Of a stretch of 64,000 nucleotides of DNA, positions 1 through 64,000 are shown piece by piece. Position numbers and translations under genes: made by a program. This stretch comes from an uncultured bacterium (GTDB lineage: Bacteria > Chlamydiota > Chlamydiia > Chlamydiales > JAJFMA01), in assembly GCA_964445105.1 (NCBI GenBank), contig CAYUJS010000003.1:9059-73058 (forward strand), read 5' to 3'. Numbering within the stretch: position 1 is the stretch's first letter; each line of letters starts with the position of its first letter. The notes beneath the pieces are model-generated. The model was given only the letters and a program-made list of their open reading frames with translations, ran no database searches and was not told the DNA's origin.

Positions 1-60
1 CGCTAAGATAAGAGAGCTATTGAACTTAGCTCATCCCGGAATGAGGGCGTTTGGATAGGT

Positions 61-624
61 TTACTGTGCTGATTGTCTGTGATTCAAGTAGCGGCTAAAC
101 CAAAAGGCGGCTGGCAAAAAGATCAGCCAGGCAGCGCCTATGGTGGCTAGTACTGTAAAGCGGCTCTGAAGAAACGAGACCGCCCCTAGCTGTGCGGCGG
201 CTGAGTAGCTCGTAATCCCTCCAAAAGGACCTGCTACTAGCGCTATGAGGGGGTGTTTTTGCATCCAGATCATCGATTGATCGATCGCGCTAGCAAATTG
301 CGCGTAGAGCAGCAAGAGCCAGAGGGGCGCTAACAAGGGAAGCCAGCTATTGGGGCTGGCATAGGAAAGTAAGCCCGCATGCAGAAAAATGGTGTCGAGC
401 GCAAGCCCGATGAGGGCGATGACAGACATGTAGGTTAGGTCGCGTAGACGGCTTTGTGCAACCACAAAGTGAAAAATGAGCGCTACAACAACCAGCAGGG
501 AACCATACCAGGGATGGCCCTCGGCAGCTCCCGCGATCAACGCACCCCAACCGATATAAAAAAATAGGCCGTTGATGATTTTTGGAAGAGGGCCTGTGCG
601 TAAATCTGTCAGACAAAGGCTCAT
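61..624 (-). CDS. Polytopic membrane protein, DUF2878-like
   Basis: 187-aa ORF with about 5 hydrophobic helices. The family name comes from recollection of DUF2878 proteins and there is no catalytic motif to confirm it. Confidence 0.5.
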   Translation of the reverse strand: MSLCLTDLRTGPLPKIINGLFFYIGWGALIAGAAEGHPWYGSLLVVVALIFHFVVAQSRLRDLTYMSVIALIGLALDTIFLHAGLLSYASPNSWLPLLAPLWLLLLYAQFASAIDQSMIWMQKHPLIALVAGPFGGITSYSAAAQLGAVSFLQSRFTVLATIGAAWLIFLPAAFWFSRYLNHRQSAQ

Positions 625-628
625 GTTA

Positions 629-1831
629 TTACCCTAGCAAATGGTTAAACGTCTGGTCTAGTTTTGGGAAAGCGAACTTACTGTGCGTACTCTCTAAGAG
701 GCTCGGCACGGCTCGTTGGCTAGTTAAAAGAAGCGCGCGGCCCATTTCACCGAAAATGAGGCTGACAGCGCCAGCCGGCAGGGACAGGATCGTAGGTCGC
801 TTTAATGCCTTCGCTAAGGTGTGTGTGAACTCTCGGTTAGTCACGGCTTGCGGGGAGACTATGTTGACTGGGCCTTGTATGGAGGGGGTCATCAGCACGT
901 GGTAACACTGGTAGAGAGCGTCATCGATGCCTATCCAGCTCATGTATTGCTCTCCTGATCCGATGCGGCTGCCAAGGCCGAGCCGGAAGGGCCAGAGCAT
1001 CTGGGCTAGTGCGCCGCCTGCCGGACTAAGGACGACGCCGAACCGCAAACAAGCGACTCGCCCTGCGGTGTACTGTTGGGCAGCGGCCTCCCAGTCTCTA
1101 CATACGCCAGCTAAAAAATCGCTTCCCACTAGAGCACTTTCGTCCAGCAGGCTGCTACCGCGGTGCCCATAATAGCCAATTGCTGAGGCACACAGGAAGG
1201 CTTTTGGGGGCGCTTTAAGGCGCGATAGCGCCTCGATCAACTGCAGTGTGCCAGTCACGCGGCTTTCGCGGATGCGCTGTTTTTTGGTCTCCGACCAGCG
1301 ATCGACAATACTTTCGCCGGCTAGATGAAACACGCCGTCCAGCCCTTCTAGGCGCGCCAGTTCCACTTGACCTATTTGCGGATTCCACCAAATATTGCTT
1401 GTATCGCTCTCTTTTACCCGAGACAGCTCCAGTACCTCATGACCTGCGGCCTTTAAAAAAGCGACCAGCTCGGATCCAATCAAACCGCTCGAACCTGTGA
1501 CGAGAAGTTTCAGACGTTTAGAGGGGTAGCGGGCCACACAGTCCAGGTCATTGGCCATCAAGCGGTGGCGGTAAGCAAACAGCTTATTCAACCAGCTCTC
1601 CGTCCACCTTACAGGCAGCCAGACGCTAGGCTGCACACACTGTACCCGATCCTCCAGCCAAGAGGTATGATCGTCAAGGGCATCTATATGCGTTTCAACG
1701 GCGATGTTTTTAATCCGATTCCAGCTCGGGTTGAGCCTTAAATTGCCTTCGGGGTGAGAGCACCAGTTTACTACCTGCCCTCTGGGAAAAGGAAGCGTGG
1801 CACGAAAGCGTAGGGAAAGTCGAGCTAACAT
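629..1831 (-). CDS. TIGR01777/YfcH-like NAD-dependent epimerase (SDR fold plus DUF1731 C-terminus) with an N-terminal extension of about 100 aa
   Basis: Rossmann motif LVTGSSGLIGSELV. The length and C-terminal region are typical of YfcH-like proteins. The N-terminal extension resembles the C-terminal half of an SRPBCC domain. Confidence 0.7.
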   Translation of the reverse strand: MLARLSLRFRATLPFPRGQVVNWCSHPEGNLRLNPSWNRIKNIAVETHIDALDDHTSWLEDRVQCVQPSVWLPVRWTESWLNKLFAYRHRLMANDLDCVARYPSKRLKLLVTGSSGLIGSELVAFLKAAGHEVLELSRVKESDTSNIWWNPQIGQVELARLEGLDGVFHLAGESIVDRWSETKKQRIRESRVTGTLQLIEALSRLKAPPKAFLCASAIGYYGHRGSSLLDESALVGSDFLAGVCRDWEAAAQQYTAGRVACLRFGVVLSPAGGALAQMLWPFRLGLGSRIGSGEQYMSWIGIDDALYQCYHVLMTPSIQGPVNIVSPQAVTNREFTHTLAKALKRPTILSLPAGAVSLIFGEMGRALLLTSQRAVPSLLESTHSKFAFPKLDQTFNHLLG

Positions 1832-1855
1832 ATGTGGCCAACCGCTATTGCTGGT

Positions 1856-2389
1856 TTAGATAGACTGGACGAAACGCGAAAACTGCGGCCAGTAGTTGCC
1901 TGAAAAGTAACCGACAGAGAGAAATACGGCAACCCAAATCAGCGCTCCAAAATAGGCGAAGAGTGCGAAATGGCGTGCGTCTAAGGAAGTCGCGCCTGCG
2001 CTAAACCCGGTAAAATGGCGGACGCCGGGGATGAAGTAGCCGAAGACGAGAGACCATTTACCAAATCGCTCAAACCATTGATGGGCTAGGTTGAGACGTT
2101 TTTCCGTTAGCCCCATCCACCTACCGTATTTATGGACGAAAAACGCTCCCACAGTGCGCCCCAGCGCGTAGCTTAAGCTAATACCACAGACGCTGCCCAA
2201 GTAGGCCGAAGCGATGGTCGAGGGGATACCGAGCGTGCCGTTGCTCATGAAAGCGCCAGCGGCGACCATTAAGGTTTCTTCAGGGATAGGCAAGGCGACA
2301 ATCCCTAAAGCCAACAAGAAAAATAGCGTCAAGCTGCCGTAATTGACCAGCCAAATGGTGAACGTATTTAGATCGGGGATTAGATCCAT
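1856..2389 (-). CDS. DedA/SNARE-associated family membrane protein
   Basis: 177 aa with a DedA-like core (GYFIPGVRHFTGFSAG) and multiple TM helices. Confidence 0.75.
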   Translation of the reverse strand: MDLIPDLNTFTIWLVNYGSLTLFFLLALGIVALPIPEETLMVAAGAFMSNGTLGIPSTIASAYLGSVCGISLSYALGRTVGAFFVHKYGRWMGLTEKRLNLAHQWFERFGKWSLVFGYFIPGVRHFTGFSAGATSLDARHFALFAYFGALIWVAVFLSVGYFSGNYWPQFSRFVQSI

Positions 2390-2528
2390 CTTGTTATCTC
2401 AAAATATTCGGCCCTGAAAAACTGCTGGATTACTCGCTCTGAGCATAAGCGGAAAACAGTTGTTTATCAATCACCAATTTTTACATTTAACTTAGAAACG
2501 GCTAGGTTGAAGGCGAGGGGGATGGTTG

Positions 2529-3998
2529 ATGCGCTGTCTATGGGTCTGGGCCCTTTTTCTATTGATGAATTGTACGCGAAGCGCTGCCAGCGAGCCCGCT
2601 GGGGCTAAATGCTCGCTCCAAGAGCGATTCGTGGAAACGCAAGGGGCGGTATCGATTGCTGGTGAGCAAATCTCTTACACAGCCACGGCGGGTAACCTGG
2701 TTCTGCAAGATGCCTTGGAGCGGGACAAGGGCAGCGTTTTTTTTGTGGCCTATCATCTGAATAACCCGCCCGCTAAATCTCGGCGCCCTATTATGTTTTG
2801 CACAAACGGCGGCCCCGGCTCTTCCGCAGCTTGGCTTCATCTGGGTTTACTGGGGCCCAAAAGAATCGTGTGCGACGACAAGGGGGCGCCCTTATCGCCT
2901 TTTCAGTTGGTCAACAACGAGAATTCACTGTTAGACGTTGTGGATCTAGTTTTTGTGGACCCAATCTCGACGGGTTTTTCGCGCGCTGCACCGGGTGAAG
3001 ATGAACAGCATTTTCACGGGGTAGATGAAGACGCTAGGTATATAGGTGAGTTTATCAGACTTTATCTGAGCCGGTTTGGCGGCTGGGAAAGCTCACTTTT
3101 TTTTATGGGTGAAAGTTACGGGACTACGCGGGCTGCCGTGCTTGTTTCAAGTCTCATCGAGCAACAACGCATCTATCTGGAAAAGATAGTGCTTATCTCG
3201 TCTGCGCTAAATTTTCAGACCTTTGCTTTTGGCTCGGGCAATGACCTACCTTTTATCACGGCGCTCCCTAGTTATGCTGCCGCTTCCTGGTTTTATCAGA
3301 AGTTGCCTCCAGCACAGCAAAGCAAGCCCTTAGATCAATTGATAGCGGAAGCAGAAGCTTTTGCTTTTACGGACTACAACATCGCCTTGATGAAGGGAGA
3401 TCGTCTCACGCAGGAAGAAAAAAAGCAGATCGCCTCTAGCTTGGTTCTCCATACGGGTTTAGGAGAAGAATTTCTGCAAAAAACGGATCTACGAGTAACT
3501 GTAAATCAGTTTCGGCAAGAACTTTTACGCGCAGAAGATAAGACGATCGGGCGGTTTGACTGTCGTTATGCGGGGAAATCGGGCAATCCTTCCGACTGCC
3601 AGCCTATCTACGACCCCTCGTTCGAAGCAGTATTGGGGCCGTTTAATGCGGCTATCAATGAGTACCTACGCAAAGACCTTAAGTGGGAGAGCACAAAAAA
3701 CTACGAGCTCCTTGCAAGTGTTTGGCCTTGGAAGTATGGAAAGACAGACAACCGCTATTTAGACGCTAGTGAGCCTTTACGCATCGGCATGCTACGCAAC
3801 CCGCGCCTAAAGGTATTTGTGGCTAGCGGAAAATATGATTTGGCTATCCCTTACCTTTCGACAAAATATACTTTCGATCACCTAGGCGTGGTAGATCGTG
3901 TGTCATTAAAATATTACGACGCGGGGCACATGATCTACTTGCAGGCTCCCGTGTTGAAGCAGCTATCCAGCCAGCTGCGTGAGTTTTTAGCTCATTAG
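2529..3998 (+). CDS. Secreted serine carboxypeptidase, peptidase S10 family
   Basis: Signal peptide. GGPGSS oxyanion region and GESYG catalytic-serine motif. The ATG at 2529 is preferred over the TTG at 2526. Confidence 0.75.
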   Translation: MRCLWVWALFLLMNCTRSAASEPAGAKCSLQERFVETQGAVSIAGEQISYTATAGNLVLQDALERDKGSVFFVAYHLNNPPAKSRRPIMFCTNGGPGSSAAWLHLGLLGPKRIVCDDKGAPLSPFQLVNNENSLLDVVDLVFVDPISTGFSRAAPGEDEQHFHGVDEDARYIGEFIRLYLSRFGGWESSLFFMGESYGTTRAAVLVSSLIEQQRIYLEKIVLISSALNFQTFAFGSGNDLPFITALPSYAAASWFYQKLPPAQQSKPLDQLIAEAEAFAFTDYNIALMKGDRLTQEEKKQIASSLVLHTGLGEEFLQKTDLRVTVNQFRQELLRAEDKTIGRFDCRYAGKSGNPSDCQPIYDPSFEAVLGPFNAAINEYLRKDLKWESTKNYELLASVWPWKYGKTDNRYLDASEPLRIGMLRNPRLKVFVASGKYDLAIPYLSTKYTFDHLGVVDRVSLKYYDAGHMIYLQAPVLKQLSSQLREFLAH

Positions 3999-4433
3999 CG
4001 CTTGATAATGGCCTAACACTTCACGGCCCGCTGGGATCAAGGGGAGCTGCAAGATTTCGTTAAGGGTTGCCCATTTGGCTTCTGTATTTTCATCGAGACT
4101 CACAGCCAATTCTGGTTTGAGGTCGAAACGAGTGCGGAACATATGAAAGGTGTAATGCAGTTCGGGCAAACAAATATAGACAGTGCCCAAGCAATGTAGC
4201 TGCGCAACTTCGATGAGAATCCCGGTCTCTTCAAGAAGCTCTCTGGCAACTGCTGCAAGCGGGCTCTCGCCCGCTTCTAAGCCTCCGCCCGGTGCGTTCC
4301 AGGTCTCCCCATGAAGATCCTGTGGGTGGCGTTTGAGGATTAAGATTTTGTCCTCCCATTCGCAGAAACAGGCGACGATCTCAACGGAGCCCTTAAAATC
4401 TGCTGGACGATTGGTGAATAACTGTGCGGTCAT
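3987..4433 (-). CDS. NUDIX hydrolase
   Basis: Nudix box GGGLEAGESPLAAVARELLEETG. It overlaps the S10 peptidase gene by 12 nt in convergent orientation. Confidence 0.8.
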   Translation of the reverse strand: MTAQLFTNRPADFKGSVEIVACFCEWEDKILILKRHPQDLHGETWNAPGGGLEAGESPLAAVARELLEETGILIEVAQLHCLGTVYICLPELHYTFHMFRTRFDLKPELAVSLDENTEAKWATLNEILQLPLIPAGREVLGHYQALMS

Positions 4434-4551
4434 AAATTCCTCGTTTTGCCGAAAGAGCTAACACAAAAATCAGATTTTAGGAAAGATTTCATTACTTTTC
4501 TAGAATCCTTATCCGACCTAGAATAGACCTCTTTAAAGCGGGGAGCTGTGC

Positions 4552-6267
4552 GTGAAATTCGGTTGGCAAGACCATGCTGTGTGGCGCATGCTACGCCTGT
4601 TTGCTCCATTTTTGATCAGCAGCCGGCAGCTAATGGCGCGAACGGTGCTCACGCTTTCTATTTTAGCGATTGATCTCGTTACGGTGGGGTTAGTGCCTAG
4701 CATCACTAAATCAATTGCGGAGGCATTGAGCGATGGATCGCCTGCGATGCCAGCTGTGGCGCTATTGCTGGGGGGGTTTACCCTATTTTGGATCATTTCT
4801 CAGATTACTTCTCACTTAGTGGATGTAGCTTTTTTTCCGGTGATCAATGAGGCCATTAAGCGGTTGATGGCGCAATCTATGGAGAGTATGCACTCGGTTT
4901 CCCTACTGCATAACCAGCGGCTAGATGCGGCGGAGGTTCTGAGCGCAACCAGTAGGATTGGTTCAGGAGCACGCTTGTTTTTTAAGGCGGTTTGCCTTTC
5001 AGTGGTACCTACGATAGGAAAGTTTTTGTTAGCAATGGCGCTAGTTTGGCATCTTCCAGGTATAAACCTATGCCTAGTGGTAGCTCTTGCGGCTAGCGTG
5101 GCCATGGCGTATGCCTTGATCCCGCGTTATGTGCAAGCGCGCAAACAGGCCTGGGCGTGTACGGATGCGCGTGCGGTCAAGATGATCGATAGCTTGCTGA
5201 ACACCAAGGTGGTGCGTTTCTCTTTTGAACCGGAGATGGCCAAGCTCACTCATTATCTCGAGCGTGAAGCGCAAGGATGGCAGCGGGTCGTCAATCAAAG
5301 CAACACGTTGGGAATCGGCATGGCCGGTATCTGCGGCCTGTCCTTAGGGGCTATTCTTTATTTGGCGGTGCGCATGGAGCTATATCCGCTTACAGAATTT
5401 GTCTATCTGAAAACGCTGCTGGTCGGACTGTTCGTGCAGGTGAGGCATACCGTTTTGGACCTCAAACATTTGGTTGAATCTTATGCCGATGTGGAGAGAG
5501 TTTTGAAGCTGTTGGAAAGAGTAGAGGTTGATGAAGAGCCAAATGTCATCCCGCCTTTATTCACCTCCTCGGCTGAAGCGGTTGTTTGTGTTGGGGTGAC
5601 GTTTGCGTACCCAGGGGCAGGCGCGCCAGTCCTTAGCGGGGTCGATCTGTCGGTGGAACATGGAAGCAAAGTAGCTATTATCGGCGCAAACGGCTCGGGC
5701 AAGTCAACGCTTTTGCACCTGTTATCCGGCTTGTATGTCCCGCAGAGTGGCGCCATTAGTGTTGCAGGGCTAACAGCGACGCAGATGCCGCATAAGGGGG
5801 CTTCTGTAGGCTTTTGCTTTCTACCTCAGGATGTCTTCCTGTTTAACGGCACCTTCTACGAAAATCTTGTGTATGGCATGGACCGCCCCTCTAAGAATAG
5901 AGTCGCTGCGGCGATGAGTGCAGCTGATTTAGAAAGCGTGGTGGAGCGTCTTCCCCAAGGTTTGCATACCCCACTTGGCGAATTTGGCAAAATGCTGTCA
6001 GGCGGAGAAAAACAGCGCCTAGCTTTGGCAAGAGCCATGATTTTTAAACCGCGTATTCTTATGATAGATGAAAGCTTGAACAGTATAGACGCCAAGACTG
6101 AAAAAAAAGTTCTGGTGGCTCTTTGCGAGCTTGTTCCCACAATCATCATGGTGAGCCATCGCGAATCCGTTTTTCCCTATTGCGACCGAGTGTACCAGGT
6201 GGAGAATGGTCGTTTGTTAGCGCAAGAACCTATCCAACTGGGGCGCGCTTGTCAGTATTCAGGATAA
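4552..6267 (+). CDS. ABC exporter, fused permease/ATPase
   Basis: N-terminal 6-TM region. Walker A GANGSGKST, signature LSGGEKQRLALARA and a Walker B ending in IDES. GTG start preceded by GGGGAG. Confidence 0.85.
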   Translation: MKFGWQDHAVWRMLRLFAPFLISSRQLMARTVLTLSILAIDLVTVGLVPSITKSIAEALSDGSPAMPAVALLLGGFTLFWIISQITSHLVDVAFFPVINEAIKRLMAQSMESMHSVSLLHNQRLDAAEVLSATSRIGSGARLFFKAVCLSVVPTIGKFLLAMALVWHLPGINLCLVVALAASVAMAYALIPRYVQARKQAWACTDARAVKMIDSLLNTKVVRFSFEPEMAKLTHYLEREAQGWQRVVNQSNTLGIGMAGICGLSLGAILYLAVRMELYPLTEFVYLKTLLVGLFVQVRHTVLDLKHLVESYADVERVLKLLERVEVDEEPNVIPPLFTSSAEAVVCVGVTFAYPGAGAPVLSGVDLSVEHGSKVAIIGANGSGKSTLLHLLSGLYVPQSGAISVAGLTATQMPHKGASVGFCFLPQDVFLFNGTFYENLVYGMDRPSKNRVAAAMSAADLESVVERLPQGLHTPLGEFGKMLSGGEKQRLALARAMIFKPRILMIDESLNSIDAKTEKKVLVALCELVPTIIMVSHRESVFPYCDRVYQVENGRLLAQEPIQLGRACQYSG

Positions 6268-6504
6268 CTTGGATTAGATCGACACTAGCTGCCACGGCAT
6301 TTTCTTGTGCGCGTTGCGCGCACCGATTGGTGTTATGCAGCCTTACCTTAGTCTTCGAAAAAATTATGCCTTTCTGCGTATGCCATACAAGGCCGCACGT
6401 GTGATCGATTCAGGTGAGCCCAGGCCCTAGGCGGGGGCTGTGTCGATCATGCTCCGTCTTAATTCGTCCATAGGAAAAAAATCTATAAATAGACACAATA
6501 ACCA

Positions 6505-6654
6505 ACAGCTCCCGCTAAAAGAAGAAACCGGTTCAGTGAGGGCTGACAGTAGGCTCAGTTTGCGACGAATTCGTAGCCGAAGCTACGGGTGAGGAGCAAG
6601 ATGAGGCTGATGGCCGCCCCGGAGCCAGTCGGTTTCTTCTTTTAGCGGGAGCTG
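6505..6654 (-). repeat. TIR-flanked intergenic repeat, copy A (about 150 bp, best preserved)
   Basis: Perfect 25-bp terminal inverted repeat, cagctcccgctaaaagaagaaaccg / cggtttcttcttttagcgggagctg. The reverse complement aligns along its whole length with the copy at 34399-34556. Confidence 0.8.
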
Positions 6655-6675
6655 CCGCAAGCAAACGACCTATCG

Positions 6676-9555
6676 GTGATGAAATTTATGACTGTTCTAC
6701 CTGATCCTCTCAAAGCTCTGCGATTTTTAGACAGAGACAAAACCTGCGCTTACTACTCTTTACAGGCTCTAAATGAGGCAGGCATCGGCGATGTCTCCCG
6801 GCTTCCTGTATCGATCCGCATCGTACTGGAGGCACTGGTGCGCCACTGCGACGGGGTGCGGGTAACTGAAGAGGATGTGCGCCATTTAGCTCATTGGAAT
6901 CCGTCTAAGCCTTGCCTCGGCGATGTGCCTTTTGTGGTGGCGCGCGTGATTTTGCAAGATTTTACAGGCGTACCGCTGATGGTAGACTTGGCCGCAATCC
7001 GTGATGCTGTTGCCCTACAAGGCAAAGACGCAACTAGCGTTGAACCGCTGGTGCCCGTCGATCTCGTGGTCGACCACTCAGTGCAGGTGGATCGCGCTGG
7101 CACAGAGGACTCTTTTAGCTTTAATCTCAAAACAGAATACCAGCGCAATCAAGAGCGCTACGCTTTCCTTAAATGGGGCCAACAAGCATTTAAAACCTTT
7201 ACTGTGGTACCGCCAGGCATTGGTATTGTCCACCAAATTAATCTGGAATATCTGGCTAGCGTGGTGACCCACCAGCAGATAGACGGAGTGCGCCTGCTGC
7301 ACCCTGATACAGTTGTAGGAACAGACTCACACACGACAATGATCAACGGGTTAGGCGTTGTAGGTTGGGGCGTAGGCGGGATTGAGGCCGAAGCAGCGAT
7401 GCTGGGCCAGCCCGTTGCACTACAGACGCCTGAAGTGATCGGTGTTCAGCTGAGTGGGCGCTTGCGCGACGGGGTTACAGCCACCGATTTAACGCTGCGT
7501 CTTACAGAACTGCTGCGCTCAGAAAAGGTAGTGGGTAAGTTCGTCGAATTTTTCGGAGAGGGTGCTGCTAGCCTCTCGGTGGCTGATCGCGCCACTATCG
7601 CCAACATGGCCCCAGAGTACGGCGCGACCATGGGTTTTTTTCCTGCCGATGAAAAAACACTAGATTACCTGAAGATGACCGGGCGATCAGAGGCGCACAT
7701 CGCCGAGATTAAAGAATATCTGGAAGCGCAAGGGTTGTTTGGCATATCTCTTGCAGGGCAGCTAGATTTTACCAAAGCCATCAGCCTCGACCTAAATATG
7801 ATTAATCCCTGCGTTTCCGGTCCTAAGCGCCCCCAAGACAGCATTGATCTGCCTCTACTCAAAACAAAATTTGAAGAACTTCTCGCCTCTCCTGTCAATA
7901 CAGGCGGCTACGGCATCTCTTCAGAAAAGCGCAACCTCAAGATTTGTGTTCACCTGGGCGGGGCCTTCCCTCTGACAAAGTATCATATATCCGGTGGTGC
8001 TTCCAACCTGGAGAGTCAGGTGGCGAACGAGCCATGGGGCGAGGCGGAGATGGTCACCAACCGCCCTCTATCCTACGTTTTAGCCAGCACCGGCAGCCGT
8101 CGTGAGGAAGTCAAGTGTGACGCTGTGCTGAGCCATGGGTCGGTGGTTGTCGCTGCCATCACTAGCTGTACCAACACCAGCAACCCGGAGGTGATGATTG
8201 CTGCCGGGCTGCTTGCGAAAAAAGCCGTGGAACGCGGTCTGAAGGTGAACCAGAAGATCAAAACTAGTTTGGCTCCAGGCTCGCGCGTCGTGACCGATTA
8301 CTTACAAAAAACGGGTTTGGACAAACCTCTTGAAAGCCTAGGCTTTCATCTAGTCGCATATGGCTGCACAACTTGTATCGGCAATAGTGGTCCCTTAGAC
8401 GAAAATATCGAGCAGGCGATAAAAGAACATGATCTGGTCGTGGCAAGTGTACTCAGCGGCAACCGAAACTTTGAAGCGCGGATCCATAGTTCTATTAAAG
8501 CGAACTTTTTGATGTCTCCCCCGCTCGTGGTCGCCTTTGCGCTAGCTGGTAGAATAGACATCGATATGGACTCCGAGCCCCTAGTTTACGATGCAAAGGG
8601 CAATGCGGTGTTTCTGCAAGATCTTTGGCCCAGCGAGCAGGAGATTACCGCGGCTATCGCAATAGGTGTGCAGCCTGAAATGTTTCAAAGAAGGTACGCA
8701 AACATTCATCAGGACAGCGGCGTCTGGAATGACGTTCAAGCGGCGACCGGTTCGCGCTATAAATGGGATCCAAAGAGCACGTACATCCAAGAGCCCCCCT
8801 ATTTTAAAAATTTTAAACCGGATGCGCCCTCTACGCACAGCTTAAAAGGCATGCGCTGTTTGGCTTTGCTAGGCGATTCTGTCACCACCGACCACATCTC
8901 TCCCGCAGGCGCCTTTAAATCCGATTCGCCGGCCGGCAAATATTTGATAGATCTTGGCGTAAAGCCCGAGGAACTCAACAGCTACGGTAGCCGGCGCGGT
9001 AACCACGAGGTGATGATGCGCGGCACCTTTGCGAACGTCCGCATTCGCAACCAGATAGCCGACGGCAAAGAGGGCGGGTTCACCAAGCTCATTCCGGATG
9101 ATACCCTCATGCACATCTTCGATGCTGCTCAGATCTATGCAAAAAGGCAGATCCCGCTGATCGTATTAGCCGGCAAAGATTATGGTATGGGCAGCTCGCG
9201 CGATTGGGCGGCTAAAGGGGCTGCCCTATTAGGCGTTAAGGTGGTCATCGCCCAAAGCTTTGAACGCATCCACCGCAGTAATCTAATAGGGATGGGTGTT
9301 CTCCCCTTGCAATTGCCCGAAGGCCAGAGCTACGAATCGCTAGGCCTAAAAGGCAACGAACTATTTACCATCAAGGGCTTCGACCAGGGCTTTATGCCCC
9401 AGCAAAATTTGATTCTTGAAATCGAATGCGAAGGCACGAAAAAAAAGACAACGGTGATTTCCCGTCTCGATAGCCCTATCGAAGTAGAGTACTACAAGCA
9501 TGGCGGCATCATGGCCTACGTACTAAGGCGGTTTGTAGGCAGTAGCTCCCGCTAA
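6676..9555 (+). CDS. acnA: Aconitate hydratase A
   Basis: 959 aa with IVHQINLEYL, GTDSHTTM, AAITSCTNTSNP and GCTTCIGNSG Fe-S ligand motifs. The start could also be the ATG at 6679. Confidence 0.95.
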   Translation: MMKFMTVLPDPLKALRFLDRDKTCAYYSLQALNEAGIGDVSRLPVSIRIVLEALVRHCDGVRVTEEDVRHLAHWNPSKPCLGDVPFVVARVILQDFTGVPLMVDLAAIRDAVALQGKDATSVEPLVPVDLVVDHSVQVDRAGTEDSFSFNLKTEYQRNQERYAFLKWGQQAFKTFTVVPPGIGIVHQINLEYLASVVTHQQIDGVRLLHPDTVVGTDSHTTMINGLGVVGWGVGGIEAEAAMLGQPVALQTPEVIGVQLSGRLRDGVTATDLTLRLTELLRSEKVVGKFVEFFGEGAASLSVADRATIANMAPEYGATMGFFPADEKTLDYLKMTGRSEAHIAEIKEYLEAQGLFGISLAGQLDFTKAISLDLNMINPCVSGPKRPQDSIDLPLLKTKFEELLASPVNTGGYGISSEKRNLKICVHLGGAFPLTKYHISGGASNLESQVANEPWGEAEMVTNRPLSYVLASTGSRREEVKCDAVLSHGSVVVAAITSCTNTSNPEVMIAAGLLAKKAVERGLKVNQKIKTSLAPGSRVVTDYLQKTGLDKPLESLGFHLVAYGCTTCIGNSGPLDENIEQAIKEHDLVVASVLSGNRNFEARIHSSIKANFLMSPPLVVAFALAGRIDIDMDSEPLVYDAKGNAVFLQDLWPSEQEITAAIAIGVQPEMFQRRYANIHQDSGVWNDVQAATGSRYKWDPKSTYIQEPPYFKNFKPDAPSTHSLKGMRCLALLGDSVTTDHISPAGAFKSDSPAGKYLIDLGVKPEELNSYGSRRGNHEVMMRGTFANVRIRNQIADGKEGGFTKLIPDDTLMHIFDAAQIYAKRQIPLIVLAGKDYGMGSSRDWAAKGAALLGVKVVIAQSFERIHRSNLIGMGVLPLQLPEGQSYESLGLKGNELFTIKGFDQGFMPQQNLILEIECEGTKKKTTVISRLDSPIEVEYYKHGGIMAYVLRRFVGSSSR

Positions 9556-9578
9556 AAAAAAATTAGCAGAGACCGCTG
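9539..9578 (+). repeat. Minimal remnant of the repeat (ends only), copy B
   Basis: gcagtagctcccgctaaaaaaaa matches the left TIR and is followed by a degenerate right-end-like attagcagagaccgctg. It contains the acnA stop codon. Confidence 0.4.
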
Positions 9579-9658
9579 ATTTTTAGGTTCGAGCCTTGCC
9601 CCTAAATACGCATATCCTTACCATGCCGTTTTTGTCCTCTACCCAGGAAGTGGTCGCG

Positions 9659-10513
9659 ATGCGAATTCTAGTTTTGGCTGTTTTGGCGTTATTTTGGGCG
9701 TCTTGCGTTGATGCAGCGGAGAGCGGCCAGGTTGCTGCAACGACGTTAAGAAGCCGCTCGTTGAGAAACAGCCATGACATATGGGTCTACACTCCACCGG
9801 GCTATAGCGAGCAGGCACAGGCCTACCCTTTATTGATTGTTTTTGATGGACAAGCTTACATTTCCGACGAGTCGGTGCACACTCCCAAAATACTCGATCA
9901 GCTGATTAACGCAGGAGAAATTCGGCCCACTTTAACGGTCTTTATCAGCAGTGGAGAGCAGAAGCGCCGCAATAAAGAGCTTCTCTGTTACGAGCCATTT
10001 GCGCGCTTTGTATCCAAGGATGTCTTGGGCTATATGCACAAGCATTACAACGTCTCTAGTGATCCAGCAGACGTGGTAGTCGCTGGGTCTAGCTATGGCG
10101 GATTGGCTGCAGCTTATGTGGCATTTCTACACTCTGACCAAATTGGAAACGTGCTTTCTCAATCCGGAGCTTTCTATTGGGCACTGCCTAAATGTGACCG
10201 TAATCCCTCTTATTTGATCAGACAGTATCGCCGCTCTGAATGTCTGCCTGTGCGATTTCACCTGGAAGCCGGCAATTGGGAGACAGAAGGGCGAAACAGC
10301 GTCCTAGCTGTGAACCGCCAAATGCAGCAGGTACTGCGTGCAAAAGGCTACGACGTCTCCTACCAAGAGTTCAAAGGAGGGCACGAATATAAATACTGGC
10401 GTGAAACACTCTCGGAAGGGCTTAAAGTGCTTTTGGCGCCCTCTTGCCCAACCCTAATCGAAAAAATATCAGCGGCAATAAAAACAGTTCTCGTTGAACA
10501 AGTGCCTGCCTAG
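9659..10513 (+). CDS. Secreted alpha/beta hydrolase, enterochelin-esterase-like (putative esterase family)
   Basis: Signal peptide from the ATG at 9659. Motifs IWVYTPPGY...YPLLIVFDG and nucleophile elbow GSSYGG. Confidence 0.6.
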   Translation: MRILVLAVLALFWASCVDAAESGQVAATTLRSRSLRNSHDIWVYTPPGYSEQAQAYPLLIVFDGQAYISDESVHTPKILDQLINAGEIRPTLTVFISSGEQKRRNKELLCYEPFARFVSKDVLGYMHKHYNVSSDPADVVVAGSSYGGLAAAYVAFLHSDQIGNVLSQSGAFYWALPKCDRNPSYLIRQYRRSECLPVRFHLEAGNWETEGRNSVLAVNRQMQQVLRAKGYDVSYQEFKGGHEYKYWRETLSEGLKVLLAPSCPTLIEKISAAIKTVLVEQVPA

Positions 10514-10558
10514 CAAAAATATCGAAAAATCCCTACGAGGGCTTGTTGCTAAAGATCG

Positions 10559-11950
10559 TTATGTCTGAATTGGCAGCTTTTGTTGGCTCCACGCTTGCAT
10601 GCCGCCTTGGACGCTGTGTACGTTCTTAAAACCGGCTTTGTAAAGCAACGAGGCTGCAATTGACGCTCGCGGGCCCATTTCACACACTGTATAAACAGGT
10701 TGATTTTTGGGAATGAATGCCAATTGCTGGGTTAGCGATGCGAGTTCAATATGCAGCGCATTAGCGATATGGCCATTTTTCCATTCGACAGCGGTTCTCA
10801 CGTCCACCACACAAACCTGCTCTTTACGACCTGCTACTAGCTCTGGGGCTGCTAAAGGTATCGTTGAGAGCGGCTCCACTTGCTGAGTGAACTGCGGTTT
10901 GAAAAGACAGTAGCCGATTATCTGATCGAGGCCGACCAAACGCAGAGTCGAAAGCGCAGACTGCAAAGCCTCTTCACTGGGGCCGATCACAGCAATAGGG
11001 CTTCCCGGGGGGATAAACTCCACTGCCCACTTGGCGAACGATGCTGCCACAGGAATGTTTACCGAGCCGGTGACAAAGCCCTTTGAAAACTCTTCTAGGG
11101 CGCGCACATCTAGTAAGAAGGTTTTATGTGGATCCAACGCCGCTATCTCGCAGGGCGGCATATTGCGCGACGGCACCAGGTCGGCTAGCAGCGTCTGCCC
11201 GGCGAGGTTAATTTGCTTCATGCGCGCAAAATAGCTGGGCAGCGGAGGCGTATTTTGAAGCAGCTTTTCCATCCAGCTGTCTTCAGAATCTACTTGCAAC
11301 AGGGGATTAACGAGCCTCTCGTAGCCCAAGGTAGATGAATCCATGCCACCAATTAGTTTGCCACACAAGGATCCTGAGCCGTGAGCCGGGAATATCGCTA
11401 GATAGTCGGGTAGCTTGGGTAGCACGTTTATAATAGAGAGGTAAAGCTGCTTTGTGAGGGTCTTGGCTGCCTCTTCCCCAAGTAAATCTGGACGACCAGC
11501 GCTGTCGACGAGTAGAAAATCTCCTGTGAGAGCCATGCAGGGATGCTCTTTACTGCGTGTGCCATCAAACACGATATAGCTCATATGTTCAGGGCTGTGG
11601 CCGGGCGTGTGCCAGGCCTGTATGCGCACTGAACCTAGGTCCACCTCATCGCGGTCTTGTAGCGCTCTGTCAGCGTACTGCGGCGTCCAGCCCTGGCCGG
11701 CCGCGCCAGAGCAGTGAATCGTCGCCTTGCCCTTCAAGTGGTGCTTGAGCTCTCTGGCGCCGGAAAGGAAGTCAGCGTGGACATGAGTTTCCAAGATATC
11801 AGTGATCGATAGCTTTTCGCTTTCGATAAGCTTCAGGATGGGCGTGATATTTCTTACGGGATCGACCACAGCGCACTGGTTAGTTTTTTGGTCGACGAGC
11901 AGGTAGGTGAAAATAGCCAGTTCACGAGTTGACAACCGGTGCATGCGCAT
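10559..11950 (-). CDS. MBL-fold persulfide-dioxygenase-like domain fused to two rhodanese domains
   Basis: HVHADF metal motif, WHTPGHSPEH, then two rhodanese-like regions, the last with a CEMGPR active-site loop. The start is moved to ATG 11950 because the upstream 18 codons run into a repeat copy. Confidence 0.8.
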   Translation of the reverse strand: MRMHRLSTRELAIFTYLLVDQKTNQCAVVDPVRNITPILKLIESEKLSITDILETHVHADFLSGARELKHHLKGKATIHCSGAAGQGWTPQYADRALQDRDEVDLGSVRIQAWHTPGHSPEHMSYIVFDGTRSKEHPCMALTGDFLLVDSAGRPDLLGEEAAKTLTKQLYLSIINVLPKLPDYLAIFPAHGSGSLCGKLIGGMDSSTLGYERLVNPLLQVDSEDSWMEKLLQNTPPLPSYFARMKQINLAGQTLLADLVPSRNMPPCEIAALDPHKTFLLDVRALEEFSKGFVTGSVNIPVAASFAKWAVEFIPPGSPIAVIGPSEEALQSALSTLRLVGLDQIIGYCLFKPQFTQQVEPLSTIPLAAPELVAGRKEQVCVVDVRTAVEWKNGHIANALHIELASLTQQLAFIPKNQPVYTVCEMGPRASIAASLLYKAGFKNVHSVQGGMQAWSQQKLPIQT

Positions 11951-12009
11951 AGAAAAAACCTCGGGGTGTATGATCCTTTTAAGCAGGCCAGCAGCTTCTG
12001 GCAAACAGG

Positions 12010-12082
12010 AAAGCAGGCCGGCTCCGGGATAGCTTATTTTGTTTCTCGCGGGATTGGTTCTTTTTTTAGCGGGAACTGCTGG
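12010..12082 (+). repeat. Internally deleted repeat, copy C
   Basis: The right end ggttctttttttagcgggaactgctgg matches the family TIR. The left part matches internal repeat sequence (ggccggctccggg...ttattttgtttctcg). Confidence 0.5.
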
Positions 12083-12141
12083 TTAATAACAAGGGCTTTT
12101 CCTTCTTGATTTCTTCAAGTCATTCATTTACAATATCTCCT

Positions 12142-13218
12142 ATGTCTGAGCGGAAAAAGTTTGCATTAGATTTGTCTGAAACAGAATGGCGGGAGTGGTT
12201 AGCTACGATTGGTGCTCCGGCGTTCGCAGCCAAGCAAATTCTCGACTGGATTTTTCGTCATCATGTGACAGACCCGCTTAAATTTTCTAACCTCTCTTTA
12301 GCTGTGCGCGAGGCTCTTTTAGCGGGGTTTGAGTGGGAAGGCTACGCCATCGATTCCGCGCTATCTTCTATAGATGGAAGTGAGAAACTGCTCTTGAAGA
12401 CAACCGACGGTTTATTTACCGAGCTGGTGATTATGCCCTCAGAGAACCGCATGACACTCTGTGTGAGCAGTCAAGTAGGCTGTCGCATGGGCTGCACCTT
12501 CTGCCAAACTGGAAAAATTGGCTTCAAACGCCATCTTAGCCGCGGAGAAATCTTGGCGCAGGTCATACTGGCCAATCAACGGCTAAGCGAGCGCAAAGTT
12601 TCCAACGTGGTTTTTATGGGGATGGGAGAGCCTTTGGACAACTACGATGAGGTCGTGGCGGCCTGCCGGGTGATGATCGATCTACGTTACTTTGGACTCT
12701 CGAAGCATCGCGTGACTGTCTCTACTTCGGGCCTCATTCCCGAGATCCAGCGCTTAGGACAGGATCTGCCCGTACGTTTGGCCATTTCGCTTCATTCCGC
12801 CGACGATGCCCATCGTAGCGCGATGATGCCGGTCAACCGTAAATATCCACTGGCGGAACTGAAGAAGGTGCTGCTGGAATATCCCGCTCCTTCGCGTTAT
12901 GGCATCACCTTCGAGTATGTGATGATCAAAGGCGAAAACGACTCTATCAAAGATGCCAAACGTTTGGTCTCTTTTCTCCACGGGATCAAAGCGAAAGTAA
13001 ACTTGATTCCGATGAATCATTTTCCTGGTAGCGCTATGTCGTGCGCGGACTCAGAGCAAATCAAGGCCTTTCAAACATACTTGAGCGAGCGTTGTATCCC
13101 CGCTCCCGTGCGTTACAGTCGCGGGCAGGATGTAAGCGCTGCCTGCGGACAGCTGGCCGCTAAACGCGAAGAAGAATTAGGTCTAGACCCGCGCATTCTA
13201 CGTCGTCAGCGCAGTTAA
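12142..13218 (+). CDS. rlmN: 23S rRNA/tRNA (adenine-C2)-methyltransferase RlmN, radical SAM
   Basis: CVSSQVGCRMGCTFCQTG radical-SAM cluster motif plus GMGEPL and IPMN regions. ATG 12142 is preferred to the upstream TTG. Confidence 0.9.
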   Translation: MSERKKFALDLSETEWREWLATIGAPAFAAKQILDWIFRHHVTDPLKFSNLSLAVREALLAGFEWEGYAIDSALSSIDGSEKLLLKTTDGLFTELVIMPSENRMTLCVSSQVGCRMGCTFCQTGKIGFKRHLSRGEILAQVILANQRLSERKVSNVVFMGMGEPLDNYDEVVAACRVMIDLRYFGLSKHRVTVSTSGLIPEIQRLGQDLPVRLAISLHSADDAHRSAMMPVNRKYPLAELKKVLLEYPAPSRYGITFEYVMIKGENDSIKDAKRLVSFLHGIKAKVNLIPMNHFPGSAMSCADSEQIKAFQTYLSERCIPAPVRYSRGQDVSAACGQLAAKREEELGLDPRILRRQRS

Positions 13219-13441
13219 GGCGCCCTCGTCCGAGTGGGCAATGATTATTGCCGCCGTCCTCATCGCATTACTAGCAAGACTGACGGTAGGCTGAGCAAAA
13301 TTTTTCGAGAGTTGGCCTAAAAAGCGGTAGGCCTCCTGTGCATTGCGCCTTAGGGCGGCCTTTTATGAGGTATGCTAACAAAAATAACGCAGGTATCGTG
13401 AAACAGTCTCATTGTACAGCGGAAGGCCTGAAGATGGCACT

Positions 13442-14785
13442 CTAGACCACTCTGCCCACAAGGTCGTAGCCGGCGATATCTGTGATTTCAACGGTGTAGA
13501 TCTGTCCGAATGCTTTCACTAGCCTACCGTCGTTGATGATGACCTCTCCATCAATCTCTGGGCATTGGCCGCGATGGCGGCCGCGCATGAGTAGATTTGA
13601 GTCGGGGTGATACCCCTCAACGATTATGGGAAGGCGCTTGCCGATCCATTTGCGATTGTTTTTCTCAACGACTTTTTGCTGTAAGTTGGCCAAATGCTTT
13701 TGCCGCTTGCTTTTCACCTCGTCGCTTACCTGTCCAGGGAGGGTGGCTGCGTGGCTACCGGGTTCCTGCGAAAACTTGAAGATTCCCACATTGTCTAGAG
13801 GGTACTCTTGAATGAACTGGCATAGCTCTTCAAACTGCTCTTTAGTCTCTCCTGGGTAGCCCACGATCAAGCTGGTGCGGATAGAGATGTCGGGCACCTC
13901 TCTGCGCAATTTGGTGAGGCTGTTGATGATGTCTTGCTTGCTTGTCGCGCGGCGCATAGATTTCAAGAGATCATCGTTTATATGCTGGAGAGGCATGTCG
14001 AGGTAGGGGCAGATGCGCGAATCGTTTTTCATCAGCGCGATCACCTCATCGTTGATCTCATCAGGGTACAAGTAGAGCAGCCGCAACCAGAAGTCTCCGG
14101 GCTCTTTCAGCAGCTCCTGGAGCAAATAAATCAGTCCTTCTACTTTAGAAAATCCTTTGTCGCGGCCCCAATCACCTAAATCTTGGGCGATCAGGATAAT
14201 CTCCTTCACACCTTGATTGCGAAGAATGCGGAACTCTTTCAGGATTTGGTCTGTAGGCTTGCTTTTGAGCGGGCCTTTGATATCTGGGATGATACAGTAA
14301 GCACAGCGTTTGCGGCAGCCTTCTGCGATCTTAAGGTAGGCGTAATGTTTAGGGGTGGAAAGCTGGCGGGGTACTTCGCCGGATTCTAAGTAACTGCGCG
14401 CTGTGGTAATCTGCTCGCCTTGCTCGTTGGCGTGTACAGCCTTTAAGATGCCCTCTACGTCTCCAGAGCCCAGCAGAAAGTCAACTTTGGGCTGGTGCTC
14501 TTTGATATCTTGGCTGTGCGTTTGCACCATGCAGCCTGTAACAATCACCTTGGCGGATTTTTTGCGTTCTGTGATCGCGTTACCAATGGTGTCTAGGGAC
14601 TCTTGTCGCGATGCTTCAAGGAAGCCGCAGGTATTAATAATGATATAATCTGCTGTGGGTAGCTCTTGAGCGACCTCATAGCCGGATTGCAGCAAGATGC
14701 CAAGCATCACTTCCGTGTCCACTAGGTTGCGGGGGCAGCCTAAACTGATAAAATGGATCTTATTTCCACGTTCGCGGAAAGTCAT
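13442..14785 (-). CDS. rimO: Ribosomal protein S12 methylthiotransferase RimO
   Basis: N-terminal SLGCPRNLVDTE, radical-SAM AEGCRKRCAYCIIP and a C-terminal TRAM-like region. ATG 14785 gives 447 aa, the typical RimO length. Confidence 0.85.
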   Translation of the reverse strand: MTFRERGNKIHFISLGCPRNLVDTEVMLGILLQSGYEVAQELPTADYIIINTCGFLEASRQESLDTIGNAITERKKSAKVIVTGCMVQTHSQDIKEHQPKVDFLLGSGDVEGILKAVHANEQGEQITTARSYLESGEVPRQLSTPKHYAYLKIAEGCRKRCAYCIIPDIKGPLKSKPTDQILKEFRILRNQGVKEIILIAQDLGDWGRDKGFSKVEGLIYLLQELLKEPGDFWLRLLYLYPDEINDEVIALMKNDSRICPYLDMPLQHINDDLLKSMRRATSKQDIINSLTKLRREVPDISIRTSLIVGYPGETKEQFEELCQFIQEYPLDNVGIFKFSQEPGSHAATLPGQVSDEVKSKRQKHLANLQQKVVEKNNRKWIGKRLPIIVEGYHPDSNLLMRGRHRGQCPEIDGEVIINDGRLVKAFGQIYTVEITDIAGYDLVGRVV

Positions 14786-15138
14786 TTCTCGCTCAATGCC
14801 GGTCTCGCGCGAATTAGTGTTGGGCGTTTGCGGTAGCGAATTTTCACGATACATTTTTAACATTTGAGCACCAAAAAAGTTGACAATGCGTTCTATTTTA
14901 ACGGGTTGTCGGGGACTTTGCAAGCAAAATGGCTACGGCATTCTTAAATATAAATTAGCAATGAGTTTCACCGGCCGTTTTGCAAGGTATCAATTCAACT
15001 CAGATTGTCTTGTGGTTTAAAAAGAGACTATGTTAAAAACATCTAGATCCCTTTTTTAGATAGTTGGATGTCACTTTACGTAGTGGTGTTCAGGGATGGC
15101 TGATTTTTAGGCAAACCGCAAAATTTAGGAGTTTAACA

Positions 15139-15696
15139 ATGGTAGACTTACAGGCATTTAACCCTTTTCCGGTCAGCTTTGACCGATTTGCTCCGACCTT
15201 AGTTGCTGGACTTATCGTCGGCCGCAGCTTACGGAATAGAGGTTTTGAAGGCACCCAAGCAACACTAGCTGGCGTAGGGCTAGTTGCAGGTGCGCAATTA
15301 GTTCGTAACTTGACGGCTCCTATATTTAAAGAGGGCACTGGCTTCAAAAAGCAATGGGGCACTCTTTATACTCAACCTAATGAGAGATCCCCACTCGCCA
15401 GTCGCTTTGCTCACAACTTCGCGCGCGATATCACTTTGGGTGCTCTAGCTTTGGTGTCAGTTGCAGGCGTGCTTAGTTACACGAAAGACGCTCGTATTAT
15501 TGGACCTGCAGTTGGCAGCCCAGCGGCCCAGTTGTTTGCTCAATTCTCGCGAGCCACTGGTTGGACGGCAAAATTAGGCAGAGCAGTTTCGATTGGGGCT
15601 CTCGTTGCTAGTGCCTCTTGGATCTCTCGCCAAGCACTGCATATCGTTGACAAGTTAGCTGCTAGTGATTATTCGGGCATCTCTCTTCAGGCGTAG
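15139..15696 (+). CDS. Hypothetical Gly/Ala-rich membrane protein
   Basis: AGGAG lies 7 nt upstream of ATG 15139. Several hydrophobic segments. A strong terminator follows. I recognise no motif. Confidence 0.5.
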   Translation: MVDLQAFNPFPVSFDRFAPTLVAGLIVGRSLRNRGFEGTQATLAGVGLVAGAQLVRNLTAPIFKEGTGFKKQWGTLYTQPNERSPLASRFAHNFARDITLGALALVSVAGVLSYTKDARIIGPAVGSPAAQLFAQFSRATGWTAKLGRAVSIGALVASASWISRQALHIVDKLAASDYSGISLQA

Positions 15697-15720
15697 TTTA
15701 GTCAAAGTAAGTTTGTATCA

Positions 15721-15759
15721 AACACCGCTGAGAGTGATCTCAGCGGTGTTTTTTTTTAT
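15721..15759 (+). terminator. Intrinsic terminator
   Basis: Stem aacaccgctgaga/tctcagcggtgtt followed by a T-run. Confidence 0.85.
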
Positions 15760-15934
15760 TTGACTCAGGGCTAAAAGGAATGTTTAGGGGATAGCGCACA
15801 GGACAAAGATAGCACCCTCTTCAAAGCCTGTTCGTTAAGTGGTCGCAAGCTTTAAGGCACTGGCAAAGAAGGTTGCTCTGCGGGGGAACGGGCTTGTGTG
15901 TGAGAAGACTGGCTCGCAGATCAACTGACTCATT

Positions 15935-15975
15935 AAACAACAAAAACGCCGCTGGAGCCTAAGCTTCAGCGGCGT
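15935..15975 (-). terminator. Intrinsic terminator for the repeat-protein gene
   Basis: Stem acgccgctg/cagcggcgt, followed on the minus strand by tttttgttgttt. Confidence 0.7.
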
Positions 15976-16000
15976 TATTATGTAGGTGGTTTAATGTAGG

Positions 16001-16633
16001 CTACCAAGAAACGTTCATTACCGGGATTACTGAGAAGTAAGGGCGGCTTGCTTGGATGTTGATAAAACCGACTTGAACCCCCCTCAGGTGATTGGTGTAG
16101 TTTACGATTCCCAACTGGGCTCCTGTCAACTGTTCTGTATAGTTGATGGCGCCTAATTGAAAGCCATTAACGGTGCCTGCTGAGTTTAGCAGGAGCGCGT
16201 TCTGGAAGCCCAGGAAATCTCCCTCGACTAGATTCAGGATGCCATGCTGCGCGCCGAGACCGTTGCCACACACTTGGTTGATTGCACCAATTTGTGTTCC
16301 TAAGAGGTCGTTGCCAACTAGGTTAACAACACCGATTTGGTAGCCGGTTAGGTTATTGGACAGGCGGTTGACCATGCCGACATCTAAACCTACTAGGCTG
16401 TGGTTGCTGCCGTAGATTAGGCTGATACGTGTGCCCTGGATAGAGTCGCATTCTCTTGATGTCTGAGCTGGTTCGAAGAGACCCAGTGAGATAACAGTAT
16501 TGCGACCGCTAAAAATGGTCTCGCAACCATTTTGGGTGTTTGCGCAGCGACCTTCAACATTTGCCGCAAGGGAGGTGAAGGCGATGCACGCTAGGGCTAG
16601 TGTGCTCGTCAAGTATTTAAACCAATCTTTCAT
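16001..16633 (-). CDS. Secreted protein with 8 tandem 14-15-aa L-x-G-x-Q-x-G-x-x-N repeats
   Basis: Signal peptide. Repeats run from residue 80 to about 193. The C-terminus ends in NVSW, an aromatic terminal residue as in outer-membrane proteins. Confidence 0.6.
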   Translation of the reverse strand: MKDWFKYLTSTLALACIAFTSLAANVEGRCANTQNGCETIFSGRNTVISLGLFEPAQTSRECDSIQGTRISLIYGSNHSLVGLDVGMVNRLSNNLTGYQIGVVNLVGNDLLGTQIGAINQVCGNGLGAQHGILNLVEGDFLGFQNALLLNSAGTVNGFQLGAINYTEQLTGAQLGIVNYTNHLRGVQVGFINIQASRPYFSVIPVMNVSW

Positions 16634-16735
16634 ATAATTCCCTCCTCATGTTTCGGGATCTTATCTCAGTACCTAAGAAAACGATCTTAGGCGCCTTCAC
16701 GCATTGGTGTCAATAGGCAAGATCAAGACACAAAA

Positions 16736-16874
16736 GTAGCCTCTAAAACAAAGAAATCGGCTGGTTCCGGGACAGCTATCTACCTCATTTTGCTCCTTGG
16801 CTAAGGTTGCGAATTCGTCCCAAACTACACCTGCTTGTTAGCCCTCAATGAGCAGGTTTTTTAACGGGATTGCT
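16736..16874 (+). repeat. Degenerate repeat, copy D
   Basis: It shares ggttccggg...cattttgctcct...gcgaattcgtcccaaact and degenerate ends with the family. Confidence 0.6.
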
Positions 16875-16977
16875 ATAGCGGCTCGAGGCAAACATAGAAA
16901 TTATACAGGCGACTTGACGCATTAGTTGTTAGCCGTCCTCAAGAACATTTGCTCGTTATCGCCTTTTTATCCGCCTT

Positions 16978-17946
16978 CTATTTATCCAATAGTGGCCCTT
17001 GGCCCTGCAAGACCACGGTGCCTACGATGTGAATAGGCCAAGCTAGGCCTTCTGGCAGATCTTGTGTGGGCGCTACAATGACCTTGCCGGATAATTCGGA
17101 ATCTATTTTACCATCATTGATCCAGCCGCTTCTAAGATCGAGATGAATTTTACCAGTGTCTTCTCCTTTGAGCTGGTAACTGAAGGTGATGTCTCCTACA
17201 GTCATCTTAGGTGCGTCTGCCAAAGGCATCCGAGAAATTTTAACATCTAGTGCGGCTTGGTTATCGCTGACGGCAAGGAGCGTGTAGTCGATGTGCAGTC
17301 TGACCGGATAACCGTATTGTATGCTGAATTCTTGCAGCCAGTGTTCTCCTTGTTTGATGGGTTGTTCGGGGAACGAGCTGATTAGGCTGTTCATCATTTC
17401 TTGCGTGGCTTTGTCGCCAAATTGATTTTTGAGGGCCTCTTTAGAGAGAACAGCCTTCACTTCTGGCGGGGCTGTCATGTTATCTACGAGGTTGTCTACT
17501 AGTAGGTCAGCGCCTTTCACATCGAGCACCTTTCCGATTGGGCTCATTGTTAGTTGATAGGTCTTGCCTACAATGTCGGCGAGAGGAAAATTTTTGTTGT
17601 CTGCTCCATTGGAATCGAACTCTATAGGTTCTGGCAGCCCTGTGATTTTGTAGGCGAGAGATTTGTAAGTAATCTCCATGTTGTAGTTGGCATCGGCGTC
17701 GATTGAAGCAACCGCGCAGTTTAGGCCCATTTGGAGCATTTGGTGAAATTTAAGAACGGGCGCCTGAGGAATTTCTTGGGTGATGTCTTGATCGATTGTG
17801 GCTTGAAGAGTGTAGACTTCGCCAACTTTTAGCTTTAGTCGCAGGTCGCTATTGGGGATTTTACGGTCGTTAGATGAGTTGCAACCCGTCAAACCAAAAG
17901 TAAAGAGAACGGCGATAGCAAGAGTGGTAAAATACTTAAGATTCAT
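16978..17946 (-). CDS. Hypothetical lipoprotein
   Basis: ATG 17946 gives MNLKYFTTLAIAVLFTFGLTGC, a signal peptide plus lipobox. The upstream 38 codons of the ORF-track call are probably not translated. Confidence 0.6.
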   Translation of the reverse strand: MNLKYFTTLAIAVLFTFGLTGCNSSNDRKIPNSDLRLKLKVGEVYTLQATIDQDITQEIPQAPVLKFHQMLQMGLNCAVASIDADANYNMEITYKSLAYKITGLPEPIEFDSNGADNKNFPLADIVGKTYQLTMSPIGKVLDVKGADLLVDNLVDNMTAPPEVKAVLSKEALKNQFGDKATQEMMNSLISSFPEQPIKQGEHWLQEFSIQYGYPVRLHIDYTLLAVSDNQAALDVKISRMPLADAPKMTVGDITFSYQLKGEDTGKIHLDLRSGWINDGKIDSELSGKVIVAPTQDLPEGLAWPIHIVGTVVLQGQGPLLDK

Positions 17947-18515
17947 GGTTTTTCCTCGCAGAATGGGGTAAGTGTTACACCATAGCGATCTGGGGAATTT
18001 TATCAAAGATGCCGCTTCGAAGGCGCTATATCGTATGACATATTGGCCAAGGCGGCGCACAGTTGAAAACGCGCCCTGGAAAGTACCTCGAGAACGCTGT
18101 TAGTACCCAAGTGGTATCCCAGCAGAGGCTTTTCGGGAGAACTCAAGATGGTGGTTTCTACCGCCGTGGTGTAGGCCTAGTAGGCTTTAATGACCTTCAA
18201 GAGAACGTTGAGCTCAGTATTTTTCAGTTCGTCAAAGCCGATTCGGCTGTTTCTTTTGCGTTGGCGATTTGGTAGCCTATAAAGAACAGAATGTCAACCG
18301 AAAAGAGCGCCAGAATGGCCTCCTAGTGGAAGCTGAAGCGGGTTGCATAAAAAATCTTTTTCGGGTACCTAAGGAGAGGTGATCTCGTCTATTTTTTAAT
18401 TGCACGCGTTGCCAGAGCACTACTTAATGAGCCCAAAAATGGCCCTGCTCGGGTGTAAAGAATGTTGGTTCGTTGGCCGATTGCCATTTTTGGGAAAAAT
18501 TGAGGCGTTTTTATC

Positions 18516-19457
18516 ATGCTATTTAAGGGGACAGCCTATGCGTTAGGCGCTTGTCTGATTTGGGGGATGATCTTTGTGATCCCGCTCTTCATGGAGGGGT
18601 TCAGCTCCATGGAGATCGCTTTAGGGCGCTATCTTGTTTACGGGACTCTGTCTCTGGCTATTTTGGCCAAAGCATTGATGCAAGGGACCTGTCGCTATCC
18701 CTGCTCGATCTGGATGCGGGTTCTGATATTTTCTTTTGTACTGTCGCTTGGCTACTACCCAGCCTTAATCCTTTCTATCCGCTACGCGAACGCTTCGGCA
18801 AGTGCGCTGATTTCTGGGTTGGCGCCGATCGCCATAGCGTTTTACGGAAATTGGCGCGAGCGGGAATGCAGCTTCCGCAGCTTGATCCTACCCTCGCTGT
18901 TGATTTTGGGTGGGCTGGCGACGATTAACGTACCGCACATGCGGCAAAGCGCTTCCCCCTCTGATTATCTGCTAGGGTTAGGCTGTGCAGTCTTCGCTCT
19001 ATGCGCTTGGGTCGGTTACGTAGTTGCTAACTCGCAGTTTTTGAAGCGAAACCCACAAGTTAAGTCCTCTGACTGGACCACTTTGATTGGCGTGGGGGCG
19101 CTATTTTGGTCGGTGCTGGTTATAGCGATCATGGGTGTTTTCTATGTGGAGCATTTTGAACCGCAGCGTTACGTACTGAACGAGCCTGAATTTGCTGTCT
19201 TTTTGGTGGGTTGTGTGGTCCTCGGATTGATATGTTCTTGGCTAGCCCAGTATTTTTGGAATAAAGCCAGCTTTTATTTGCCAGTTTCCTTGGCGGGCCA
19301 GATCACAGTTTTTGAGACCATATTTGCGATTTGTTTTGTATACGCGGTAGAGCAGCGGTTTCCTCCGCAAAAAGAGGTGTTCGGGATTACGCTCTTCTTA
19401 ATGGCCACAGTGGTGGCGCTGCGGAGGTCTCTGCGCGCGATTGAGAAGAAGGCTTAG
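18516..19457 (+). CDS. DMT superfamily (EamA-like) transporter
   Basis: 313 aa with about 10 TM helices in two similar halves. Confidence 0.8.
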   Translation: MLFKGTAYALGACLIWGMIFVIPLFMEGFSSMEIALGRYLVYGTLSLAILAKALMQGTCRYPCSIWMRVLIFSFVLSLGYYPALILSIRYANASASALISGLAPIAIAFYGNWRERECSFRSLILPSLLILGGLATINVPHMRQSASPSDYLLGLGCAVFALCAWVGYVVANSQFLKRNPQVKSSDWTTLIGVGALFWSVLVIAIMGVFYVEHFEPQRYVLNEPEFAVFLVGCVVLGLICSWLAQYFWNKASFYLPVSLAGQITVFETIFAICFVYAVEQRFPPQKEVFGITLFLMATVVALRRSLRAIEKKA

Positions 19458-19882
19458 CTGGAGCTCTCACGGTGAAAAAGCATGGGCTGGTCTCCATTCA
19501 TCGGCTGAAAGCCGAGGCCCTCATAGAAAGGTTGTGTATCGCGCTCTGCGATTAGACCCACCCAATCTAACCCTTTGGCCAAGCAGACAGCCGTCAGTCG
19601 GCGCACTAGCTCTTTGCCGATGCCTTGGCCGCGGTATGCTGGTTTCACCACAAGATCCTGGATATATCCGTCGCTATAGCCGTCCGAGATCACCCGCCCC
19701 ATCGCAACAGGTCGGCCATTATGGGTGGCGATCAAAAAACAGAAGCTGCCTTTGATCATGCCGGGAATGATCTCTCGGTTGTGAGGAGTTTCTTCCCACC
19801 AGCCGCCTGCTCGATAAAGGTCAACAACGTCGTCTACCGGCAGTTCGGCAGTTATTTCGTAGTGGATGGGCTCTTCGGTCAT
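19454..19882 (-). CDS. GNAT family N-acetyltransferase
   Basis: Acetyl-CoA binding motif RGQGIGKELVRRL. Confidence 0.8.
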   Translation of the reverse strand: MTEEPIHYEITAELPVDDVVDLYRAGGWWEETPHNREIIPGMIKGSFCFLIATHNGRPVAMGRVISDGYSDGYIQDLVVKPAYRGQGIGKELVRRLTAVCLAKGLDWVGLIAERDTQPFYEGLGFQPMNGDQPMLFHRESSS

Positions 19883-20028
19883 TCGTTAATTCTCCCTTGG
19901 CAAAATCGCGAATAGATTCCTCTTAAATCTGTGTGTTGTCAAGCAAAAAGGTCTCTTTGCCTTAATAGGTACTAATGTGATAATATATCTAAACTATAAA
20001 CGTAATTTTGATACAACATCGAGGCTTT

Positions 20029-20205
20029 ATGAGCTTAAAACAGTTTTTTTATTTATTTTTTGTGGGTACTTGCTCCGTGGGATTAGGCAGAGCGATCGAT
20101 AAGTGTAAAGAAATGTCTGGACTAGATGAAATTCACGCCAAATTGGAGCGCAAAGTCGCAGAACGCAAAAATTGGCAGACCGGGGATTCAGCCAGCAGCG
20201 AATAA
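20029..20205 (+). CDS. Small hypothetical protein, possibly a lipoprotein
   Basis: 58 aa from ATG 20029 with a hydrophobic N-terminus ending in VGTC. Coding status is weakly supported. Confidence 0.3.
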   Translation: MSLKQFFYLFFVGTCSVGLGRAIDKCKEMSGLDEIHAKLERKVAERKNWQTGDSASSE

Positions 20206-20215
20206 TCCTGCTGCT

Positions 20216-21595
20216 TCATAAAAGGGTTCCTTTTAGCAAAAAAGTGGCGATGCTGAAGTAGATCATCAGGCCAGTCACGTCGACAAGCGTTGCCACAAAA
20301 GGGGCTGAAGAGACAGCTGGGTCAAACCTACAACGCTGCAGGATTAGAGGCAGTAAAGCCCCCGAGAGCGTGCCCCAGAGGATGACTCCGACTAGGGCAA
20401 AACCGACGGTGAGCGCGACCAATAGCCAGTGCTCACCATAGAGGTTGCTTGAGAGAAGATGCCACAGGCTTACGCGGCAGAAGCCAATTGCACCCAGTGC
20501 GCCGCCTAAAAAAAAGCCCGAGAAAACTTCTCTGCGCATCACGCGCCACCAATCCTTTAACGTGACTTCACCTAAAGCTAGTGAGCGAATGATCAGTGTC
20601 GAAGCTTGCGAACCTGCGTTGCCTCCGCTGGAGATGATTAGCGGTAGGAACAATGCCAAAACTACAGCACGCGAGATTTCGTCTGCGTAGTAGCCCATGG
20701 CTGTGGCTGTGAACATTTCCCCAACAAACAGAATCACAAGCCAGCTAATTCGCTTGCGCATCAGCTCAAAAAAAGGAATATCCAGGTAAGGCTCTTTCAG
20801 CGCCATCAGGCCGCCGATCTTGTGCATGTCTTCTGTATCCACCGCTACCGCTACCGACATGATGTCATCAAAGGTGACAATACCTAGAAGGATTCTCTTA
20901 GAATCGATGACAGGCAAAGCTACGCGGTTATATTTTCGGAAGGTTTGGATGGCGTGCTCTTGGTCGTCATTCACGTGGAGCGCGATGAATTGGCCATCAC
21001 CCAGCTCCTTGGCAGTTTTGTCCGGGTCAGCCAGCAAGAACATACGGATGCGAAAATCGTCTATCAAATGGCCAGCATCATCAACTGCATAAATAACGTT
21101 GATCGTTTCACTGTCGCGGCCCTTAGCGCGGATATAGTCCAACACCTGTTTCACTGTCCAATCGGGTTTGATGGCAAGGTAGTCAGGCGTCATCAAGCGT
21201 CCGACACTGTTTTCTGGATAGCCCAAAAGCCTGATGGAAAGTGTGCGCTCATCCGGTGAAAGATGCTTCAGTAGCAGGACAACTAGCTCTGCCGGCAGCT
21301 CCGCTAAAAGCGCTGTACGATCATCCGGAGAGATGGCGTCTAGTAGGTCGGCCCCGCGCTGTGAGGGCAGCAATGTTAAGAGCTCTTCCTGTGTTCGCAG
21401 CGGTAAGTGTTCGAAGGTCGCGACCGCATTTTTTTGTGAAAGAGCGTTGAAGATTAATAATTGCAGGCTAACAGGGGCGGAGTCAAGGTACTCGGCCAAG
21501 TCGATGGGCAAGGCGGCATTTAGCTGTTCCGAAAATAGTAAAACGTTATCGGTCAGCACTGCAAAATCTGGAAGCGATGATTGTTTGCTAGGCAT
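20216..21595 (-). CDS. mgtE: Magnesium transporter MgtE
   Basis: N-domain, CBS pair and a C-terminal 5-TM domain with SSGGNAGSQ and VATLVDVTG motifs. Confidence 0.9.
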   Translation of the reverse strand: MPSKQSSLPDFAVLTDNVLLFSEQLNAALPIDLAEYLDSAPVSLQLLIFNALSQKNAVATFEHLPLRTQEELLTLLPSQRGADLLDAISPDDRTALLAELPAELVVLLLKHLSPDERTLSIRLLGYPENSVGRLMTPDYLAIKPDWTVKQVLDYIRAKGRDSETINVIYAVDDAGHLIDDFRIRMFLLADPDKTAKELGDGQFIALHVNDDQEHAIQTFRKYNRVALPVIDSKRILLGIVTFDDIMSVAVAVDTEDMHKIGGLMALKEPYLDIPFFELMRKRISWLVILFVGEMFTATAMGYYADEISRAVVLALFLPLIISSGGNAGSQASTLIIRSLALGEVTLKDWWRVMRREVFSGFFLGGALGAIGFCRVSLWHLLSSNLYGEHWLLVALTVGFALVGVILWGTLSGALLPLILQRCRFDPAVSSAPFVATLVDVTGLMIYFSIATFLLKGTLL

Positions 21596-21698
21596 AGCTC
21601 ACGCATAAACCTAACGTGGAGTAAAAAGCAACCTTGACCTAGGCTTACCAGCGAGGTAGACTATGAGCACTTAACTTTGCCTGATTAAAGATTATAAT

Positions 21699-22778
21699 AT
21701 GCATCGAATCCTCTGTGCTTTGTCCCTCAGCCTACTGCTGACCTCTTGCTGTCCCAAGCTGCTGGTACCAGAAAATGACGTCTGTGACCCAGAGCCGTTC
21801 TTTATTCCCGAAAGGGTACGTGTCGCTCTGGTGTTAGGAAGCGGCGGCGTACGTGGCCTGGCTCACGTTGGTGTGTTGGAAGAACTAGAGGCGAACGGTA
21901 TCTACCCAGACTTGATCATTGGGTGTAGCGCAGGAAGTATTGTAGGGGCTCTCTATGCCGACAATCCCTCCATTAAAGAGATCAAAGATGCCGTTTGGAG
22001 TATAGGTGTAGATTCTGTGCTCGATATCAGCCTTTGGAAGTGCCGCTATGGCCTTTCGCAGGGCGCCAGGATGCAAAACATGCTGCACCGTTGTTTGCGA
22101 GCTACCACTTTTGAAGAGCTGAAGATTCCCTTGGTTGTGGTGGCAGCGGATTTGTATAGCGGCGAGTTAGTTCCTATGGGCTCAGGAGATCTTGTAAGCG
22201 CTGTTCAGTCCTCTTGTTCCATCCCGTTTGTATTTGTGCCTTGTCAACGTCAAGGGCGCGTGCTGATCGACGGGGGAACAATCAACCCCGTCCCTTCGAT
22301 CGTGGCGCACGATCTCGGCGCCGAGATCGTGATCGCGGTCGACCTTTGCGAACTTTTACCCAAGACCTTTCCCACCAATCTGTTTGCTATTTTAGACCGC
22401 GCCACAGAGATTGCGTTCATGTGGCAGAACGAGGTGTGTACGCGACATGCTGATATCGTGATACGCCCCAAAACATGCGGCATAGGCTGTTTCAATGACA
22501 AAGCCAAACAGCAGCTTTACGAGGCGGGGCGATACGCTACGCGCAAGAAGATGGCGCAGATCAAAGAACTTGTGGATAAGCTACCGCCTAAAGAAGTCTC
22601 GTGTAATCGGCTTTTCAGCCCTAAATGCTACACCCCGAATATCTTCCAAGACTTATGGGAAGAGCTTTGTACAGTGCCTAAGGAGCTCTCTGAGATGGCT
22701 TCCGGGGAGGCTAACGAACAGAGTGAAATGTTTTTTATTGATTCAGGCAGCGAAGCCACAGTGACTGTCATCGAATAA
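21699..22778 (+). CDS. Patatin-like phospholipase, probably a lipoprotein
   Basis: Lipobox LLTSC, GSGGVRG oxyanion motif, GCSAGS (GxSxG) and DGG catalytic-Asp motif. Confidence 0.85.
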   Translation: MHRILCALSLSLLLTSCCPKLLVPENDVCDPEPFFIPERVRVALVLGSGGVRGLAHVGVLEELEANGIYPDLIIGCSAGSIVGALYADNPSIKEIKDAVWSIGVDSVLDISLWKCRYGLSQGARMQNMLHRCLRATTFEELKIPLVVVAADLYSGELVPMGSGDLVSAVQSSCSIPFVFVPCQRQGRVLIDGGTINPVPSIVAHDLGAEIVIAVDLCELLPKTFPTNLFAILDRATEIAFMWQNEVCTRHADIVIRPKTCGIGCFNDKAKQQLYEAGRYATRKKMAQIKELVDKLPPKEVSCNRLFSPKCYTPNIFQDLWEELCTVPKELSEMASGEANEQSEMFFIDSGSEATVTVIE

Positions 22779-22800
22779 CCAAAACCTAGTGTATTTTATC

Positions 22801-24582
22801 ATGTTACAACTGAAGTTAGTATCAAAGTCCTTTGGTGGACAAAAGCTCTTAGATGAGGTCTCTTTGTGCGTGAGCCACGGAGAGCGCGTCGCACTTGTGG
22901 GGCGCAATGGCGCCGGCAAATCTACGCTGCTGCGTTTGATCGCAGGCGAAGAAGAGGTAGACGGCGGAAGCATCATGATCCCCAGAGGTTATCGCATCGG
23001 CTTTTTGCATCAGCACCTCGATGTGACGGAATATACCGTGATCGACGAAGCAGCTCTTGGACTGGTGCAGGACAGGCCGGAGCATCGTCATCGCGTCGAG
23101 GCGTTGCTGTTTGGTCTTGGCTTTTCCAAAGACGACCTCTACAGCCACCCGGACTCTTTTTCAGGCGGATACCGCATCCGCATTCACCTGGCGAAACTAC
23201 TCGCTTCAGAACCTGATTGCTTGCTTTTAGATGAACCCTCCAACTACCTAGACATAGTTTCGCTTCGCTGGCTGGTGCGCTTTTTGCAGCGCTGGAAGGG
23301 TGAAATGATCGTTATCTCCCATGACCGCGAGCTGCTCGATGCCATCTCTACGCACACCGTGGGCATTCATCGCAAAGAACTCAAGAAGGTGGAGGGTGGG
23401 ACCGAAGAGTACTATTCGCAGATTCTTCTAGAAGAAGAGGTTTTCGAAAAGACGCGTGTAAAAACGGAAAAGAAAAAAGCGCACATGCAATCTTTTGTAG
23501 ACCGTTTCGGTGCCAAGGCCAGCAAGGCAGGCCAGGCCCAATCCAGAATGAAAGCGCTGGCGCGCTTACCTGTTTTGGAGCAGTTAGCTGCGCTTGAAAA
23601 TCTTGATTTTAAGTTTCGCTATGCGCAGTTTAACAGCCAAAAGGTTCTGGCCGCCACAGATTTAGGGTTCGCCTACCCCGAGATGGACCATCGTATCATA
23701 AACCAATTTGACCTGCTGGTCGAAAAACAGCAGAAGTTGGCCCTTATCGGTAAAAACGGCAAGGGTAAGTCCACTCTGTTACAGCTTTTGGGAGGCATTT
23801 TAGTACCGCAGGAGGGAGTAGTCAAACTCTCTGAGAACGTGCGTATTGGCTACTTTGGACAAACGCACATTGAGCGCTTAAATTTGGCCAAGACGGTTCA
23901 TGAAGAGGTTTCTACAGCTAACCCGAATCTGACCTATTCCTCAGTGCGCGCCATCTGCGGAGCGATGATGTTCTCAGGGGATGCAGCGGAGAAAAAAATC
24001 TCGGTACTGTCTGGGGGCGAGCGCAGTCGGGTGCTTTTGGGCAAGATTTTAGCCGCCCCTTGCAATCTCCTTCTCTTAGATGAGCCTACTAACCACCTAG
24101 ACATGGAATCTGTGGAGGCTTTGGTTACGGCCATCGAGCTGTTTGAGGGGGCCGTGATTCTCGTCACTCATGCCGAATGGATTTTGCGCAGGTTGCCTGA
24201 ACGGTTGGTGATCTGTCGCGATGTGGATAAAATAGTTTTTGAGGGTACTTACGAAAACTTCTTGGAGAAAATTGGCTGGGAGGAGGGAAAACCCGCAGCG
24301 CCAGAGAAAAAACCTTCTAAACCCATTTTAGGACGCAAAAATCCTGCTCAGGCAGCTCTAAGAAAACGCATGGCTGATCTAGAAAAACAGATCACGGAGG
24401 TGGAGGTGGCGATGGAGGCCTGCACCAATAAGATCATAGAAGCCACCCATGTGCATAACGCCACTTCTATGGGCAAGCTATCCAAAGAGCTCGATCAGCT
24501 GCAGGTAAAGTTGGATCTATACTATCATGAGTATGGCGTGGCCGAGAAACTAGCAGCGGAGGTAGAGAGCAGCCCCCACTAA
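22801..24582 (+). CDS. ABC-F family ATPase
   Basis: Two NBDs (GRNGAGKST and GKNGKGKST, with LSGG signatures), no TM region and a coiled-coil C-terminal tail. The stop codon lies inside a repeat end. Confidence 0.9.
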   Translation: MLQLKLVSKSFGGQKLLDEVSLCVSHGERVALVGRNGAGKSTLLRLIAGEEEVDGGSIMIPRGYRIGFLHQHLDVTEYTVIDEAALGLVQDRPEHRHRVEALLFGLGFSKDDLYSHPDSFSGGYRIRIHLAKLLASEPDCLLLDEPSNYLDIVSLRWLVRFLQRWKGEMIVISHDRELLDAISTHTVGIHRKELKKVEGGTEEYYSQILLEEEVFEKTRVKTEKKKAHMQSFVDRFGAKASKAGQAQSRMKALARLPVLEQLAALENLDFKFRYAQFNSQKVLAATDLGFAYPEMDHRIINQFDLLVEKQQKLALIGKNGKGKSTLLQLLGGILVPQEGVVKLSENVRIGYFGQTHIERLNLAKTVHEEVSTANPNLTYSSVRAICGAMMFSGDAAEKKISVLSGGERSRVLLGKILAAPCNLLLLDEPTNHLDMESVEALVTAIELFEGAVILVTHAEWILRRLPERLVICRDVDKIVFEGTYENFLEKIGWEEGKPAAPEKKPSKPILGRKNPAQAALRKRMADLEKQITEVEVAMEACTNKIIEATHVHNATSMGKLSKELDQLQVKLDLYYHEYGVAEKLAAEVESSPH

Positions 24583-24702
24583 AAAATAAGCAATCGGCCT
24601 CATGCTGTTGCCTATCCGCAGCTGAGGCTACCAATTTCGTCGCAAGCTAAGCCTTCTGTCAACCCTCGCCGAGCCAGTTTCTTGTTTCAGCAGAAGCTGC
24701 TG
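24568..24702 (+). repeat. Repeat copy E, followed by an extra right-end fragment at 24711-24740
   Basis: agcagcccccactaaaaaat (left end), ggctaccaatttcgtcgcaagct (core) and gccagtttcttgtttcagcagaagctgctg (right end). The second end-like piece is gaaacccggttgcttttttttcgctaatct. Confidence 0.6.
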
Positions 24703-24789
24703 CAGAGGCTGAAACCCGGTTGCTTTTTTTTCGCTAATCTGTCATCCATAGTGGTATCTACCACAACGTCTTTTACTAAGGAGAAGGAT

Positions 24790-25134
24790 ATGGGAAAATG
24801 CGATGATCATTGCGGCTCTCACGATCACGAGCACCGCCACCATCACCACAGTTGCGCAGACGAATTCGAAAGCTGCTGTGAAGATGATTGCTACGAGGAC
24901 TGCGATAGCGACTTTGCTGAAGAGATGCTAGAACTAGCTGACGACGCTTGGCTGTGTTTGTTGAAAGACAAAGTCAAAGAGCAAATTTTGGCCACTAGCG
25001 GTAAGCAGCTTGATGAACTAGCTAAGCTAATCTCCGAAGCCAATTGCGCCCGTTGGAAGTCAAAAATGGCAGAAGAAGCTGCCGTAGACGGATTTAGGGA
25101 TGAATTGCGCAGTTTTTTTGGTAAATGCGAGTAG
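24790..25134 (+). CDS. Small acidic protein with a His/Cys-rich N-terminus, putative metal binding
   Basis: Strong RBS (taaggagaaggat) before ATG 24790. The N-terminus is MGKCDDHCGSHDHEHRHHHHSCADEFESCCEDDCYEDCD, the C-terminal half is helical, and a strong terminator follows. Confidence 0.6.
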   Translation: MGKCDDHCGSHDHEHRHHHHSCADEFESCCEDDCYEDCDSDFAEEMLELADDAWLCLLKDKVKEQILATSGKQLDELAKLISEANCARWKSKMAEEAAVDGFRDELRSFFGKCE

Positions 25135-25154
25135 TAAGTAACTCTAAGAACGCC

Positions 25155-25195
25155 AAAAACGGCAGTCGGGCTGAACGTCCAACTGCCGTTTTTTT
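25155..25195. terminator. Bidirectional intrinsic terminator between convergent genes
   Basis: Stem aaaaacggcagt/actgccgttttt, flanked by an A-run and a T-run. Confidence 0.8.
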
Positions 25196-25219
25196 AGAGC
25201 GGTCGTATGCCAGAATATC

Positions 25220-27007
25220 CTAGGCTGTATTTTTTTTGCTTAGTTCTTCCCAGCGGAGGTAAAGCTGCTCTATCTGATTTTCGGCCAGGCCTACGGCTGC
25301 GCAGAGATCGTGTAGGCGTTGGCCATCTCCCGCGATAACAGGGTCACATAGCAGTTTGTTGAGCTGTTTGACCTCTTCTTCTAGCTTGGCGATCTTGCCT
25401 TCCAGCTGTTCATATTCGCGTTTTTCGGTGTAAGAAAGCTTCGTTTTAGGAGCTGCTGATAGTTCTTTCTTTTTCTCCCTTGTTGGCTCTGAGACGTTTT
25501 TGATAGGTGCCTGAGTCGTTTGCCACTGTGCGTAGTCCGCGTAAAACTCAGTTTTGTCTGGATCGCCCAGCGCTAGCACCGAATTGCAAATGCGGTCGAG
25601 CATGCAGCGATCGTGTGTGATTAGGACGACGGCACCAGGAAAATCGATGAGGCCATTTTCTAGCATCTCTAGCGTGGGGATGTCGAGGTCGTTGGTGGGC
25701 TCATCGAGCAACAGCAGATCAGCTGGCTGTAGCATGAGGTGTGCAACGGAGATACGGGCTCGCTCACCCCCAGAGAGCTTTCCTATAGGCATGTCCAGCA
25801 CGTCCGGGGAGAAGAGAAATCGTTGACACCAGCCGTTGACGTGAATGGGCTGACCACGGAAATTCACAAAATCGCCGTTAGGGGAGAGCGCCTGTCGCAG
25901 CGAAAGAGTATCAGGCAAACGCGCGCGGTGCTGGTCGAAGTACACGACTTTTAAGGCGTCGGCTCGTTTCAGGGTCCCTTGATCGGGGGCCAGTTCGTTA
26001 GCGAGCAGGCGCAGTAAAGTGGTCTTGCCGCAGCCGTTAGGACCCATGAGACCGATGCGCGAACCCGGCGAGAGGGTGAGGTCGAGATTGCGAAAAAGCA
26101 GCCGATCTCCCAGCGTTTTACTCAGATTTTTACCGGTGAGCAGTTTTCGTGTTTGACGTTCGGTGCCTTCAAAATCGATGTCGGCCTTATGCTGGCGATT
26201 GCGTTTATGGACGTCGGAAAGTTCTTTCAGAGTATCGTGGGCGTCATCGATGCGCGACTGGGCTTTGGTGGTGCGCGCCTTTGGCGACTGGCGCAGCCAT
26301 TCAGTTTCTTTACGCGCTTTGGAGGCGATGGAGCGCTCCTGTTGGAGCTGTCCCTCTAGAAAGAGCTGCTTCTGCGCGAGAAACTGACTATAGGGGCCGT
26401 CGATGGCGAACATGCCCCTGGGATAGGCTTTGTTGATCTCTACCACGCGATTGGTGGCGTTCTGTAGAAAGTAGCGGTCATGGCTGACCAGGATATAGGT
26501 GGTTGCTTCCCGCGCGAGGAACTTCTCCAGCCAAACAATACCTTCGAGATCCAGGTGGTTCGTCGGTTCGTCGAGGAGAAGTAGGTCGGGAGAAGAGATC
26601 AGCTCCCTAGCCAGGGCTAGGCGCTTTTTCCAGCCGCCAGACAGAAGTGCCGCTGAACGGTCGCTTTGGCGGAAACCAAATTTGCTCAGCCAGGTTTCGG
26701 CGTGGCGCTCTTTTTCGTAATCGGGCCCGGACGGCTGAGCGTCGACGAGTACTTCCAAGGGAGATTTGTCTGGAAATTCGCAAGTTTGCGGCACATAGCC
26801 AATGCGCAGGCCTTTGCGTGGCGCGAGGGTGCCGACGTCTGGGCTTTCCAGTCCGGCGATGATCTTCAATAGCGTGGTTTTTCCCGAGCCGTTGGGACCG
26901 ATTAGCCCTAAGTGGTCGCCTGAAAAAATGCTTAGGGTTAAGTCTTTGAATAGATTGCGCGTCCCGATTGATTTAGAAACAGCCTGGCAGCTATAGAGTA
27001 GGTTCAT
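25220..27007 (-). CDS. ABC-F family ATPase, Uup-like
   Basis: Two NBDs (GPNGSGKTT and GPNGCGKTT, with LSGG signatures) and a C-terminal coiled coil. Confidence 0.9.
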   Translation of the reverse strand: MNLLYSCQAVSKSIGTRNLFKDLTLSIFSGDHLGLIGPNGSGKTTLLKIIAGLESPDVGTLAPRKGLRIGYVPQTCEFPDKSPLEVLVDAQPSGPDYEKERHAETWLSKFGFRQSDRSAALLSGGWKKRLALARELISSPDLLLLDEPTNHLDLEGIVWLEKFLAREATTYILVSHDRYFLQNATNRVVEINKAYPRGMFAIDGPYSQFLAQKQLFLEGQLQQERSIASKARKETEWLRQSPKARTTKAQSRIDDAHDTLKELSDVHKRNRQHKADIDFEGTERQTRKLLTGKNLSKTLGDRLLFRNLDLTLSPGSRIGLMGPNGCGKTTLLRLLANELAPDQGTLKRADALKVVYFDQHRARLPDTLSLRQALSPNGDFVNFRGQPIHVNGWCQRFLFSPDVLDMPIGKLSGGERARISVAHLMLQPADLLLLDEPTNDLDIPTLEMLENGLIDFPGAVVLITHDRCMLDRICNSVLALGDPDKTEFYADYAQWQTTQAPIKNVSEPTREKKKELSAAPKTKLSYTEKREYEQLEGKIAKLEEEVKQLNKLLCDPVIAGDGQRLHDLCAAVGLAENQIEQLYLRWEELSKKNTA

Positions 27008-27650
27008 AAGTAGAGATCCAAAGAAAAAGCGATTTTAAAACACAACATCATATTTGCTGTCTCTGTTGTTGGCAACGAGTTTGCCGGTTTGCAGGCAGGG
27101 TATAGGGAATTACGGCAAGTCCCTGATTGGCCTGCGACAGGTCAACGGATGCCTCGGGCCTTGAGGAATTGCGAATCATTATGAGCGCCCTTTGTAAAGT
27201 ACTCTATCTGTCTGGCGGGATGCTTGAGATGATCATATGATTGGCTTGTAAAGGATAGTATGAGGCATGCAAGGCCATTGGTGAGAAGAGACAGGGCTAA
27301 AAAAGCTCCGAAAATTTCCGTGAGGCCTTTTTGTCTATATGGCGTGGGTCTGAGACGTTATTAGGGATCGAAGATTTCTTCTGATTTCCTGTGCGCTGGG
27401 GTTCGCAAGTTAACGGCTTGAGTAGAGTGGCGTTTCACAGCGCTTTATCGAAGAAAAGCTACTTTAAGGTAACCTGGGAGAGGAAATTTTCTCTGGTGAG
27501 AAAATATGTATTCTTTATGCGATGTCAGGTCTTTGCTAAAGAAAGCGTTTAATCGCGCGCTTCGCAACGGCGCATGTCGGTCGTGAATATCTCTGCATTT
27601 AGTACCGCCTGCCATTTTGAAGCGCCCACTAGTCAGACTGTACCTAAGAT

Positions 27651-28169
27651 TTACTGATTCCAGGGCATTTTGGCCAAGAACTTAGCTAGCGCACACCAAC
27701 CTGTAAGGCCATTGTAGAGTAGGCCGAAGCCCAATAGACCGGCCAGAGTGAAAAAATGAGGGCTCAAGAGGTATCCTAAAAGCACACTCAAAGTAATACT
27801 AGAGCCGATGATGACCTGCACTTGTTGAGGCAAGGGTAAAACACGATCTTTGGCTGTTTTGACAGGAAAGCCCGCTTGCTTCCAGGCGAGGAGGCCGCCT
27901 TCAAGATTATAGATGTCTAGTTTGGGGTTTTGAGCCAAGAGCGTTTCGCAGGCCGTTCGGCTGCGTTGGCCGGAGCGGCAATGGATGACGATCTTTTTTT
28001 CTTCGCTATCGGGCAACGTTTGGAGTGACACCTGGCCTAGGGAGAGGAGCTGAGCGCTAGGAATGCTTTCAGCGCGGTTTTCACCGGGCTCCCGCACGTC
28101 AACTAGGATAGCCTCGCTTTTATCGAGCCAGTTTTTGAGGGTGGATGCGTCGACAGTGTTGATGGACAT
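27651..28169 (-). CDS. Rhodanese domain protein with a YgaP-like (DUF2892) membrane tail
   Basis: Active-site loop CRSGQRS and two C-terminal TM helices, as in E. coli YgaP. Confidence 0.8.
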   Translation of the reverse strand: MSINTVDASTLKNWLDKSEAILVDVREPGENRAESIPSAQLLSLGQVSLQTLPDSEEKKIVIHCRSGQRSRTACETLLAQNPKLDIYNLEGGLLAWKQAGFPVKTAKDRVLPLPQQVQVIIGSSITLSVLLGYLLSPHFFTLAGLLGFGLLYNGLTGWCALAKFLAKMPWNQ

Positions 28170-28191
28170 AAGGTGCTCCTAGGTTGGGGTT

Positions 28192-28914
28192 TTAAAACCT
28201 TTCGTGGGGCTTAAGGTATCTCCAGTGGCCTTCTGGGAGGTCTCCTAACCGGACACGCCCTACACGCACACGCTTGAGTTTGGCTACATACAGGCCGACA
28301 ATTTCGCACATGCGTCGAATTTGGCGTTTTTTGCCTTCGATGAGGATAAAGCGCAAGACATCAGGCGGCATGAGGTCGACTTTGGCAGGTTTTAGCTTCA
28401 CATCGTCTAGCCACAGCCCATAGCGAAGGCGGCGTAGCATGTCCTCGGTGATCTCTCCATCGACACGGACGATATATTCTTTTTCAATTTCAGAGCCAGG
28501 GCCGATCAATTTTTTGACGATAGCGCCATCTTGGGTCATCACCAACAAGCCCTTGGAGTCGATGTCTAGGCGACCTGCCACGGCGAGTTTTTTGAGATGA
28601 CTTGGCTGGAGTGGCCGATCGCCTTCAATGCGGATCTGGTTTTTTGGAATGACAAGGTCAATGGCAGAGGGGTAGCCTTTTTCTGGCTGCGTGGACACAT
28701 AGCCCAGGGGCTTATTGAGTACAATGGTCACTTTGCTTTGCTGTGCTTTTTTGGCCTGATGCGTCAGTTCAATTTTGGCGTTGAGTGTCACCTTCGTGCC
28801 GAGAGTAGAGACTACTTGCCCATCGACCAGTACCTGGCCCGCTTCAATGTATACGTCGGCCTCTCTGCGTGAGCAGAGGCCGCGCTCGGTCATTAATTTT
28901 GAAAGTCGGATCAT
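28192..28914 (-). CDS. Pseudouridine synthase, RsuA/RluB/RluF family
   Basis: S4 domain ([12 protein letters not shown]) and catalytic [11 protein letters not shown] motif. ATG 28914 is preferred. Confidence 0.85.
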
Positions 28915-28966
28915 TTCTTGTTCCATAAGCAAAAGCATAGTAACCGTTTACGAGGTCTAGTGCAAC

Positions 28967-29839
28967 CTATGAAATCAGCCAGACTGTCGAGGTGGCCCAC
29001 AAGCAGGCTGTGATGAGGGTGTGTCGATCACCTAAGAGCTCTCTTGCGGGATTTTCGCCCGCTTTCCAACGGTGTAATAAATAGAGGTAGCGGAAGATAC
29101 CGTAGGTGACCATGGGGACCGTCCCGATTAAGTACTGGGTGTGGTGCGCCTGGATGGTTTGGGCGGCCGTGGTGTACAAACTGTAAGAAATGATTGCCCC
29201 AGCGGAGGTGATACTCAGTAGGTTATCCAGCAGCGCTGGGGTGTATTGTGTGAGGACCTTCCGTCGGTGCGTAGTCTGGTCTCCAAGCACAAGGATTTCG
29301 GCGCGGCGTTTGGAAAAACCTAAGAAGAGAGTGAGCATAGCGGTGCAAAGAAGCAACCATTCAGAAGGGGGAATGCCGACGCCGAGAGTGCCCGCTAAAA
29401 CACGCAGGATAAATCCTGCTGAGATCACGAAGACATCGACCAGAACCACATTCTTGAGTTTGTAGGAGTAAGCGAGGTTGAGGATGGTGTAACCGATCAC
29501 CAGCCAGAAATCAGTGTGGCTCACCAACGAGGCAATATAGATCGATCCAACCCAAAGTGCGCTTGCTAGCGCCAATGCTACAGACACAGAGACGGTGCCT
29601 GCGGCTAGCGGGCGATTTTTCTTTTTAGGGTGGTGCCGGTCGCTCATGCAGTCAGACCAATCATTCAGAATGTACATAGCGCTGGAGGCAAGCGAAAACG
29701 CCAACGCCGCAGCTATCACATGCAGGAAAAGGGGACCATTGTCCCAAGCATGGCTGAAGAAGAGGCCGATCAAAACAAAGCCATTTTTCCACCACTGTAC
29801 GGGCCTCATGAGCTGCAGCAATTGCTTGGGGTGATTCAT
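28967..29839 (-). CDS. UbiA-family polyprenyl-phosphate 5-phosphoribosyltransferase (Rv3806c-like)
   Basis: Polytopic membrane protein. The motif NDWSDCMSDRHHPKKKNRPLAAG parallels NDxxDxxxDxxHPxKxxRPxAxG of the mycobacterial DPPR synthase, as I recall it. Confidence 0.8.
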   Translation of the reverse strand: MNHPKQLLQLMRPVQWWKNGFVLIGLFFSHAWDNGPLFLHVIAAALAFSLASSAMYILNDWSDCMSDRHHPKKKNRPLAAGTVSVSVALALASALWVGSIYIASLVSHTDFWLVIGYTILNLAYSYKLKNVVLVDVFVISAGFILRVLAGTLGVGIPPSEWLLLCTAMLTLFLGFSKRRAEILVLGDQTTHRRKVLTQYTPALLDNLLSITSAGAIISYSLYTTAAQTIQAHHTQYLIGTVPMVTYGIFRYLYLLHRWKAGENPARELLGDRHTLITACLWATSTVWLIS

Positions 29840-29848
29840 GACCTCTCC

Positions 29849-30592
29849 TTACAGCTTTAGACGCTTAAACAGACGCTCTGGAATGGCACAGATGATGTAC
29901 ATAACATAACGCCAAAACCAGGGGAGATACACTACGTCGGTAGATTTCTCCAGGGCCCGAACAATTCCTTCCCCAATCTCAATGGGAGAAGCCACTAGGA
30001 ACATGCCTTTTTTTCCGAAGGTCATCGCGGTGTCCACAAAGCCAGGTTTAATGGTGACGACGCGTACAGAGCTTGGGTAAAGCCGGTTTCGCAAGCCCTC
30101 TAAATAGATGCTGAGGCCGCTTTTGGCGGATCCGTAAAGGTAGTTACTTTGGCGCCCGCGGTCGCCTGCGACTGAAGAAAGAGCCACCATGAAGCCCTGC
30201 TTTCGCGTTTCGAAGTAGTTGGCGCATAGGTTGAGGATAGAGCAAGGTCCGGTGTAGTTGCGCTCGATGATCGCCTGCGTTTCAGAGAAGTGTCGCTGGC
30301 CGCTTTTTTGGTCGCCAAGATAGCCCACTGCTAGCACCACGCCCGATAGCTCGCCACAGCTGTCGATGGCGGTTTGCAAGAAAGAGGGATGGGAAGCAAA
30401 ATTTTGGACATCAAAGGTAGCAAATAGCACCTTCACTTGAAAACGTATTTGCAGATCGCAGGCGAGCCGCTGCAGCTCATCGGCATCTCTGCTGGCTAGG
30501 TATAGGGGGTATCCTCTTTCTGCCAGCGATTCAGCAACGGCGCGCGCGATGCTGGAGGTAGCTCCAAGGATAAGTACGGGGTGCGGGGCCAT
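29849..30592 (-). CDS. Short-chain dehydrogenase, DprE2-like
   Basis: SDR fold (GATSSIARA, YxxxK as YGSAK). About 250 aa, lying between the DprE1-like and UbiA-like genes. Confidence 0.7.
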   Translation of the reverse strand: MAPHPVLILGATSSIARAVAESLAERGYPLYLASRDADELQRLACDLQIRFQVKVLFATFDVQNFASHPSFLQTAIDSCGELSGVVLAVGYLGDQKSGQRHFSETQAIIERNYTGPCSILNLCANYFETRKQGFMVALSSVAGDRGRQSNYLYGSAKSGLSIYLEGLRNRLYPSSVRVVTIKPGFVDTAMTFGKKGMFLVASPIEIGEGIVRALEKSTDVVYLPWFWRYVMYIICAIPERLFKRLKL

Positions 30593-31941
30593 TAGGGCTC
30601 TCCGATACGCAAACGCCGAGCCAGGTCAGAGCTAAACTGGTTCTCTGGGTCGTATTGGCGCTTGATGGTGAGCCATTCGCAATAACGAGGATACATTTGG
30701 CGAAAGCTTTCCGGGCTGAGGCGCGCATCCTTTGCAAGGTAAATGCGGCCACCGTGCTGCAGGACGATCTCATCGAGCTGGTTAAGATGGTGGAGCGAAT
30801 CAGTGCCTTTGATCGGCAGATCCACAGCGAGTGTGTATCCGTTGGTGGGAAAGGAGAGCAGACCCAGTCCTTGAGCGCCGAAGCGTTTGACGACCGCCAG
30901 AAAAGAGGGGTCGCCTCTATGACTTAATTTGTTAAGCACCTGCTTGAATCCTTCCAAAGCGGTTGTGTGAGGCAGTACACACTGATACTGTACAAAGCCC
31001 TTTTTACCATAAAGACGGTTCCAGTGCGCGACTGCGTCGAGCGGATAAAAGTAGCTGCGGTAGTCGGTAACGAAGGGAGCTTTTTTACGACTCTGCAGTT
31101 GGTAATAAAGGCCATTAAAGAGGCGTACAGAGCAGGGGCCAATGAGAGAACGGCTCGGGCTAATAGGGAATGATAGGTGCTTTTGAGAGGGCAGGGCAAA
31201 AGGATCTCTGCCTGCAGGTAGCTCGCTGCAGGTGGCGTGGCGGCCTACCATGAGCACGCCTTTGCCCATCTTAGCTCCCTTAGCGAGGCAGTCGATCCAG
31301 GCCACGGAGTAGAGGTCGTCCTTGTTTTTATCGTCTAGAGCGGTAAAGAGCTCTTCAAGGTTCGCCGCCGCATGGTGGTGACAAATTACAGAGGCTGTTT
31401 CAATCGGCCTTAGTTGCAGTGCCACCTCGGCAATAATCCCGGTTAAACCCATGCCGCCGATCGTAGCATAAAATAGCTCCGCATGCTCTGTAGGGCAGCA
31501 GCGCCGCAGAGAGCCGTCTGCGATCAGCAGATCTATGTAAAGTACGTGGCCCGCCAGGCTGCCATCGCGATGGTGATTTTTTCCGTGCACGTCGGCGGCA
31601 ATGCAGCCGCCGAGCGTTACATACTGTGTACCCGGTGTGACGGGCAGAAACCAGCCAGCCGGTACTATGAACTTTAGGAGGGTTTCCAAACAAACGCCTG
31701 CTTCGGCTCGCAGGACTCCCTTGTCAGTATCAAATGCTAGTACGCGATTGAGCTTTTCAGTGAGGATTACAGTACTCTTGGAGCTAAGGGCAGCATCTCC
31801 GTAACTGCGGCCCAATCCGCGTGCGAGCTTGGGTCCGCCGATAACCAATAGCTCTTGGTAGCGCTCTGGACGGCACACAGAAGCCTGGATCGCGGGGTAG
31901 TTATTCCAAGAGGTGAGCGCTGTTAGCATTGTGGTCGGCAT
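30592..31941 (-). CDS. FAD-dependent oxidase, DprE1-like (polyprenylphosphoryl-ribose 2'-oxidase family)
   Basis: Long colinear motif matches to M. tuberculosis DprE1 from memory: ARGLGRSYGD, GG.IA.D.HGKNHH, GG.GLTGII, FYPLD....WNR.YG..GF.QYQ, GGR.Y.AKD and DP...F.SD.ARRL. Confidence 0.85.
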   Translation of the reverse strand: MPTTMLTALTSWNNYPAIQASVCRPERYQELLVIGGPKLARGLGRSYGDAALSSKSTVILTEKLNRVLAFDTDKGVLRAEAGVCLETLLKFIVPAGWFLPVTPGTQYVTLGGCIAADVHGKNHHRDGSLAGHVLYIDLLIADGSLRRCCPTEHAELFYATIGGMGLTGIIAEVALQLRPIETASVICHHHAAANLEELFTALDDKNKDDLYSVAWIDCLAKGAKMGKGVLMVGRHATCSELPAGRDPFALPSQKHLSFPISPSRSLIGPCSVRLFNGLYYQLQSRKKAPFVTDYRSYFYPLDAVAHWNRLYGKKGFVQYQCVLPHTTALEGFKQVLNKLSHRGDPSFLAVVKRFGAQGLGLLSFPTNGYTLAVDLPIKGTDSLHHLNQLDEIVLQHGGRIYLAKDARLSPESFRQMYPRYCEWLTIKRQYDPENQFSSDLARRLRIGEP

Positions 31942-32018
31942 CTACTCTTTTTACAAAATACAGAGCTAAAAAGCAAATACGCGAAGTGTTTTACAACGCT
32001 TCGCGCATTAAATTTTGG

Positions 32019-32600
32019 CTAGTACCCGTGGCTAGAGCCGCACCCGCATGCGGATTTTACGTTGGGATTGGTGATTTTGAAGCCCGACCCTTGCAGCCCG
32101 TCTGCATAATCGATTTCAGAGCCCATTAGGCGGGGGAGCATCTCTTTGTTTACGTGGATCTCTACCCCATGGCAAATTATGGTCTCGTCGTCGGCTTCGG
32201 CTTTTTCGGAATAATCCAGTACATATTCGAACCCGCTGCACCCCGCCATACGTTCGGCGAAGCGCATGCCCCAGCCGGTTTTGCCTTCCTCTTGAAGGAT
32301 CGCTTGGTATTTGCTTGCGGCGCGCGCGGTGAGGGAAATCGTTGTGAGATCGACTTCTTCGTCAAGTAGAGCATTGAGGCGATTCACAAGCCGTTCAATG
32401 GCTTCTTCGTTCATACCGTGGCCTTTCATCCCCCCTTCAAGGGTCTCCCAGACAGCAGCGTGGCAGCCGACGCAATGCAATCCTGCATTGGTGATCTCTT
32501 GCGACAGCCTTTGTGCTTTCTGTGGGAAGAGAGAAAGGATCTCTTCGATGGTCATTTGTGGATGAACGCGTGTTTTTGTCTCTGGCGTATTCATAGTCAA
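32019..32600 (-). CDS. DUF1858 (redox-disulfide) domain fused to an IscA/HesB-type Fe-S carrier
   Basis: N-terminal LHCVGCHA motif. C-terminal GCSGFEY and CGCGSS motifs of A-type carriers. Confidence 0.75.
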   Translation of the reverse strand: MTMNTPETKTRVHPQMTIEEILSLFPQKAQRLSQEITNAGLHCVGCHAAVWETLEGGMKGHGMNEEAIERLVNRLNALLDEEVDLTTISLTARAASKYQAILQEEGKTGWGMRFAERMAGCSGFEYVLDYSEKAEADDETIICHGVEIHVNKEMLPRLMGSEIDYADGLQGSGFKITNPNVKSACGCGSSHGY

Positions 32601-32603
32601 TCC

Positions 32604-32870
32604 TTAGAATGTGATCGTTACTTTACCCTGACGGATTTTACACTGACAAGCGAGCCGCTCACCGCAGCTTTCTTCACCGAGAAAGTCTTTTTCCTCTGTT
32701 GTAGGCTCTGAAAGATTTTCCATTCCTTCCTTCACCTCGATGACGCAGGTGCCGCACACGCCTTCGGTGCAGGCAAAGGGCACGCCTGCCTCTTCGCATG
32801 CCTCCGCAAGGCCGCTGCCGTCGGGAAGTTCTATTTCCTCATCCGAGTGATTGAATCTTAGAGTTGCCAT
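32604..32870 (-). CDS. Small 2Fe-2S ferredoxin-like protein
   Basis: CTEGVCGTC plus a distal ACQC cysteine pattern. It lies 4 nt upstream of the Fe-S carrier gene. Confidence 0.7.
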   Translation of the reverse strand: MATLRFNHSDEEIELPDGSGLAEACEEAGVPFACTEGVCGTCVIEVKEGMENLSEPTTEEKDFLGEESCGERLACQCKIRQGKVTITF

Positions 32871-33014
32871 ATCGTTTTTCCTCAGGCTCTAGAATTAGGG
32901 ATATTATGTAGCGATTGCGCATAATAATCAAGGCGAGATTTTGATTGATTTCTCTTCTCTACATATTGCAGACTAATGCGTTAGATCGCAACCGTTCAGG
33001 GTGGTTTTAAGGCA

Positions 33015-34391
33015 ATGGAGGCATGGGAGCAGTTCCTGTTGATGCAGGAACGAGAAATTGGCGCCGATACAGTGCTTAAGTGGCTGCGTTCGCTGCGTTT
33101 ATTGCGCTTTGATGCTTGTAATCTTTATTTAGAAGCGCGCGATGCCTTCCAGGTCTTATGGTTTGAAGAACATATGCGGGCTAAAGTCCTGAAGTATCTA
33201 AAAAACAACAACAACCACCGCATCGATGTGCACCTCACTTTAGTCGGGTCGGAGACTGTCAAGGCAGCAAATAATCGCAAAAAAGGAGCGGCAAAAGAGC
33301 CAACCAATACCTTCGAGCTCTCCTTCGAAGAGTGGAATCCGATTTGTACGTTTGAGAATTTGGTGCTCACTGAGCATAACTTGTTAGCCCATAAAATCCT
33401 GCGCGAAGTGGCGGGTCAGCAGCTAGCCCCTCAAATCACTACACATTCGGAATCTCAGTTAGCAGTATTTAATCCCATCTACCTCTATGGTCAGAAGGGG
33501 ACAGGAAAGACCCATTTGCTGCAGGCAGTGGCCTACGCGTTGAAAGAGTCTGGCAAGAATGTTCTTTATGCGAGGGCGGAGACCTTTACAGATCATGTCG
33601 TAGCGGCAATTCGGGCAGGGGAGATGTCTATCTTCCGGAAGGCGTACCGCAGTATTGACGTGCTGTTGTTGGACGATATCCACGTATTTTCGCGCAAAGG
33701 GGCTACACAGGAAGAGCTTTTTCATACCTTCAACACGCTTCATTTGGTGGGTAAGCAGATCATCATGAGCTCGAACTGCGCACCGCAAGAGCTCAAGATG
33801 ATCGAGGCACGCCTAGTCAGCCGGTTTGAATGGGGGATCGTGCTGCCGCTTGAGCCGTTGCAGCCCGACGAGCGGTTAGCCGTTTTGCGCACGAAAGCAA
33901 AAGCCTTGGACGTACAGCTGTCTAACCGCGCTGAAGAATATCTATGGAAGACTTTTTCGAGTAATATCGGCGCACTTTGCCACGCGCTAGAGGCGTTGGC
34001 ACTGCGTAAACATGTGCGAGAAGGCTCAGCAAAGGGTGCTGTGATCCAATTGGCCTCGGCTAGGGCATTACTAGAGGATCTCGTTGCAGAAGAGGTTGCG
34101 CACGCCCTGCAGCCCGAGCAGGTGGTACGTGCGGCAGCTGAGCACTTCGGGATACGTATAGAGGATATTATAGGCCGTGCGCAGAGCAGAGAGTTTGCCC
34201 TCCCCAGGCAAATTGCCATGCACATTTGCCGCATGCGACTCAAACTTCCCTTCACCAAAATAGGTGACCTCTTTCAAAGGGATCACACCACCGTCATGGC
34301 TTCCGTTACGCAGGTCCAAACGCGGTTAGATCTGTCTGATCACGATCTCGCTGCTGATATTTGTGCTGTCGTGAAGAAATTGGAACGTTAG
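33015..34391 (+). CDS. dnaA: Chromosomal replication initiator DnaA
   Basis: Walker A GQKGTGKTHLL, LLLDDIH and the C-terminal DNA-binding helix region (FTKIGDLFQRDHTTVMASV). Confidence 0.95.
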   Translation: MEAWEQFLLMQEREIGADTVLKWLRSLRLLRFDACNLYLEARDAFQVLWFEEHMRAKVLKYLKNNNNHRIDVHLTLVGSETVKAANNRKKGAAKEPTNTFELSFEEWNPICTFENLVLTEHNLLAHKILREVAGQQLAPQITTHSESQLAVFNPIYLYGQKGTGKTHLLQAVAYALKESGKNVLYARAETFTDHVVAAIRAGEMSIFRKAYRSIDVLLLDDIHVFSRKGATQEELFHTFNTLHLVGKQIIMSSNCAPQELKMIEARLVSRFEWGIVLPLEPLQPDERLAVLRTKAKALDVQLSNRAEEYLWKTFSSNIGALCHALEALALRKHVREGSAKGAVIQLASARALLEDLVAEEVAHALQPEQVVRAAAEHFGIRIEDIIGRAQSREFALPRQIAMHICRMRLKLPFTKIGDLFQRDHTTVMASVTQVQTRLDLSDHDLAADICAVVKKLER

Positions 34392-34398
34392 GCTTAAA

Positions 34399-34556
34399 CC
34401 AGCAGCTCCCGCTAAAAAAAGGGAACCGAACTGGCTCTGGAGCCGCCGTCAGCTTCATTTTGCTCCTCACCCGCAAGCTTCGGCTACCAATTCGTTCCAA
34501 ACTGAGCTTACTGTCAGCCTTCAGAGCCAGTTTCTTTTTTTAGCGGGGGCTGCTGG
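34399..34556 (+). repeat. Full-length repeat, copy F
   Basis: ccagcagctcccgctaaaaaaaggg ... ctttttttagcgggggctgctgg. It begins 8 nt after the dnaA stop codon. Confidence 0.8.
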
Positions 34557-34638
34557 GCTTACGTAAATTGTATCTTTAAAGTTCTGAAACCTATAAACTC
34601 TACGGGCAAATTAATTGAGTTTACAATCTAGGGTTAAT

Positions 34639-35487
34639 ATGGACTACCAACATATTTTCAGTTCCGGGACTACGAACCTATACAAAATTTCGTTGTCTGG
34701 CGACCGGCGGCCGCTAGGTCTGTTGTTTAATTTTTCCAATGAAATGACCGAACAAAACTTAGAGGTCAGGCGTATTTTTATGAATGCCATTAGGGGTGAG
34801 GCGCACCAAGATATCGTCGGATTTCGCCCTTCCTGCTCGCATATACAAACGACTGGTGGCTGTGGAAACCGCAGAGGCGACCTGGAAGAATGCCGGTGCC
34901 GCTGGGTGGATCGGACAGTCCGCCCGAGCGTGCGCCGCGATTACGAAGACAGGGTGATCAACGGGATTCTAGAGACCATAGAAAATAGCCAAGATCAAAC
35001 AAATTTTTCCTTTAAACTAGCTATATTTGCGTCAGGTCGCTTACTTGCTGAAGAAATTTTACTGTTCAGGTTATTCCACGAATTAGAATCAAGAAACTAT
35101 TCTGGAAAGATAAGACTGTTCCTAATCGACCAATGTTACAGGCGCGTGATCACCGTTTCAACCCACTCCGACGTTCTTATACAGTCTCTTGGTAATGAGC
35201 GCTATGTGCGGCAATTTATAGAAGAAATTCATCAGCATAAGCCTATTGCCGTAAGGGTTGAGGGGATTTTTTTCTTTGATGCAGAACATTATGTCCGCCT
35301 TGCCGAAAAAGATGATAAATTTAGGCACCACTACCTGATAGGCGCTGAGATTGAAGGGACCCAGGCCTGCGTTGAAAATATCGCCTCCGCGGCTGAGTCT
35401 TCAGAGGGGCCTGGCCCTTTGATGTTAATGAAAATCCCCGAAACTGGTGTAAACAGCCTGCTCTCCGCTCCCCAGGGTGTTCCTTAA
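34639..35487 (+). CDS. Orphan hypothetical protein, visibly AT-richer than its neighbours
   Basis: Long ORF with no motif I recognise. By eye the composition shifts towards A/T, especially in the second half. Confidence 0.5.
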   Translation: MDYQHIFSSGTTNLYKISLSGDRRPLGLLFNFSNEMTEQNLEVRRIFMNAIRGEAHQDIVGFRPSCSHIQTTGGCGNRRGDLEECRCRWVDRTVRPSVRRDYEDRVINGILETIENSQDQTNFSFKLAIFASGRLLAEEILLFRLFHELESRNYSGKIRLFLIDQCYRRVITVSTHSDVLIQSLGNERYVRQFIEEIHQHKPIAVRVEGIFFFDAEHYVRLAEKDDKFRHHYLIGAEIEGTQACVENIASAAESSEGPGPLMLMKIPETGVNSLLSAPQGVP

Positions 35488-35586
35488 ATGTCCATTCTTG
35501 TCGCTGCCTCCGCGATTGTAATAGCAGGTCTTGCTGGGTTGCTTTGGGTAAGCCTAAAAACTAAAGGATCAAGTGTAAAGCGTTGA
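35488..35586 (+). CDS. Candidate 32-aa single-pass membrane micropeptide
   Basis: Its ATG directly abuts the TAA of the upstream orphan (taaatg). Sequence MSILVAASAIVIAGLAGLLWVSLKTKGSSVKR, a hydrophobic helix plus a basic tail. Below the ORF-track length cut-off. Confidence 0.3.
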   Translation: MSILVAASAIVIAGLAGLLWVSLKTKGSSVKR

Positions 35587-35990
35587 CCACGTGGTATGAC
35601 GGAAAAATTGCGGGGAGGGTTTTATTCAAGGCGCGGTATTTAGTGCAAAGGCCAGTGCGTACGTGCGCGTCTTTGAGGATCTGTACTAAATGTCGTTTTG
35701 TCAGTTCATGCTAAAGGCCGCTTGAAGGTAATTTTGGCACGGTATTTGCAGAGAAGCGAAGAAGATTGCTTGGCGGGAGGCTAATGAACCAGAATCTAAT
35801 TCAAACCGCCCTTTCAAGGCGATAGTTCACTTACCAATAGCTTTTCAAAATAGCCTTATGATCTTTATCGCACGTATCTGTTGGCCTTTCGCAAGGGGGT
35901 CAAAAATTCGCTGCAATTTCCTTTGTCTGGGCCAGCGTTGTTTTTCCGTTCCGTAAAATTCGGTTGTTTGTTACAATCCATCAAAGCTTT

Positions 35991-36065
35991 CGGAGTATAG
36001 CGCAGCTTGGCTAGCGCGGCTGGTTTGGGACCAGTAGGTCGGGGGTTCGAATCCCTCTACTCCGA
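35991..36065 (+). tRNA. tRNA-Pro (anticodon UGG)
   Basis: The cloverleaf reads directly. Acceptor CGGAGTA/TACTCCG, D-arm GCGCAGCTTGGCTAGCGC, anticodon arm GCTGG-TTTGGGA-CCAGT, T-arm GGGGGTTCGAATCCCTC. Close to E. coli tRNA-Pro(UGG). CCA is not encoded. Confidence 0.9.
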
Positions 36066-36069
36066 CTTT

Positions 36070-36097
36070 AACCCTCATAGCAATATGAGGGTTTTTT
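36070..36097 (+). terminator. Intrinsic terminator after tRNA-Pro
   Basis: Stem aaccctcata/tatgagggtt plus a T-run. Confidence 0.8.
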
Positions 36098-36117
36098 AAT
36101 CTCTGCGGAGGTCTTTC

Positions 36118-37233
36118 ATGCTCGGCTACTGGTTTGAATGGAATCCTAATCCCTACGCATTTTATATCGATTGGCTAGGCCGCCCTTTGGCCTGGTATGG
36201 CGTTTTGTTCGTCTCGGGGATTGCGCTTGGTTACTGGATGATTTCGCACATGTTTACGCGCTATATAAGCGAGCGCGGGGAATTTACGGTGCACCATGTA
36301 GCGGATTGGGACGTTTTGACGCAGCGCCTAAAAGCCGCCCTAGATAGCCCAAAAACCCCCTTACACAAACTAGTTAGCCTTTTGCCAAAAGATGTGCGTA
36401 AAGCGATCGCCAAAGGTGGCCCTCATGGCGCACAGACTAAAGCCGCTATCGCTTCGGTAATGGAAGGCGCAAACCGAGTTTGGGCCGAGAAAGAGTTGCA
36501 GGGGGCGCTGGAGCCGCTGGTGAGCATGGGAGCGAGAATGGCCGACCGCTTAACCTGGTATGTGGTGCTAGGGACAGTTCTGGGCGCGCGACTGGGTCAT
36601 GTCCTCTTTTATGAGATTGGAGACTATTGGCAGCGGCCCTGGGACGTGTTCAAGATCTGGGAAGGGGGATTGGCCAGCCATGGCGGCGCCCTGGGGGTGA
36701 TGCTAGCCCTCTGGCTAGCTTTAGACTATTTGCGTCGTTACGCGCCATCAATGACGCTTTTGCGTTTGTTTGATTTTGTCGCTGTTCCTGCAGCTTTGGC
36801 GGCTTGTTTTATTCGTTTAGGCAACTTTGTGAACCAAGAGCTGGTGGGCACTCCCACTGGTCTGCCGTGGGGCGTATTGTTTGGAAATCCAGCTGATAAT
36901 GGCCCCTTAGTGCCCCGCCACCCCGTTCCTCTTTACGATGCTTTCGCTAACCTAGCAATCTTTTTGATTTTGGCTATCCTGTGGCGCAAGCGCGGTTGTA
37001 AGCGGCCGGAAGGTTTTTTGATAGGGCTATTTTTTGTCCTTTGCTTCACCGCGCGTTTCTTCATCGATTTTATTAAAATGCCCATGGAAAGCAGCGTCGA
37101 CACAGGCTGGCTACAGATGGGGCAATGGCTAAGTATACCGTTTGTGCTAGTGGGGGTCTATTTGATCCGCAAAGCGCGCTTGCTGTCTACTAGTTCGGCT
37201 GAATCTTTTTCCAAGCCAGGCGGACTTGATTGA
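36118..37233 (+). CDS. lgt: Prolipoprotein diacylglyceryl transferase with an insertion of about 80-100 aa
   Basis: Lgt motifs GLASHGG, PTGLPWGVLF and RHPVPLYDAF. GGAGG RBS. 371 aa against roughly 270-290 typical. Confidence 0.85.
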   Translation: MLGYWFEWNPNPYAFYIDWLGRPLAWYGVLFVSGIALGYWMISHMFTRYISERGEFTVHHVADWDVLTQRLKAALDSPKTPLHKLVSLLPKDVRKAIAKGGPHGAQTKAAIASVMEGANRVWAEKELQGALEPLVSMGARMADRLTWYVVLGTVLGARLGHVLFYEIGDYWQRPWDVFKIWEGGLASHGGALGVMLALWLALDYLRRYAPSMTLLRLFDFVAVPAALAACFIRLGNFVNQELVGTPTGLPWGVLFGNPADNGPLVPRHPVPLYDAFANLAIFLILAILWRKRGCKRPEGFLIGLFFVLCFTARFFIDFIKMPMESSVDTGWLQMGQWLSIPFVLVGVYLIRKARLLSTSSAESFSKPGGLD

Positions 37234-38077
37234 CTTTTTGGACGTAGGGCAAGACACGGCGTTGTACAAAACGTCGCCACGAAGGGAGGGTATCTTTCAC
37301 CATTATCTCGTAATAACCTAAGCGACAAGGCGACAACTGTTGTTTTTTGATTGCGTTGACGACGAGTCGGATGCTGAGCCCTTTATGACGAAACCGCGGG
37401 TCAATATAGAGCGCAGAATAGCGGATGACCTCATCGGCCACTCGATGTGTAACCATCCAGCCTATGACTTCTCCCTCGTGGCGCAGACCGATGCTGTTGC
37501 TCCATTCAATGCGGTTTTTGTCCCTGTGCGTAGGCAGTACGGATAGAGAAATGGCCCCTTGCTGTCCTTGATGCGTGATACTTGCTGCTTGCTCCTCAGT
37601 GAGTTCAGCCCAGGGGAATTCTTCAAATCCTTTGGGGAGTGGAGGAATGCGGTCAAACCAGGGTGGAGTTAGGGTGTGGACGTCGTGATGGTGCTGCTCG
37701 ATAAACGGTTGGGGAGCAAACCAGCCAGGTCCCGTCATCAGGTGTTCTAAGTTCTTTAAATATGGATTATCAGACGATAAGTAAACGGTTAGGATAAGCT
37801 CTTCTTGTTTCACCATCGTTGCGACCAGCAGGTCGAGCAGCTGTCTTGCGAGGCCTTGTCCACGGTGTGATGGCAAGATGAAGAGGTGCTCCAGCTCATA
37901 CCCGCGGATAATCGGTCTGGCTACGAGTAGCCCGGCAGGCTCGCCTTGGTCGAGGGCTGCATAGGCGAGAAATGCCACCTCTGCTGGATGAAAGCGGCAC
38001 GAGGCATGCGGAGGAAGCAGGGGGCGGTAAAGTTCGCTTTTCCACTCTTGCGTGGTAAGAGGAACGATATCGACCAT
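37190..38077 (-). CDS. Tandem GNAT acetyltransferase-like protein
   Basis: Two acetyl-CoA-type motifs (HRGQGLARQLLDLL and FRHKGLSIRLVVNAI). Its ATG overlaps the stop of the upstream 743-aa gene (TAATG). Its 3' end overlaps lgt by 44 nt in convergent orientation. Confidence 0.65.
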   Translation of the reverse strand: MVDIVPLTTQEWKSELYRPLLPPHASCRFHPAEVAFLAYAALDQGEPAGLLVARPIIRGYELEHLFILPSHRGQGLARQLLDLLVATMVKQEELILTVYLSSDNPYLKNLEHLMTGPGWFAPQPFIEQHHHDVHTLTPPWFDRIPPLPKGFEEFPWAELTEEQAASITHQGQQGAISLSVLPTHRDKNRIEWSNSIGLRHEGEVIGWMVTHRVADEVIRYSALYIDPRFRHKGLSIRLVVNAIKKQQLSPCRLGYYEIMVKDTLPSWRRFVQRRVLPYVQKVNQVRLAWKKIQPN

Positions 38078-40308
38078 TAGGGCGTCTCCAAATCTGCTAA
38101 AAGTTGGTTAAACTCGGCTAATCCCACGGAGTGAAAGAGGAGGTGGAGCCCGTTTGTCAATGGAAATTGCGAAAAAGAGAGCGAGCGCTCACTTTCCAGT
38201 ATCGATTTGGCTTCGTCCACAGCCGTCCCGCTAATCGCTATTTCCACAAATCTCCACAAAAGGCGGGCGTCTTGTTGGTAGAATGCGTAGATTGCGCCGA
38301 TTTTTTCTAACGAGTTTTTTTCATCACTGGTCAGCCAGGCCTGTATTTGACACTCCTGGATGACCTGTGCAATGTCGCAGTCGATCAAGTCCTTTATAGC
38401 CGTTAGGAAAGGCATATCCTCTACCTCCGACTGGCGAAAAAGCTCGACATTTCGCCAAAAACGCTTCTGCATCTCTTTTCTTTGGTCTTGCGATGTGATG
38501 TGATGAAAGGCCGAGCGCAGGCTGGTATGGGTTTGTAGCTGTTCTTTTTGGTTCCAAGGAAAGACGCAGCGGCCTTGCTTGCCTGTGGGGTCCAGCAAAC
38601 TCACGGTCATGGCGATTTGGATGCTGTAGGGGAGGTACCAGGTAAGATATTCTTCGAGGCCATACCAAGGACGTGTCGGGACGGCGCCTGTTGGATAACG
38701 GGGGCCTGCAAGGTGGATGGAAGGGTGAAGCAGCGGGTTTGCTTCCATTAGCCCCCTCAAATGCTGCTCTTCAGATCCAAAAGGAAGATTCAGGCAAATT
38801 TTCGGTTTGGTCACATATTCAGACATGGCCGCTGAGCAAATATCCGTTGTCCACTGGCTTGAGGAAAAGATTGCTTTGGGATCCGTCAAAACTTGCCTGA
38901 AGGCGGGGTAAATAATGTTAAACTTTGTGGCCCGTCCGATGGCGTAGCTCGCGGAACAGGAATAGCGATTGAACGCTTCATGTGCAAAAAAGGCATGGCA
39001 AAAGAGATTGGAAGGGGGAATTTCCATGTCGTCGTCGATCATGAAAATGGCATTACCTGCCAGCTCTTTGTGGGCCAGTACGTGGGCTTGGAAAAGCTGT
39101 TTTAAAAGGGCTGGATCTGATGCGAGCATGGCCTGCACGGTTTGGTACCCCCGCACGAACAGTTGCCTAAGTACAGGTGTAAGGAGAAATACGCAATTGC
39201 GCGCGCCGCCGAAGCCTAACTGTCCCTTTTGGGTGGTGTCTAGGAGGCGCTCGGCGCCGATTTTTTTGCCTAGCATAAGAATTTGCGCGAGATGGAGGTG
39301 TAAGATGGGGCACTCGTAGCGGCGGGCCAGCTGTGCGAGATAGTGTTGGTTGATCGCGTAGATCTCTGGCTCAGACTGGTCGTAAATAAAAATTGGGAAC
39401 GCGCCGAGCGAAGGTAGAACGTCTTTTAGCCCCCTGAGAAGAGAGGCTACCCCTGGCAGGGCGGCAAGGTTTTTATTTCTGGTAGGTATAGCGCAGGTCA
39501 GCATTTGTAGGCCAGCGGTGTACTTGTTTGGCTGCTGACGCATTGCTTCGAGATGCATGAGGATATTTAGCGCATAAGAAAGAAAGGCCACCATCTCACC
39601 TGCAGCTATTTGTGGGAGCGCCTCGGGGCGCTCGAAAAGCTTACAGAGAAGCTGTAGTTTGTCGTGTAGCGAGGTCTCTGGTTGTTTGGTTCCTTTCCAA
39701 AGGAAGGGCACCTGGTTGTGTAGCCCGAAGCGACGGGTGAAATTCTGAAACTCGGAAAGGGAAGGTACGTAGCGGAACCGTTGCTCCAGCGCCCGCTTGC
39801 GCTCGGCAGCTTGCCCTAGGTCGCCCTCAGTAACTTGGGCAATATGTAGAGGGGAGGCGACGATGAGGGGGATTAGCCGGCAAAAAAGATTGAAACAGAG
39901 TTCCGTTTGTTTGCGGGCATACACTTCTTGGAAGGCGAGAAGTTGACTCAGCTCTAGGGGAAGCCGTTGGTTGAGGTCATAATAGTAACTGCGAAAGCCG
40001 TCAATCAGCGTTTGCAGGGGGTGGTCTAAAGGGTAAATTGTTTCGAGGGTTGTGAGGATTGCATAAGAGCCCTCTCGGTAATTTCTAAAGGCGTAATAAA
40101 CAAGCTCTACAGTTTCATTTAGAGTAAGTTCGCGCAAAGCTTTCTCTAAAGTGTCTGGACAAGCGCTTTCAGCGAGCCTCTGTAAGAGGGCATACTCATC
40201 TAAGTCACAGATTTTAAGCCCGGTATAGAAAATTTCATATTGGACAGCCGTTAAAAAACGACGGCGATCCAAAGCGGAAAGGAGGGGTTGATTCTTGGTA
40301 CGAGGCAT
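38077..40308 (-). CDS. Large hypothetical protein with a central GT-A-like glycosyltransferase motif set
   Basis: 743 aa. Residues about 270-440 carry, in order, AIPTRN, IFIYDQS, GFGGARN and IFMIDDDMEIP, the order expected for a GT2-like GT-A fold. The flanking roughly 270-aa and 300-aa regions are unrecognised. Confidence 0.6.
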   Translation of the reverse strand: MPRTKNQPLLSALDRRRFLTAVQYEIFYTGLKICDLDEYALLQRLAESACPDTLEKALRELTLNETVELVYYAFRNYREGSYAILTTLETIYPLDHPLQTLIDGFRSYYYDLNQRLPLELSQLLAFQEVYARKQTELCFNLFCRLIPLIVASPLHIAQVTEGDLGQAAERKRALEQRFRYVPSLSEFQNFTRRFGLHNQVPFLWKGTKQPETSLHDKLQLLCKLFERPEALPQIAAGEMVAFLSYALNILMHLEAMRQQPNKYTAGLQMLTCAIPTRNKNLAALPGVASLLRGLKDVLPSLGAFPIFIYDQSEPEIYAINQHYLAQLARRYECPILHLHLAQILMLGKKIGAERLLDTTQKGQLGFGGARNCVFLLTPVLRQLFVRGYQTVQAMLASDPALLKQLFQAHVLAHKELAGNAIFMIDDDMEIPPSNLFCHAFFAHEAFNRYSCSASYAIGRATKFNIIYPAFRQVLTDPKAIFSSSQWTTDICSAAMSEYVTKPKICLNLPFGSEEQHLRGLMEANPLLHPSIHLAGPRYPTGAVPTRPWYGLEEYLTWYLPYSIQIAMTVSLLDPTGKQGRCVFPWNQKEQLQTHTSLRSAFHHITSQDQRKEMQKRFWRNVELFRQSEVEDMPFLTAIKDLIDCDIAQVIQECQIQAWLTSDEKNSLEKIGAIYAFYQQDARLLWRFVEIAISGTAVDEAKSILESERSLSFSQFPLTNGLHLLFHSVGLAEFNQLLADLETP

Positions 40309-40369
40309 AGGCGCACGTTAGCAAGGGGGGTGTTTTCGGGCAACTGTTTGCACTCACATGCCATTTTTT

Positions 40370-41216
40370 ACGCTTATTTTGTAGCTCGCGCACTTCATCG
40401 ACGGTTAAACCCGCAAGCTTGGTATATAGAGAATCACTCTTCCAGTAAACCAGTAGCAAGCGCGATTTTAGCCCTTTTCTCACCTATTGCTATCCCCTCT
40501 TCGCGTTCGGCTTTAAGAGCGCTACTAGCATCGCCCACGGCCATGGCTATCCTTTTGTAGGCATTTAGCTCAAGCCTCTGTCCAAGACAAGCGCTCCAAT
40601 ACGCGGTAAGCTTCTTTAATCTCGGTGTTGTCGGCTAGTAGCGTTTCCATCTCACTGTTTTGGTTGGTGTCCTTCAGAAAGTAGTACCATTTATCCTCTA
40701 TGGTTTCTAGCTCGTCGAGCGTTTTGGTAAATTTAGGCAGCTAAACGAAGATAAAGTAAAAATCTGTGGGGTCATGCTCGATCGTTTTATTGTCTAAAAT
40801 GGTGTGGTCGGACTTGTAGCTTTTCTTTTTTGGGAAGACAACGCAGGAGGTGATCGCCAAAAAGACGACTTGTTTTAAGTCAGCATAAGGGGCGCCTGCA
40901 GTAAAATGGGTGCAGTAAGTCTTAGCCGCATAGAACTGGGCGCGCTTTTCAAAGCCTGGCACCTTGGCTACCTGCATTTCGACGACGTATTTGGTCCCTC
41001 GCTGGTCTCTGAATAGCACATCTACAATGCTTTCCTTGCGCGCCTCGATCTCTGGAGACTGGACGGAATTCAAAAACTCTAGGTCTAAACCGTGTCTTCT
41101 CGTTTAAGATTTAGGGCAACGTTCAGGAAAGCGATGGGGATGCGCTTATTTTTTTTCTTCGCCAAATATTTTTTGAAGGCCAGATCGTTTTTAGGATCTA
41201 GATATCGGGAAATCAT
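40370..41216 (-). pseudogene. Decayed Rpn-family recombination-promoting nuclease / PD-(D/E)XK transposase-like gene
   Basis: Family-typical segments are spread over three frames: MISRYLDPKNDLAFKK, LDLEFLNSVQ...IVDVLFRDQRGTKYVVEMQ, LPKFTKTLDELETIEDKWYYFLK and LAGLTVDEVRELQ. There are frameshifts at A-runs near 41130-41170, an in-frame TAG at 40741-40743, and two further frameshifts. Confidence 0.7.
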
Positions 41217-41338
41217 GCTCACACTCCTTACAAAAGGTTGCTTTGAACACAATTGTAACATAACCGCTTCATTCCTTTCCCGCCGTTTGCATACTGAATC
41301 GCCGAAAATAGCTCGTAAACTTTAGCTAAAACGTGCAA

Positions 41339-42313
41339 CTAGATTCGCTTACTCAGAAAGAATTGTAAGCGAGAGGCATTGGAGGGGTGGTAGGGCTGAT
41401 CGTGGAAAATTTTTTGACGAACTTGGTCGATATTTCCCTTTTTGACGATAGCGACGAGAATATCTTTTTTATAAAGGAGAATATTGCCCTCGACGTATCT
41501 GGGGGCCGAGGCGGCGATAGCGTCGGCCTCTTTTTCCCAAACACGACGAACGTAGCGAACAGATGTACGCAGCAGGCGGGGGCTCATGGCTGTGCGCGTC
41601 ACTAAGCCCGCGCACAGAGCGTAGGAAAGAGGAATGATGGTGTGGACACTGTCCGAAAATAAACCACTAATCAAGGCTGCTGCCGCGCCGACGCAGCCAG
41701 GCACAGTTACCTGCATCGTCAGACTCAACAGCTTTTGCAGAAAGTTTCCGCGCGTTGGGTTGAGGTGGTGAGCTTGGATGTGGCCAAACTCATGGGCAAG
41801 CTCGCCTTCTAGTTCTACTTGGCTTAAACACTCTCCGTATTGCTTCACGAGCTGGCTCAACCTACCTTTTGGCATCCCTTCAGAGAAACGATGGGTGTAG
41901 TGCATCATTTCTTCAATGCTGTCGGGGCTTTTATGCAAGAATTGTTGCCAGACCGCCCAGTCGAATTGATTAAAAAGCCGCTTAGAGGCAAGCTCTTTTT
42001 CCTGGTCCAGGACCACGGCTCTGCGTAGGTAGCGATGGGGGATGATGATGGTCGGTTTGCCTTTATGCCAGACAGCGCGCGAGGTGTCTGCATCTAACTG
42101 GACGGCAAATTTGACTTTCAGACCCTCAGGGACGCCTAAATCTCGCCCGACTTTATGCCAGACCTCTTTAATTTGTCGAAAACGCTTAGCATCGCTGGCC
42201 GTTAATTCATGTTCTTGTGTGATTGGTTCCTCTCCCGACTCGGCCCGATCGGTGTAGAACAGCCTTTCGTAGGTGCCATAAAAGCATTGGGTGGCAAGGT
42301 TTAAAAGAATCAT
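41339..42313 (-). CDS. M48-like zinc metallopeptidase
   Basis: HEFGH (HExxH), hydrophobic segments, then a downstream EKEAD, which fits the M48 third-ligand region. Confidence 0.55.
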   Translation of the reverse strand: MILLNLATQCFYGTYERLFYTDRAESGEEPITQEHELTASDAKRFRQIKEVWHKVGRDLGVPEGLKVKFAVQLDADTSRAVWHKGKPTIIIPHRYLRRAVVLDQEKELASKRLFNQFDWAVWQQFLHKSPDSIEEMMHYTHRFSEGMPKGRLSQLVKQYGECLSQVELEGELAHEFGHIQAHHLNPTRGNFLQKLLSLTMQVTVPGCVGAAAALISGLFSDSVHTIIPLSYALCAGLVTRTAMSPRLLRTSVRYVRRVWEKEADAIAASAPRYVEGNILLYKKDILVAIVKKGNIDQVRQKIFHDQPYHPSNASRLQFFLSKRI

Positions 42314-42427
42314 GCAAGCCGCGTTAAGTTGCTTAGTAAGCAGCCATTATAGTATTTGTGGAGATTAGTTACAACGGGAGCTGTGGCCCTTTGGCGAGGG
42401 AGCGCTTTTGCCCCTCGCCATAAAAAT

Positions 42428-43108
42428 TTATTGAATAGCGATAAGAGCGAATTCTTTTTCGTACGCCTTAGAAATCGAATCCGCGATCTCGTCGTGGATA
42501 ACCTCTAGATCTCTGCGACGCTCTTTTTCTGAACCTTTGTAACGGGTCATAACTAAGAAAAATTGCCGACCGTCCAGGATCATGGTGGTTTTGCAGATAG
42601 GGCCTTCAAGTGTTGAGGCGCCGGTTTTGCTGTCTCTGACTTCGTCTCTGTCCCAAACCACTTCGTCGATTCGTCTGACGATCTTGCCCTCAGCAAATAG
42701 AATCTCTTCATTGTAGGCTAATTGCACTAATGCACAGTCACATTCCTCGCCGCCACAAGTGCAGAACCACTCTCGGTTTTCTTTTACGAGGTCATCCCAA
42801 TCGGCGTCTTCCGGTACGTGTTGCACTGAGATCCCCGTTAAGGTCTCGTAATCTTTCGTGCTTACGACAAACTCGAGCCGCTTCTCGCGCGTGTTGTAAC
42901 TCCACTCTTCGAATGAGGGAAGTTCAAAATTCACTTCGTTTCCGTGGAGATTAGCGGTTAGCTTTACCCAGCCCTGAGCGGTTGGCGTTGTGAAAAACAC
43001 ATAAGAAGCCTTGTTATCTTGAGTTACAGTTACTCTGGTCGTATCAGCCGAAAGATGGCCGACAACCACTGCTAGGCAAAAAGTCAGCACAATGTGAAAA
43101 TATTTCAT
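42428..43108 (-). CDS. Secreted hypothetical protein
   Basis: Signal peptide MKYFHIVLTFCLAVVVGHLSA. Cys cluster CTCGGEECDC. No family recognised. Confidence 0.5.
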   Translation of the reverse strand: MKYFHIVLTFCLAVVVGHLSADTTRVTVTQDNKASYVFFTTPTAQGWVKLTANLHGNEVNFELPSFEEWSYNTREKRLEFVVSTKDYETLTGISVQHVPEDADWDDLVKENREWFCTCGGEECDCALVQLAYNEEILFAEGKIVRRIDEVVWDRDEVRDSKTGASTLEGPICKTTMILDGRQFFLVMTRYKGSEKERRRDLEVIHDEIADSISKAYEKEFALIAIQ

Positions 43109-43220
43109 GGTTATCTCCTCAAAAGGGTAGGTTACGTTTAGACATTAACCGGCGTACAAAAAATCGTCGACGATTATTTTTACTTGCAGCTTGGAGGCGG
43201 GACATTCTATCCTGTCACAT

Positions 43221-44585
43221 ATGAATCCCCCTAATCCAGCAGCGCCCAGCCCTTCGCAAGTTTTGACTGTTTCGCAGTTGACCACAGCGATTAAATTTAG
43301 TTTAGAGGCGACTTTCCCTCTCATGCAAATTGAGGGAGAACTCAGCAATGTGACACAACACGGCTCGGGCCATCTCTATTTTTCGCTGAAAGATCAGGGA
43401 GCTTGCATCTCGGCCGTGATGTATCGGGGCGCAGCCACGAGACTGGCTTTTGTACCCAAGGCTGGCGATAAGGTACTCGTAAGCGCGAACCTTACGGTCT
43501 ATCCGCAGCGTGGCAACTACCAACTCATGGTGGAGTCTATGCGTTTGGCGGGGGTAGGGGAGCTACTGGCGAAATTGGAGGGGCTTAAAAGAACTCTTAA
43601 GGAGCGGGGCTGGTTTGCTCAAGAGCATAAAAAAACTCTTCCACCCTACCCAAAACGCATAGGGGTGGTCTCGAGCCCCACAGGCGCTGCCATCCAAGAC
43701 ATCCTAAGAGTCCTCGGGCACCGAGATCCGGGTTTTTCCCTTATCCTTAATCCTGTACGCGTGCAAGGAGAAGGAGCCGCGCAAGAGATAGCTCAAGCGA
43801 TCCGCCAATTCAACCAATACAAGTTAGCCGACGTATTGATCGTCGCTCGTGGAGGCGGAAGCATCGAGGATCTTTGGTCTTTCAACGAAGAAATTGTGGC
43901 GCAGGCCATCTTTAGTAGTCAAATTCCTGTGGTGAGCGCGGTTGGCCACGAGACTGATTTTACGATTGCCGACTTTGTCGCTGATGTGCGCGCAGCCACT
44001 CCCTCGCAAGCGGCTGAACTGGTCATCAAAGAAAAAATACAAAAAGAGCGGTTTTTGTTGACTACGCGTCAACAGCTAGAGCAGCGCCTCTTGCAAATTT
44101 TACGATATCACAAGCAGCGTCTAAAAGATTTGCGCAGTCAGCCCATGATCTCCAGCCCCTATTATTGGTTGGGAACAAAAATGCAGCGTCTCGACGATCT
44201 TCGTCAGCAGATCGATCAATCCATGACCGTGCAGCTTCGCCACTACCGCACGCGGCTTGAGGGGCGCAGACAACGTGCTATGGCCCTCGATCCGTCGCTA
44301 CAGCTTCAACAATGGCGCCAAAAACTGCAGGTCTGGGAAAAAAATCTTGTCCAGACAGCCTTGCACGTGCTTTCGTTAAAGCGTGAACGGCTTGCCAATT
44401 TGGCCCGCGTTCTCAAGGCCATCAATCCCAAGCAACTCCTGGGCAAGGGTTATAGCATTCTATTGTCGGAAAAAACGGGCTTAGTGATAAACTCAGTCCG
44501 AGCCCTAAATAAAGATCAAAACCTACGAATGATATTGTCGGACGGCGAAGCGACCGTGCAGGTAAAGGAAATTGTTCTATCGTGA
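43221..44585 (+). CDS. xseA: Exodeoxyribonuclease VII large subunit
   Basis: OB-fold N-terminus (VSQLT...GELSN), [24 protein letters not shown] and a coiled-coil C-terminus. ATG 43221 is preferred. Confidence 0.9.
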
Positions 44586-44836
44586 CCGAAGAGAAAAAAA
44601 ACGAGCCCACTTTTGAAAATGCGTTTAAGCGTTTGGAGCTCATCTTGGAAAAAATGAACTCCAATCAAACCTCTCTCGATGAATCCCTAGCCCTTTTCGA
44701 AGAGGCCGAGGCGCTTATTTCCTTTTGCGGTAAACGCCTTACAGAGGCTGAACATAAGGTTGAGAAGCTAGTGAAAAATCGCTCAGGTGAGGTGATCCTT
44801 GGGAAAGATGGCCAGCCCGCAACCGAAAGTTTTTGA
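44582..44836 (+). CDS. xseB: Exodeoxyribonuclease VII small subunit
   Basis: 84 aa with FE.A...LE.I...ME....SLDESL.LFEEG-like helices. The GTG start overlaps the xseA stop (GTGA). Confidence 0.85.
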
Positions 44837-44846
44837 GGATAGTCTA

Positions 44847-46742
44847 GTGGACCCGCGCTTGCTGGATGGCATCGATAGCCCAGATCAGCTCAAGAACTTG
44901 AGCATAGCGGAGCTCCACCAACTCGCCCAAGAGCTGCGCGACCGGATCATCGAAGTGATGTCGGTCAACGGCGGTCATCTCGCCTCGAGCTTGGGGGCTG
45001 TCGAAATCGTGCTTGCGTTGCACAAAGTATTTCAGTCGCCACAAGATAAGTTTATCTGGGATATCGGCCATCAAACCTACGCACACAAACTGATTACAGG
45101 GCGCAAAGATCGCTTTCATCTGGTGCGCAAACACAAGGGGCTTTCTGGGTTCACCAACCCCAAAGAATCCCCTCACGACCATTTTCACGCAGGGCACGCT
45201 GGTGCCGCTCTATCTACAGCGCTTGGCGTAGCTAAAAATCGGGATATGTCGCAGAGGGACGAGTATATCATTCCTATCATCGGCGATGCCGCGCTCACCT
45301 GCGGGTTGACCTACGAAGCGCTCAACAACATGCAGCGCGATCTAAAGCGGTTTATTGTTGTCCTTAACGATAACCAGATGTCCATTTCCGAAAACGTCGG
45401 ATGCATCGCACACACGTTGAGTCGGTTCCTGAGCAATCCAACCTCTACTCGCATTCATCAAGAATTAGATGCGCTGGTCTCCAAAGTACCCTCGGTGGGC
45501 TCGAGCCTTTCGCGACAAGGCCACAAAATTGTTGAGTCGTTAAAAAATCTGGTGAGTCCAGGGGCCTTCTTCAAGCACTTTGGCCTCTCTTACATCGGCC
45601 CCATAGACGGGCATAATGTTAAAAAATTAATCGAAACTTTTGAAGGTGTAAAAGACTCGACCTGGCCGGTGCTCGTCCATGTAATCACCCAAAAAGGCCA
45701 CGGCATGCAGCAAGCCGTCGATAACCCCACCAACTATCATGGCGCACGCCCCTTCGACCTACAGACGGGCAAGTTTTTGCCCTGCCCGACCCCACAGGAA
45801 ACTTTCCCTAAAATTTTCGGCCGGCACGTACTGAAGATGGGCGAAAACGACCCGAGCCTCATCGCTGTCACGCCCGCCATGTCTGCCGGCTCTTGTCTAG
45901 ATGATTTTATGAAGCGCTTTCCCGAGCGCTGTATCGACGTGGGCATCGCCGAATCGCATAGCGTTGCCTATAGCGGAGGGCTAGCTTTTGGCGGCAAGAT
46001 GAAAGTGCTGGCCACCCTCTACTCTACCTTCCTCCAGCGCGCCTTCGACAACATTTACCACGATGTTTGTTTACAGGAGCTTCCCGTTGTCTTTGCGATC
46101 GATCGCGCGGGCATCGCAGGTGGCGACGGTCAGATGGCCAACGGTATTTACGACATAGGTTTTCTCAACGCCATGCCTAACATGATCATTTCTCAGCCAA
46201 GAAATGGTCACGTGCTCAAAGAGCTGTTGGAATCGGCTTTCTCCTGGGGTCGGCCCGCAGCCATCCGCTACCCCAACATAACAACCTGCGAGCCTTCTTT
46301 GCCGCTGATCAGGCGACAAGCGGGCAAAGCAGAGGTACTGGCGATGGGCGAAGAACTGCTTATCATCGGTCTTGGACATATGTGTGAGATCGCTTTGCAG
46401 GTACGTGAAAAGCTCCTGGCGGCTAACATCCAAGCCACAGTGCTTGATCCTATCTTCGTTAAACCCTTGGACTCTGAGCTGCTTTGTCATTTACTGCTTA
46501 CGCACCGCTACATCGTAACTATCGAAGAACACGCCCTCACATGTGGTTTAGGGGCAATTCTTAATCATTTTTTGATGGGTCAAGGTTATAGCGGCGTGCA
46601 AGTGCTTAACTTCGGTGTGCCAGAAGCATTTGTCGAGCAAGGCAGCCATCGCCAGCTACTCCAAGAGCTAGGGCTGACCGCCGAAGATATCGCGGCTACT
46701 ATTGTACGGCGTTTTATCTTTAATGCTTCTGCCGCTCTATGA
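44847..46742 (+). CDS. dxs: 1-deoxy-D-xylulose-5-phosphate synthase
   Basis: [17 protein letters not shown] and GDAALT thiamine-diphosphate motifs. I chose GTG 44847 because it has a GAGGA RBS 7 nt upstream. In-frame alternatives are ATG 44808 and TTG 44799. Confidence 0.9.
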
Positions 46743-47587
46743 TCATTGCCCTTTTTCCAAATACACAAAAAAGCCAAACTAAAAACATCGCTCTGGGTAT
46801 CAAAGAGTTTCTGGCTGCACGCCACGTCACAGTGGTTGCCGAAGACGCTGAAGCGCGAATCATCGGTCTGCCGCTCCTTTCTTCTGTAGCTCCTGAATCG
46901 ATCGACTTTCTCATTTCGCTCGGCGGCGATGGCACCATCTTGCGGCTGGTGCACCGCCATCCTGAGCTCAACGCCCCTCTACTAGGTATCAATCTTGGGG
47001 GCCTTGGCTTTATGGCCGATGTGCCCATTACCGACATCTACCCAAGCCTACAAGATCTTTTAGAAGGTAATTACCGTGTACAGCGGCGTATGATGATGGA
47101 AGGGCTGACAGCTCAAGGAGAAACCTGCTTTGCGATCAACGAAATGGTGGTGCACCGCGCGCAAAACCCGAGCCTTGTCGATTTGGGTGTGCATGTCGAT
47201 GGGCAATACCTCAACACTTTCTCTGCTGATGGCATCATTATTTCTACCCCCAGTGGCTCTACAGCCTACTCGTTAGCCGCGGGCGGCCCCATATTGACAC
47301 CAGATTTGAACGCCTTCGTTGTTACCCCGATTAGCCCCCATACCATTTCCAACAGACCTATCGTCCTGCTGCCCAAAAAAGAGATACAGATCCAGTACCT
47401 TAGCGAGTACCATCCCGTCGAGATAACCTTTGATGGTATCTCGCGCTATGCCCTGGCCACTGGGGAAGTATTCCATGTGCGGCCCGCAGAAAAAACATTC
47501 CCCCTGGTCAGTCTCCCAAGACATGACTATTTCTCTACCCTTCGCTCAAAGCTGGGTTGGGCAGGCAAACTCAAGACAGTGACGTAG
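46739..47587 (+). CDS. nadK: NAD kinase
   Basis: [13 protein letters not shown] and [17 protein letters not shown] motifs. The ATG overlaps the dxs stop (ATGA). Confidence 0.9.
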
Positions 47588-47999
47588 TGCAAGCAGTTGA
47601 TGCACCACCATATCCTAACAAAAATTTACATCAATCGTCGTTAAGGATAGAAAAAATATTTTAATTTGGTGGAAAAAACAGCCAAAACTGAGCCGAAAAA
47701 ATAAATTTTAAAATCCTTAAAATCAATTTTTTAGATCAAATTTTAGAGGAGAATTCTCCAAAATCTTAAAAATATAGTGGATCATTTATCGACCAAGGCG
47801 TATCTACAAAAGATAAATCCTTTCTTGCTACTGGGACTCAAAGCGTAGGTGCTCGAAAAACCAAAAGTAAGTGGAGGACAAAATCACGGGGAGAGCGGAC
47901 CGAGTTCGCTAAACGAGGTATTGCTACCCTGTGAATTGATCGCAGAAATTGGATCATTGAAATGAATTGGACAAATCGTAACCTAACAGGAGTTTCGCA

Positions 48000-48194
48000 A
48001 TGAAGAATCTGTTCTCCGTGATGGCAATGGCTGCCACAGCATTAATGCTAACAAGCTGCTGCTGCGAAAAAGATTGCTATGAAAACACATGCAAGCCACG
48101 TTGCTGTAAGCCACGTTGCAACCCACAACCTTGTGGCCAACAGCCTTGTAGCAAGCCAAATCCTTGCTGCGACTACAATGGCGGTTGGAACTAA
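48000..48194 (+). CDS. omcA: Small cysteine-rich lipoprotein, OmcA-like
   Basis: Signal peptide plus lipobox (LMLTSC). 12 Cys in a mature peptide of about 45 aa. It lies immediately upstream of an OmcB-like gene, as in Chlamydiaceae. Confidence 0.65.
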   Translation: MKNLFSVMAMAATALMLTSCCCEKDCYENTCKPRCCKPRCNPQPCGQQPCSKPNPCCDYNGGWN

Positions 48195-48364
48195 TAACGT
48201 GGTTTACCTTCCGGTAAACGCGTAGGAGTAGGGGAGTCCTAATCTCCCCACTCCACCAGTTTATGTTTATGACATCACTTCACTCCGGCGATCGAACCCG
48301 GCGTGGCGATTTTAAGAACGATGAGCGTGAAATTCAAAACGAGCAAAGAAACAAGGAGACCTTA

Positions 48365-48634
48365 ATGAAGAAACTAGCATCCTTCACATCCTCTCTGGCG
48401 GTCCTGGCATTAGCCGTGCTACTTACAAGCTGTTCTAGTTGTGGCTGGGATAACTCTTGGCTGGACAGCTGCTGCAATATCCGCAACGAGGGTTGTGAGC
48501 AAAAAAGCTGTTGCAATAGACCACAAGTTCCAAACGGCCACCACAATCACTGCCACTGTCCTAGCCCAGAATGGTGCGGCGAAAGACAAGCATACGATTA
48601 CTGCGATCCTAGCGATTATCGACTCCGCTATTAG
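48365..48634 (+). CDS. Second small cysteine-rich lipoprotein (OmcA-like paralogue)
   Basis: AAGGAG RBS before ATG 48365. Lipobox LLTSC. Cys/His-rich mature part. Confidence 0.6.
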   Translation: MKKLASFTSSLAVLALAVLLTSCSSCGWDNSWLDSCCNIRNEGCEQKSCCNRPQVPNGHHNHCHCPSPEWCGERQAYDYCDPSDYRLRY

Positions 48635-48686
48635 TCGTACACTAATTGTCTGACACTTGAATAACAAAAAATCTAAGGAGACTTTA

Positions 48687-50228
48687 ATGAGGAAACAACT
48701 GGGAACACTAATGTCGCTCATGCTTTTTTGCGCGACAGCCTTGTTAGCTGTTAGTTGTTCCGGATTCAACCGTGGTGGCAGTGACTATTATGATACCTCG
48801 GCCGGATATAACTGGAGTTCGAAAGGCGCTTGCTCAGAAGGCCAAAGACAGTGCGGCCCCGGCCGCGAGCAAGCGAGCGCGAGTAATATTACCTGCGACG
48901 GAGTACAGGTGATCGCCAGATTACCGAGCATGTGCTTGCTAGGCGATCAATTTTGCCTAGATCTGGAAGTTCACGCCCTACGTGATGTCTGTGATGTCAC
49001 TATCGGTACAATCCTCCCAGAAGGTGTACAGTTCATTCGCAGCGAACCCGACGCTTTTGTAGACGGTTCTAAATTGGAATGGACTCTAGATCACCTACGT
49101 AACGGTGAGTGTCAGAACGTACGTATCTGCTTGCGTTGTGAGAAAGAAGGCGCTGCTTGCACCTGCTTTTGTGTCAGCGCAACACCAGTCGCTTTCTGCA
49201 CCCTCTTATGCGCAAGACCTGTTCTGTGCTGCGAAATCTGCGGCCCAGAAGAAGCTGGCCCGGGTGATTGCCTAAACTACACAATCAACGTAGCCAACCG
49301 CGGCACTTGCACAGCCTATGACGTTGTCGTAGTCAACCGAGTTCCCGATGGACTTGAGCATGCAAGCGGACAGACTTGCTTGACAAACAGACTGTGTGAG
49401 CTAGCGCCTGGCGAAACTAAGTGCTTAAACATTTGTTACCTAGCTGCGAAAAGAGGCCGTATCGTGAATACAGTCTCAGTTTCGGCTTGCAATGCAGAGC
49501 CAAGCTCTTGCGAGTGCGCTTGCGTATGCTGCAAATATTGCTGCGAAGTTGTTAAAGAAGGTCCTAAGGAAGTGCGTATCGGCCAAAACGCCGATTACGA
49601 CATTCACGTAACCAACGTTGGCGATAGACCGCTTACAGAAGTTACTGTGTGTGACTTGGCGCCCGCGGGCACTTCCATCGTGTCGGCCAACGGAGCACAT
49701 ATCTCCGGCAACCGCGCGGTATGGCAGATCGATGAGGTAAGAGCCGGTGAAACGGTGACCCTACCCATTACCCTGACTACTTGCAGCCCAGGCTACTACT
49801 GCAACCGCGTTTCTGTTAGTAACTGCCAAGGTGCATGTTGCTCAGCAGAGTGCTTATGCCGTTGGAAAGGTACGCCAGCGCTGAACGTATCCGTACTGGA
49901 CCTTACAGATCCAGTTTGCATCGGAGATACCACTAGCTACAGGATCCAGGTGACCAACCAAGGATCCGAACCCGACGAAAACGTTAGAGTGACTGTTCGG
50001 TTCCCAAGTGAAATTGCGCCAATTAGCGCACGTGGTGTAACAACAGGTACAATTTCTGGAGCAACGGTAACTTTTGCCCCTTACAGCCCACTCGGGGCGC
50101 GCCAGACTGTCGACTTCTACGTCGATGCCCGTGCGCACCAGGCAGGGGATGCTCGTATAAAGGTCGAAGTGATGTCTGATTCGATTACTACACCTATCGT
50201 GCAAGAAGAGAGTACGATAGTGAACTAA
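48687..50228 (+). CDS. omcB: Large cysteine-rich envelope protein, OmcB-like
   Basis: TAAGGAG RBS before ATG 48687. Signal/lipobox LLAVSC. Very high Cys content and repeated DUF11-like segments (Y.I.V.N.G...A..V.V). Confidence 0.8.
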   Translation: MRKQLGTLMSLMLFCATALLAVSCSGFNRGGSDYYDTSAGYNWSSKGACSEGQRQCGPGREQASASNITCDGVQVIARLPSMCLLGDQFCLDLEVHALRDVCDVTIGTILPEGVQFIRSEPDAFVDGSKLEWTLDHLRNGECQNVRICLRCEKEGAACTCFCVSATPVAFCTLLCARPVLCCEICGPEEAGPGDCLNYTINVANRGTCTAYDVVVVNRVPDGLEHASGQTCLTNRLCELAPGETKCLNICYLAAKRGRIVNTVSVSACNAEPSSCECACVCCKYCCEVVKEGPKEVRIGQNADYDIHVTNVGDRPLTEVTVCDLAPAGTSIVSANGAHISGNRAVWQIDEVRAGETVTLPITLTTCSPGYYCNRVSVSNCQGACCSAECLCRWKGTPALNVSVLDLTDPVCIGDTTSYRIQVTNQGSEPDENVRVTVRFPSEIAPISARGVTTGTISGATVTFAPYSPLGARQTVDFYVDARAHQAGDARIKVEVMSDSITTPIVQEESTIVN

Positions 50229-50253
50229 GGCGAGCTCGCAAAGTTCTCCTATC

Positions 50254-50294
50254 AAAGGGCAAGCTCGGTTTTAAACTAGGCTTGCCCTTTTTTT
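50254..50294 (+). terminator. Intrinsic terminator after omcB
   Basis: Stem aaagggcaagc/gcttgcccttt plus a T-run. Confidence 0.85.
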
Positions 50295-50427
50295 GGCAGG
50301 GACAGGATCCAGTAGTCGATTGAAAAGCTGCAGCTCTTGAGTGCGGACAATATTTTCCACAGAACCCTGAATGCTGTAAAAACGAGCTTGCAGTCTCCCG
50401 CCCGTTCCTGATAAAATTGCGGGTCTT

Positions 50428-51483
50428 ATGCCTATCTGCTCCTTGAAAAATACTCCTCAGCTTTTAATCCTTGGAATTGAGACTACTTGCGACGAAACAG
50501 CATGCGCTTTGGTCGAAGGTGGCCAGAATATTTTATCCAATATTGTTTCTTCCCAGGTCGATCTACACTGTGCCTTTGGCGGGGTTGTGCCCGAATTGGC
50601 ATGCCGCCGGCACCTAGATCTACTGATACCCGTCATGCGGAAGGCAGTTGAGGAATCTGGAAAATATTTATCAGATGTAGATGGAATTGCTGTTGCCGCT
50701 GGACCCGGACTGGTGGGTGCATTGCTGATAGGCGTAAATGCGGCCAAAGCGCTTGCAATCGCGCTTGGCAAACCCCTTATCGGCGTCAACCACGTCGAGG
50801 GCCATCTTTACGCTGCCATGATGAATCAGTTATCCATCATTACTTTCCCCTCGCTCGGTGTAGTTGTCTCTGGCGGTCACACGGCAATCCTACAAATCAG
50901 TGCCCTGGGCAACTACCAATTGATTGGTCAAACTGTAGATGATGCAATAGGCGAAGCTTTTGATAAAGTGGCCAAAATACTTGGGCTGCCCTATCCGGGG
51001 GGGCCAGCCATCGAACAACTGGCTCGGCAAGGCGACCCCAGTGCTTTTTCTTTTCGCGCCGGACATGTGAAAGAGAGACCCTTAGATTTTTCATTCAGCG
51101 GCCTTAAAACAGCTGTCCTTTACGCAGTCAAAGGCGTAGGCCACCGGCCAAATGACCCGGATATCATCCCAGAAACAAAACGGGCAGATGCTGCGGCCGC
51201 TTTTCAGGAAGCTGCTTTCAAGGCAATTGTGAGCCACGTTCACGATGCCGCAAAGCTTGCCGGTATTTCGCAAGTCATCTTCGGCGGAGGTGTGACCAAT
51301 AACCGCCGCTTGCGTGAGCTATTTGCTGAAAAACTCCCCCACCTCACTTGTTTCTGGCCACCCCAGGAGATGGTCCTCGATAATGCCGCCATGATCGCTG
51401 GCCTAGGTTATCACAAGTTCCTTCAAAAGCCTGAAGGCGACCCGCTAACCATGGATGCGTATCCAACGATTCATCAGTGGTAG
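50428..51483 (+). CDS. tsaD: tRNA N6-adenosine threonylcarbamoyltransferase
   Basis: GIETTCDETA, GVNHVEGH and SGGHT motifs. Confidence 0.9.
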   Translation: MPICSLKNTPQLLILGIETTCDETACALVEGGQNILSNIVSSQVDLHCAFGGVVPELACRRHLDLLIPVMRKAVEESGKYLSDVDGIAVAAGPGLVGALLIGVNAAKALAIALGKPLIGVNHVEGHLYAAMMNQLSIITFPSLGVVVSGGHTAILQISALGNYQLIGQTVDDAIGEAFDKVAKILGLPYPGGPAIEQLARQGDPSAFSFRAGHVKERPLDFSFSGLKTAVLYAVKGVGHRPNDPDIIPETKRADAAAAFQEAAFKAIVSHVHDAAKLAGISQVIFGGGVTNNRRLRELFAEKLPHLTCFWPPQEMVLDNAAMIAGLGYHKFLQKPEGDPLTMDAYPTIHQW

Positions 51484-51667
51484 GCCTTTGCCCTAGTCAA
51501 CGTGAGCCGCCTACTTACGATCAGCGTAAGTTGTATGAATCAATGGGTGATGCCGAATTGAAATCAGCTGCTATTTACGCCAGAGCGGTTCGGGCATCAG
51601 CTTTTCAGGGAGGTGTCTCTCCGTTAAAACGGAGTAAGTCGCAGTCAATTATGCGTGTGTCCGCAGC

Positions 51668-51698
51668 CCGTCCTCAAGTGGCGTGTGGACGGTTTTTT
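51668..51698 (+). terminator. Candidate intrinsic terminator about 185 nt downstream of tsaD
   Basis: 6-bp stem ccgtcc/ggacgg with a 13-nt loop, followed by tttttt. The stem is short. Confidence 0.35.
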
Positions 51699-52077
51699 CC
51701 ACAACTTTTTTGAACCCTATCCTTGGATCGTGTGTATACCCTTAAGAATAGCAGGTGAGCCTTCCTTCACGTGGCTGCTAGCTAAGCGTCTGGTGCCGGT
51801 TGTCAGAGCCCAAGATCGATGACAATGAAGTGCGGCAGCCATGTTCTATAGAGCCAGGGGGGGTGAGGTGGCTGCGAACCCCTTGGTAATCGGGGGTCAC
51901 GAAGAGAGGCATACGGCTTTCCCTCATCTGAGGTTGCAGACCGGTTTTTAATCAAGTAACAGGGGTAAATCGGCCTTTGGCTGATTTACCCCCTACCTCG
52001 TAAACGGATACTGTCGAAGATTCTGGTCTCGGACTAATTTAGCATTGAATATCGTTTTCTGATCTGTGAGCAGGCGC

Positions 52078-52350
52078 TCATCTTTTGTCTTTCTTGAGCG
52101 TATCGATAAACATTTCGTACAGCCTATCAGTTCTACATGCTTGCCTTTCTATCTTTCGGTCTAGCAGATAAAATTCACCTATTAGCGTGATCAGCACCAA
52201 GACAAACTCGGCGTGATTTGCCCAGTTTTTGTCCTTTATTTCTTCCTTAGCCACGGTTTTTCCTTTTTTAAAGCTGAAATTATCCAAATGCCCCTTGTTC
52301 TTGGCGAGGCGGCCGAGCCCGGCCTGTCTGGAAAAAAGCTTAGAAAGCAA
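52078..52350 (-). CDS. Small hypothetical single-pass membrane protein, start uncertain
   Basis: There is no ATG near the 5' end. An internal GTG preceded by AAGGA would give a peptide of about 58 aa with one TM helix (FVLVLITLIG). Confidence 0.3.
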   Translation of the reverse strand: MLSKLFSRQAGLGRLAKNKGHLDNFSFKKGKTVAKEEIKDKNWANHAEFVLVLITLIGEFYLLDRKIERQACRTDRLYEMFIDTLKKDKR

Positions 52351-52604
52351 GTTAAATTAGAAATCTATGTAGGCTTCTAACGATTTGCTCGGAAGCACTG
52401 TCATCAGGCGTCCGCAAGGACGCAGGTGGTACAAAAAAGCCTTGCCAAAATAGCTATATCATACGCAATTAATATTGAAAATTATTTTGTCCTATATAAT
52501 TAACCTTATATTGCCTTTAACGTACACGAATGCCCGCATCGCTCCCTCAGATGCTTTTTTTACTTACGATAATGTTTGGTCCATTTATTTTTGCGTAAGA
52601 GTAG

Positions 52605-53993
52605 TTACATCTTAAAGGCCAGGTATTCGCGGAACTGTTTCGCTATCTTGGGATTGATCTGCTTGGCTAAGAAATAGTGGCGCTCGGCTGTTTTTTGGTC
52701 GCCGAGTTCAAGACACACAATGGCCAATTTGACATGGGTCAGCGCGTGGTTGGGATCGAGGAGGAGGGCTTTATCTAAGTGCTTTTTAGCAGGTCTCCAG
52801 CGCGAAGCGGTGATGGCGTTTTCTGCCGATTGCAAGAGCTCTCCCAGGTCTGCAGTGGTATGCATTTGGGTTTCTTGGATCCGTTGTAGCATTTCTGAGA
52901 GAGGGCCTAGTTCGCTTTTAACGATGGTAGGCGCTTTGTTGTGTGGGGGCTGGCTGCTTTGATGCGTAAGAGCAAGTTCTGGGTCGGTCAGCCAGTCCTC
53001 TAACTCAAGGAAATCTTGCGGTCGATCTTGCGGGCTTTCGCTAAGGCATGCCTCGACAAAAGGTCGCCATTTTTCAGGAATCAGCTCCCATTTAATAGCG
53101 TTGCGGGTGGTAAAGCGCTGGTGCGTAAATAGCGAGGCCGCCAAAGCTCCGAAAGCAAAGAAGTCGGCAGAGGGCCCCACGTCATGCAGGCGGTTGGGCT
53201 TTTTTTGCTCGGGCGCCAGATGGGCCATCTGTTCCAATATTTCGTGGCTGCAGTAGCGCTCTAGCGGGAGTTTTGCCTGGCGCAATTTTTCCAACCGATT
53301 GCAAACTCGTTGCGGACCTAAAGCAAAAGCTAGTCCCGCATCGGCAATCGCTAAATGTCTCACGCGGTTGCCGGAGTCTAGATCGATGACAATGGAGCGC
53401 GGTAGCAAAAAGCCATGATAAATATGGCCGCCAAATTCCGCATGTAGGTCGTGCAAACGTGCTAGAGCGCGCGCCACTTCCAGCAAAATCTCTTCGCGAT
53501 CTACATGGAGAAGCCTTTGATCGGTTAGAAAATGTTTAAGGGTGAGAAAACGTTTACCCTTGCGATTGATTAGCTGATTTTGTACCAGCACGAGAAGCCT
53601 TTCGTCATGTTTCCAAGAATACTGGGAAAATAGCGGGAGCTGGTGAAAATGTGTGGCGCGCCAAAAACAGCGAAATCTGTCGCAAACTTCTGCATTATTT
53701 AGGTCGGGTGGAGGGATAAGACAAAGGCCGTGCTCTCCCTGGGGTAGGCGCACGATGGTTTGGCGTCCGAAGAAATCGGCTTTATGTGTGTCTTGGAAGA
53801 TAAGCTCTTTAGAGAGTTCTAAGGCTCTTTCGTAATGCGCGCGGAAATGGTAGGCCAGCAGGTCATGCTTGCGCTGGCGCGCTACCAACAACCAGTAAAA
53901 GGCGCCCAAAAGAGAGAGGATCAAAAACAACCCAGCCAACAAAGGCCCTAGATGAGACTGTAGGGCTAGGCTAAAGCGCTCAACTAGGGACAT
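52605..53993 (-). CDS. Membrane-anchored protein-kinase-like domain (predicted pseudokinase) with C-terminal TPR repeats
   Basis: N-terminal TM helix. Kinase-like subdomains are recognisable: YHGFLLPRSIVID in place of HRDLKPxN, IADAGLA for DFG, LAPE for APE and DFFAFGAL. The tail is TPR-like. Confidence 0.6.
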   Translation of the reverse strand: MSLVERFSLALQSHLGPLLAGLFLILSLLGAFYWLLVARQRKHDLLAYHFRAHYERALELSKELIFQDTHKADFFGRQTIVRLPQGEHGLCLIPPPDLNNAEVCDRFRCFWRATHFHQLPLFSQYSWKHDERLLVLVQNQLINRKGKRFLTLKHFLTDQRLLHVDREEILLEVARALARLHDLHAEFGGHIYHGFLLPRSIVIDLDSGNRVRHLAIADAGLAFALGPQRVCNRLEKLRQAKLPLERYCSHEILEQMAHLAPEQKKPNRLHDVGPSADFFAFGALAASLFTHQRFTTRNAIKWELIPEKWRPFVEACLSESPQDRPQDFLELEDWLTDPELALTHQSSQPPHNKAPTIVKSELGPLSEMLQRIQETQMHTTADLGELLQSAENAITASRWRPAKKHLDKALLLDPNHALTHVKLAIVCLELGDQKTAERHYFLAKQINPKIAKQFREYLAFKM

Positions 53994-55507
53994 AAAAATC
54001 GCACCTCTACCCGTATACAGCAGGCTGGCGCGCGCTCAAGAGTGCGTAAAAAAATCTGCCAATCGAAGGCGGCGAAGCGCTCTGCACCAAACGCGCCAAG
54101 TTGTCCTGGGCGGTTCCCTTGTGCAATATGACCAAAAAAGCGTCCTTGGCCCGATTCTAGACAAAACTTCAGACTAAAGCTCTGATTTTTTGCGCGAAGT
54201 ATGATCGTTTCACCAAGAGGGAAGGCGGTGCCAGCCTTATCTTCACTGATTTTTATATCCAGCCCCTCGTGCTTATCCGCAAAGAACATGATCTCACGGT
54301 TTTTCTGACGAGCTTCCGTCGGCACTTCTTCCGGTAGTGTGAAGTAGAGATCTACTCCATTTTCTTTTATCTGGTAGCGAATTTCTTCGGCGTTTCCGCC
54401 GGCACAAACCAGTGTATGTGTGCTGTTTTGATCGCCCCAGATTACTTTCAGGGGGCAATATCCGGGATTGGCGTTGTGCTCTTTGCTTTTTGTAAGCAGG
54501 GCGAACGCGTAGTTTTCCCCTTGATGGATGTGCCAAGCTCGCCCCGCAGCGTGTCCTTCGGCGGTGAGTGGAAGCGGCGGTGCACCAAGCCGGTCGGCTG
54601 AGGCGTGTACAAGCGCGCCTCGCACAGCGAGCGGCTTATTTAAAAGAGCGCGGTACGATAGCTTGCCGGTGTAGTAGCCCATAAATAGGTCGTAAAGCGT
54701 CGTTTCTGGCTCGCTTTTATCTTGCTGTTCGCTGAGCGCGGGGCCCGCATAAGAACAGGTGGCAGCGTTCCAGACGTTAGCTAACCAGCTGCCGAATCGC
54801 ACCCAGGGGCTGTCGGCAAGCTGCTTATAGGCCATCTGCAGTGCGATGAACGTATCTGCGATAACTTCGGGAATAAACCAATCCAGGAAGTCGGGAGCTT
54901 CAGCCACTTGGCGCAGGCTTTCCAAAGTATGCCGCCCGCGAGCTTCTAGCTCGGCCGCGTTCCACAAAGTGCCAAAGCCTGCTTGAGCACCAGCAATTTT
55001 TATCGCCAAACCAAAGGGCAGCTTGGCTAGGGCCTGAAGCTCTTTTGTTTGTTCTAGCATGGCTTGGGCAGCTTGCTCGGTTCGGCTCTTGAGAGCGCTA
55101 CCCAAAACGGTTCCGAATTCTACCAATATCCAGTAGAACGCGGGGAGCAGCTGAGCGTTGATGAAAAGATCGCGGCATTCTGGATATTCATGAAGGTAGA
55201 CGGGAAATAACCCTTTGCGCTCGTCCTGGGCCACATTCTGAAAACTAAGCACCCGTTCTAGTAAGCGCTTTCCTTCTTGCAAGCCCTCTTTGCTGCGGTC
55301 GCGCATAAGCCCCAATGCGTAGTAAACGTTCTCCACTATAGGAATAGTGTCGGCATGCGGAAAATCGGCGCGGTTATGAAAATAATGGAAAAATCCTGTT
55401 TGCGGGCTTTGAGCGCCGCGGCCTGCGTTGAGCGCAATTTCCGCCATCTGGCGTGCGCGATCCGGTTTGCCCAGTACTTCTTCGATGATTTCTGAATCTA
55501 ATGCCAT
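53984..55507 (-). CDS. Hypothetical protein (507 aa)
   Basis: ATG 55507 overlaps the stop of the upstream GT26 gene by 10 nt, and its own stop overlaps the kinase-like gene start by 10 nt. The N-terminal half is helical, but I cannot assign a fold. Confidence 0.55.
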   Translation of the reverse strand: MALDSEIIEEVLGKPDRARQMAEIALNAGRGAQSPQTGFFHYFHNRADFPHADTIPIVENVYYALGLMRDRSKEGLQEGKRLLERVLSFQNVAQDERKGLFPVYLHEYPECRDLFINAQLLPAFYWILVEFGTVLGSALKSRTEQAAQAMLEQTKELQALAKLPFGLAIKIAGAQAGFGTLWNAAELEARGRHTLESLRQVAEAPDFLDWFIPEVIADTFIALQMAYKQLADSPWVRFGSWLANVWNAATCSYAGPALSEQQDKSEPETTLYDLFMGYYTGKLSYRALLNKPLAVRGALVHASADRLGAPPLPLTAEGHAAGRAWHIHQGENYAFALLTKSKEHNANPGYCPLKVIWGDQNSTHTLVCAGGNAEEIRYQIKENGVDLYFTLPEEVPTEARQKNREIMFFADKHEGLDIKISEDKAGTAFPLGETIILRAKNQSFSLKFCLESGQGRFFGHIAQGNRPGQLGAFGAERFAAFDWQIFLRTLERAPACCIRVEVRFLCP

Positions 55508-56256
55508 TTTTTGCTCGCCCATTGTTTCATCACTAAGTAAAAAAACTTCATATTCCCATACAGATAACGTTTCCAGAGACGCTTGGGCTCGATCCATAGA
55601 CGGTAAGCCCATTCCATTTTTGCGCGTCTGATCCAACCGGGCGCGCGTGGAACTGCGCCCGTGATAAAGTCTAAAATAGCCCCTCCAGCAATTGCTAGCT
55701 TTACCTTATGCTCTTTTAGCAATTGCCAATGCTTATCAATAAATAGCTCTTGTTTGGGTACGCCCATGGCAACCAGAAGGATATCAGGTTGCCCGCGCTC
55801 TATATCGGCTAATACAGCGCTTTCATTCGCAAAATAGCCGTCCCGCCAGCCTACCACTTCGATGACGGGCCACCTAGTTGTCAATAGCGCCACAGAAGCC
55901 TCTACCACCTGACTGCGCCCTCCTAATAGATATACGCGAACGCCCGCGCCTGCCACTTGTAGGCGGTCGAAGAGCGCGGGTATCCAGTCGGTGCCTCCGA
56001 GATTGCTTGGTAGCGATTGACCGAGAATTTTCGACGCTATTTCGACGCCGACCCCGTCATTGAAGACAAACTCAGTGCGCTTTAGGGCCTCTCTATATAA
56101 AGAATTTTTATGCGCGATATTCACGCAGTGGGCGTTGGCAAAGTAAACGCGAACGGGTTCATAACGCTGCGCGAGCATGACTTTGTCGAGCGACTCATCC
56201 CAAGGCCCTACGTCGATCTCTACTCCTGCTATGCATAGTCGTTTGTGCTTGCTCAT
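55498..56256 (-). CDS. WecG/TagA/CpsF family (GT26) glycosyltransferase
   Basis: Family motifs FANAHCVN, FNDGVGV, GTDW, YLLGG, PDILLVAMGVPKQE and GGAILDF. ATG 56256 gives 252 aa, the typical length. Confidence 0.8.
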   Translation of the reverse strand: MSKHKRLCIAGVEIDVGPWDESLDKVMLAQRYEPVRVYFANAHCVNIAHKNSLYREALKRTEFVFNDGVGVEIASKILGQSLPSNLGGTDWIPALFDRLQVAGAGVRVYLLGGRSQVVEASVALLTTRWPVIEVVGWRDGYFANESAVLADIERGQPDILLVAMGVPKQELFIDKHWQLLKEHKVKLAIAGGAILDFITGAVPRAPGWIRRAKMEWAYRLWIEPKRLWKRYLYGNMKFFYLVMKQWASKKWH

Positions 56257-56647
56257 GACCGGAGATAGTAACGCATCAAAGATAAAGGATGAACCTCTTT
56301 TGAACATGAGAACGGCGGCTAGCTGTTTTATGCGAAAAACGAGAAAGCAGCTGTGTCCAGCGCAGGCCTTGAGCTCGATGTAAATTTCAGGCCTACTTTT
56401 AGCTTGGAGGCGGGAGCACCTCCGCCCTCTATGCAGTTTCTTTTGTCTCATCGGAGACTACCTCGTGTGTGGCTTCTTGGCATCCATACTTATAAGCGCG
56501 TGCTTTGCAGCCCGAAATATTATGGCTTTCAGACGGATTGTAAGTGCCGCAAAGGTTTGAATCAGTTTTTTGTTTGAGGATAAGAAGGCAGGCGAGGCGG
56601 GGTTTTTCAATGGCCGTCAGCTTCTTTGGATGAGGTAAGAGGGGTGG

Positions 56648-57223
56648 CTAATCGCTGTTTGTACGCTGAAGGAGAAAGAGGCTTGGCGCGTGCTGGCGGT
56701 TAAGCCACTGGTGGAAAATGCAGCTCCACTCTTGCGGAGGGAGTTGTTTGAAAAATTCTCGCAAAGCAAGCTCCTCCTCTGCACCCTCTGGGTGCCCCGG
56801 ATAGGCGGTGATGCTGAGGGCACCGCCGGCCTGAAGAATGTGCATGCCATTGGCAATACTCTGTAGGGTGGAGTCGCTGCGTGTTTTGATTTTTTTATCA
56901 GAACCAGGAAGATAACCTAGATTGTACACGATTAGGCGGGGTGGGGCGGGTAGGTGAAATGTCTGATGGCTCTCATGCCGTAATTGGACGCGATCGAGCA
57001 GATCGTGCTGGCTGAGAAGTAATGTTGCGTTCTCGATTGCTTGTTGCTGGATATCGTAAGCGTACACGGAGCCAGTCAGGCCTACTAACCGTGCTAGGCG
57101 AAGAGCATCATGGCCGTTGCCGCAGGTGGCGTCTACGACGGTGTCTCCATGCTGAACGAGCTTTACCCAGTATACGTGGGCTAGGTCTAGCGGAGATTGT
57201 GCCAGGGGAAATTGTGCATGCAC
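56648..57223 (-). CDS. Class I SAM-dependent methyltransferase, YtqB/MnmM-like (PF06962-type)
   Basis: Colinear with B. subtilis YtqB as I recall it: DATCGNGHD, VYAYDIQ, YNLGYLPG.DK and YPGHPEG. Confidence 0.7.
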   Translation of the reverse strand: MHAQFPLAQSPLDLAHVYWVKLVQHGDTVVDATCGNGHDALRLARLVGLTGSVYAYDIQQQAIENATLLLSQHDLLDRVQLRHESHQTFHLPAPPRLIVYNLGYLPGSDKKIKTRSDSTLQSIANGMHILQAGGALSITAYPGHPEGAEEELALREFFKQLPPQEWSCIFHQWLNRQHAPSLFLLQRTNSD

Positions 57224-57225
57224 GG

Positions 57226-58548
57226 CTAAGCGGCCTTGTCCATCCAGAGGAATTTAGCGATGAAAAGCGCTCCCAACACCCAGGCCAGCCAGTGAACGTC
57301 TCTTGCACGACCCACAAACAATTTACTGAGAGGAAATAAAATTAAGCCCAGCGCTATCCCGGTAGAGATACTGAACGTTAAAGGTACTGCGATCAGCACG
57401 ACGAAGCAGGGGATTAGCTCTATAGGGTCCTCCCAGGGAAGGTCTTTGATGGGTGCTAAGAGCAAAGCCCCAATTAAGATGAGTGCTGGCGCAGTGCTAT
57501 ACATGGGGATAGAGGACGCTAGGGGCGCAAACCAAAGGCAGACGAGAAAGAGCAGCGCCACCACCAGGGCTGTTAAGCCAGTTCTACCGCCCGCAGTGAC
57601 TCCTGCCGCTGACTCTACGTATGTGGTCATCGGGGATGTACCAAAAAGGCCACTCAGCATGGTGCCGACGGCGTCTGCCATAAAGATGCGATTCAGCCTT
57701 GGCACTTTGCCGTTTTTGTCAACGAATCCGCCCTGTTCGGCCAAGCTTGTTAAGGTTCCTGCGGCATCAAAAACTGCAATGGAGGCAAAAGCTAGGATAA
57801 TACTTCCGAGCTGCGCTGTGAAGGCCCCGGGAAGGTCCATTTGCAAAAGAGTTGGCCAGGGGTCGGGCGGCATGGCGATCAGACCGTTCCACTCAACCAG
57901 TCCCCACAGCAGGCCGAGGGCCCAGGTGGTCATAATGCTGATTAAGATCGCTGCTTTGAAGCCTCTGGCAAACAATACAGAAGCAATCACGAGCCCAATA
58001 CCTGCAAGAAGAGCCTCGGGGGTGGCAAGGTCCCCTACTGTCACCATAGTTTCAGGGTGAGGAACGACCAGCCTGATGCTCTGTAATCCGATGAAAGCAA
58101 GAAAAAGTCCAATGCCGCCTGTTAAGCTCAAGCGCAGCGGTTTGGGAATAGCTTCCATGATCAACGCGCGGATTTGCAGGATGTTCAAGACAAGAAACAA
58201 GGAGCCTGCCAGGAAGGTGGCTCCCAGGGCCACTTGCCAAGAGATTCCCTCGCCTAGCACAATGGAATAGGCGAAGTAGGCGTTCAAGCCCATGCCCGGG
58301 GCCAATGCAAAGGGATAATTGGCATAAAGCGCCATGATTAACGTGGCCGCAGCTGAGCTCAAGATCGTAGCCACCATCACCGCGCCTGTGTCCATGCCTG
58401 CTGCAGCTAAAACGGCCGGGTTGACAAAGATGATGTAAGCCATCGTAGAGAAGGTCGTCAGCCCTGCCGTAGCTTCGCGCTGCACGGTTGTGCCGTTTGC
58501 ACTAAGCTGAAATAGCCTGTCGAGGTGAACTACCAGGGATTTTAACAT
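57226..58548 (-). CDS. NCS2 family purine permease (AzgA-like)
   Basis: 440 aa, about 13 TM helices, N-terminal GLTTF..MAYI.FVNP motif. Confidence 0.85.
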   Translation of the reverse strand: MLKSLVVHLDRLFQLSANGTTVQREATAGLTTFSTMAYIIFVNPAVLAAAGMDTGAVMVATILSSAAATLIMALYANYPFALAPGMGLNAYFAYSIVLGEGISWQVALGATFLAGSLFLVLNILQIRALIMEAIPKPLRLSLTGGIGLFLAFIGLQSIRLVVPHPETMVTVGDLATPEALLAGIGLVIASVLFARGFKAAILISIMTTWALGLLWGLVEWNGLIAMPPDPWPTLLQMDLPGAFTAQLGSIILAFASIAVFDAAGTLTSLAEQGGFVDKNGKVPRLNRIFMADAVGTMLSGLFGTSPMTTYVESAAGVTAGGRTGLTALVVALLFLVCLWFAPLASSIPMYSTAPALILIGALLLAPIKDLPWEDPIELIPCFVVLIAVPLTFSISTGIALGLILFPLSKLFVGRARDVHWLAWVLGALFIAKFLWMDKAA

Positions 58549-59051
58549 TACGCCTCGCCGAATGTAGCTCTCAGCCGAAAGGGCTCATGGTAACCGATGC
58601 TCTGAGTCAGAAGTTCCTCTAACTCATTCTGCACTCGGGTTAAGATCTGTTTTTGTTCTGCTTTGGAGACCGGGGGAAAGTGCACTAAAATTTGCAGCTG
58701 ATGATTGAGTAAAGAGGCTTGTGATTCGATATCGAGCTCGGGAAAGCAATCCTGCCAGTAGCTTTTCAGATAACTATCAACTAGCTGCTCGTCGATGGCA
58801 ACCGATCGCGCTCCGCTGCGTATATAATGATAGTGGCGTTTTGTGCCCCGGCGCCAGTGCATGGACAAAACGACACCCAAAGCTAAAAAGCCTAGGCCCG
58901 CCAAAGATACGGCAACGTAGTGGTCGCGAACAAACTGAACTACCAGTTCTTGTAGCCTTGTCGACCAAGGAATCAATGCAGCAATCGCACCAAAAGCTAG
59001 GAAAAAAACCGCTTGAGCTAGCTTAAGGAGGGTATGAAAAAAATGCAGCAT
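58548..59051 (-). CDS. Membrane anchor protein, AmaP-like
   Basis: Two N-terminal TM helices plus a soluble domain. It lies directly downstream of an Asp23 gene. The call rests mainly on this context. Confidence 0.45.
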   Translation of the reverse strand: MLHFFHTLLKLAQAVFFLAFGAIAALIPWSTRLQELVVQFVRDHYVAVSLAGLGFLALGVVLSMHWRRGTKRHYHYIRSGARSVAIDEQLVDSYLKSYWQDCFPELDIESQASLLNHQLQILVHFPPVSKAEQKQILTRVQNELEELLTQSIGYHEPFRLRATFGEA

Positions 59052-59055
59052 CAGG

Positions 59056-59535
59056 CTATTTGAATTCGTCCGAATACTCTTCTTCTAGGTTTTCCGCAAG
59101 CATCTGAGCGGATTTGTTGAGGTGCGCCTGTTGAGGTGGAATAAGTCCTTTGAACACAACGTGCACACAAGCGACGTGTAGCCCGGTCAGTTTGGTCACC
59201 TCTTCCGTAACTTTCGTCTGAATCTCGTCTGCTTTCGTGGGTATGCAAACCCCGTAAGCAATATTCACTTCGACGCGGATTTTGACGGCTTGGTTTTTTC
59301 CATCCTGTTCGGCTACGATTCCCTTCACACTTTCCACGCTGCTGCGTGTGAAAATGTTGTCGATGAATCCACCTTCAACCAAATTGATATTTTGAATTTT
59401 AGCTAAACATTGAAGGACGATGGCCTGAAATACGCGGTTTTCAATATCGCGCACATAGACCGTTTCAGGAAGATCAAATTCTTTCGCGTCAAACTTAGTG
59501 CTCGGGTCTTTGACATGTCGCTTTGTATCAGTCAT
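59056..59535 (-). CDS. Asp23/Gls24 family envelope stress protein
   Basis: Asp23-type pattern (IE..V...V......I.......V.GI.....V.V.V....YG..I......IQ..V...V...TGL.V..V.V.V.G). ATG 59535 has a GGAGA RBS. Confidence 0.8.
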   Translation of the reverse strand: MTDTKRHVKDPSTKFDAKEFDLPETVYVRDIENRVFQAIVLQCLAKIQNINLVEGGFIDNIFTRSSVESVKGIVAEQDGKNQAVKIRVEVNIAYGVCIPTKADEIQTKVTEEVTKLTGLHVACVHVVFKGLIPPQQAHLNKSAQMLAENLEEEYSDEFK

Positions 59536-59558
59536 TGCGATCTCCAAAATGTGAATGA

Positions 59559-59601
59559 GAGTTATGACCTAAGTCATAACTCATCACCCATAACTCATCA
59601 C
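59559..59601. promoter_or_regulatory. Palindrome plus tandem direct repeat upstream of asp23 (candidate operator)
   Basis: Perfect inverted repeat gagttatgac-ctaa-gtcataactc (59559-59582), overlapping two copies of ataactcatcac (59576-59587 and 59590-59601). Confidence 0.3.
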
Positions 59602-59629
59602 TAAAAAACGGCTAAGAGGTCGTTTCTCT

Positions 59630-59935
59630 TTACCAACTCGATTTGGTTACGCCTGGAATGAGCCCCTGGGAGGCCATTTCGCGGAAGCAAAGCCGGGAGA
59701 GCTTAAATTTGCGGTAGTAGCCTCGGCAACGTCCAGTAAGCTGACAGCGATTACGTAGGCGAGTGGGAGAAGAGTTCTTCGGCAGCTTATTGAGGTCGAT
59801 GATTGCCTGGTGACGCTCTTCTTCTGACGTTTTCAGGTTGCGGATCTTTTCTTTCAGCTCCTGACGCTTGTCCCATTTCACGCCTACTAGACGTTCGCGA
59901 CGCTTTTGTTTTACGATGGAAGATGTTCTCGCCAT
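59630..59935 (-). CDS. rpsN: 30S ribosomal protein S14 (long, non-zinc form)
   Basis: 101 aa ending [43 protein letters not shown]. Confidence 0.95.
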
Positions 59936-59957
59936 GTTTAATCAATCCTTATTCAGT

Positions 59958-60095
59958 TTATTTTTTTAGGGCTGGGCCTTTTTGGCGCTGCTTACGGTTG
60001 GGATCACGTTTGTTAACGACATACAAACGTCCACGTCGTCGCACTAGTTTGTCGCCTTTGGAGGGATCAGCTTTTACGGATGCTCTAACCTTCAT
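59958..60095 (-). CDS. rpmJ: 50S ribosomal protein L36 (long form)
   Basis: Not in the ORF track. Translated by hand as [45 protein letters not shown], very close to chlamydial L36 as I recall it. It lies 22 nt upstream of rpsN. Confidence 0.9.
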
Positions 60096-60262
60096 GTCTC
60101 TAACCTGGTTTTGGATTTAGCTAAAGAAGAGGTTATAGCCCGAAAGGCCATTTCTGCTCAACGATAATTTTCGCAAACAATTTTCGCCTTGTCGCATAAA
60201 CACGGAAGCGCTATAGTTTTGTCAAAATTTCGAAACCAGCTTAAAGATATAGGGTACCCAAA

Positions 60263-60397
60263 GTGAAACGCACCTACCAGCCTAGCAAGCGTCGTCGTCA
60301 GACCGAACACGGATTCCGCAAACGTATGGCCACGGCTGCCGGCCGTCGCGTATTGCGTAACCGCCGTCGTAAAGGGCGCCACGTATTGACCGTCTAA
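60263..60397 (+). CDS. rpmH: 50S ribosomal protein L34
   Basis: Not in the ORF track. GTG start, translated as [44 protein letters not shown]. Confidence 0.9.
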
Positions 60398-60729
60398 GCA
60401 AGCGCTTCCCCAAAGAGGCTCGTCTTCGGAGTCGCGCAGAGTATGTGCGTCTCAGCCATAAGGGAGAGAGCTTTAAGGGAAAATTCTGTTGGATCCAGTT
60501 TCGTTCTAGCACACATTCTAGTGCGAAGCTGGGTATCACTGCCACCCGTCGTTTCGGCAAAGCTCACGAACGCAACCGCTTCAAGCGTATCACGCGCGAG
60601 GCCTTTCGAGAGGCTCTTTCAGGCTTGCCTTCAGGCCTGGAAATACAAATCCATCCCCGCCAGCATTCAAAAGACGCTCAGCCAAAAGACATTTTGGAAG
60701 ATATCAAAAGCCTGCAAGCACGGCTGTAA
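60385..60729 (+). CDS. rnpA: Ribonuclease P protein component
   Basis: Core motif [26 protein letters not shown]. The conserved N-terminal segment [18 protein letters not shown] is in frame upstream of the first canonical start (GTG 60445). The only start-like codon there is ATT at 60385. Confidence 0.7.
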
Positions 60730-60962
60730 GGCATAGAACTGCTACGGAGCTTACCGAATTATTCTGGGCGCTTAGTGCAATCTCTTGGCCCACAGCGGTT
60801 CACTTTTTTGCACTTAGCCTTGGGGTACAATAGACTCAAAAACCTAATCCATGGAGAATCAAATCTTGTGCTACTCACCAAAAACCAAACGTAAACCCCG
60901 GCTAGAAGTGGCCAAGTGGTACAGGCGCTTGCCCTAGGGCAGCGCAAGGTTTGTAAGAGAAA

Positions 60963-62189
60963 TTATTCAAAAAAAGCCTTTTCTTGGCGCTTGGTAGTTT
61001 TTAGCCCCATGCTGGCGGCTTTCTCAAGCCCGACGACTACCGCAAATCCGATTACAGCACAGGCCAGGGCAAACCAGGGCTGGCTGGTAGAAAAATCGGG
61101 AGTAAGCGGCTCAAGCACCATCAACGAGGGTGCCTGGTGAGGTTTCAGCGGCTGGACCATGTAGGCGAAGCTATAAAACGGCCATAGCACTCGTGTAGCG
61201 CCGATCATGGCGCCGATCATTGTGGCGATGGTGATGTCGTGATAGCGTTTAAGTAGCCAGCTCACGACATGGCTAAAAGACATTAACCCGATGACAATGC
61301 CAATCAGCACGTTTACTAAAACTAAGCTTGCAGGCCAGTCGACAGACAGGCTGCCAAGCCCCACTACAAAATCTACTAGGGCACCTATGATCATGGGATA
61401 AACGCCAATGGCGGTCAGCAGGTAGCTCCCAGATATTCCCGGTAGCAGCAACGCGCAAGAGGCCATGGCTCCACAAATGATCAGCCATGGCTCTATGGGG
61501 CGGGCTTGTCGCGGAGTAACAAATTGGGCTGCTGCGCCTTCGCTCCGCTTGTCATGGTTATAGACCAGCGCGCCAGGGCTTAAGACTCGGCCGGCAAGCA
61601 TGGCCGCGAGGGTAGACTGGGGAACGTTGGTAAGCACAGAGCGCGTTAGGTCGTAGTTGAGCAATGGAGTGGAGGCGTTCAAAACGAGCTGCACGTCGTA
61701 CAGAGGTTCAGCTGTTTGCGTAGACCAGTCGGCGCCTGTGGCCCAAAAGGCTACTCCAAGCCCTAGCAGCAGAGCGCTTTTCTTGGCCCAATTCCAAACA
61801 CGCACCTGCCGCTTGCAAAAATAGACAGAACCCAGAACGAGCCCAATGAATCCTGCATAGAGATAACCTCTATACAGGGGTACTTCCAGCAGAAAGTGGA
61901 TCAGTTGGCTCAGCATGATAAACGCACAAGCCACCCCCAAGCCAAGAGAGCCGAGAAATTCCCAGGCGACCGCTCGCTGAAATAACCAAAAACGGCCTCG
62001 GGCGAGCAGGCTGAAAGCGTGGAGATTAAAGGTGCGGACGCTCTCTATTAAATCACTATAAATCCCTAGGATAAAGCAGATTGTGCCACCTGATACGCCT
62101 GGTATGAGGTCAGCCGACCCCATACATAGACCGGACAAAACCAGCCTTATGGCACCGCGCAGGCCAGCTGGTGCGGGCTTGGGAGGCAT
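60963..62189 (-). CDS. DUF368 family membrane protein (family of the proposed undecaprenyl-phosphate translocase PopT)
   Basis: Duplicated signature PGVSGGT / PGISGSY in two polytopic halves, separated by a hydrophilic insert of about 85 aa. Confidence 0.75.
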   Translation of the reverse strand: MPPKPAPAGLRGAIRLVLSGLCMGSADLIPGVSGGTICFILGIYSDLIESVRTFNLHAFSLLARGRFWLFQRAVAWEFLGSLGLGVACAFIMLSQLIHFLLEVPLYRGYLYAGFIGLVLGSVYFCKRQVRVWNWAKKSALLLGLGVAFWATGADWSTQTAEPLYDVQLVLNASTPLLNYDLTRSVLTNVPQSTLAAMLAGRVLSPGALVYNHDKRSEGAAAQFVTPRQARPIEPWLIICGAMASCALLLPGISGSYLLTAIGVYPMIIGALVDFVVGLGSLSVDWPASLVLVNVLIGIVIGLMSFSHVVSWLLKRYHDITIATMIGAMIGATRVLWPFYSFAYMVQPLKPHQAPSLMVLEPLTPDFSTSQPWFALACAVIGFAVVVGLEKAASMGLKTTKRQEKAFFE

Positions 62190-62596
62190 TAAAGCACCTC
62201 TAGCGCCTTAGCCACGAACCAGGCTGCGAACAAAATCAGGCCTGCGGTGCCTATCCATATCAGATTAGGTAGCCATTTCACGCTAGACCCAGGATTGCCC
62301 CGCATCTCTAATGTGCCGATACCGTAAGCGAACTCCGGGTCTTTCTTGGAGCGGATCAGCAGATCAGGGTTTTCGCGCATGATGACCTCTGGATCAAAAC
62401 CTAGGTAAGCGGCATATTGGCGCACAAAGCCTTGAGCATAAACGGGCGAAATGACTGAGAGGATCTTGCCCTCTTCGATGGATTGTAGAAAATTCACGCG
62501 AATGGACGTTGCTGTCTCGGCTTCTTTGAGCGACAGTCTCATCTCTTCTCTTTTTTGTTTTAGCCGGTCTCCCAGGCTCTTCTTTTCTTCTACCAT
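62189..62596 (-). CDS. HTH (XRE-type) protein with one TM helix, short RodZ-like
   Basis: N-terminal HTH (LGDRLKQKREEMRLSLKEAETATSIRVNFLQSIEEG) and a C-terminal TM helix. Its stop overlaps the DUF368 gene start. Confidence 0.55.
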   Translation of the reverse strand: MVEEKKSLGDRLKQKREEMRLSLKEAETATSIRVNFLQSIEEGKILSVISPVYAQGFVRQYAAYLGFDPEVIMRENPDLLIRSKKDPEFAYGIGTLEMRGNPGSSVKWLPNLIWIGTAGLILFAAWFVAKALEVL

Positions 62597-62667
62597 TTAA
62601 GCTCCTGATGGATGAATGAGAGTGCAGTATATCCCATGATCCATTTGGTAGCAAATGAGGTTAGGCT

Positions 62668-62822
62668 CAGTAGCTCTCGCTAAAAAGAACAACCCGGTTA
62701 GCTGAGGGGTAGCTACCAGCCTCATTTTGTTCCTTATCTGTCGCTGAGACTGCGAATTCGTCGTGGCCTGAGCCTGTTGTCAGACATCGCTGAGCCGGTT
62801 TCTTTTTTCAGCAGTCGCTGGC
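62668..62822 (+). repeat. Repeat copy G
   Basis: cagtagctctcgctaaaaag ... cattttgttcct ... gcgaattcgtcg ... ccggtttcttttttcagcagtcgctggc. Confidence 0.7.
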
Positions 62823-63028
62823 AGGCTAAGTTTGTGAATCTGTCTTTAGCGCGCGCATTGTGGTAGTTACTGAAAATTTTGTAATGGAACGTAATTGCTC
62901 ACAAAATAAGTAAAAAATCTTGTAAGTCAATGCGTTATGATGAGTTTAGACCTGAAATTTATTTTTTTTGGTAAATTCTGCTTGTTTATGGCATTTAGAA
63001 ACTGGATACCCCGCTCAAAGAGAGGCTC

Positions 63029-64000
63029 ATGTTCAAGCACCAGTCCATAAGTTTCCACCTAGTGGCCTTTACCTCGGCCCTTTCTTTTTTTATCTTGCTA
63101 TTGGGGGGGCTGGGGCTAACCAATTCTGCGAGGACCTCGGAAGCTCTGTCTCATTTTTATGGCGACATGGTGCAGTCTGTGCGCAAGCTGCAGACAATCC
63201 ACGACATTTACGAAGGAGTGGTGCGCGCATCGGTACATCGCTTGCTGACGAATACAGCTACGGGTGACGCGGTGTCCAAGGCTGTGGATGAGGCTGTCGC
63301 CAGTAGCTCAGCACACTGGCGCGCCTATTCTGACCAGGAGCGCACGCACGGCGCCGGTAATCGGCAGATGCTCAACCACGAATTTGAAAATGCCATAGAT
63401 GCCGTCAATATTTCTTGGCTTACATTGACGGACCTACTCAAGGCCGCCGACACGGATAAAACACGCAGGTATATCTTTGAGGACTTCTACCCTAAAATGG
63501 ATGCCTTAGGGCGCCGTAGTTCTCAGCTTATGAACCGTTGGATGGATCAGCTTGAAAAGGACCGACAGCTAGCTTTAAGGGGTGCAGAGCTCGCACGGCG
63601 CGAGGTGACTATCGCTCTATTCCTTGGGCTTTTGGCGGCGGCTGTGCTGGGAAGTGTGGTGGTGGCGCGCGTGCAGCGCGCGATCGATCTTTTGGCCCAA
63701 GAAATCGCAAAGATTCAGGCAGTAAGGGGCAATTTTACGCAGCGGATTCCTCTAGAGGGAAAAGAAGAGACAAACGTCGTTTCTTTACGGTTTAACAGCT
63801 TCTTAGATACCATCTTAGGATCACTGCGCAGGGTTAAGATCTCTGCGCTATCGGTGGCTACAGCCATGCCGCAAATCATAGCTTATGCCAGAGACATGGC
63901 ACAGCGTGTTCGTGAATTTGGCCGTTTTACGACCGAGGCGGGCGCGACGGCTAACGAAATTTCGGCTACTTCGCAGGAACTGGTTAAACTGATGGCCGAC
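63029..64000 (+). CDS. Methyl-accepting chemotaxis protein-like sensor, 5' partial (runs off the window)
   Basis: Not in the ORF track. I read 324 codons from ATG 63029 with no stop. It has TM1, an extracytoplasmic helical domain of about 170 aa, TM2 (IALFLGLLAAAVLGSVVVA), a HAMP-like segment, then the start of an MCP signalling domain (ATANEISATSQELVKLM). Confidence 0.75.
   Translation, partial: MFKHQSISFHLVAFTSALSFFILLLGGLGLTNSARTSEALSHFYGDMVQSVRKLQTIHDIYEGVVRASVHRLLTNTATGDAVSKAVDEAVASSSAHWRAYSDQERTHGAGNRQMLNHEFENAIDAVNISWLTLTDLLKAADTDKTRRYIFEDFYPKMDALGRRSSQLMNRWMDQLEKDRQLALRGAELARREVTIALFLGLLAAAVLGSVVVARVQRAIDLLAQEIAKIQAVRGNFTQRIPLEGKEETNVVSLRFNSFLDTILGSLRRVKISALSVATAMPQIIAYARDMAQRVREFGRFTTEAGATANEISATSQELVKLMAD

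Follow-up and report, generated by a model that had tools for sequence, protein, structure and literature searches.

The window, by which we mean the whole 64-kb stretch of DNA analysed here (50.5% GC), raises the question of what the short sequence is that recurs between its genes and at their ends, and how it came to be there. Among the products of the window is an OmcB-like protein carrying a Chlam_OMP6 domain, and the DnaA encoded there has its best named relatives in Protochlamydia and Parachlamydia (55–59% identity) and MAG relatives at 78–81% identity; together these two proteins indicate that the source organism is an environmental chlamydia. The exact DnaA of the window was found only on a 4.3-kb Logan contig (L001), which also carries, in identical form, the copy of the repeat that follows dnaA in the window.

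Copies of the repeat in the window

The ~155-base non-coding repeat of the window is a MITE, and it is real and dispersed. Five full-length and two internally deleted copies are present, that is, seven per 64 kb (Table 1), and the claim of the first-pass annotation, a dispersed repeat of ~150 bp with at least seven copies, was borne out by the repeat finder, by profile searches and by a core pattern. The profile made from the five long copies recovered each one of them (E 1e-34 to 1e-47), the rest of the window giving no match of similar strength, a 10-copy nhmmer profile found the long window copies at E 1e-31 to 1e-45, and a core pattern of 22 specified bases had three matches in the window vs. 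0.00 expected from shuffles. Alignment of the copies with their flanks placed the ends of the element at 5'-CAGCAG...CTGCTG-3', 2–4 nt outward of the coordinates assigned earlier. The deleted copy for which a start at 12010 had been given begins at 11989. The smaller pieces proposed at the same time fared less well: the stretch 13280–13330 contains only a 16-nt match (p about 0.01), a remnant at 18205–18290 is unsupported (p about 0.14), and the extra end fragment placed at 24711–24740 is reduced to a 15-nt match that was missed by nhmmer and has a p of about 0.003 vs. shuffles of that stretch.

Table 1. Copies of the element in the window (window coordinates) and perfect target-site duplications (TSDs) of young copies on other contigs
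Feature	Location	Strand	Length, support or sequence
Full-length copy, best preserved of the window	6503–6657	-	155 nt; nhmmer E 1e-45
Mini copy, left TIR fused straight to right TIR	9540–9578	+	39 nt
Internally deleted copy, both ends retained	11989–12081	+	93 nt
Degenerate full-length copy, TIRs eroded	16732–16874	+	143 nt; nhmmer E 7e-31
Copy with 22-nt left-arm deletion	24567–24702	+	136 nt; nhmmer E 4e-31; alignment
Doubtful extra right-arm fragment CCGGTTGCTTTTTTT	24716–24730	+	13 nt past copy 24567–24702; 15-nt match, 1 mismatch
Full-length copy	34400–34555	+	156 nt; nhmmer E 5e-39
Full-length copy, ends mutated	62668–62823	+	156 nt; nhmmer E 4e-39
TSD 9/9	L006		AAGAAACTT
TSD 9/9	L030		AATGAAAAT
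TSD 9/9	L035		CATTTGATG
TSD 9/9	L040		ACTCTCTTT
TSD 9/9	L042		CGAAGATCA
TSD 9/9	L046		ATGTAGGCA

The window copies lie in both orientations, their neighbours being tandem, convergent or divergent genes, and they share only 59–84% pairwise identity. The best-preserved copy indeed possesses the perfect 25-bp terminal inverted repeat (TIR) that had been attributed to it, since the repeat finder returned 6506–6530 / 6630–6654 as 25 nt with 100% complementarity. This copy is located 19 nt upstream of an aconitase ORF, which opens at GTG 6676 and which terminates within the mini copy. The two internally deleted copies are recognisable by their ends: the mini copy has a 21-nt left-TIR match with one mismatch, and copy 11989–12081 has a 24-nt right-TIR match with one mismatch, as good a match being found in 0 of 300 shuffles in either case. 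The left end of the latter copy reads CAGCAGCTTCTGG, and both its ends are weakly matched by nhmmer. Copy 34400–34555 begins 8 nt past the dnaA stop codon, copy 16732–16874 is flanked by two minus-strand genes, and two copies separate divergent genes, namely a rhodanese/MBL gene (-) and an RlmN-like gene (+) at 11989–12081 and an HTH_25 regulator (-) and a 99-aa ORF (+) at 62668–62823.

All window copies are intergenic or stand at gene ends, and none lies inside a gene. The earlier statement that every copy is intergenic is therefore nearly correct, the exceptions being the copies at 9540 and 24567, which overlap the last 4–5 codons of the upstream genes and supply the stop. The aconitase ORF (6676–9555) ends with the TAA of the element (9553–9555), and an ABC-F ATPase gene (ORF 22789–24582) owes its final four codons, together with the TAA (24580–24582) that stops it, to the TIR of copy 24567–24702. 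In this way two window copies give a stop codon, the TAA within the terminal repeat (...CGCTAAAA), to the gene they landed in, and two copies in another genome do likewise.

Ends of the element and target-site duplication

The TIRs are 19–25 bp long, with the consensus end 5'-CAGCAG(C/T)TCCCGCTAAAAA at both ends of young copies, and the full element measures 154–156 nt with a GC content of 45–57%. It is flanked by a TSD of a fixed 9 bp. The search for such duplications, suggested by the first-pass annotation, yielded perfect 9/9 repeats in six young copies outside the window (Table 1) and an 8/9 repeat in L041. Over the 17 copies tabulated, 13 have a TSD match of at least 5/9, vs. 8% of the controls in which the left flank of one copy was paired with the right flank of another, and the mean match is 5.9/9 vs. 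2.4/9 in these controls. Within the window the duplications are partly decayed, with 5/9 at 6503–6657 (GTTTGCTTG / GTTATTGTG), 7/9 at 9540–9578 (GTTTGTAGG / ATTTTTAGG) and 6/9 both at 34400–34555 (GGCTTAAAC / GGCTTACGT) and at 62668–62823 (GGTTAGGCT / GGCTAAGTT); such scores are as expected for old duplications. No recognisable TSD was seen at 11989–12081, 16732–16874 (1/9) or 24567–24702.

The element has no conserved coding capacity, the positions of stop codons varying among the copies. Protein database matches to it are, with the exception of the in-frame host ORFs described below, spurious ORFs of 29–105 aa, and at least 20 'hypothetical proteins' of public databases are translations of the element. 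It is dispersed to unrelated sites: the seven in the window, four loci in the genome CAVVXH01, four contigs of the metagenome JGI 3300020946 and others. Its length falls within the roughly 50–600 bp of prokaryotic MITEs. The short length, the TIRs, the 9-bp TSD, the dispersal and the want of any conserved frame together agree with the definition of a MITE (PMC6382973, PMC10969869). The original call of a MITE draws its support from the fixed duplication and from the comparison of a filled with an empty site, the LysM protein gene of L035 being set against nine aligned orthologues that lack the element, so that empty sites, which were also to be looked for, are at hand. The family is missing downstream of dnaA in the sister MAGs, but their intergenic DNA is too diverged for a base-level comparison.

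Copies in other genomes

The family is present in CAVVXH01, in two JGI metagenomes, in two NCBI assemblies and in Logan/ENA contigs. CAVVXH01, the MAG 'uncultured Parachlamydiaceae bacterium MFD04540.bin.3.34' with 38–40% GC, holds four full copies that are 92–95% identical, found with a two-end-core pattern among GTDB species representatives. Of four matches of a 23-mer from the centre of the element in JGI metagenomes, one is a full copy, one is a fragment with the centre alone, and two (L034 and L036) are due to chance. Further copies were traced by comparing translations of the element with protein collections and proceeding from the spurious small ORFs thus found to their contigs; this translated search provided three of the four copies in JGI 3300020946, one copy from JGI 3300020963 and one from the Logan run SRR13608732. 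The same search led to one copy that stands on short contigs of both NCBI assemblies alike, GCA_020064125.1 and GCA_020063985.1 (L043 / L044), and the copies in the Ga0207067 organism are 97–98% identical. The full copies, 16 in number and drawn from at least six sources, agree in their internal sequence of 154–156 nt and in their junctions.

The two NCBI assemblies are very fragmented, with contig numbering that passes 50,000 in one case and 20,000 in the second, and may represent a eukaryote with a chlamydial symbiont. The core pattern that matches three window copies found nothing in the GTDB genome contigs or JGI metagenome contigs, and the two sister MAGs of the window organism have no copy of the element in 42 kb around dnaA. 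Several other candidates were rejected. Twenty-five further loci obtained with a two-TIR pattern are other than the element family, and two viral-contig matches of the TIR scan are chance matches in ordinary, apparently coding sequence. The 25 loci include an unrelated repeat in the Omnitrophota MAG B26_G9 (QNCH01), which has no more than the 10-mer CCCGCTAAAA in common with the chlamydial element; it is ~125 nt long with the ends gATTCCCGCTAAAAG...TTGCGGGAAT and occupies seven loci (L005, L008, L012, L014, L017, L018 and L021).

In-frame insertions in proteins

Two young copies are in-frame insertions in long ORFs, where 156 nt of element and 9 nt of duplication add up to 165 nt, or 55 codons. 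The L035 copy lies within a conserved chlamydial LysM membrane protein (P0132), which is 523 aa long with the element; precisely these 55 residues are missing from the nine aligned orthologues, which include proteins assigned by name to Parachlamydiaceae and to Protochlamydia naegleriophila, and the TSD is visible in the protein as AFD...AFD. In the second case (P0257 / L046), found by an exhaustive profile search, the element peptide is part of a 1142-aa ORF, and the DNA copy of 156 nt has a perfect 9-bp TSD, again with 165 nt added. A diverged, element-like stretch of 48 residues within the CheW domain of P0265, a 209-aa CheW-like protein of the representative library, may be a third and older in-frame insertion. 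P0260 is an ORF that starts inside an element copy.

The 156-nt subfamilies have one open frame per orientation, vs. ~0.3–0.7 open frames per copy in shuffles, and the 154–155-nt subfamily of CAVVXH01 has none; as the copies are related by descent, the excess in the 156-nt subfamilies is suggestive only. The addition of exactly 55 codons, taken together with the open frame in each orientation, indicates that the element can persist in frame inside proteins. One may go further and imagine a chlamydial counterpart of the Rickettsia RPEs, in which the size and the symmetric frames were shaped for survival in proteins, the spread across chlamydiae of 37–50% GC was horizontal and the compensated hairpin took part in transposition, e.g., as a folded DNA intermediate, perhaps with an unusual transposase. 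We offer this as a speculation and consider it rather unlikely.

Palindromic structure, fold and conserved centre

The palindromic character of the element, though imperfect, extends from end to end, and the profile matches every copy on both strands. The arms, which had been described as partly complementary beyond the TIR, are so over ~55 nt each and form an imperfect palindrome of 60 pairs. RNAalifold alone retained the TIR stem only. The 60-pair hairpin was defined from column-wise complementarity, so its pair counts are biased in its favour, and on this footing 88.9% of the cells are paired vs. 31–48% when the partners are slid by 1–3 columns. Seventeen of the pairs have changed on both sides, and the covariation score is 0.214 vs. 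0.136 in shuffles, 0 of 500 of which scored as high. The arms also covary among subfamilies, both subterminal arms differing together, most clearly in L035. In the copies of other genomes, 51–58 of the 60 pairs are of the Watson–Crick type, and 56–58 where the TSD is intact; in the window there are 47 (6503–6657), 42 (34400–34555) and 38 (62668–62823) of 60, 26 of 48 scorable pairs in 16732–16874 and 28 of 45 scorable pairs in the remaining long copy. The long hairpin transcript predicted earlier holds for part of the copies only: the fold beats shuffles in two of the five long ones, 6503–6657 (-89 kcal/mol; z = -10 and -9) and 34400–34555 (z = -7 and -5), and is no better than shuffles in the other three, 16732–16874 and 62668–62823 among them, with z about -0.3 to -0.8.

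A palindrome of this kind might mean that the repeat is a structured element selected by the host, acting, e.g., as a hairpin RNA, in transcription termination or mRNA stabilisation, or in protein binding; a role of this kind has been claimed for certain REP/ERIC-type repeats. The 60 covarying pairs would be accounted for, and so would the A-run and T-run on either side of the inner stem, an arrangement known from bidirectional terminators. The centre, which is the most conserved part of the element in all hosts, more so than the ends, and which holds a small hairpin GTAGC-NNNN-GCTAC beside the 10-bp palindrome ACGAATTCGT, points in the same direction. However, the fold decays with age in the window, where 26–47/60 pairs are left and only two of the five long copies still fold better than shuffles. 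Mismatches of the G.T (38) and A.C (54) kinds are about equally common in the hairpin, without bias to one transcribed strand, which indicates that the symmetry is kept at the DNA level rather than by selection on one transcribed strand. The copies stand in both orientations and in convergent, divergent, tandem and intra-ORF settings, and neither a sigma-70-like promoter (consensus scan of three copies) nor a consistent terminator-like site was found in the element. Finally, the 9-bp TSDs show that the copies arrived by transposition, whatever came later. Selection by the host is thus, in our opinion, an improbable origin of the family.

Two relatives of the central part deserve mention. At positions 1972–2015 of L037 (JGI Ga0206859_1093) the 44-nt centre alone is present, 93% identical to the MAG copies and enclosed by other flanking arms that again pair as an inverted repeat, as might be expected of a modular or chimeric relative. 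In L040, at 2529–2615, a 'cousin' palindrome of the same metagenomic organism shares the central loop AGCTAAGGCT and has different arms, being a weak match of the profile (E 0.0075).

Proposed mode of transposition

The explanation that we prefer, and hold to be very likely, is that each copy is a non-coding, non-autonomous DNA transposon of ~155 bp, the transposase being supplied by a cognate IS elsewhere. The transposase of such an IS, which would have the same ends, would bind both TIRs (5'-CAGCAG(C/T)TCCCGCTAAAAA...), the target would be cut with a 9-bp stagger to receive the element, and filling of the resulting gaps would leave the 9-bp direct duplication of the target. We infer that this transposase is of the DDE type and acts in trans, and likewise its IS family. 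As the first-pass annotation had already stated, no transposase is encoded: Pfam detected no DDE transposase among ~50 ORFs of the window. No autonomous element with the same ends was found in the window or in the ~95 kb of copy-carrying loci, and no distant TIR pairs were seen there. This failure to find a parent counts against the transposon model, and so do three further observations, namely that the complementarity of the arms exceeds the need of transposase-binding ends alone, that the centre is the most conserved part and occurs alone in L037, and that the copies at 16732, 24567 and 11989 are without a recognisable TSD.

It might also be supposed that the copies are deletion remnants (solo ends) of a full-length IS, formed independently at each site. 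The window copies 9540–9578 and 11989–12081 are clearly derivatives by internal deletion, and a solo TIR-like 19-mer exists in the sister contig L003, but independent deletions do not give 16 full copies with the same internal sequence and junctions in at least six sources, and the young copies with perfect TSDs are already miniature, which makes this origin very improbable. We give hardly any credence to movement by a hairpin-recognising transposase of the single-strand class (HUH / IS200-IS605-type, REP-RAYT-like). The whole-length hairpin and the covarying arms would suit such an enzyme, but this class makes no TSD and has no TIRs, whereas our element has TIRs and a fixed 9-bp TSD, and the window contains no TnpA(Y1) or RAYT gene. 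Membership among the REP/BIME repeats with RAYT or the IS200-IS605 PATE, which are palindromes of 20–40 nt or subterminal hairpins, was rejected for an element of 155 nt with TIRs and a 9-bp TSD.

Comparison with known elements

Considered as a non-autonomous transposon and set against Rfam, E. coli genomes, plasmids and phages, the element is a new family of a known kind, the bacterial MITE. No Rfam family reached its threshold on the element (the best was mir-580 with 32 bits vs. 83, the others being below 17 bits), and the proposed check for a catalogued RNA was therefore answered in favour of novelty. The copies had no blastn match in phages, and the plasmid matches are chance ones, in Rhizobium only (tssM where annotated).

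Correia elements duplicate TA upon insertion. The chlamydial family, in contrast, duplicates 9 bp without a TA rule, has no sequence relationship to them and resides in another phylum. The likeness to the Correia elements of Neisseria (CREE/NEMIS) consists in a size of 100–200 bp, non-coding and palindromic sequence, TIRs of ~25 bp, and many dispersed, mostly intergenic copies that often abut genes (PMC10969869). Correia elements carry an IHF site and sigma-70 promoters, and their parent transposase is unidentified (PMC10969869); in three copies of the chlamydial element a consensus scan found no sigma-70-like promoter. The ERIC / IRU repeats of enterobacteria are likewise imperfect palindromes of similar size, with a location in transcribed intergenic regions and occasional intragenic copies (PMC10969869). 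The chlamydial element, however, has no sequence similarity to 5,426 complete E. coli genomes (blastn). To our knowledge, no fixed-length target duplication has been established for ERIC. Because the duplication is of 9 bp and not of TA, and no similarity to the ERIC-bearing E. coli genomes exists, the initial assignment to the Correia/ERIC class is valid as an analogy and not as a relationship.

Among the MITEs, MITEAba12 of Acinetobacter (113 bp, 78% AT, 16-bp TIRs) has a resident parent, ISAba12, and was caught moving (PMC6382973). It resembles our family in having TIRs and a 9-bp TSD, in that the 3' end of a gene may be fused to a copy, and in that the TSD is still seen in only a fraction of copies (40% in MITEAba12; PMC6382973), whereas the chlamydial element is 155 bp long, has 45–57% GC and is palindromic throughout. 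The RPEs of Rickettsia, which we liken to it by description, are palindromes of ~150 bp in an obligate intracellular lineage that enter proteins in frame and add a peptide (PMC10969869). This likeness is based on related copies, clear in P0132/L035 and P0257/L046 and weaker in P0265, and on no copy of the window; in contrast to the RPEs, in-frame cases are a minority here, and the chlamydial family has clear TIRs and a 9-bp TSD. MITECca01 of Cardinium, derived from IS982, and the QMITEs of Coxiella are also MITEs of host-restricted intracellular bacteria (PMC9769881, PMC10969869), but they belong to other phyla and have other ends and parents, the parent of MITECca01 being known. Coxiella QMITE2 is found mainly in 3' untranslated regions (PMC9769881; PMC10969869).

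The assertion that no such family had been described for Chlamydiae is supported by our literature search, in which no chlamydial MITE was found, and by a 2024 review of prokaryotic MITEs that does not mention chlamydiae (PMC10969869). Earlier chlamydial genome papers counted only repeats longer than 200 bp (PMC2878342).

Age of the family and its effects on the host

The 59–84% identity of the window copies, their decayed TSDs and pairing, and the loss of the interior in two of them give these copies the appearance of fossils, and in the window genome the family is old and probably inactive. In CAVVXH01 and in the Ga0207067 organism, where the copies are 92–95% and 97–98% identical, respectively, and the TSDs are perfect, the element moved recently. 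The family is thus a patchy one, decaying in one lineage, 92–98% identical with intact TSDs elsewhere, and absent from sister genomes in the examined regions. The position and the orientation of the copies follow no rule, and the effects on the host look incidental.

Bacterial MITEs are under-annotated, and in the literature searched no family of them was found described for Chlamydiae; this one offers a marker of genome dynamics in environmental chlamydiae, and it explains odd gene ends and small spurious ORFs of public annotations. The in-frame insertion aside, the element is ordinary selfish DNA. With that insertion, the chlamydiae become the second intracellular lineage, after Rickettsia, with a palindromic mobile element in frame in conserved proteins, and the tolerance of in-frame insertions becomes testable by comparison. 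Added interest comes from the spread of the family over chlamydiae of very different base composition, from its covarying full-length hairpin and from the RPE-like insertions.

Sister MAGs and the surroundings of dnaA

The sister MAG contig L002 (ENA ERZ25039476 contig_14503), whose DnaA is 81% identical to that of the window, contains 0 copies of the family in 21 kb. Its intergenic regions are rich in inverted repeats of other families, among them a perfect one of 124 nt that encloses 162 nt, and GGGCACG arrays (examples are 17314–17437 / 17600–17722, 8757–8867 / 8909–9019, 11400–11576, 6464–6511 and 8906–8953), and some of these repeats are situated directly downstream of dnaA, where the window has its element copy. 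In an intergenic spacer of the other sister MAG, a solo 19-mer CAGCAATTCCCGCTAGAAC (L003 8957–8975 = L004 3513–3531) resembles the end of the element with two mismatches and may be all that is left of a former copy.

The one 'transposase' match of the window, an ORF of 110 aa at 40741–41073 (-), is a fragment of an Rpn/YhgA-type PD-(D/E)XK 'transposase' (PDDEXK_2, profile positions 45–139 of 229) and probably a pseudogene, which in our view is not connected with the element. The interval between dnaA and lgt is variable within an otherwise syntenic region. In L003 (11654–19102) it is occupied by a YafQ/ParE-like toxin pair and a 1786-aa RHS/YD-repeat protein, and in the window (34615–36066) by a 290-aa orphan ORF and a tRNA-Pro, the latter being the only Rfam match in the window that passes its gathering score.

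Follow-up and report, generated by a model that had tools for sequence, protein, structure and literature searches.

The mycobacterial decaprenyl-phospho-arabinose (DPA) pathway comprises Rv3806c, the phosphatase Rv3807c, DprE1 (Rv3790), DprE2 (Rv3791), Rv3789 and the Emb/Aft GT-C arabinosyltransferases. In Pseudomonas aeruginosa Pa5196, a DPPRS homologue together with DprE1 and DprE2 constitutes the minimal set for D-arabinofuranose (D-Araf) glycosylation; the phosphatase and GtrA-like protein are dispensable, the GT-C transferase TfpW is unlinked, and the experimentally validated DprE1 shares 33% identity with its M. tuberculosis counterpart (bioRxiv 10.1101/2020.04.19.049825). The D-Araf genes of P. 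indica are clustered with pilA and tfpW (bioRxiv 10.1101/2020.04.19.049825). Related machinery occurs in the three-component pentofuranose systems, for which Citrobacter youngae O1/O2 is the prototype and of which the Araf versions, found in Stenotrophomonas maltophilia and others, have DprE1/E2 (Kelly et al. PNAS 2024, PMC11127046). These consist of a synthase, often with a fused HAD phosphatase domain, a MATE/SMR flippase and a GT-C transferase (GT136) encoded at a single locus, and in Gram-negative loci the presence of DprE1/E2 homologues correlates with Araf-containing glycans (PMC11127046).

The locus described here lies in a 64-kb stretch of chlamydial DNA (the whole stretch analysed, referred to as the window). 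Its three core genes probably form a translationally coupled operon for a polyprenyl-phospho-β-D-arabinofuranose donor, which would have been acquired once, long ago, from a Gram-negative six-gene cluster and then retained by purifying selection. The original prediction described three packed minus-strand genes with a TAATG overlap and a 9-nt spacer, and this arrangement was recovered to the exact base (Table 1); the dprE1 stop codon and the dprE2 ATG have one base in common (ccCTAATGgcc). Between the IscA-like gene and dprE1, a stable hairpin with a folding energy of -20.5 kcal/mol (z = -3.9 versus shuffles, RNA fold) is followed by UAUUUGCUUUUU. It resembles an intrinsic terminator, which suggests that the trio is partly insulated from fer2-iscA; its inverted repeat (31980-32005) was flagged by the scan only as plus-strand terminator-like, the minus-strand reading being that of the RNA fold. 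Because the hairpin has no conserved counterpart in two relatives (L001 and L002), its role is uncertain, and its absence there rules out a conserved regulatory element.

Table 1. Coordinates of the trio and of other features in the window
Feature	Position	Strand	Size or remark
DprE1-like FAD-dependent polyprenyl-phospho-ribose 2'-oxidase (predicted)	30592-31941	minus	449 aa
DprE2-like short-chain dehydrogenase/reductase (SDR), predicted 2'-keto reductase	29849-30592	minus	247 aa
UbiA-superfamily polyprenyl-phosphate 5-phosphoribosyltransferase, Rv3806c/DPPRS-like (predicted)	28967-29839	minus	290 aa
9-nt spacer with ribosome-binding site GGAGAGG for the UbiA-type gene	29840-29848	minus	sequence ctgTAAggagaggtcATG
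Hairpin then U-rich tract, between IscA-like gene and dprE1	31976-32009	minus	RNA fold
Two ABC-F-like ATPase ORFs	22789-24582, 25220-27007		outside Pfam run
ORF antisense within dnaA	33740-34258		outside Pfam run
General polyprenyl-P transporter homologues	1856-2389, 60963-62189		far from trio
WecG/TagA-family transferase	55498-56451		

All three proteins gave full-length matches to the M. tuberculosis enzymes with catalytic motifs intact, in agreement with their proposed homology to Rv3806c, DprE1 and DprE2. The UbiA-type protein, which carries no added phosphatase domain, scores 271 bits against the NCBIfam model for decaprenyl-phosphate phosphoribosyltransferase (NF008977; cut-off 234) and aligns with the Rv3806c structure 8j8j over residues 8-283 versus 18-293 (E 7e-30, 32% identity); its NDxxDxxxDRxHPxKxxRP and KRxAE motifs are invariant across clade members. 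The DprE1-like protein, composed of FAD_binding_4 (PF01565) and ALO C-terminal domains, is colinear with the mycobacterial enzyme over essentially its full length, as the original prediction had stated for the conserved blocks, and matches M. tuberculosis DprE1 structures at residues 3-445 versus 7-459 (E 3e-94, 40% identity). Its score against the NCBIfam DprE1 model NF053785 (E 3e-133, 445 bits) is below the equivalog cut-off of 500, yet this is the top family by 380 bits, with the runner-up at 65 bits. Among solved structures, the DprE2-like protein matches M. tuberculosis DprE2 best (21gq_C; E 9e-29, residues 3-246 versus 9-253), and the next SDR structure follows at E 8e-13. This protein scores 301 bits against the SDR model PRK07102 (cut-off 267) and 172 bits against the DprE2 equivalog model NF053786 (cut-off 250), and it retains the GATSxIA nucleotide motif, the S...YxxxK catalytic motif and the C-terminal WRYVM..IP..FKRL tail. 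HMM placement, proposed as a check, put the UbiA-type protein above a curated cut-off and the other two below their equivalog cut-offs.

The active-site residues provide an opportunity to evaluate the chemistry of the DprE1-like protein. R58, S59, Y60, G117, H132, K134, Q334, Q336, K367 and K418 (M. tuberculosis numbering) are retained, and H132, K134, Q334, Q336 and K418 are also retained in all three clade relatives. Three positions differ from M. tuberculosis (C387 to Ala, N385 to Thr and Y314 to Phe); the window protein, P0002-P0004 and L083 all have Ala at position 387, and L083, the closest proteobacterial homologue, has the same replacements at all three positions. Cys387, the covalent benzothiazinone site, is a mark of drug-sensitive actinobacterial enzymes that is dispensable for catalysis. 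Given Ala at this position, the chlamydial protein would be expected to be insensitive to benzothiazinones, by analogy with natural Cys387 variants. The substitutions, together with the DprE1 and DprE2 scores under the equivalog cut-offs and the use of other epimerases to vary pentofuranoses in related systems (PMC11127046), could instead indicate that the same folds perform a different chemistry, either yielding another lipid-linked pentofuranose (for instance by stopping at polyprenyl-P-ribose or the 2'-keto sugar) or acting on a different lipid or acceptor. We regard this as unlikely, in view of the recurrence of the substitutions in the proteobacterial homologue, the retention of K418, H132, K134 and Q334/Q336, and an oxidase-reductase pair that is intact and translationally coupled. 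Moreover, the validated P. aeruginosa DprE1 is farther from the M. tuberculosis enzyme than the chlamydial protein is, and published Xylf systems employ another, single SDR with no DprE1/E2 pair (PMC11127046).

The identity of the host follows from genes on the same contig. The window encodes an OmcB-like protein with a Chlam_OMP6 domain, directly preceded upstream by a Cys-rich OmcA-like lipoprotein, and the dnaA gene, located ~1 kb from the trio, encodes a protein for which PRK12422 is the best model and whose nearest named relatives are in Chlamydiales (Protochlamydia and Parachlamydia, 55-59% identity; the same range holds for Parachlamydiaceae). The omcA/omcB-like pair and the DnaA relatives agree with the chlamydial assignment made originally, and by these markers the host belongs to a deep-branching, environmental part of Chlamydiales. 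The trio is present in three related assemblies and adjoins dnaA-fer2-iscA in both of those with long contigs; a fourth contig, counting the window's own, has it with ubiA inverted. In a relative, a CesT chaperone adjoins dnaA. Identities between the window and the three relatives are 69-73% for DprE1, 68-76% for DprE2 and 81-83% for UbiA, with 78-81% for DnaA. The dN of the trio is 0.10-0.23 and dS is saturated, a pattern that DnaA shares; since saturation makes the dN/dS ratio incalculable, the conclusion is qualitative. Parachlamydia has the order dnaA-ahcY-lgt-fer2-iscA without the trio, and two nearer relatives have no trio within 8 kb of dnaA. Taken together, the presence of the trio in relatives, the low dN with saturated dS and the trio-less Parachlamydia point to an old lineage-specific acquisition maintained by purifying selection. 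A recent transfer was rejected, as the trio does not stand out in GC3 or codon usage and diverged relatives also have it. Among JGI metagenome contigs searched with a clade-specific UbiA alignment, the best match had 43% identity and no clade member was found.

The phosphatase and GT-C transferase that would complete the pathway had been described as missing from the window, and both Pfam and a hydropathy scan bear this out. No GT-C, PAP2 or HAD family was found in the 64-kb window by Pfam, run on all 47 ORFs of at least 150 aa minus the two ABC-F-like ATPase ORFs and the ORF antisense within dnaA, and the hydropathy scan detected no unassigned polytopic ORF (at least 350 aa with at least 7 TM segments). 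No dedicated flippase of the MATE, SMR, GtrA or LPG_synthase_TM type lies beside the trio, the window offers no flippase candidate and no small TM-rich ORF, and no GT-C, 5'-phosphatase or flippase candidates were found within 10 kb of it in L001 and L002. Homologues of general polyprenyl-P transporters occur in the window, far from the trio. A WecG/TagA-family transferase, also in the window, hints at a lipid-linked glycan pathway, which could be the acceptor of D-Araf. Since the GT-C, HAD and flippase-like neighbours that the trio has in the closest clusters are absent both here and in the relatives, these three genes might be an orphaned leftover from the transfer of a six-gene cluster, with no transferase and no arabinosylated product. 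This seems quite improbable for genes whose frames are intact and whose catalytic residues are retained in four diverged genomes, whose dN is as low as that of DnaA, and whose translational coupling is preserved. Furthermore, P. aeruginosa provides an experimental precedent for a GT-C encoded elsewhere (bioRxiv 10.1101/2020.04.19.049825), and a large polytopic protein lies within 6 kb in 35 of 51 loci from other phyla (about two-thirds), leaving about one-third likewise without one. Such polytopic neighbours in other phyla lack any Pfam match in six of ten cases.

Outside Actinobacteria, the original prediction confined the trio to a few special systems, and in this respect it was wrong. DprE1-like proteins form about 1,989 clusters (50% identity, E <= 1e-30) across nearly every bacterial phylum; the matches listed (at least 600) from a DprE1 scan of species-representative genomes include Proteobacteria, Bacteroidota, Acidobacteriota, Cyanobacteriota, Planctomycetota, Verrucomicrobiota, Bacillota, Chlorobiota, Chloroflexota and others. 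DprE2 adjoins DprE1 in 74 of 84 loci, accompanied less regularly by the UbiA-type gene (56/84) and HAD (20/84). The literature likewise contradicts rarity, a general Gram-negative pathway having already been published (PMC11127046; Pa5196 pilin work). No chlamydial locus is among the 600 matches listed from the same scan, and the literature search found no paper that ties DprE1 or arabinofuranose glycans to chlamydiae, consistent with the earlier statement that no Araf glycoconjugate has been described for them. The three-gene set is common across bacteria, yet apparently unreported in chlamydiae. The sole literature match for 'decaprenyl' and chlamydiae concerned co-occurring Actinobacteria. 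Outside the clade, the most similar homologues come from betaproteobacteria (Gallionellaceae and Nitrosomonadales MAGs, about 57% identity), and the closest non-chlamydial clusters (L083 and L003) are 54-61% identical for each of the three genes; deep-node bootstraps of 14-43% in the NJ tree do not separate a donor lineage. Although this betaproteobacterial affinity is what an assembly or binning artefact joining non-chlamydial trio DNA to a chlamydial contig would produce, such an origin is highly improbable, given the chlamydial genes on both sides of the trio on the same contig (dnaA and omcA/omcB), the recurrence of dnaA-fer2-iscA followed by the trio in two independent assemblies, the fourth contig with ubiA inverted and the unremarkable composition.

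On the favoured reading of an operon for D-Araf donor synthesis, the donor would be made at the inner membrane, on its cytoplasmic side. In favour of this reading, DprE1-DprE2 adjacency and a UbiA-type neighbour are usual across phyla; against it count the lack of GT-C, 5'-phosphatase and flippase candidates in the window and within 10 kb of the trio in L001 and L002, when about two-thirds of loci from other phyla have a large polytopic protein close by, and the DprE1 and DprE2 scores under the equivalog cut-offs. The UbiA-type enzyme, going by homology and conserved motifs, would move 5-phosphoribose from PRPP onto polyprenyl phosphate, most likely undecaprenyl phosphate given the Gram-negative-type cell, after which the 5'-phosphate would be taken off by an unlinked or non-specific phosphatase, for which no gene was found in the window. 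The FAD enzyme would then oxidise the ribose 2'-OH to a 2'-keto intermediate, and the SDR would reduce this with inverted stereochemistry to arabinofuranose. Finally, the lipid-linked sugar would be flipped into the periplasm, where a polytopic GT-C-type transferase from elsewhere in the genome may attach it to a glycan or protein of the envelope. The operon itself would derive from a single ancient acquisition by one environmental Chlamydiales lineage from a Gram-negative cluster of the type GT-C/DprE1/DprE2/HAD/UbiA/flippase-like.

Chlamydial envelopes are usually called glycan-poor, consisting of truncated Kdo-lipid A and a cysteine-rich protein lattice. That this lineage of environmental chlamydiae truly decorates an envelope or secreted glycoconjugate with D-Araf, via an unlinked transferase perhaps outside the recognised GT-C families, is a realistic if tentative prospect. 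If true, it would give both the phylum and the obligate intracellular bacteria their first pentofuranose glycan. Some environmental chlamydiae would then have an additional glycan on their surface, of the kind found in mycobacterial arabinan and on Pseudomonas pilin, which could alter recognition by an amoeba or animal host and cross-reactivity with anti-arabinan antibodies. The enzymology is already known, and the chlamydial prediction draws on MAG sequence only; a three-gene core that survives with no partner genes linked to it is a useful guide for annotating the many similar metagenome clusters.

The chlamydial trio matches the three core enzymes of the mycobacterial DPA pathway over their full length (40%, 32% and 32% identity), with catalytic motifs retained, and the predicted order is the same: PRPP to lipid-P-ribose-5-P, lipid-P-ribose, the 2'-keto sugar and lipid-P-Araf. 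Unlike the mycobacterial pathway, the chlamydial trio has no nearby PAP2 phosphatase, GtrA-like protein or Emb/Aft transferase, and, going by the undecaprenyl carriers of Gram-negative bacteria, it probably uses a C55 lipid in place of the C50 one; the M. tuberculosis genes are split over two loci, whereas the chlamydial three form one operon. With the three-component systems the locus has in common a UbiA-superfamily polyprenyl-phosphoribose synthase and optional epimerases that set pentose identity, DprE1/E2 being the Araf marker, but it holds the synthase and epimerase pair only, and the synthase is without a phosphatase domain. In sequence, all three genes are closest to those of an uncharacterised six-gene cluster from Gallionellaceae/Nitrosomonadales-type MAGs (L083 and L003; PMT_2 GT-C / DprE1 / DprE2 / HAD / UbiA / LPG_synthase_TM), in which the trio has the same order and orientation; in the chlamydial locus the dprE2-ubiA gap is a 9-nt spacer with no HAD gene, and the flanking GT-C and flippase-like genes are missing. 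In comparison with the Pa5196/PA7 cluster PsPA7_6245-6251 for type IV pilin arabinosylation, no counterpart of the pilin, TfpW, phosphatase or GtrA-like gene was seen in the chlamydial window; the window DprE1 and its P. indica counterpart (L081) share 45% identity. Like that Gram-negative system, however, the chlamydia carries the same minimal trio, retaining only those genes with which P. aeruginosa can already make its D-Araf donor.

The 449-aa protein of the trio matches the NCBIfam DprE1 model with an E-value of 3e-133 (445 bits, compared to 65 bits for the next family and an equivalog cut-off of 500 bits, which is not reached), and aligns end to end with M. tuberculosis DprE1 structures (E 3e-94, 40% identity). 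Residues R58, S59, Y60, G117, H132, K134, Q334, Q336, K367 and K418 are conserved. Cys387, the covalent benzothiazinone site, is replaced by Ala, N385 by Thr and Y314 by Phe; the alignment places the same three substitutions in the closest proteobacterial DprE1 homologue. For the 247-aa SDR, the top solved structure is M. tuberculosis DprE2, matched over the full length (E 9e-29, versus 8e-13 for the next SDR structure), and both the catalytic S...YxxxK motif and the characteristic C-terminal tail are conserved. This protein scores above the PRK07102 SDR cut-off (301 versus 267 bits) and below that of the actinobacterial DprE2 equivalog (172 versus 250 bits). The 290-aa UbiA-type protein exceeds the cut-off of the curated decaprenyl-phosphate phosphoribosyltransferase model NF008977 (271 versus 234 bits), matches the Rv3806c structure (E 7e-30), and carries NDxxDxxxD and KRxAE motifs that are invariant in the clade. 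Profile, structure-sequence and motif matches thus agree with the original prediction of Rv3806c, DprE1 and DprE2 homologues, and a role of the three genes in making an Araf donor is well supported and probable.

The sequence also confirmed the predicted arrangement of three minus-strand ORFs, with a TAATG overlap and a 9-nt spacer. Specifically, the dprE1 stop and dprE2 start codons have one base in common (ccCTAATGgcc), and the gap between dprE2 and ubiA holds a GGAGAGG ribosome-binding site. Opposite-strand ORFs of 80-97 aa inside the trio overlap the long frames and were taken as incidental. The trio ends a same-strand run, after fer2 and then a DUF1858/IscA-like gene; beyond it lie pseudouridine synthase and rhodanese genes. 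Between dprE1 and the IscA-like gene, RNA folding gave a stable hairpin that runs into a U-rich tail; two relatives (loci L001 and L002) do not keep it.

Features of the window considered in the analysis
Feature	Position	Strand	Description
DedA/UptA-like protein	1856-2389	minus	polyprenyl-phosphate transporter homologue
UbiA-type ORF	28967-29839	minus	290 aa
DprE2-like ORF	29849-30592	minus	247 aa
DprE1-like ORF	30592-31941	minus	449 aa
OmcA-like lipoprotein	48365-48634	plus	89 aa, LLTSC lipobox, 12 cysteines
OmcB-like protein	48657-50228	plus	Chlam_OMP6 domain and DUF11 repeats
WecG/TagA/CpsF-family glycosyltransferase	55498-56451	minus	first of the 52605-56451 group
DUF368/VCA0040-like protein	60963-62189	minus	408 aa; NCBIfam polyprenyl-phosphate transporter 190 bits, below cut-off of 400

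The window is chlamydial. The lipoprotein gene directly upstream of the OmcB-like gene resembles the omcA-omcB arrangement, and DnaA, encoded 1 kb from the trio, is best described by model PRK12422. DnaA has three or four very close relatives (78-81%), followed, among named ones, by a Chlamydiales MAG (59%), Protochlamydia phocaeensis (57%) and Parachlamydia (55%). Together, the envelope genes, the PRK12422 fit and the DnaA identities point to a deep-branching environmental chlamydial lineage as the host. The G+C content of the window (~51%) is high for Chlamydiota. One chlamydial relative, with a DnaA 58% identical (ERZ25039454 contig_1137), lies on a single 3.9-Mb contig; a genome of that size would be very large among Chlamydiota.

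In a 5.8-billion-protein collection, only three clusters of close DprE1 homologues were found (P0002-P0004, 69-73% identity), below which identity falls to ~57% and the named matches are Gallionellaceae and Nitrosomonadales MAGs. The four clade proteins group with 100% bootstrap inside a Gram-negative DprE1-like radiation, in which the tree did not resolve deeper nodes. In both relatives with long contigs, DprE1-DprE2-UbiA still comes after dnaA-fer2-iscA. One relative carries an rtcB-archease RNA-ligase pair between the IscA-like gene and dprE1 (L001 7608-9861; L093 6506-8759), an insertion that marks the trio as a separable unit. In the third relative (P0003; L092 2201-3070), ubiA is inverted and convergent with dprE2, still adjoining it. 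Parachlamydia has dnaA-ahcY-lgt-fer2-iscA near dnaA and no trio after fer2-iscA at this locus, and the trio is missing from within 8 kb of dnaA in two nearer relatives (DnaA 58-59% identity). The GC3 and codon usage of the trio are not deviant, and dN between clade members is 0.10-0.23 with dS saturated, the same as for DnaA. A decaying remnant does not fit a dN as low as that of DnaA in genes that relatives keep, and a chimeric assembly does not fit an undeviating composition and an arrangement that recurs in relatives. Composition, the combination of low dN and saturated dS, and the pattern among relatives instead fit a single acquisition long ago, after which the genes stayed under purifying selection.

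It had also been proposed that, outside Actinobacteria, the trio is confined to a few special systems. This view is not supported: scanning all 1.84 billion cluster representatives returned 1,989 clusters at E <= 1e-30, and in a scan of species-representative genomes the DprE1 loci came from a dozen phyla or more. With clustering at 50%, none of the representatives appears to belong to the chlamydial clade itself; the best one among the matches listed is 53% identical. DprE2 adjoins DprE1 in 74 of 84 loci; 56 of the 84 contain a UbiA-type gene and 20 contain a HAD gene. Among the 51 loci that extend at least 6 kb to either side, 35 encode a large polytopic membrane protein within that distance. 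Of ten such neighbours, three were assigned by Pfam to GT-C families (PMT_2 or GT87) and seven had no match. The linked transferases of such loci are therefore diverse, and the lack of a Pfam match would not by itself rule one out. Family members of 670-710 aa (e.g. P0264, P0270, P0308, P0343) may be DprE1-DprE2 fusions, and UbiA-type ORFs of ~480-500 aa in many mostly proteobacterial loci (L041, L055, L062, L069-L082) may be fusions of synthase and phosphatase, as in Citrobacter ORF15.

Partner genes were sought with Pfam in all 47 ORFs of at least 150 aa except two ABC-F-like ATPase ORFs (22789-24582, 25220-27007) and 33740-34258 (antisense within dnaA), with NCBIfam in the Pfam-negative ORFs, and by a hydropathy scan of all ORFs of at least 90 aa. 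As had been stated for the phosphatase and the GT-C, these searches revealed in the window neither a GT-C candidate nor a PAP2/HAD phosphatase, and nothing GtrA-, SMR- or MATE-like; its large polytopic proteins are limited to a xanthine/uracil permease, MgtE, an ABC transporter, an EamA protein and a DUF368 protein. The 10-kb flanks of relatives (L001, L002) likewise hold no GT-C, phosphatase or flippase candidate, leaving the dephosphorylation, flipping and transfer steps without a candidate gene in either setting. The only flippase-like proteins of the window, DUF368-like (its match falls into two stretches, suggesting that a segment has been inserted) and DedA/UptA-like, are probably general carrier-lipid recyclers. 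After the WecG/TagA/CpsF gene, on the minus strand, come a 550-aa ORF without a family and a 462-aa TPR protein that has a single TM segment. The group suggests that this chlamydia has a pathway for glycans linked to undecaprenyl-PP, which might provide the acceptor of the pentose.

Further genes were observed in the window and relatives. A 150-aa ORF between the two ABC-F-like ATPase genes (24682-25134, plus strand) has no family match and a His/Cys-rich stretch, CDDHCGSHDHEHRHHHHSC, and may be metal-binding. A 743-aa ORF adjoining a GNAT acetyltransferase gene (38077-40308, minus strand), with no Pfam or NCBIfam family, may encode a clade-specific conserved protein, since a 737-aa ORF is likewise placed in L093. 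In L002 (1-5127), a gene of >1,786 aa with toxin-like RHS/YD repeats and a YafQ/ParE-type toxin gene lie a few kb from dnaA.

A literature search turned up no paper describing this pathway, or glycans that contain Araf, in chlamydiae, in line with the expectation that an Araf glycoconjugate is undescribed there. The chlamydial occurrence is apparently unreported and the pathway is not mechanistically new; the finding bears on chlamydial envelope biology, where it is of moderate interest. In P. aeruginosa Pa5196, a DPPRS homologue, DprE1 (only 33% identical to M. tuberculosis DprE1) and DprE2 form the minimal D-Araf glycosylation set, the phosphatase and GtrA-like protein are dispensable, and the GT-C TfpW is unlinked (bioRxiv 10.1101/2020.04.19.049825). 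In the general route of Kelly et al. 2024 (PMC11127046), a UbiA-type synthase converts PRPP to undecaprenyl-P-ribofuranose, optional epimerases determine which pentose results (DprE1/E2 marking Araf), and a flippase and a GT-C finish periplasmic glycosylation. Given this minimal set and route, and judged by homology at every step, the chlamydial operon would most likely make polyprenyl-P-beta-D-Araf at the cytoplasmic face, as the substrate of an unlinked transferase. The closest non-chlamydial clusters (L083, L003) read PMT_2 GT-C / DprE1 / DprE2 / HAD / UbiA / LPG_synthase_TM. The genes of the chlamydial trio follow this order, but HAD and both outer genes are absent.
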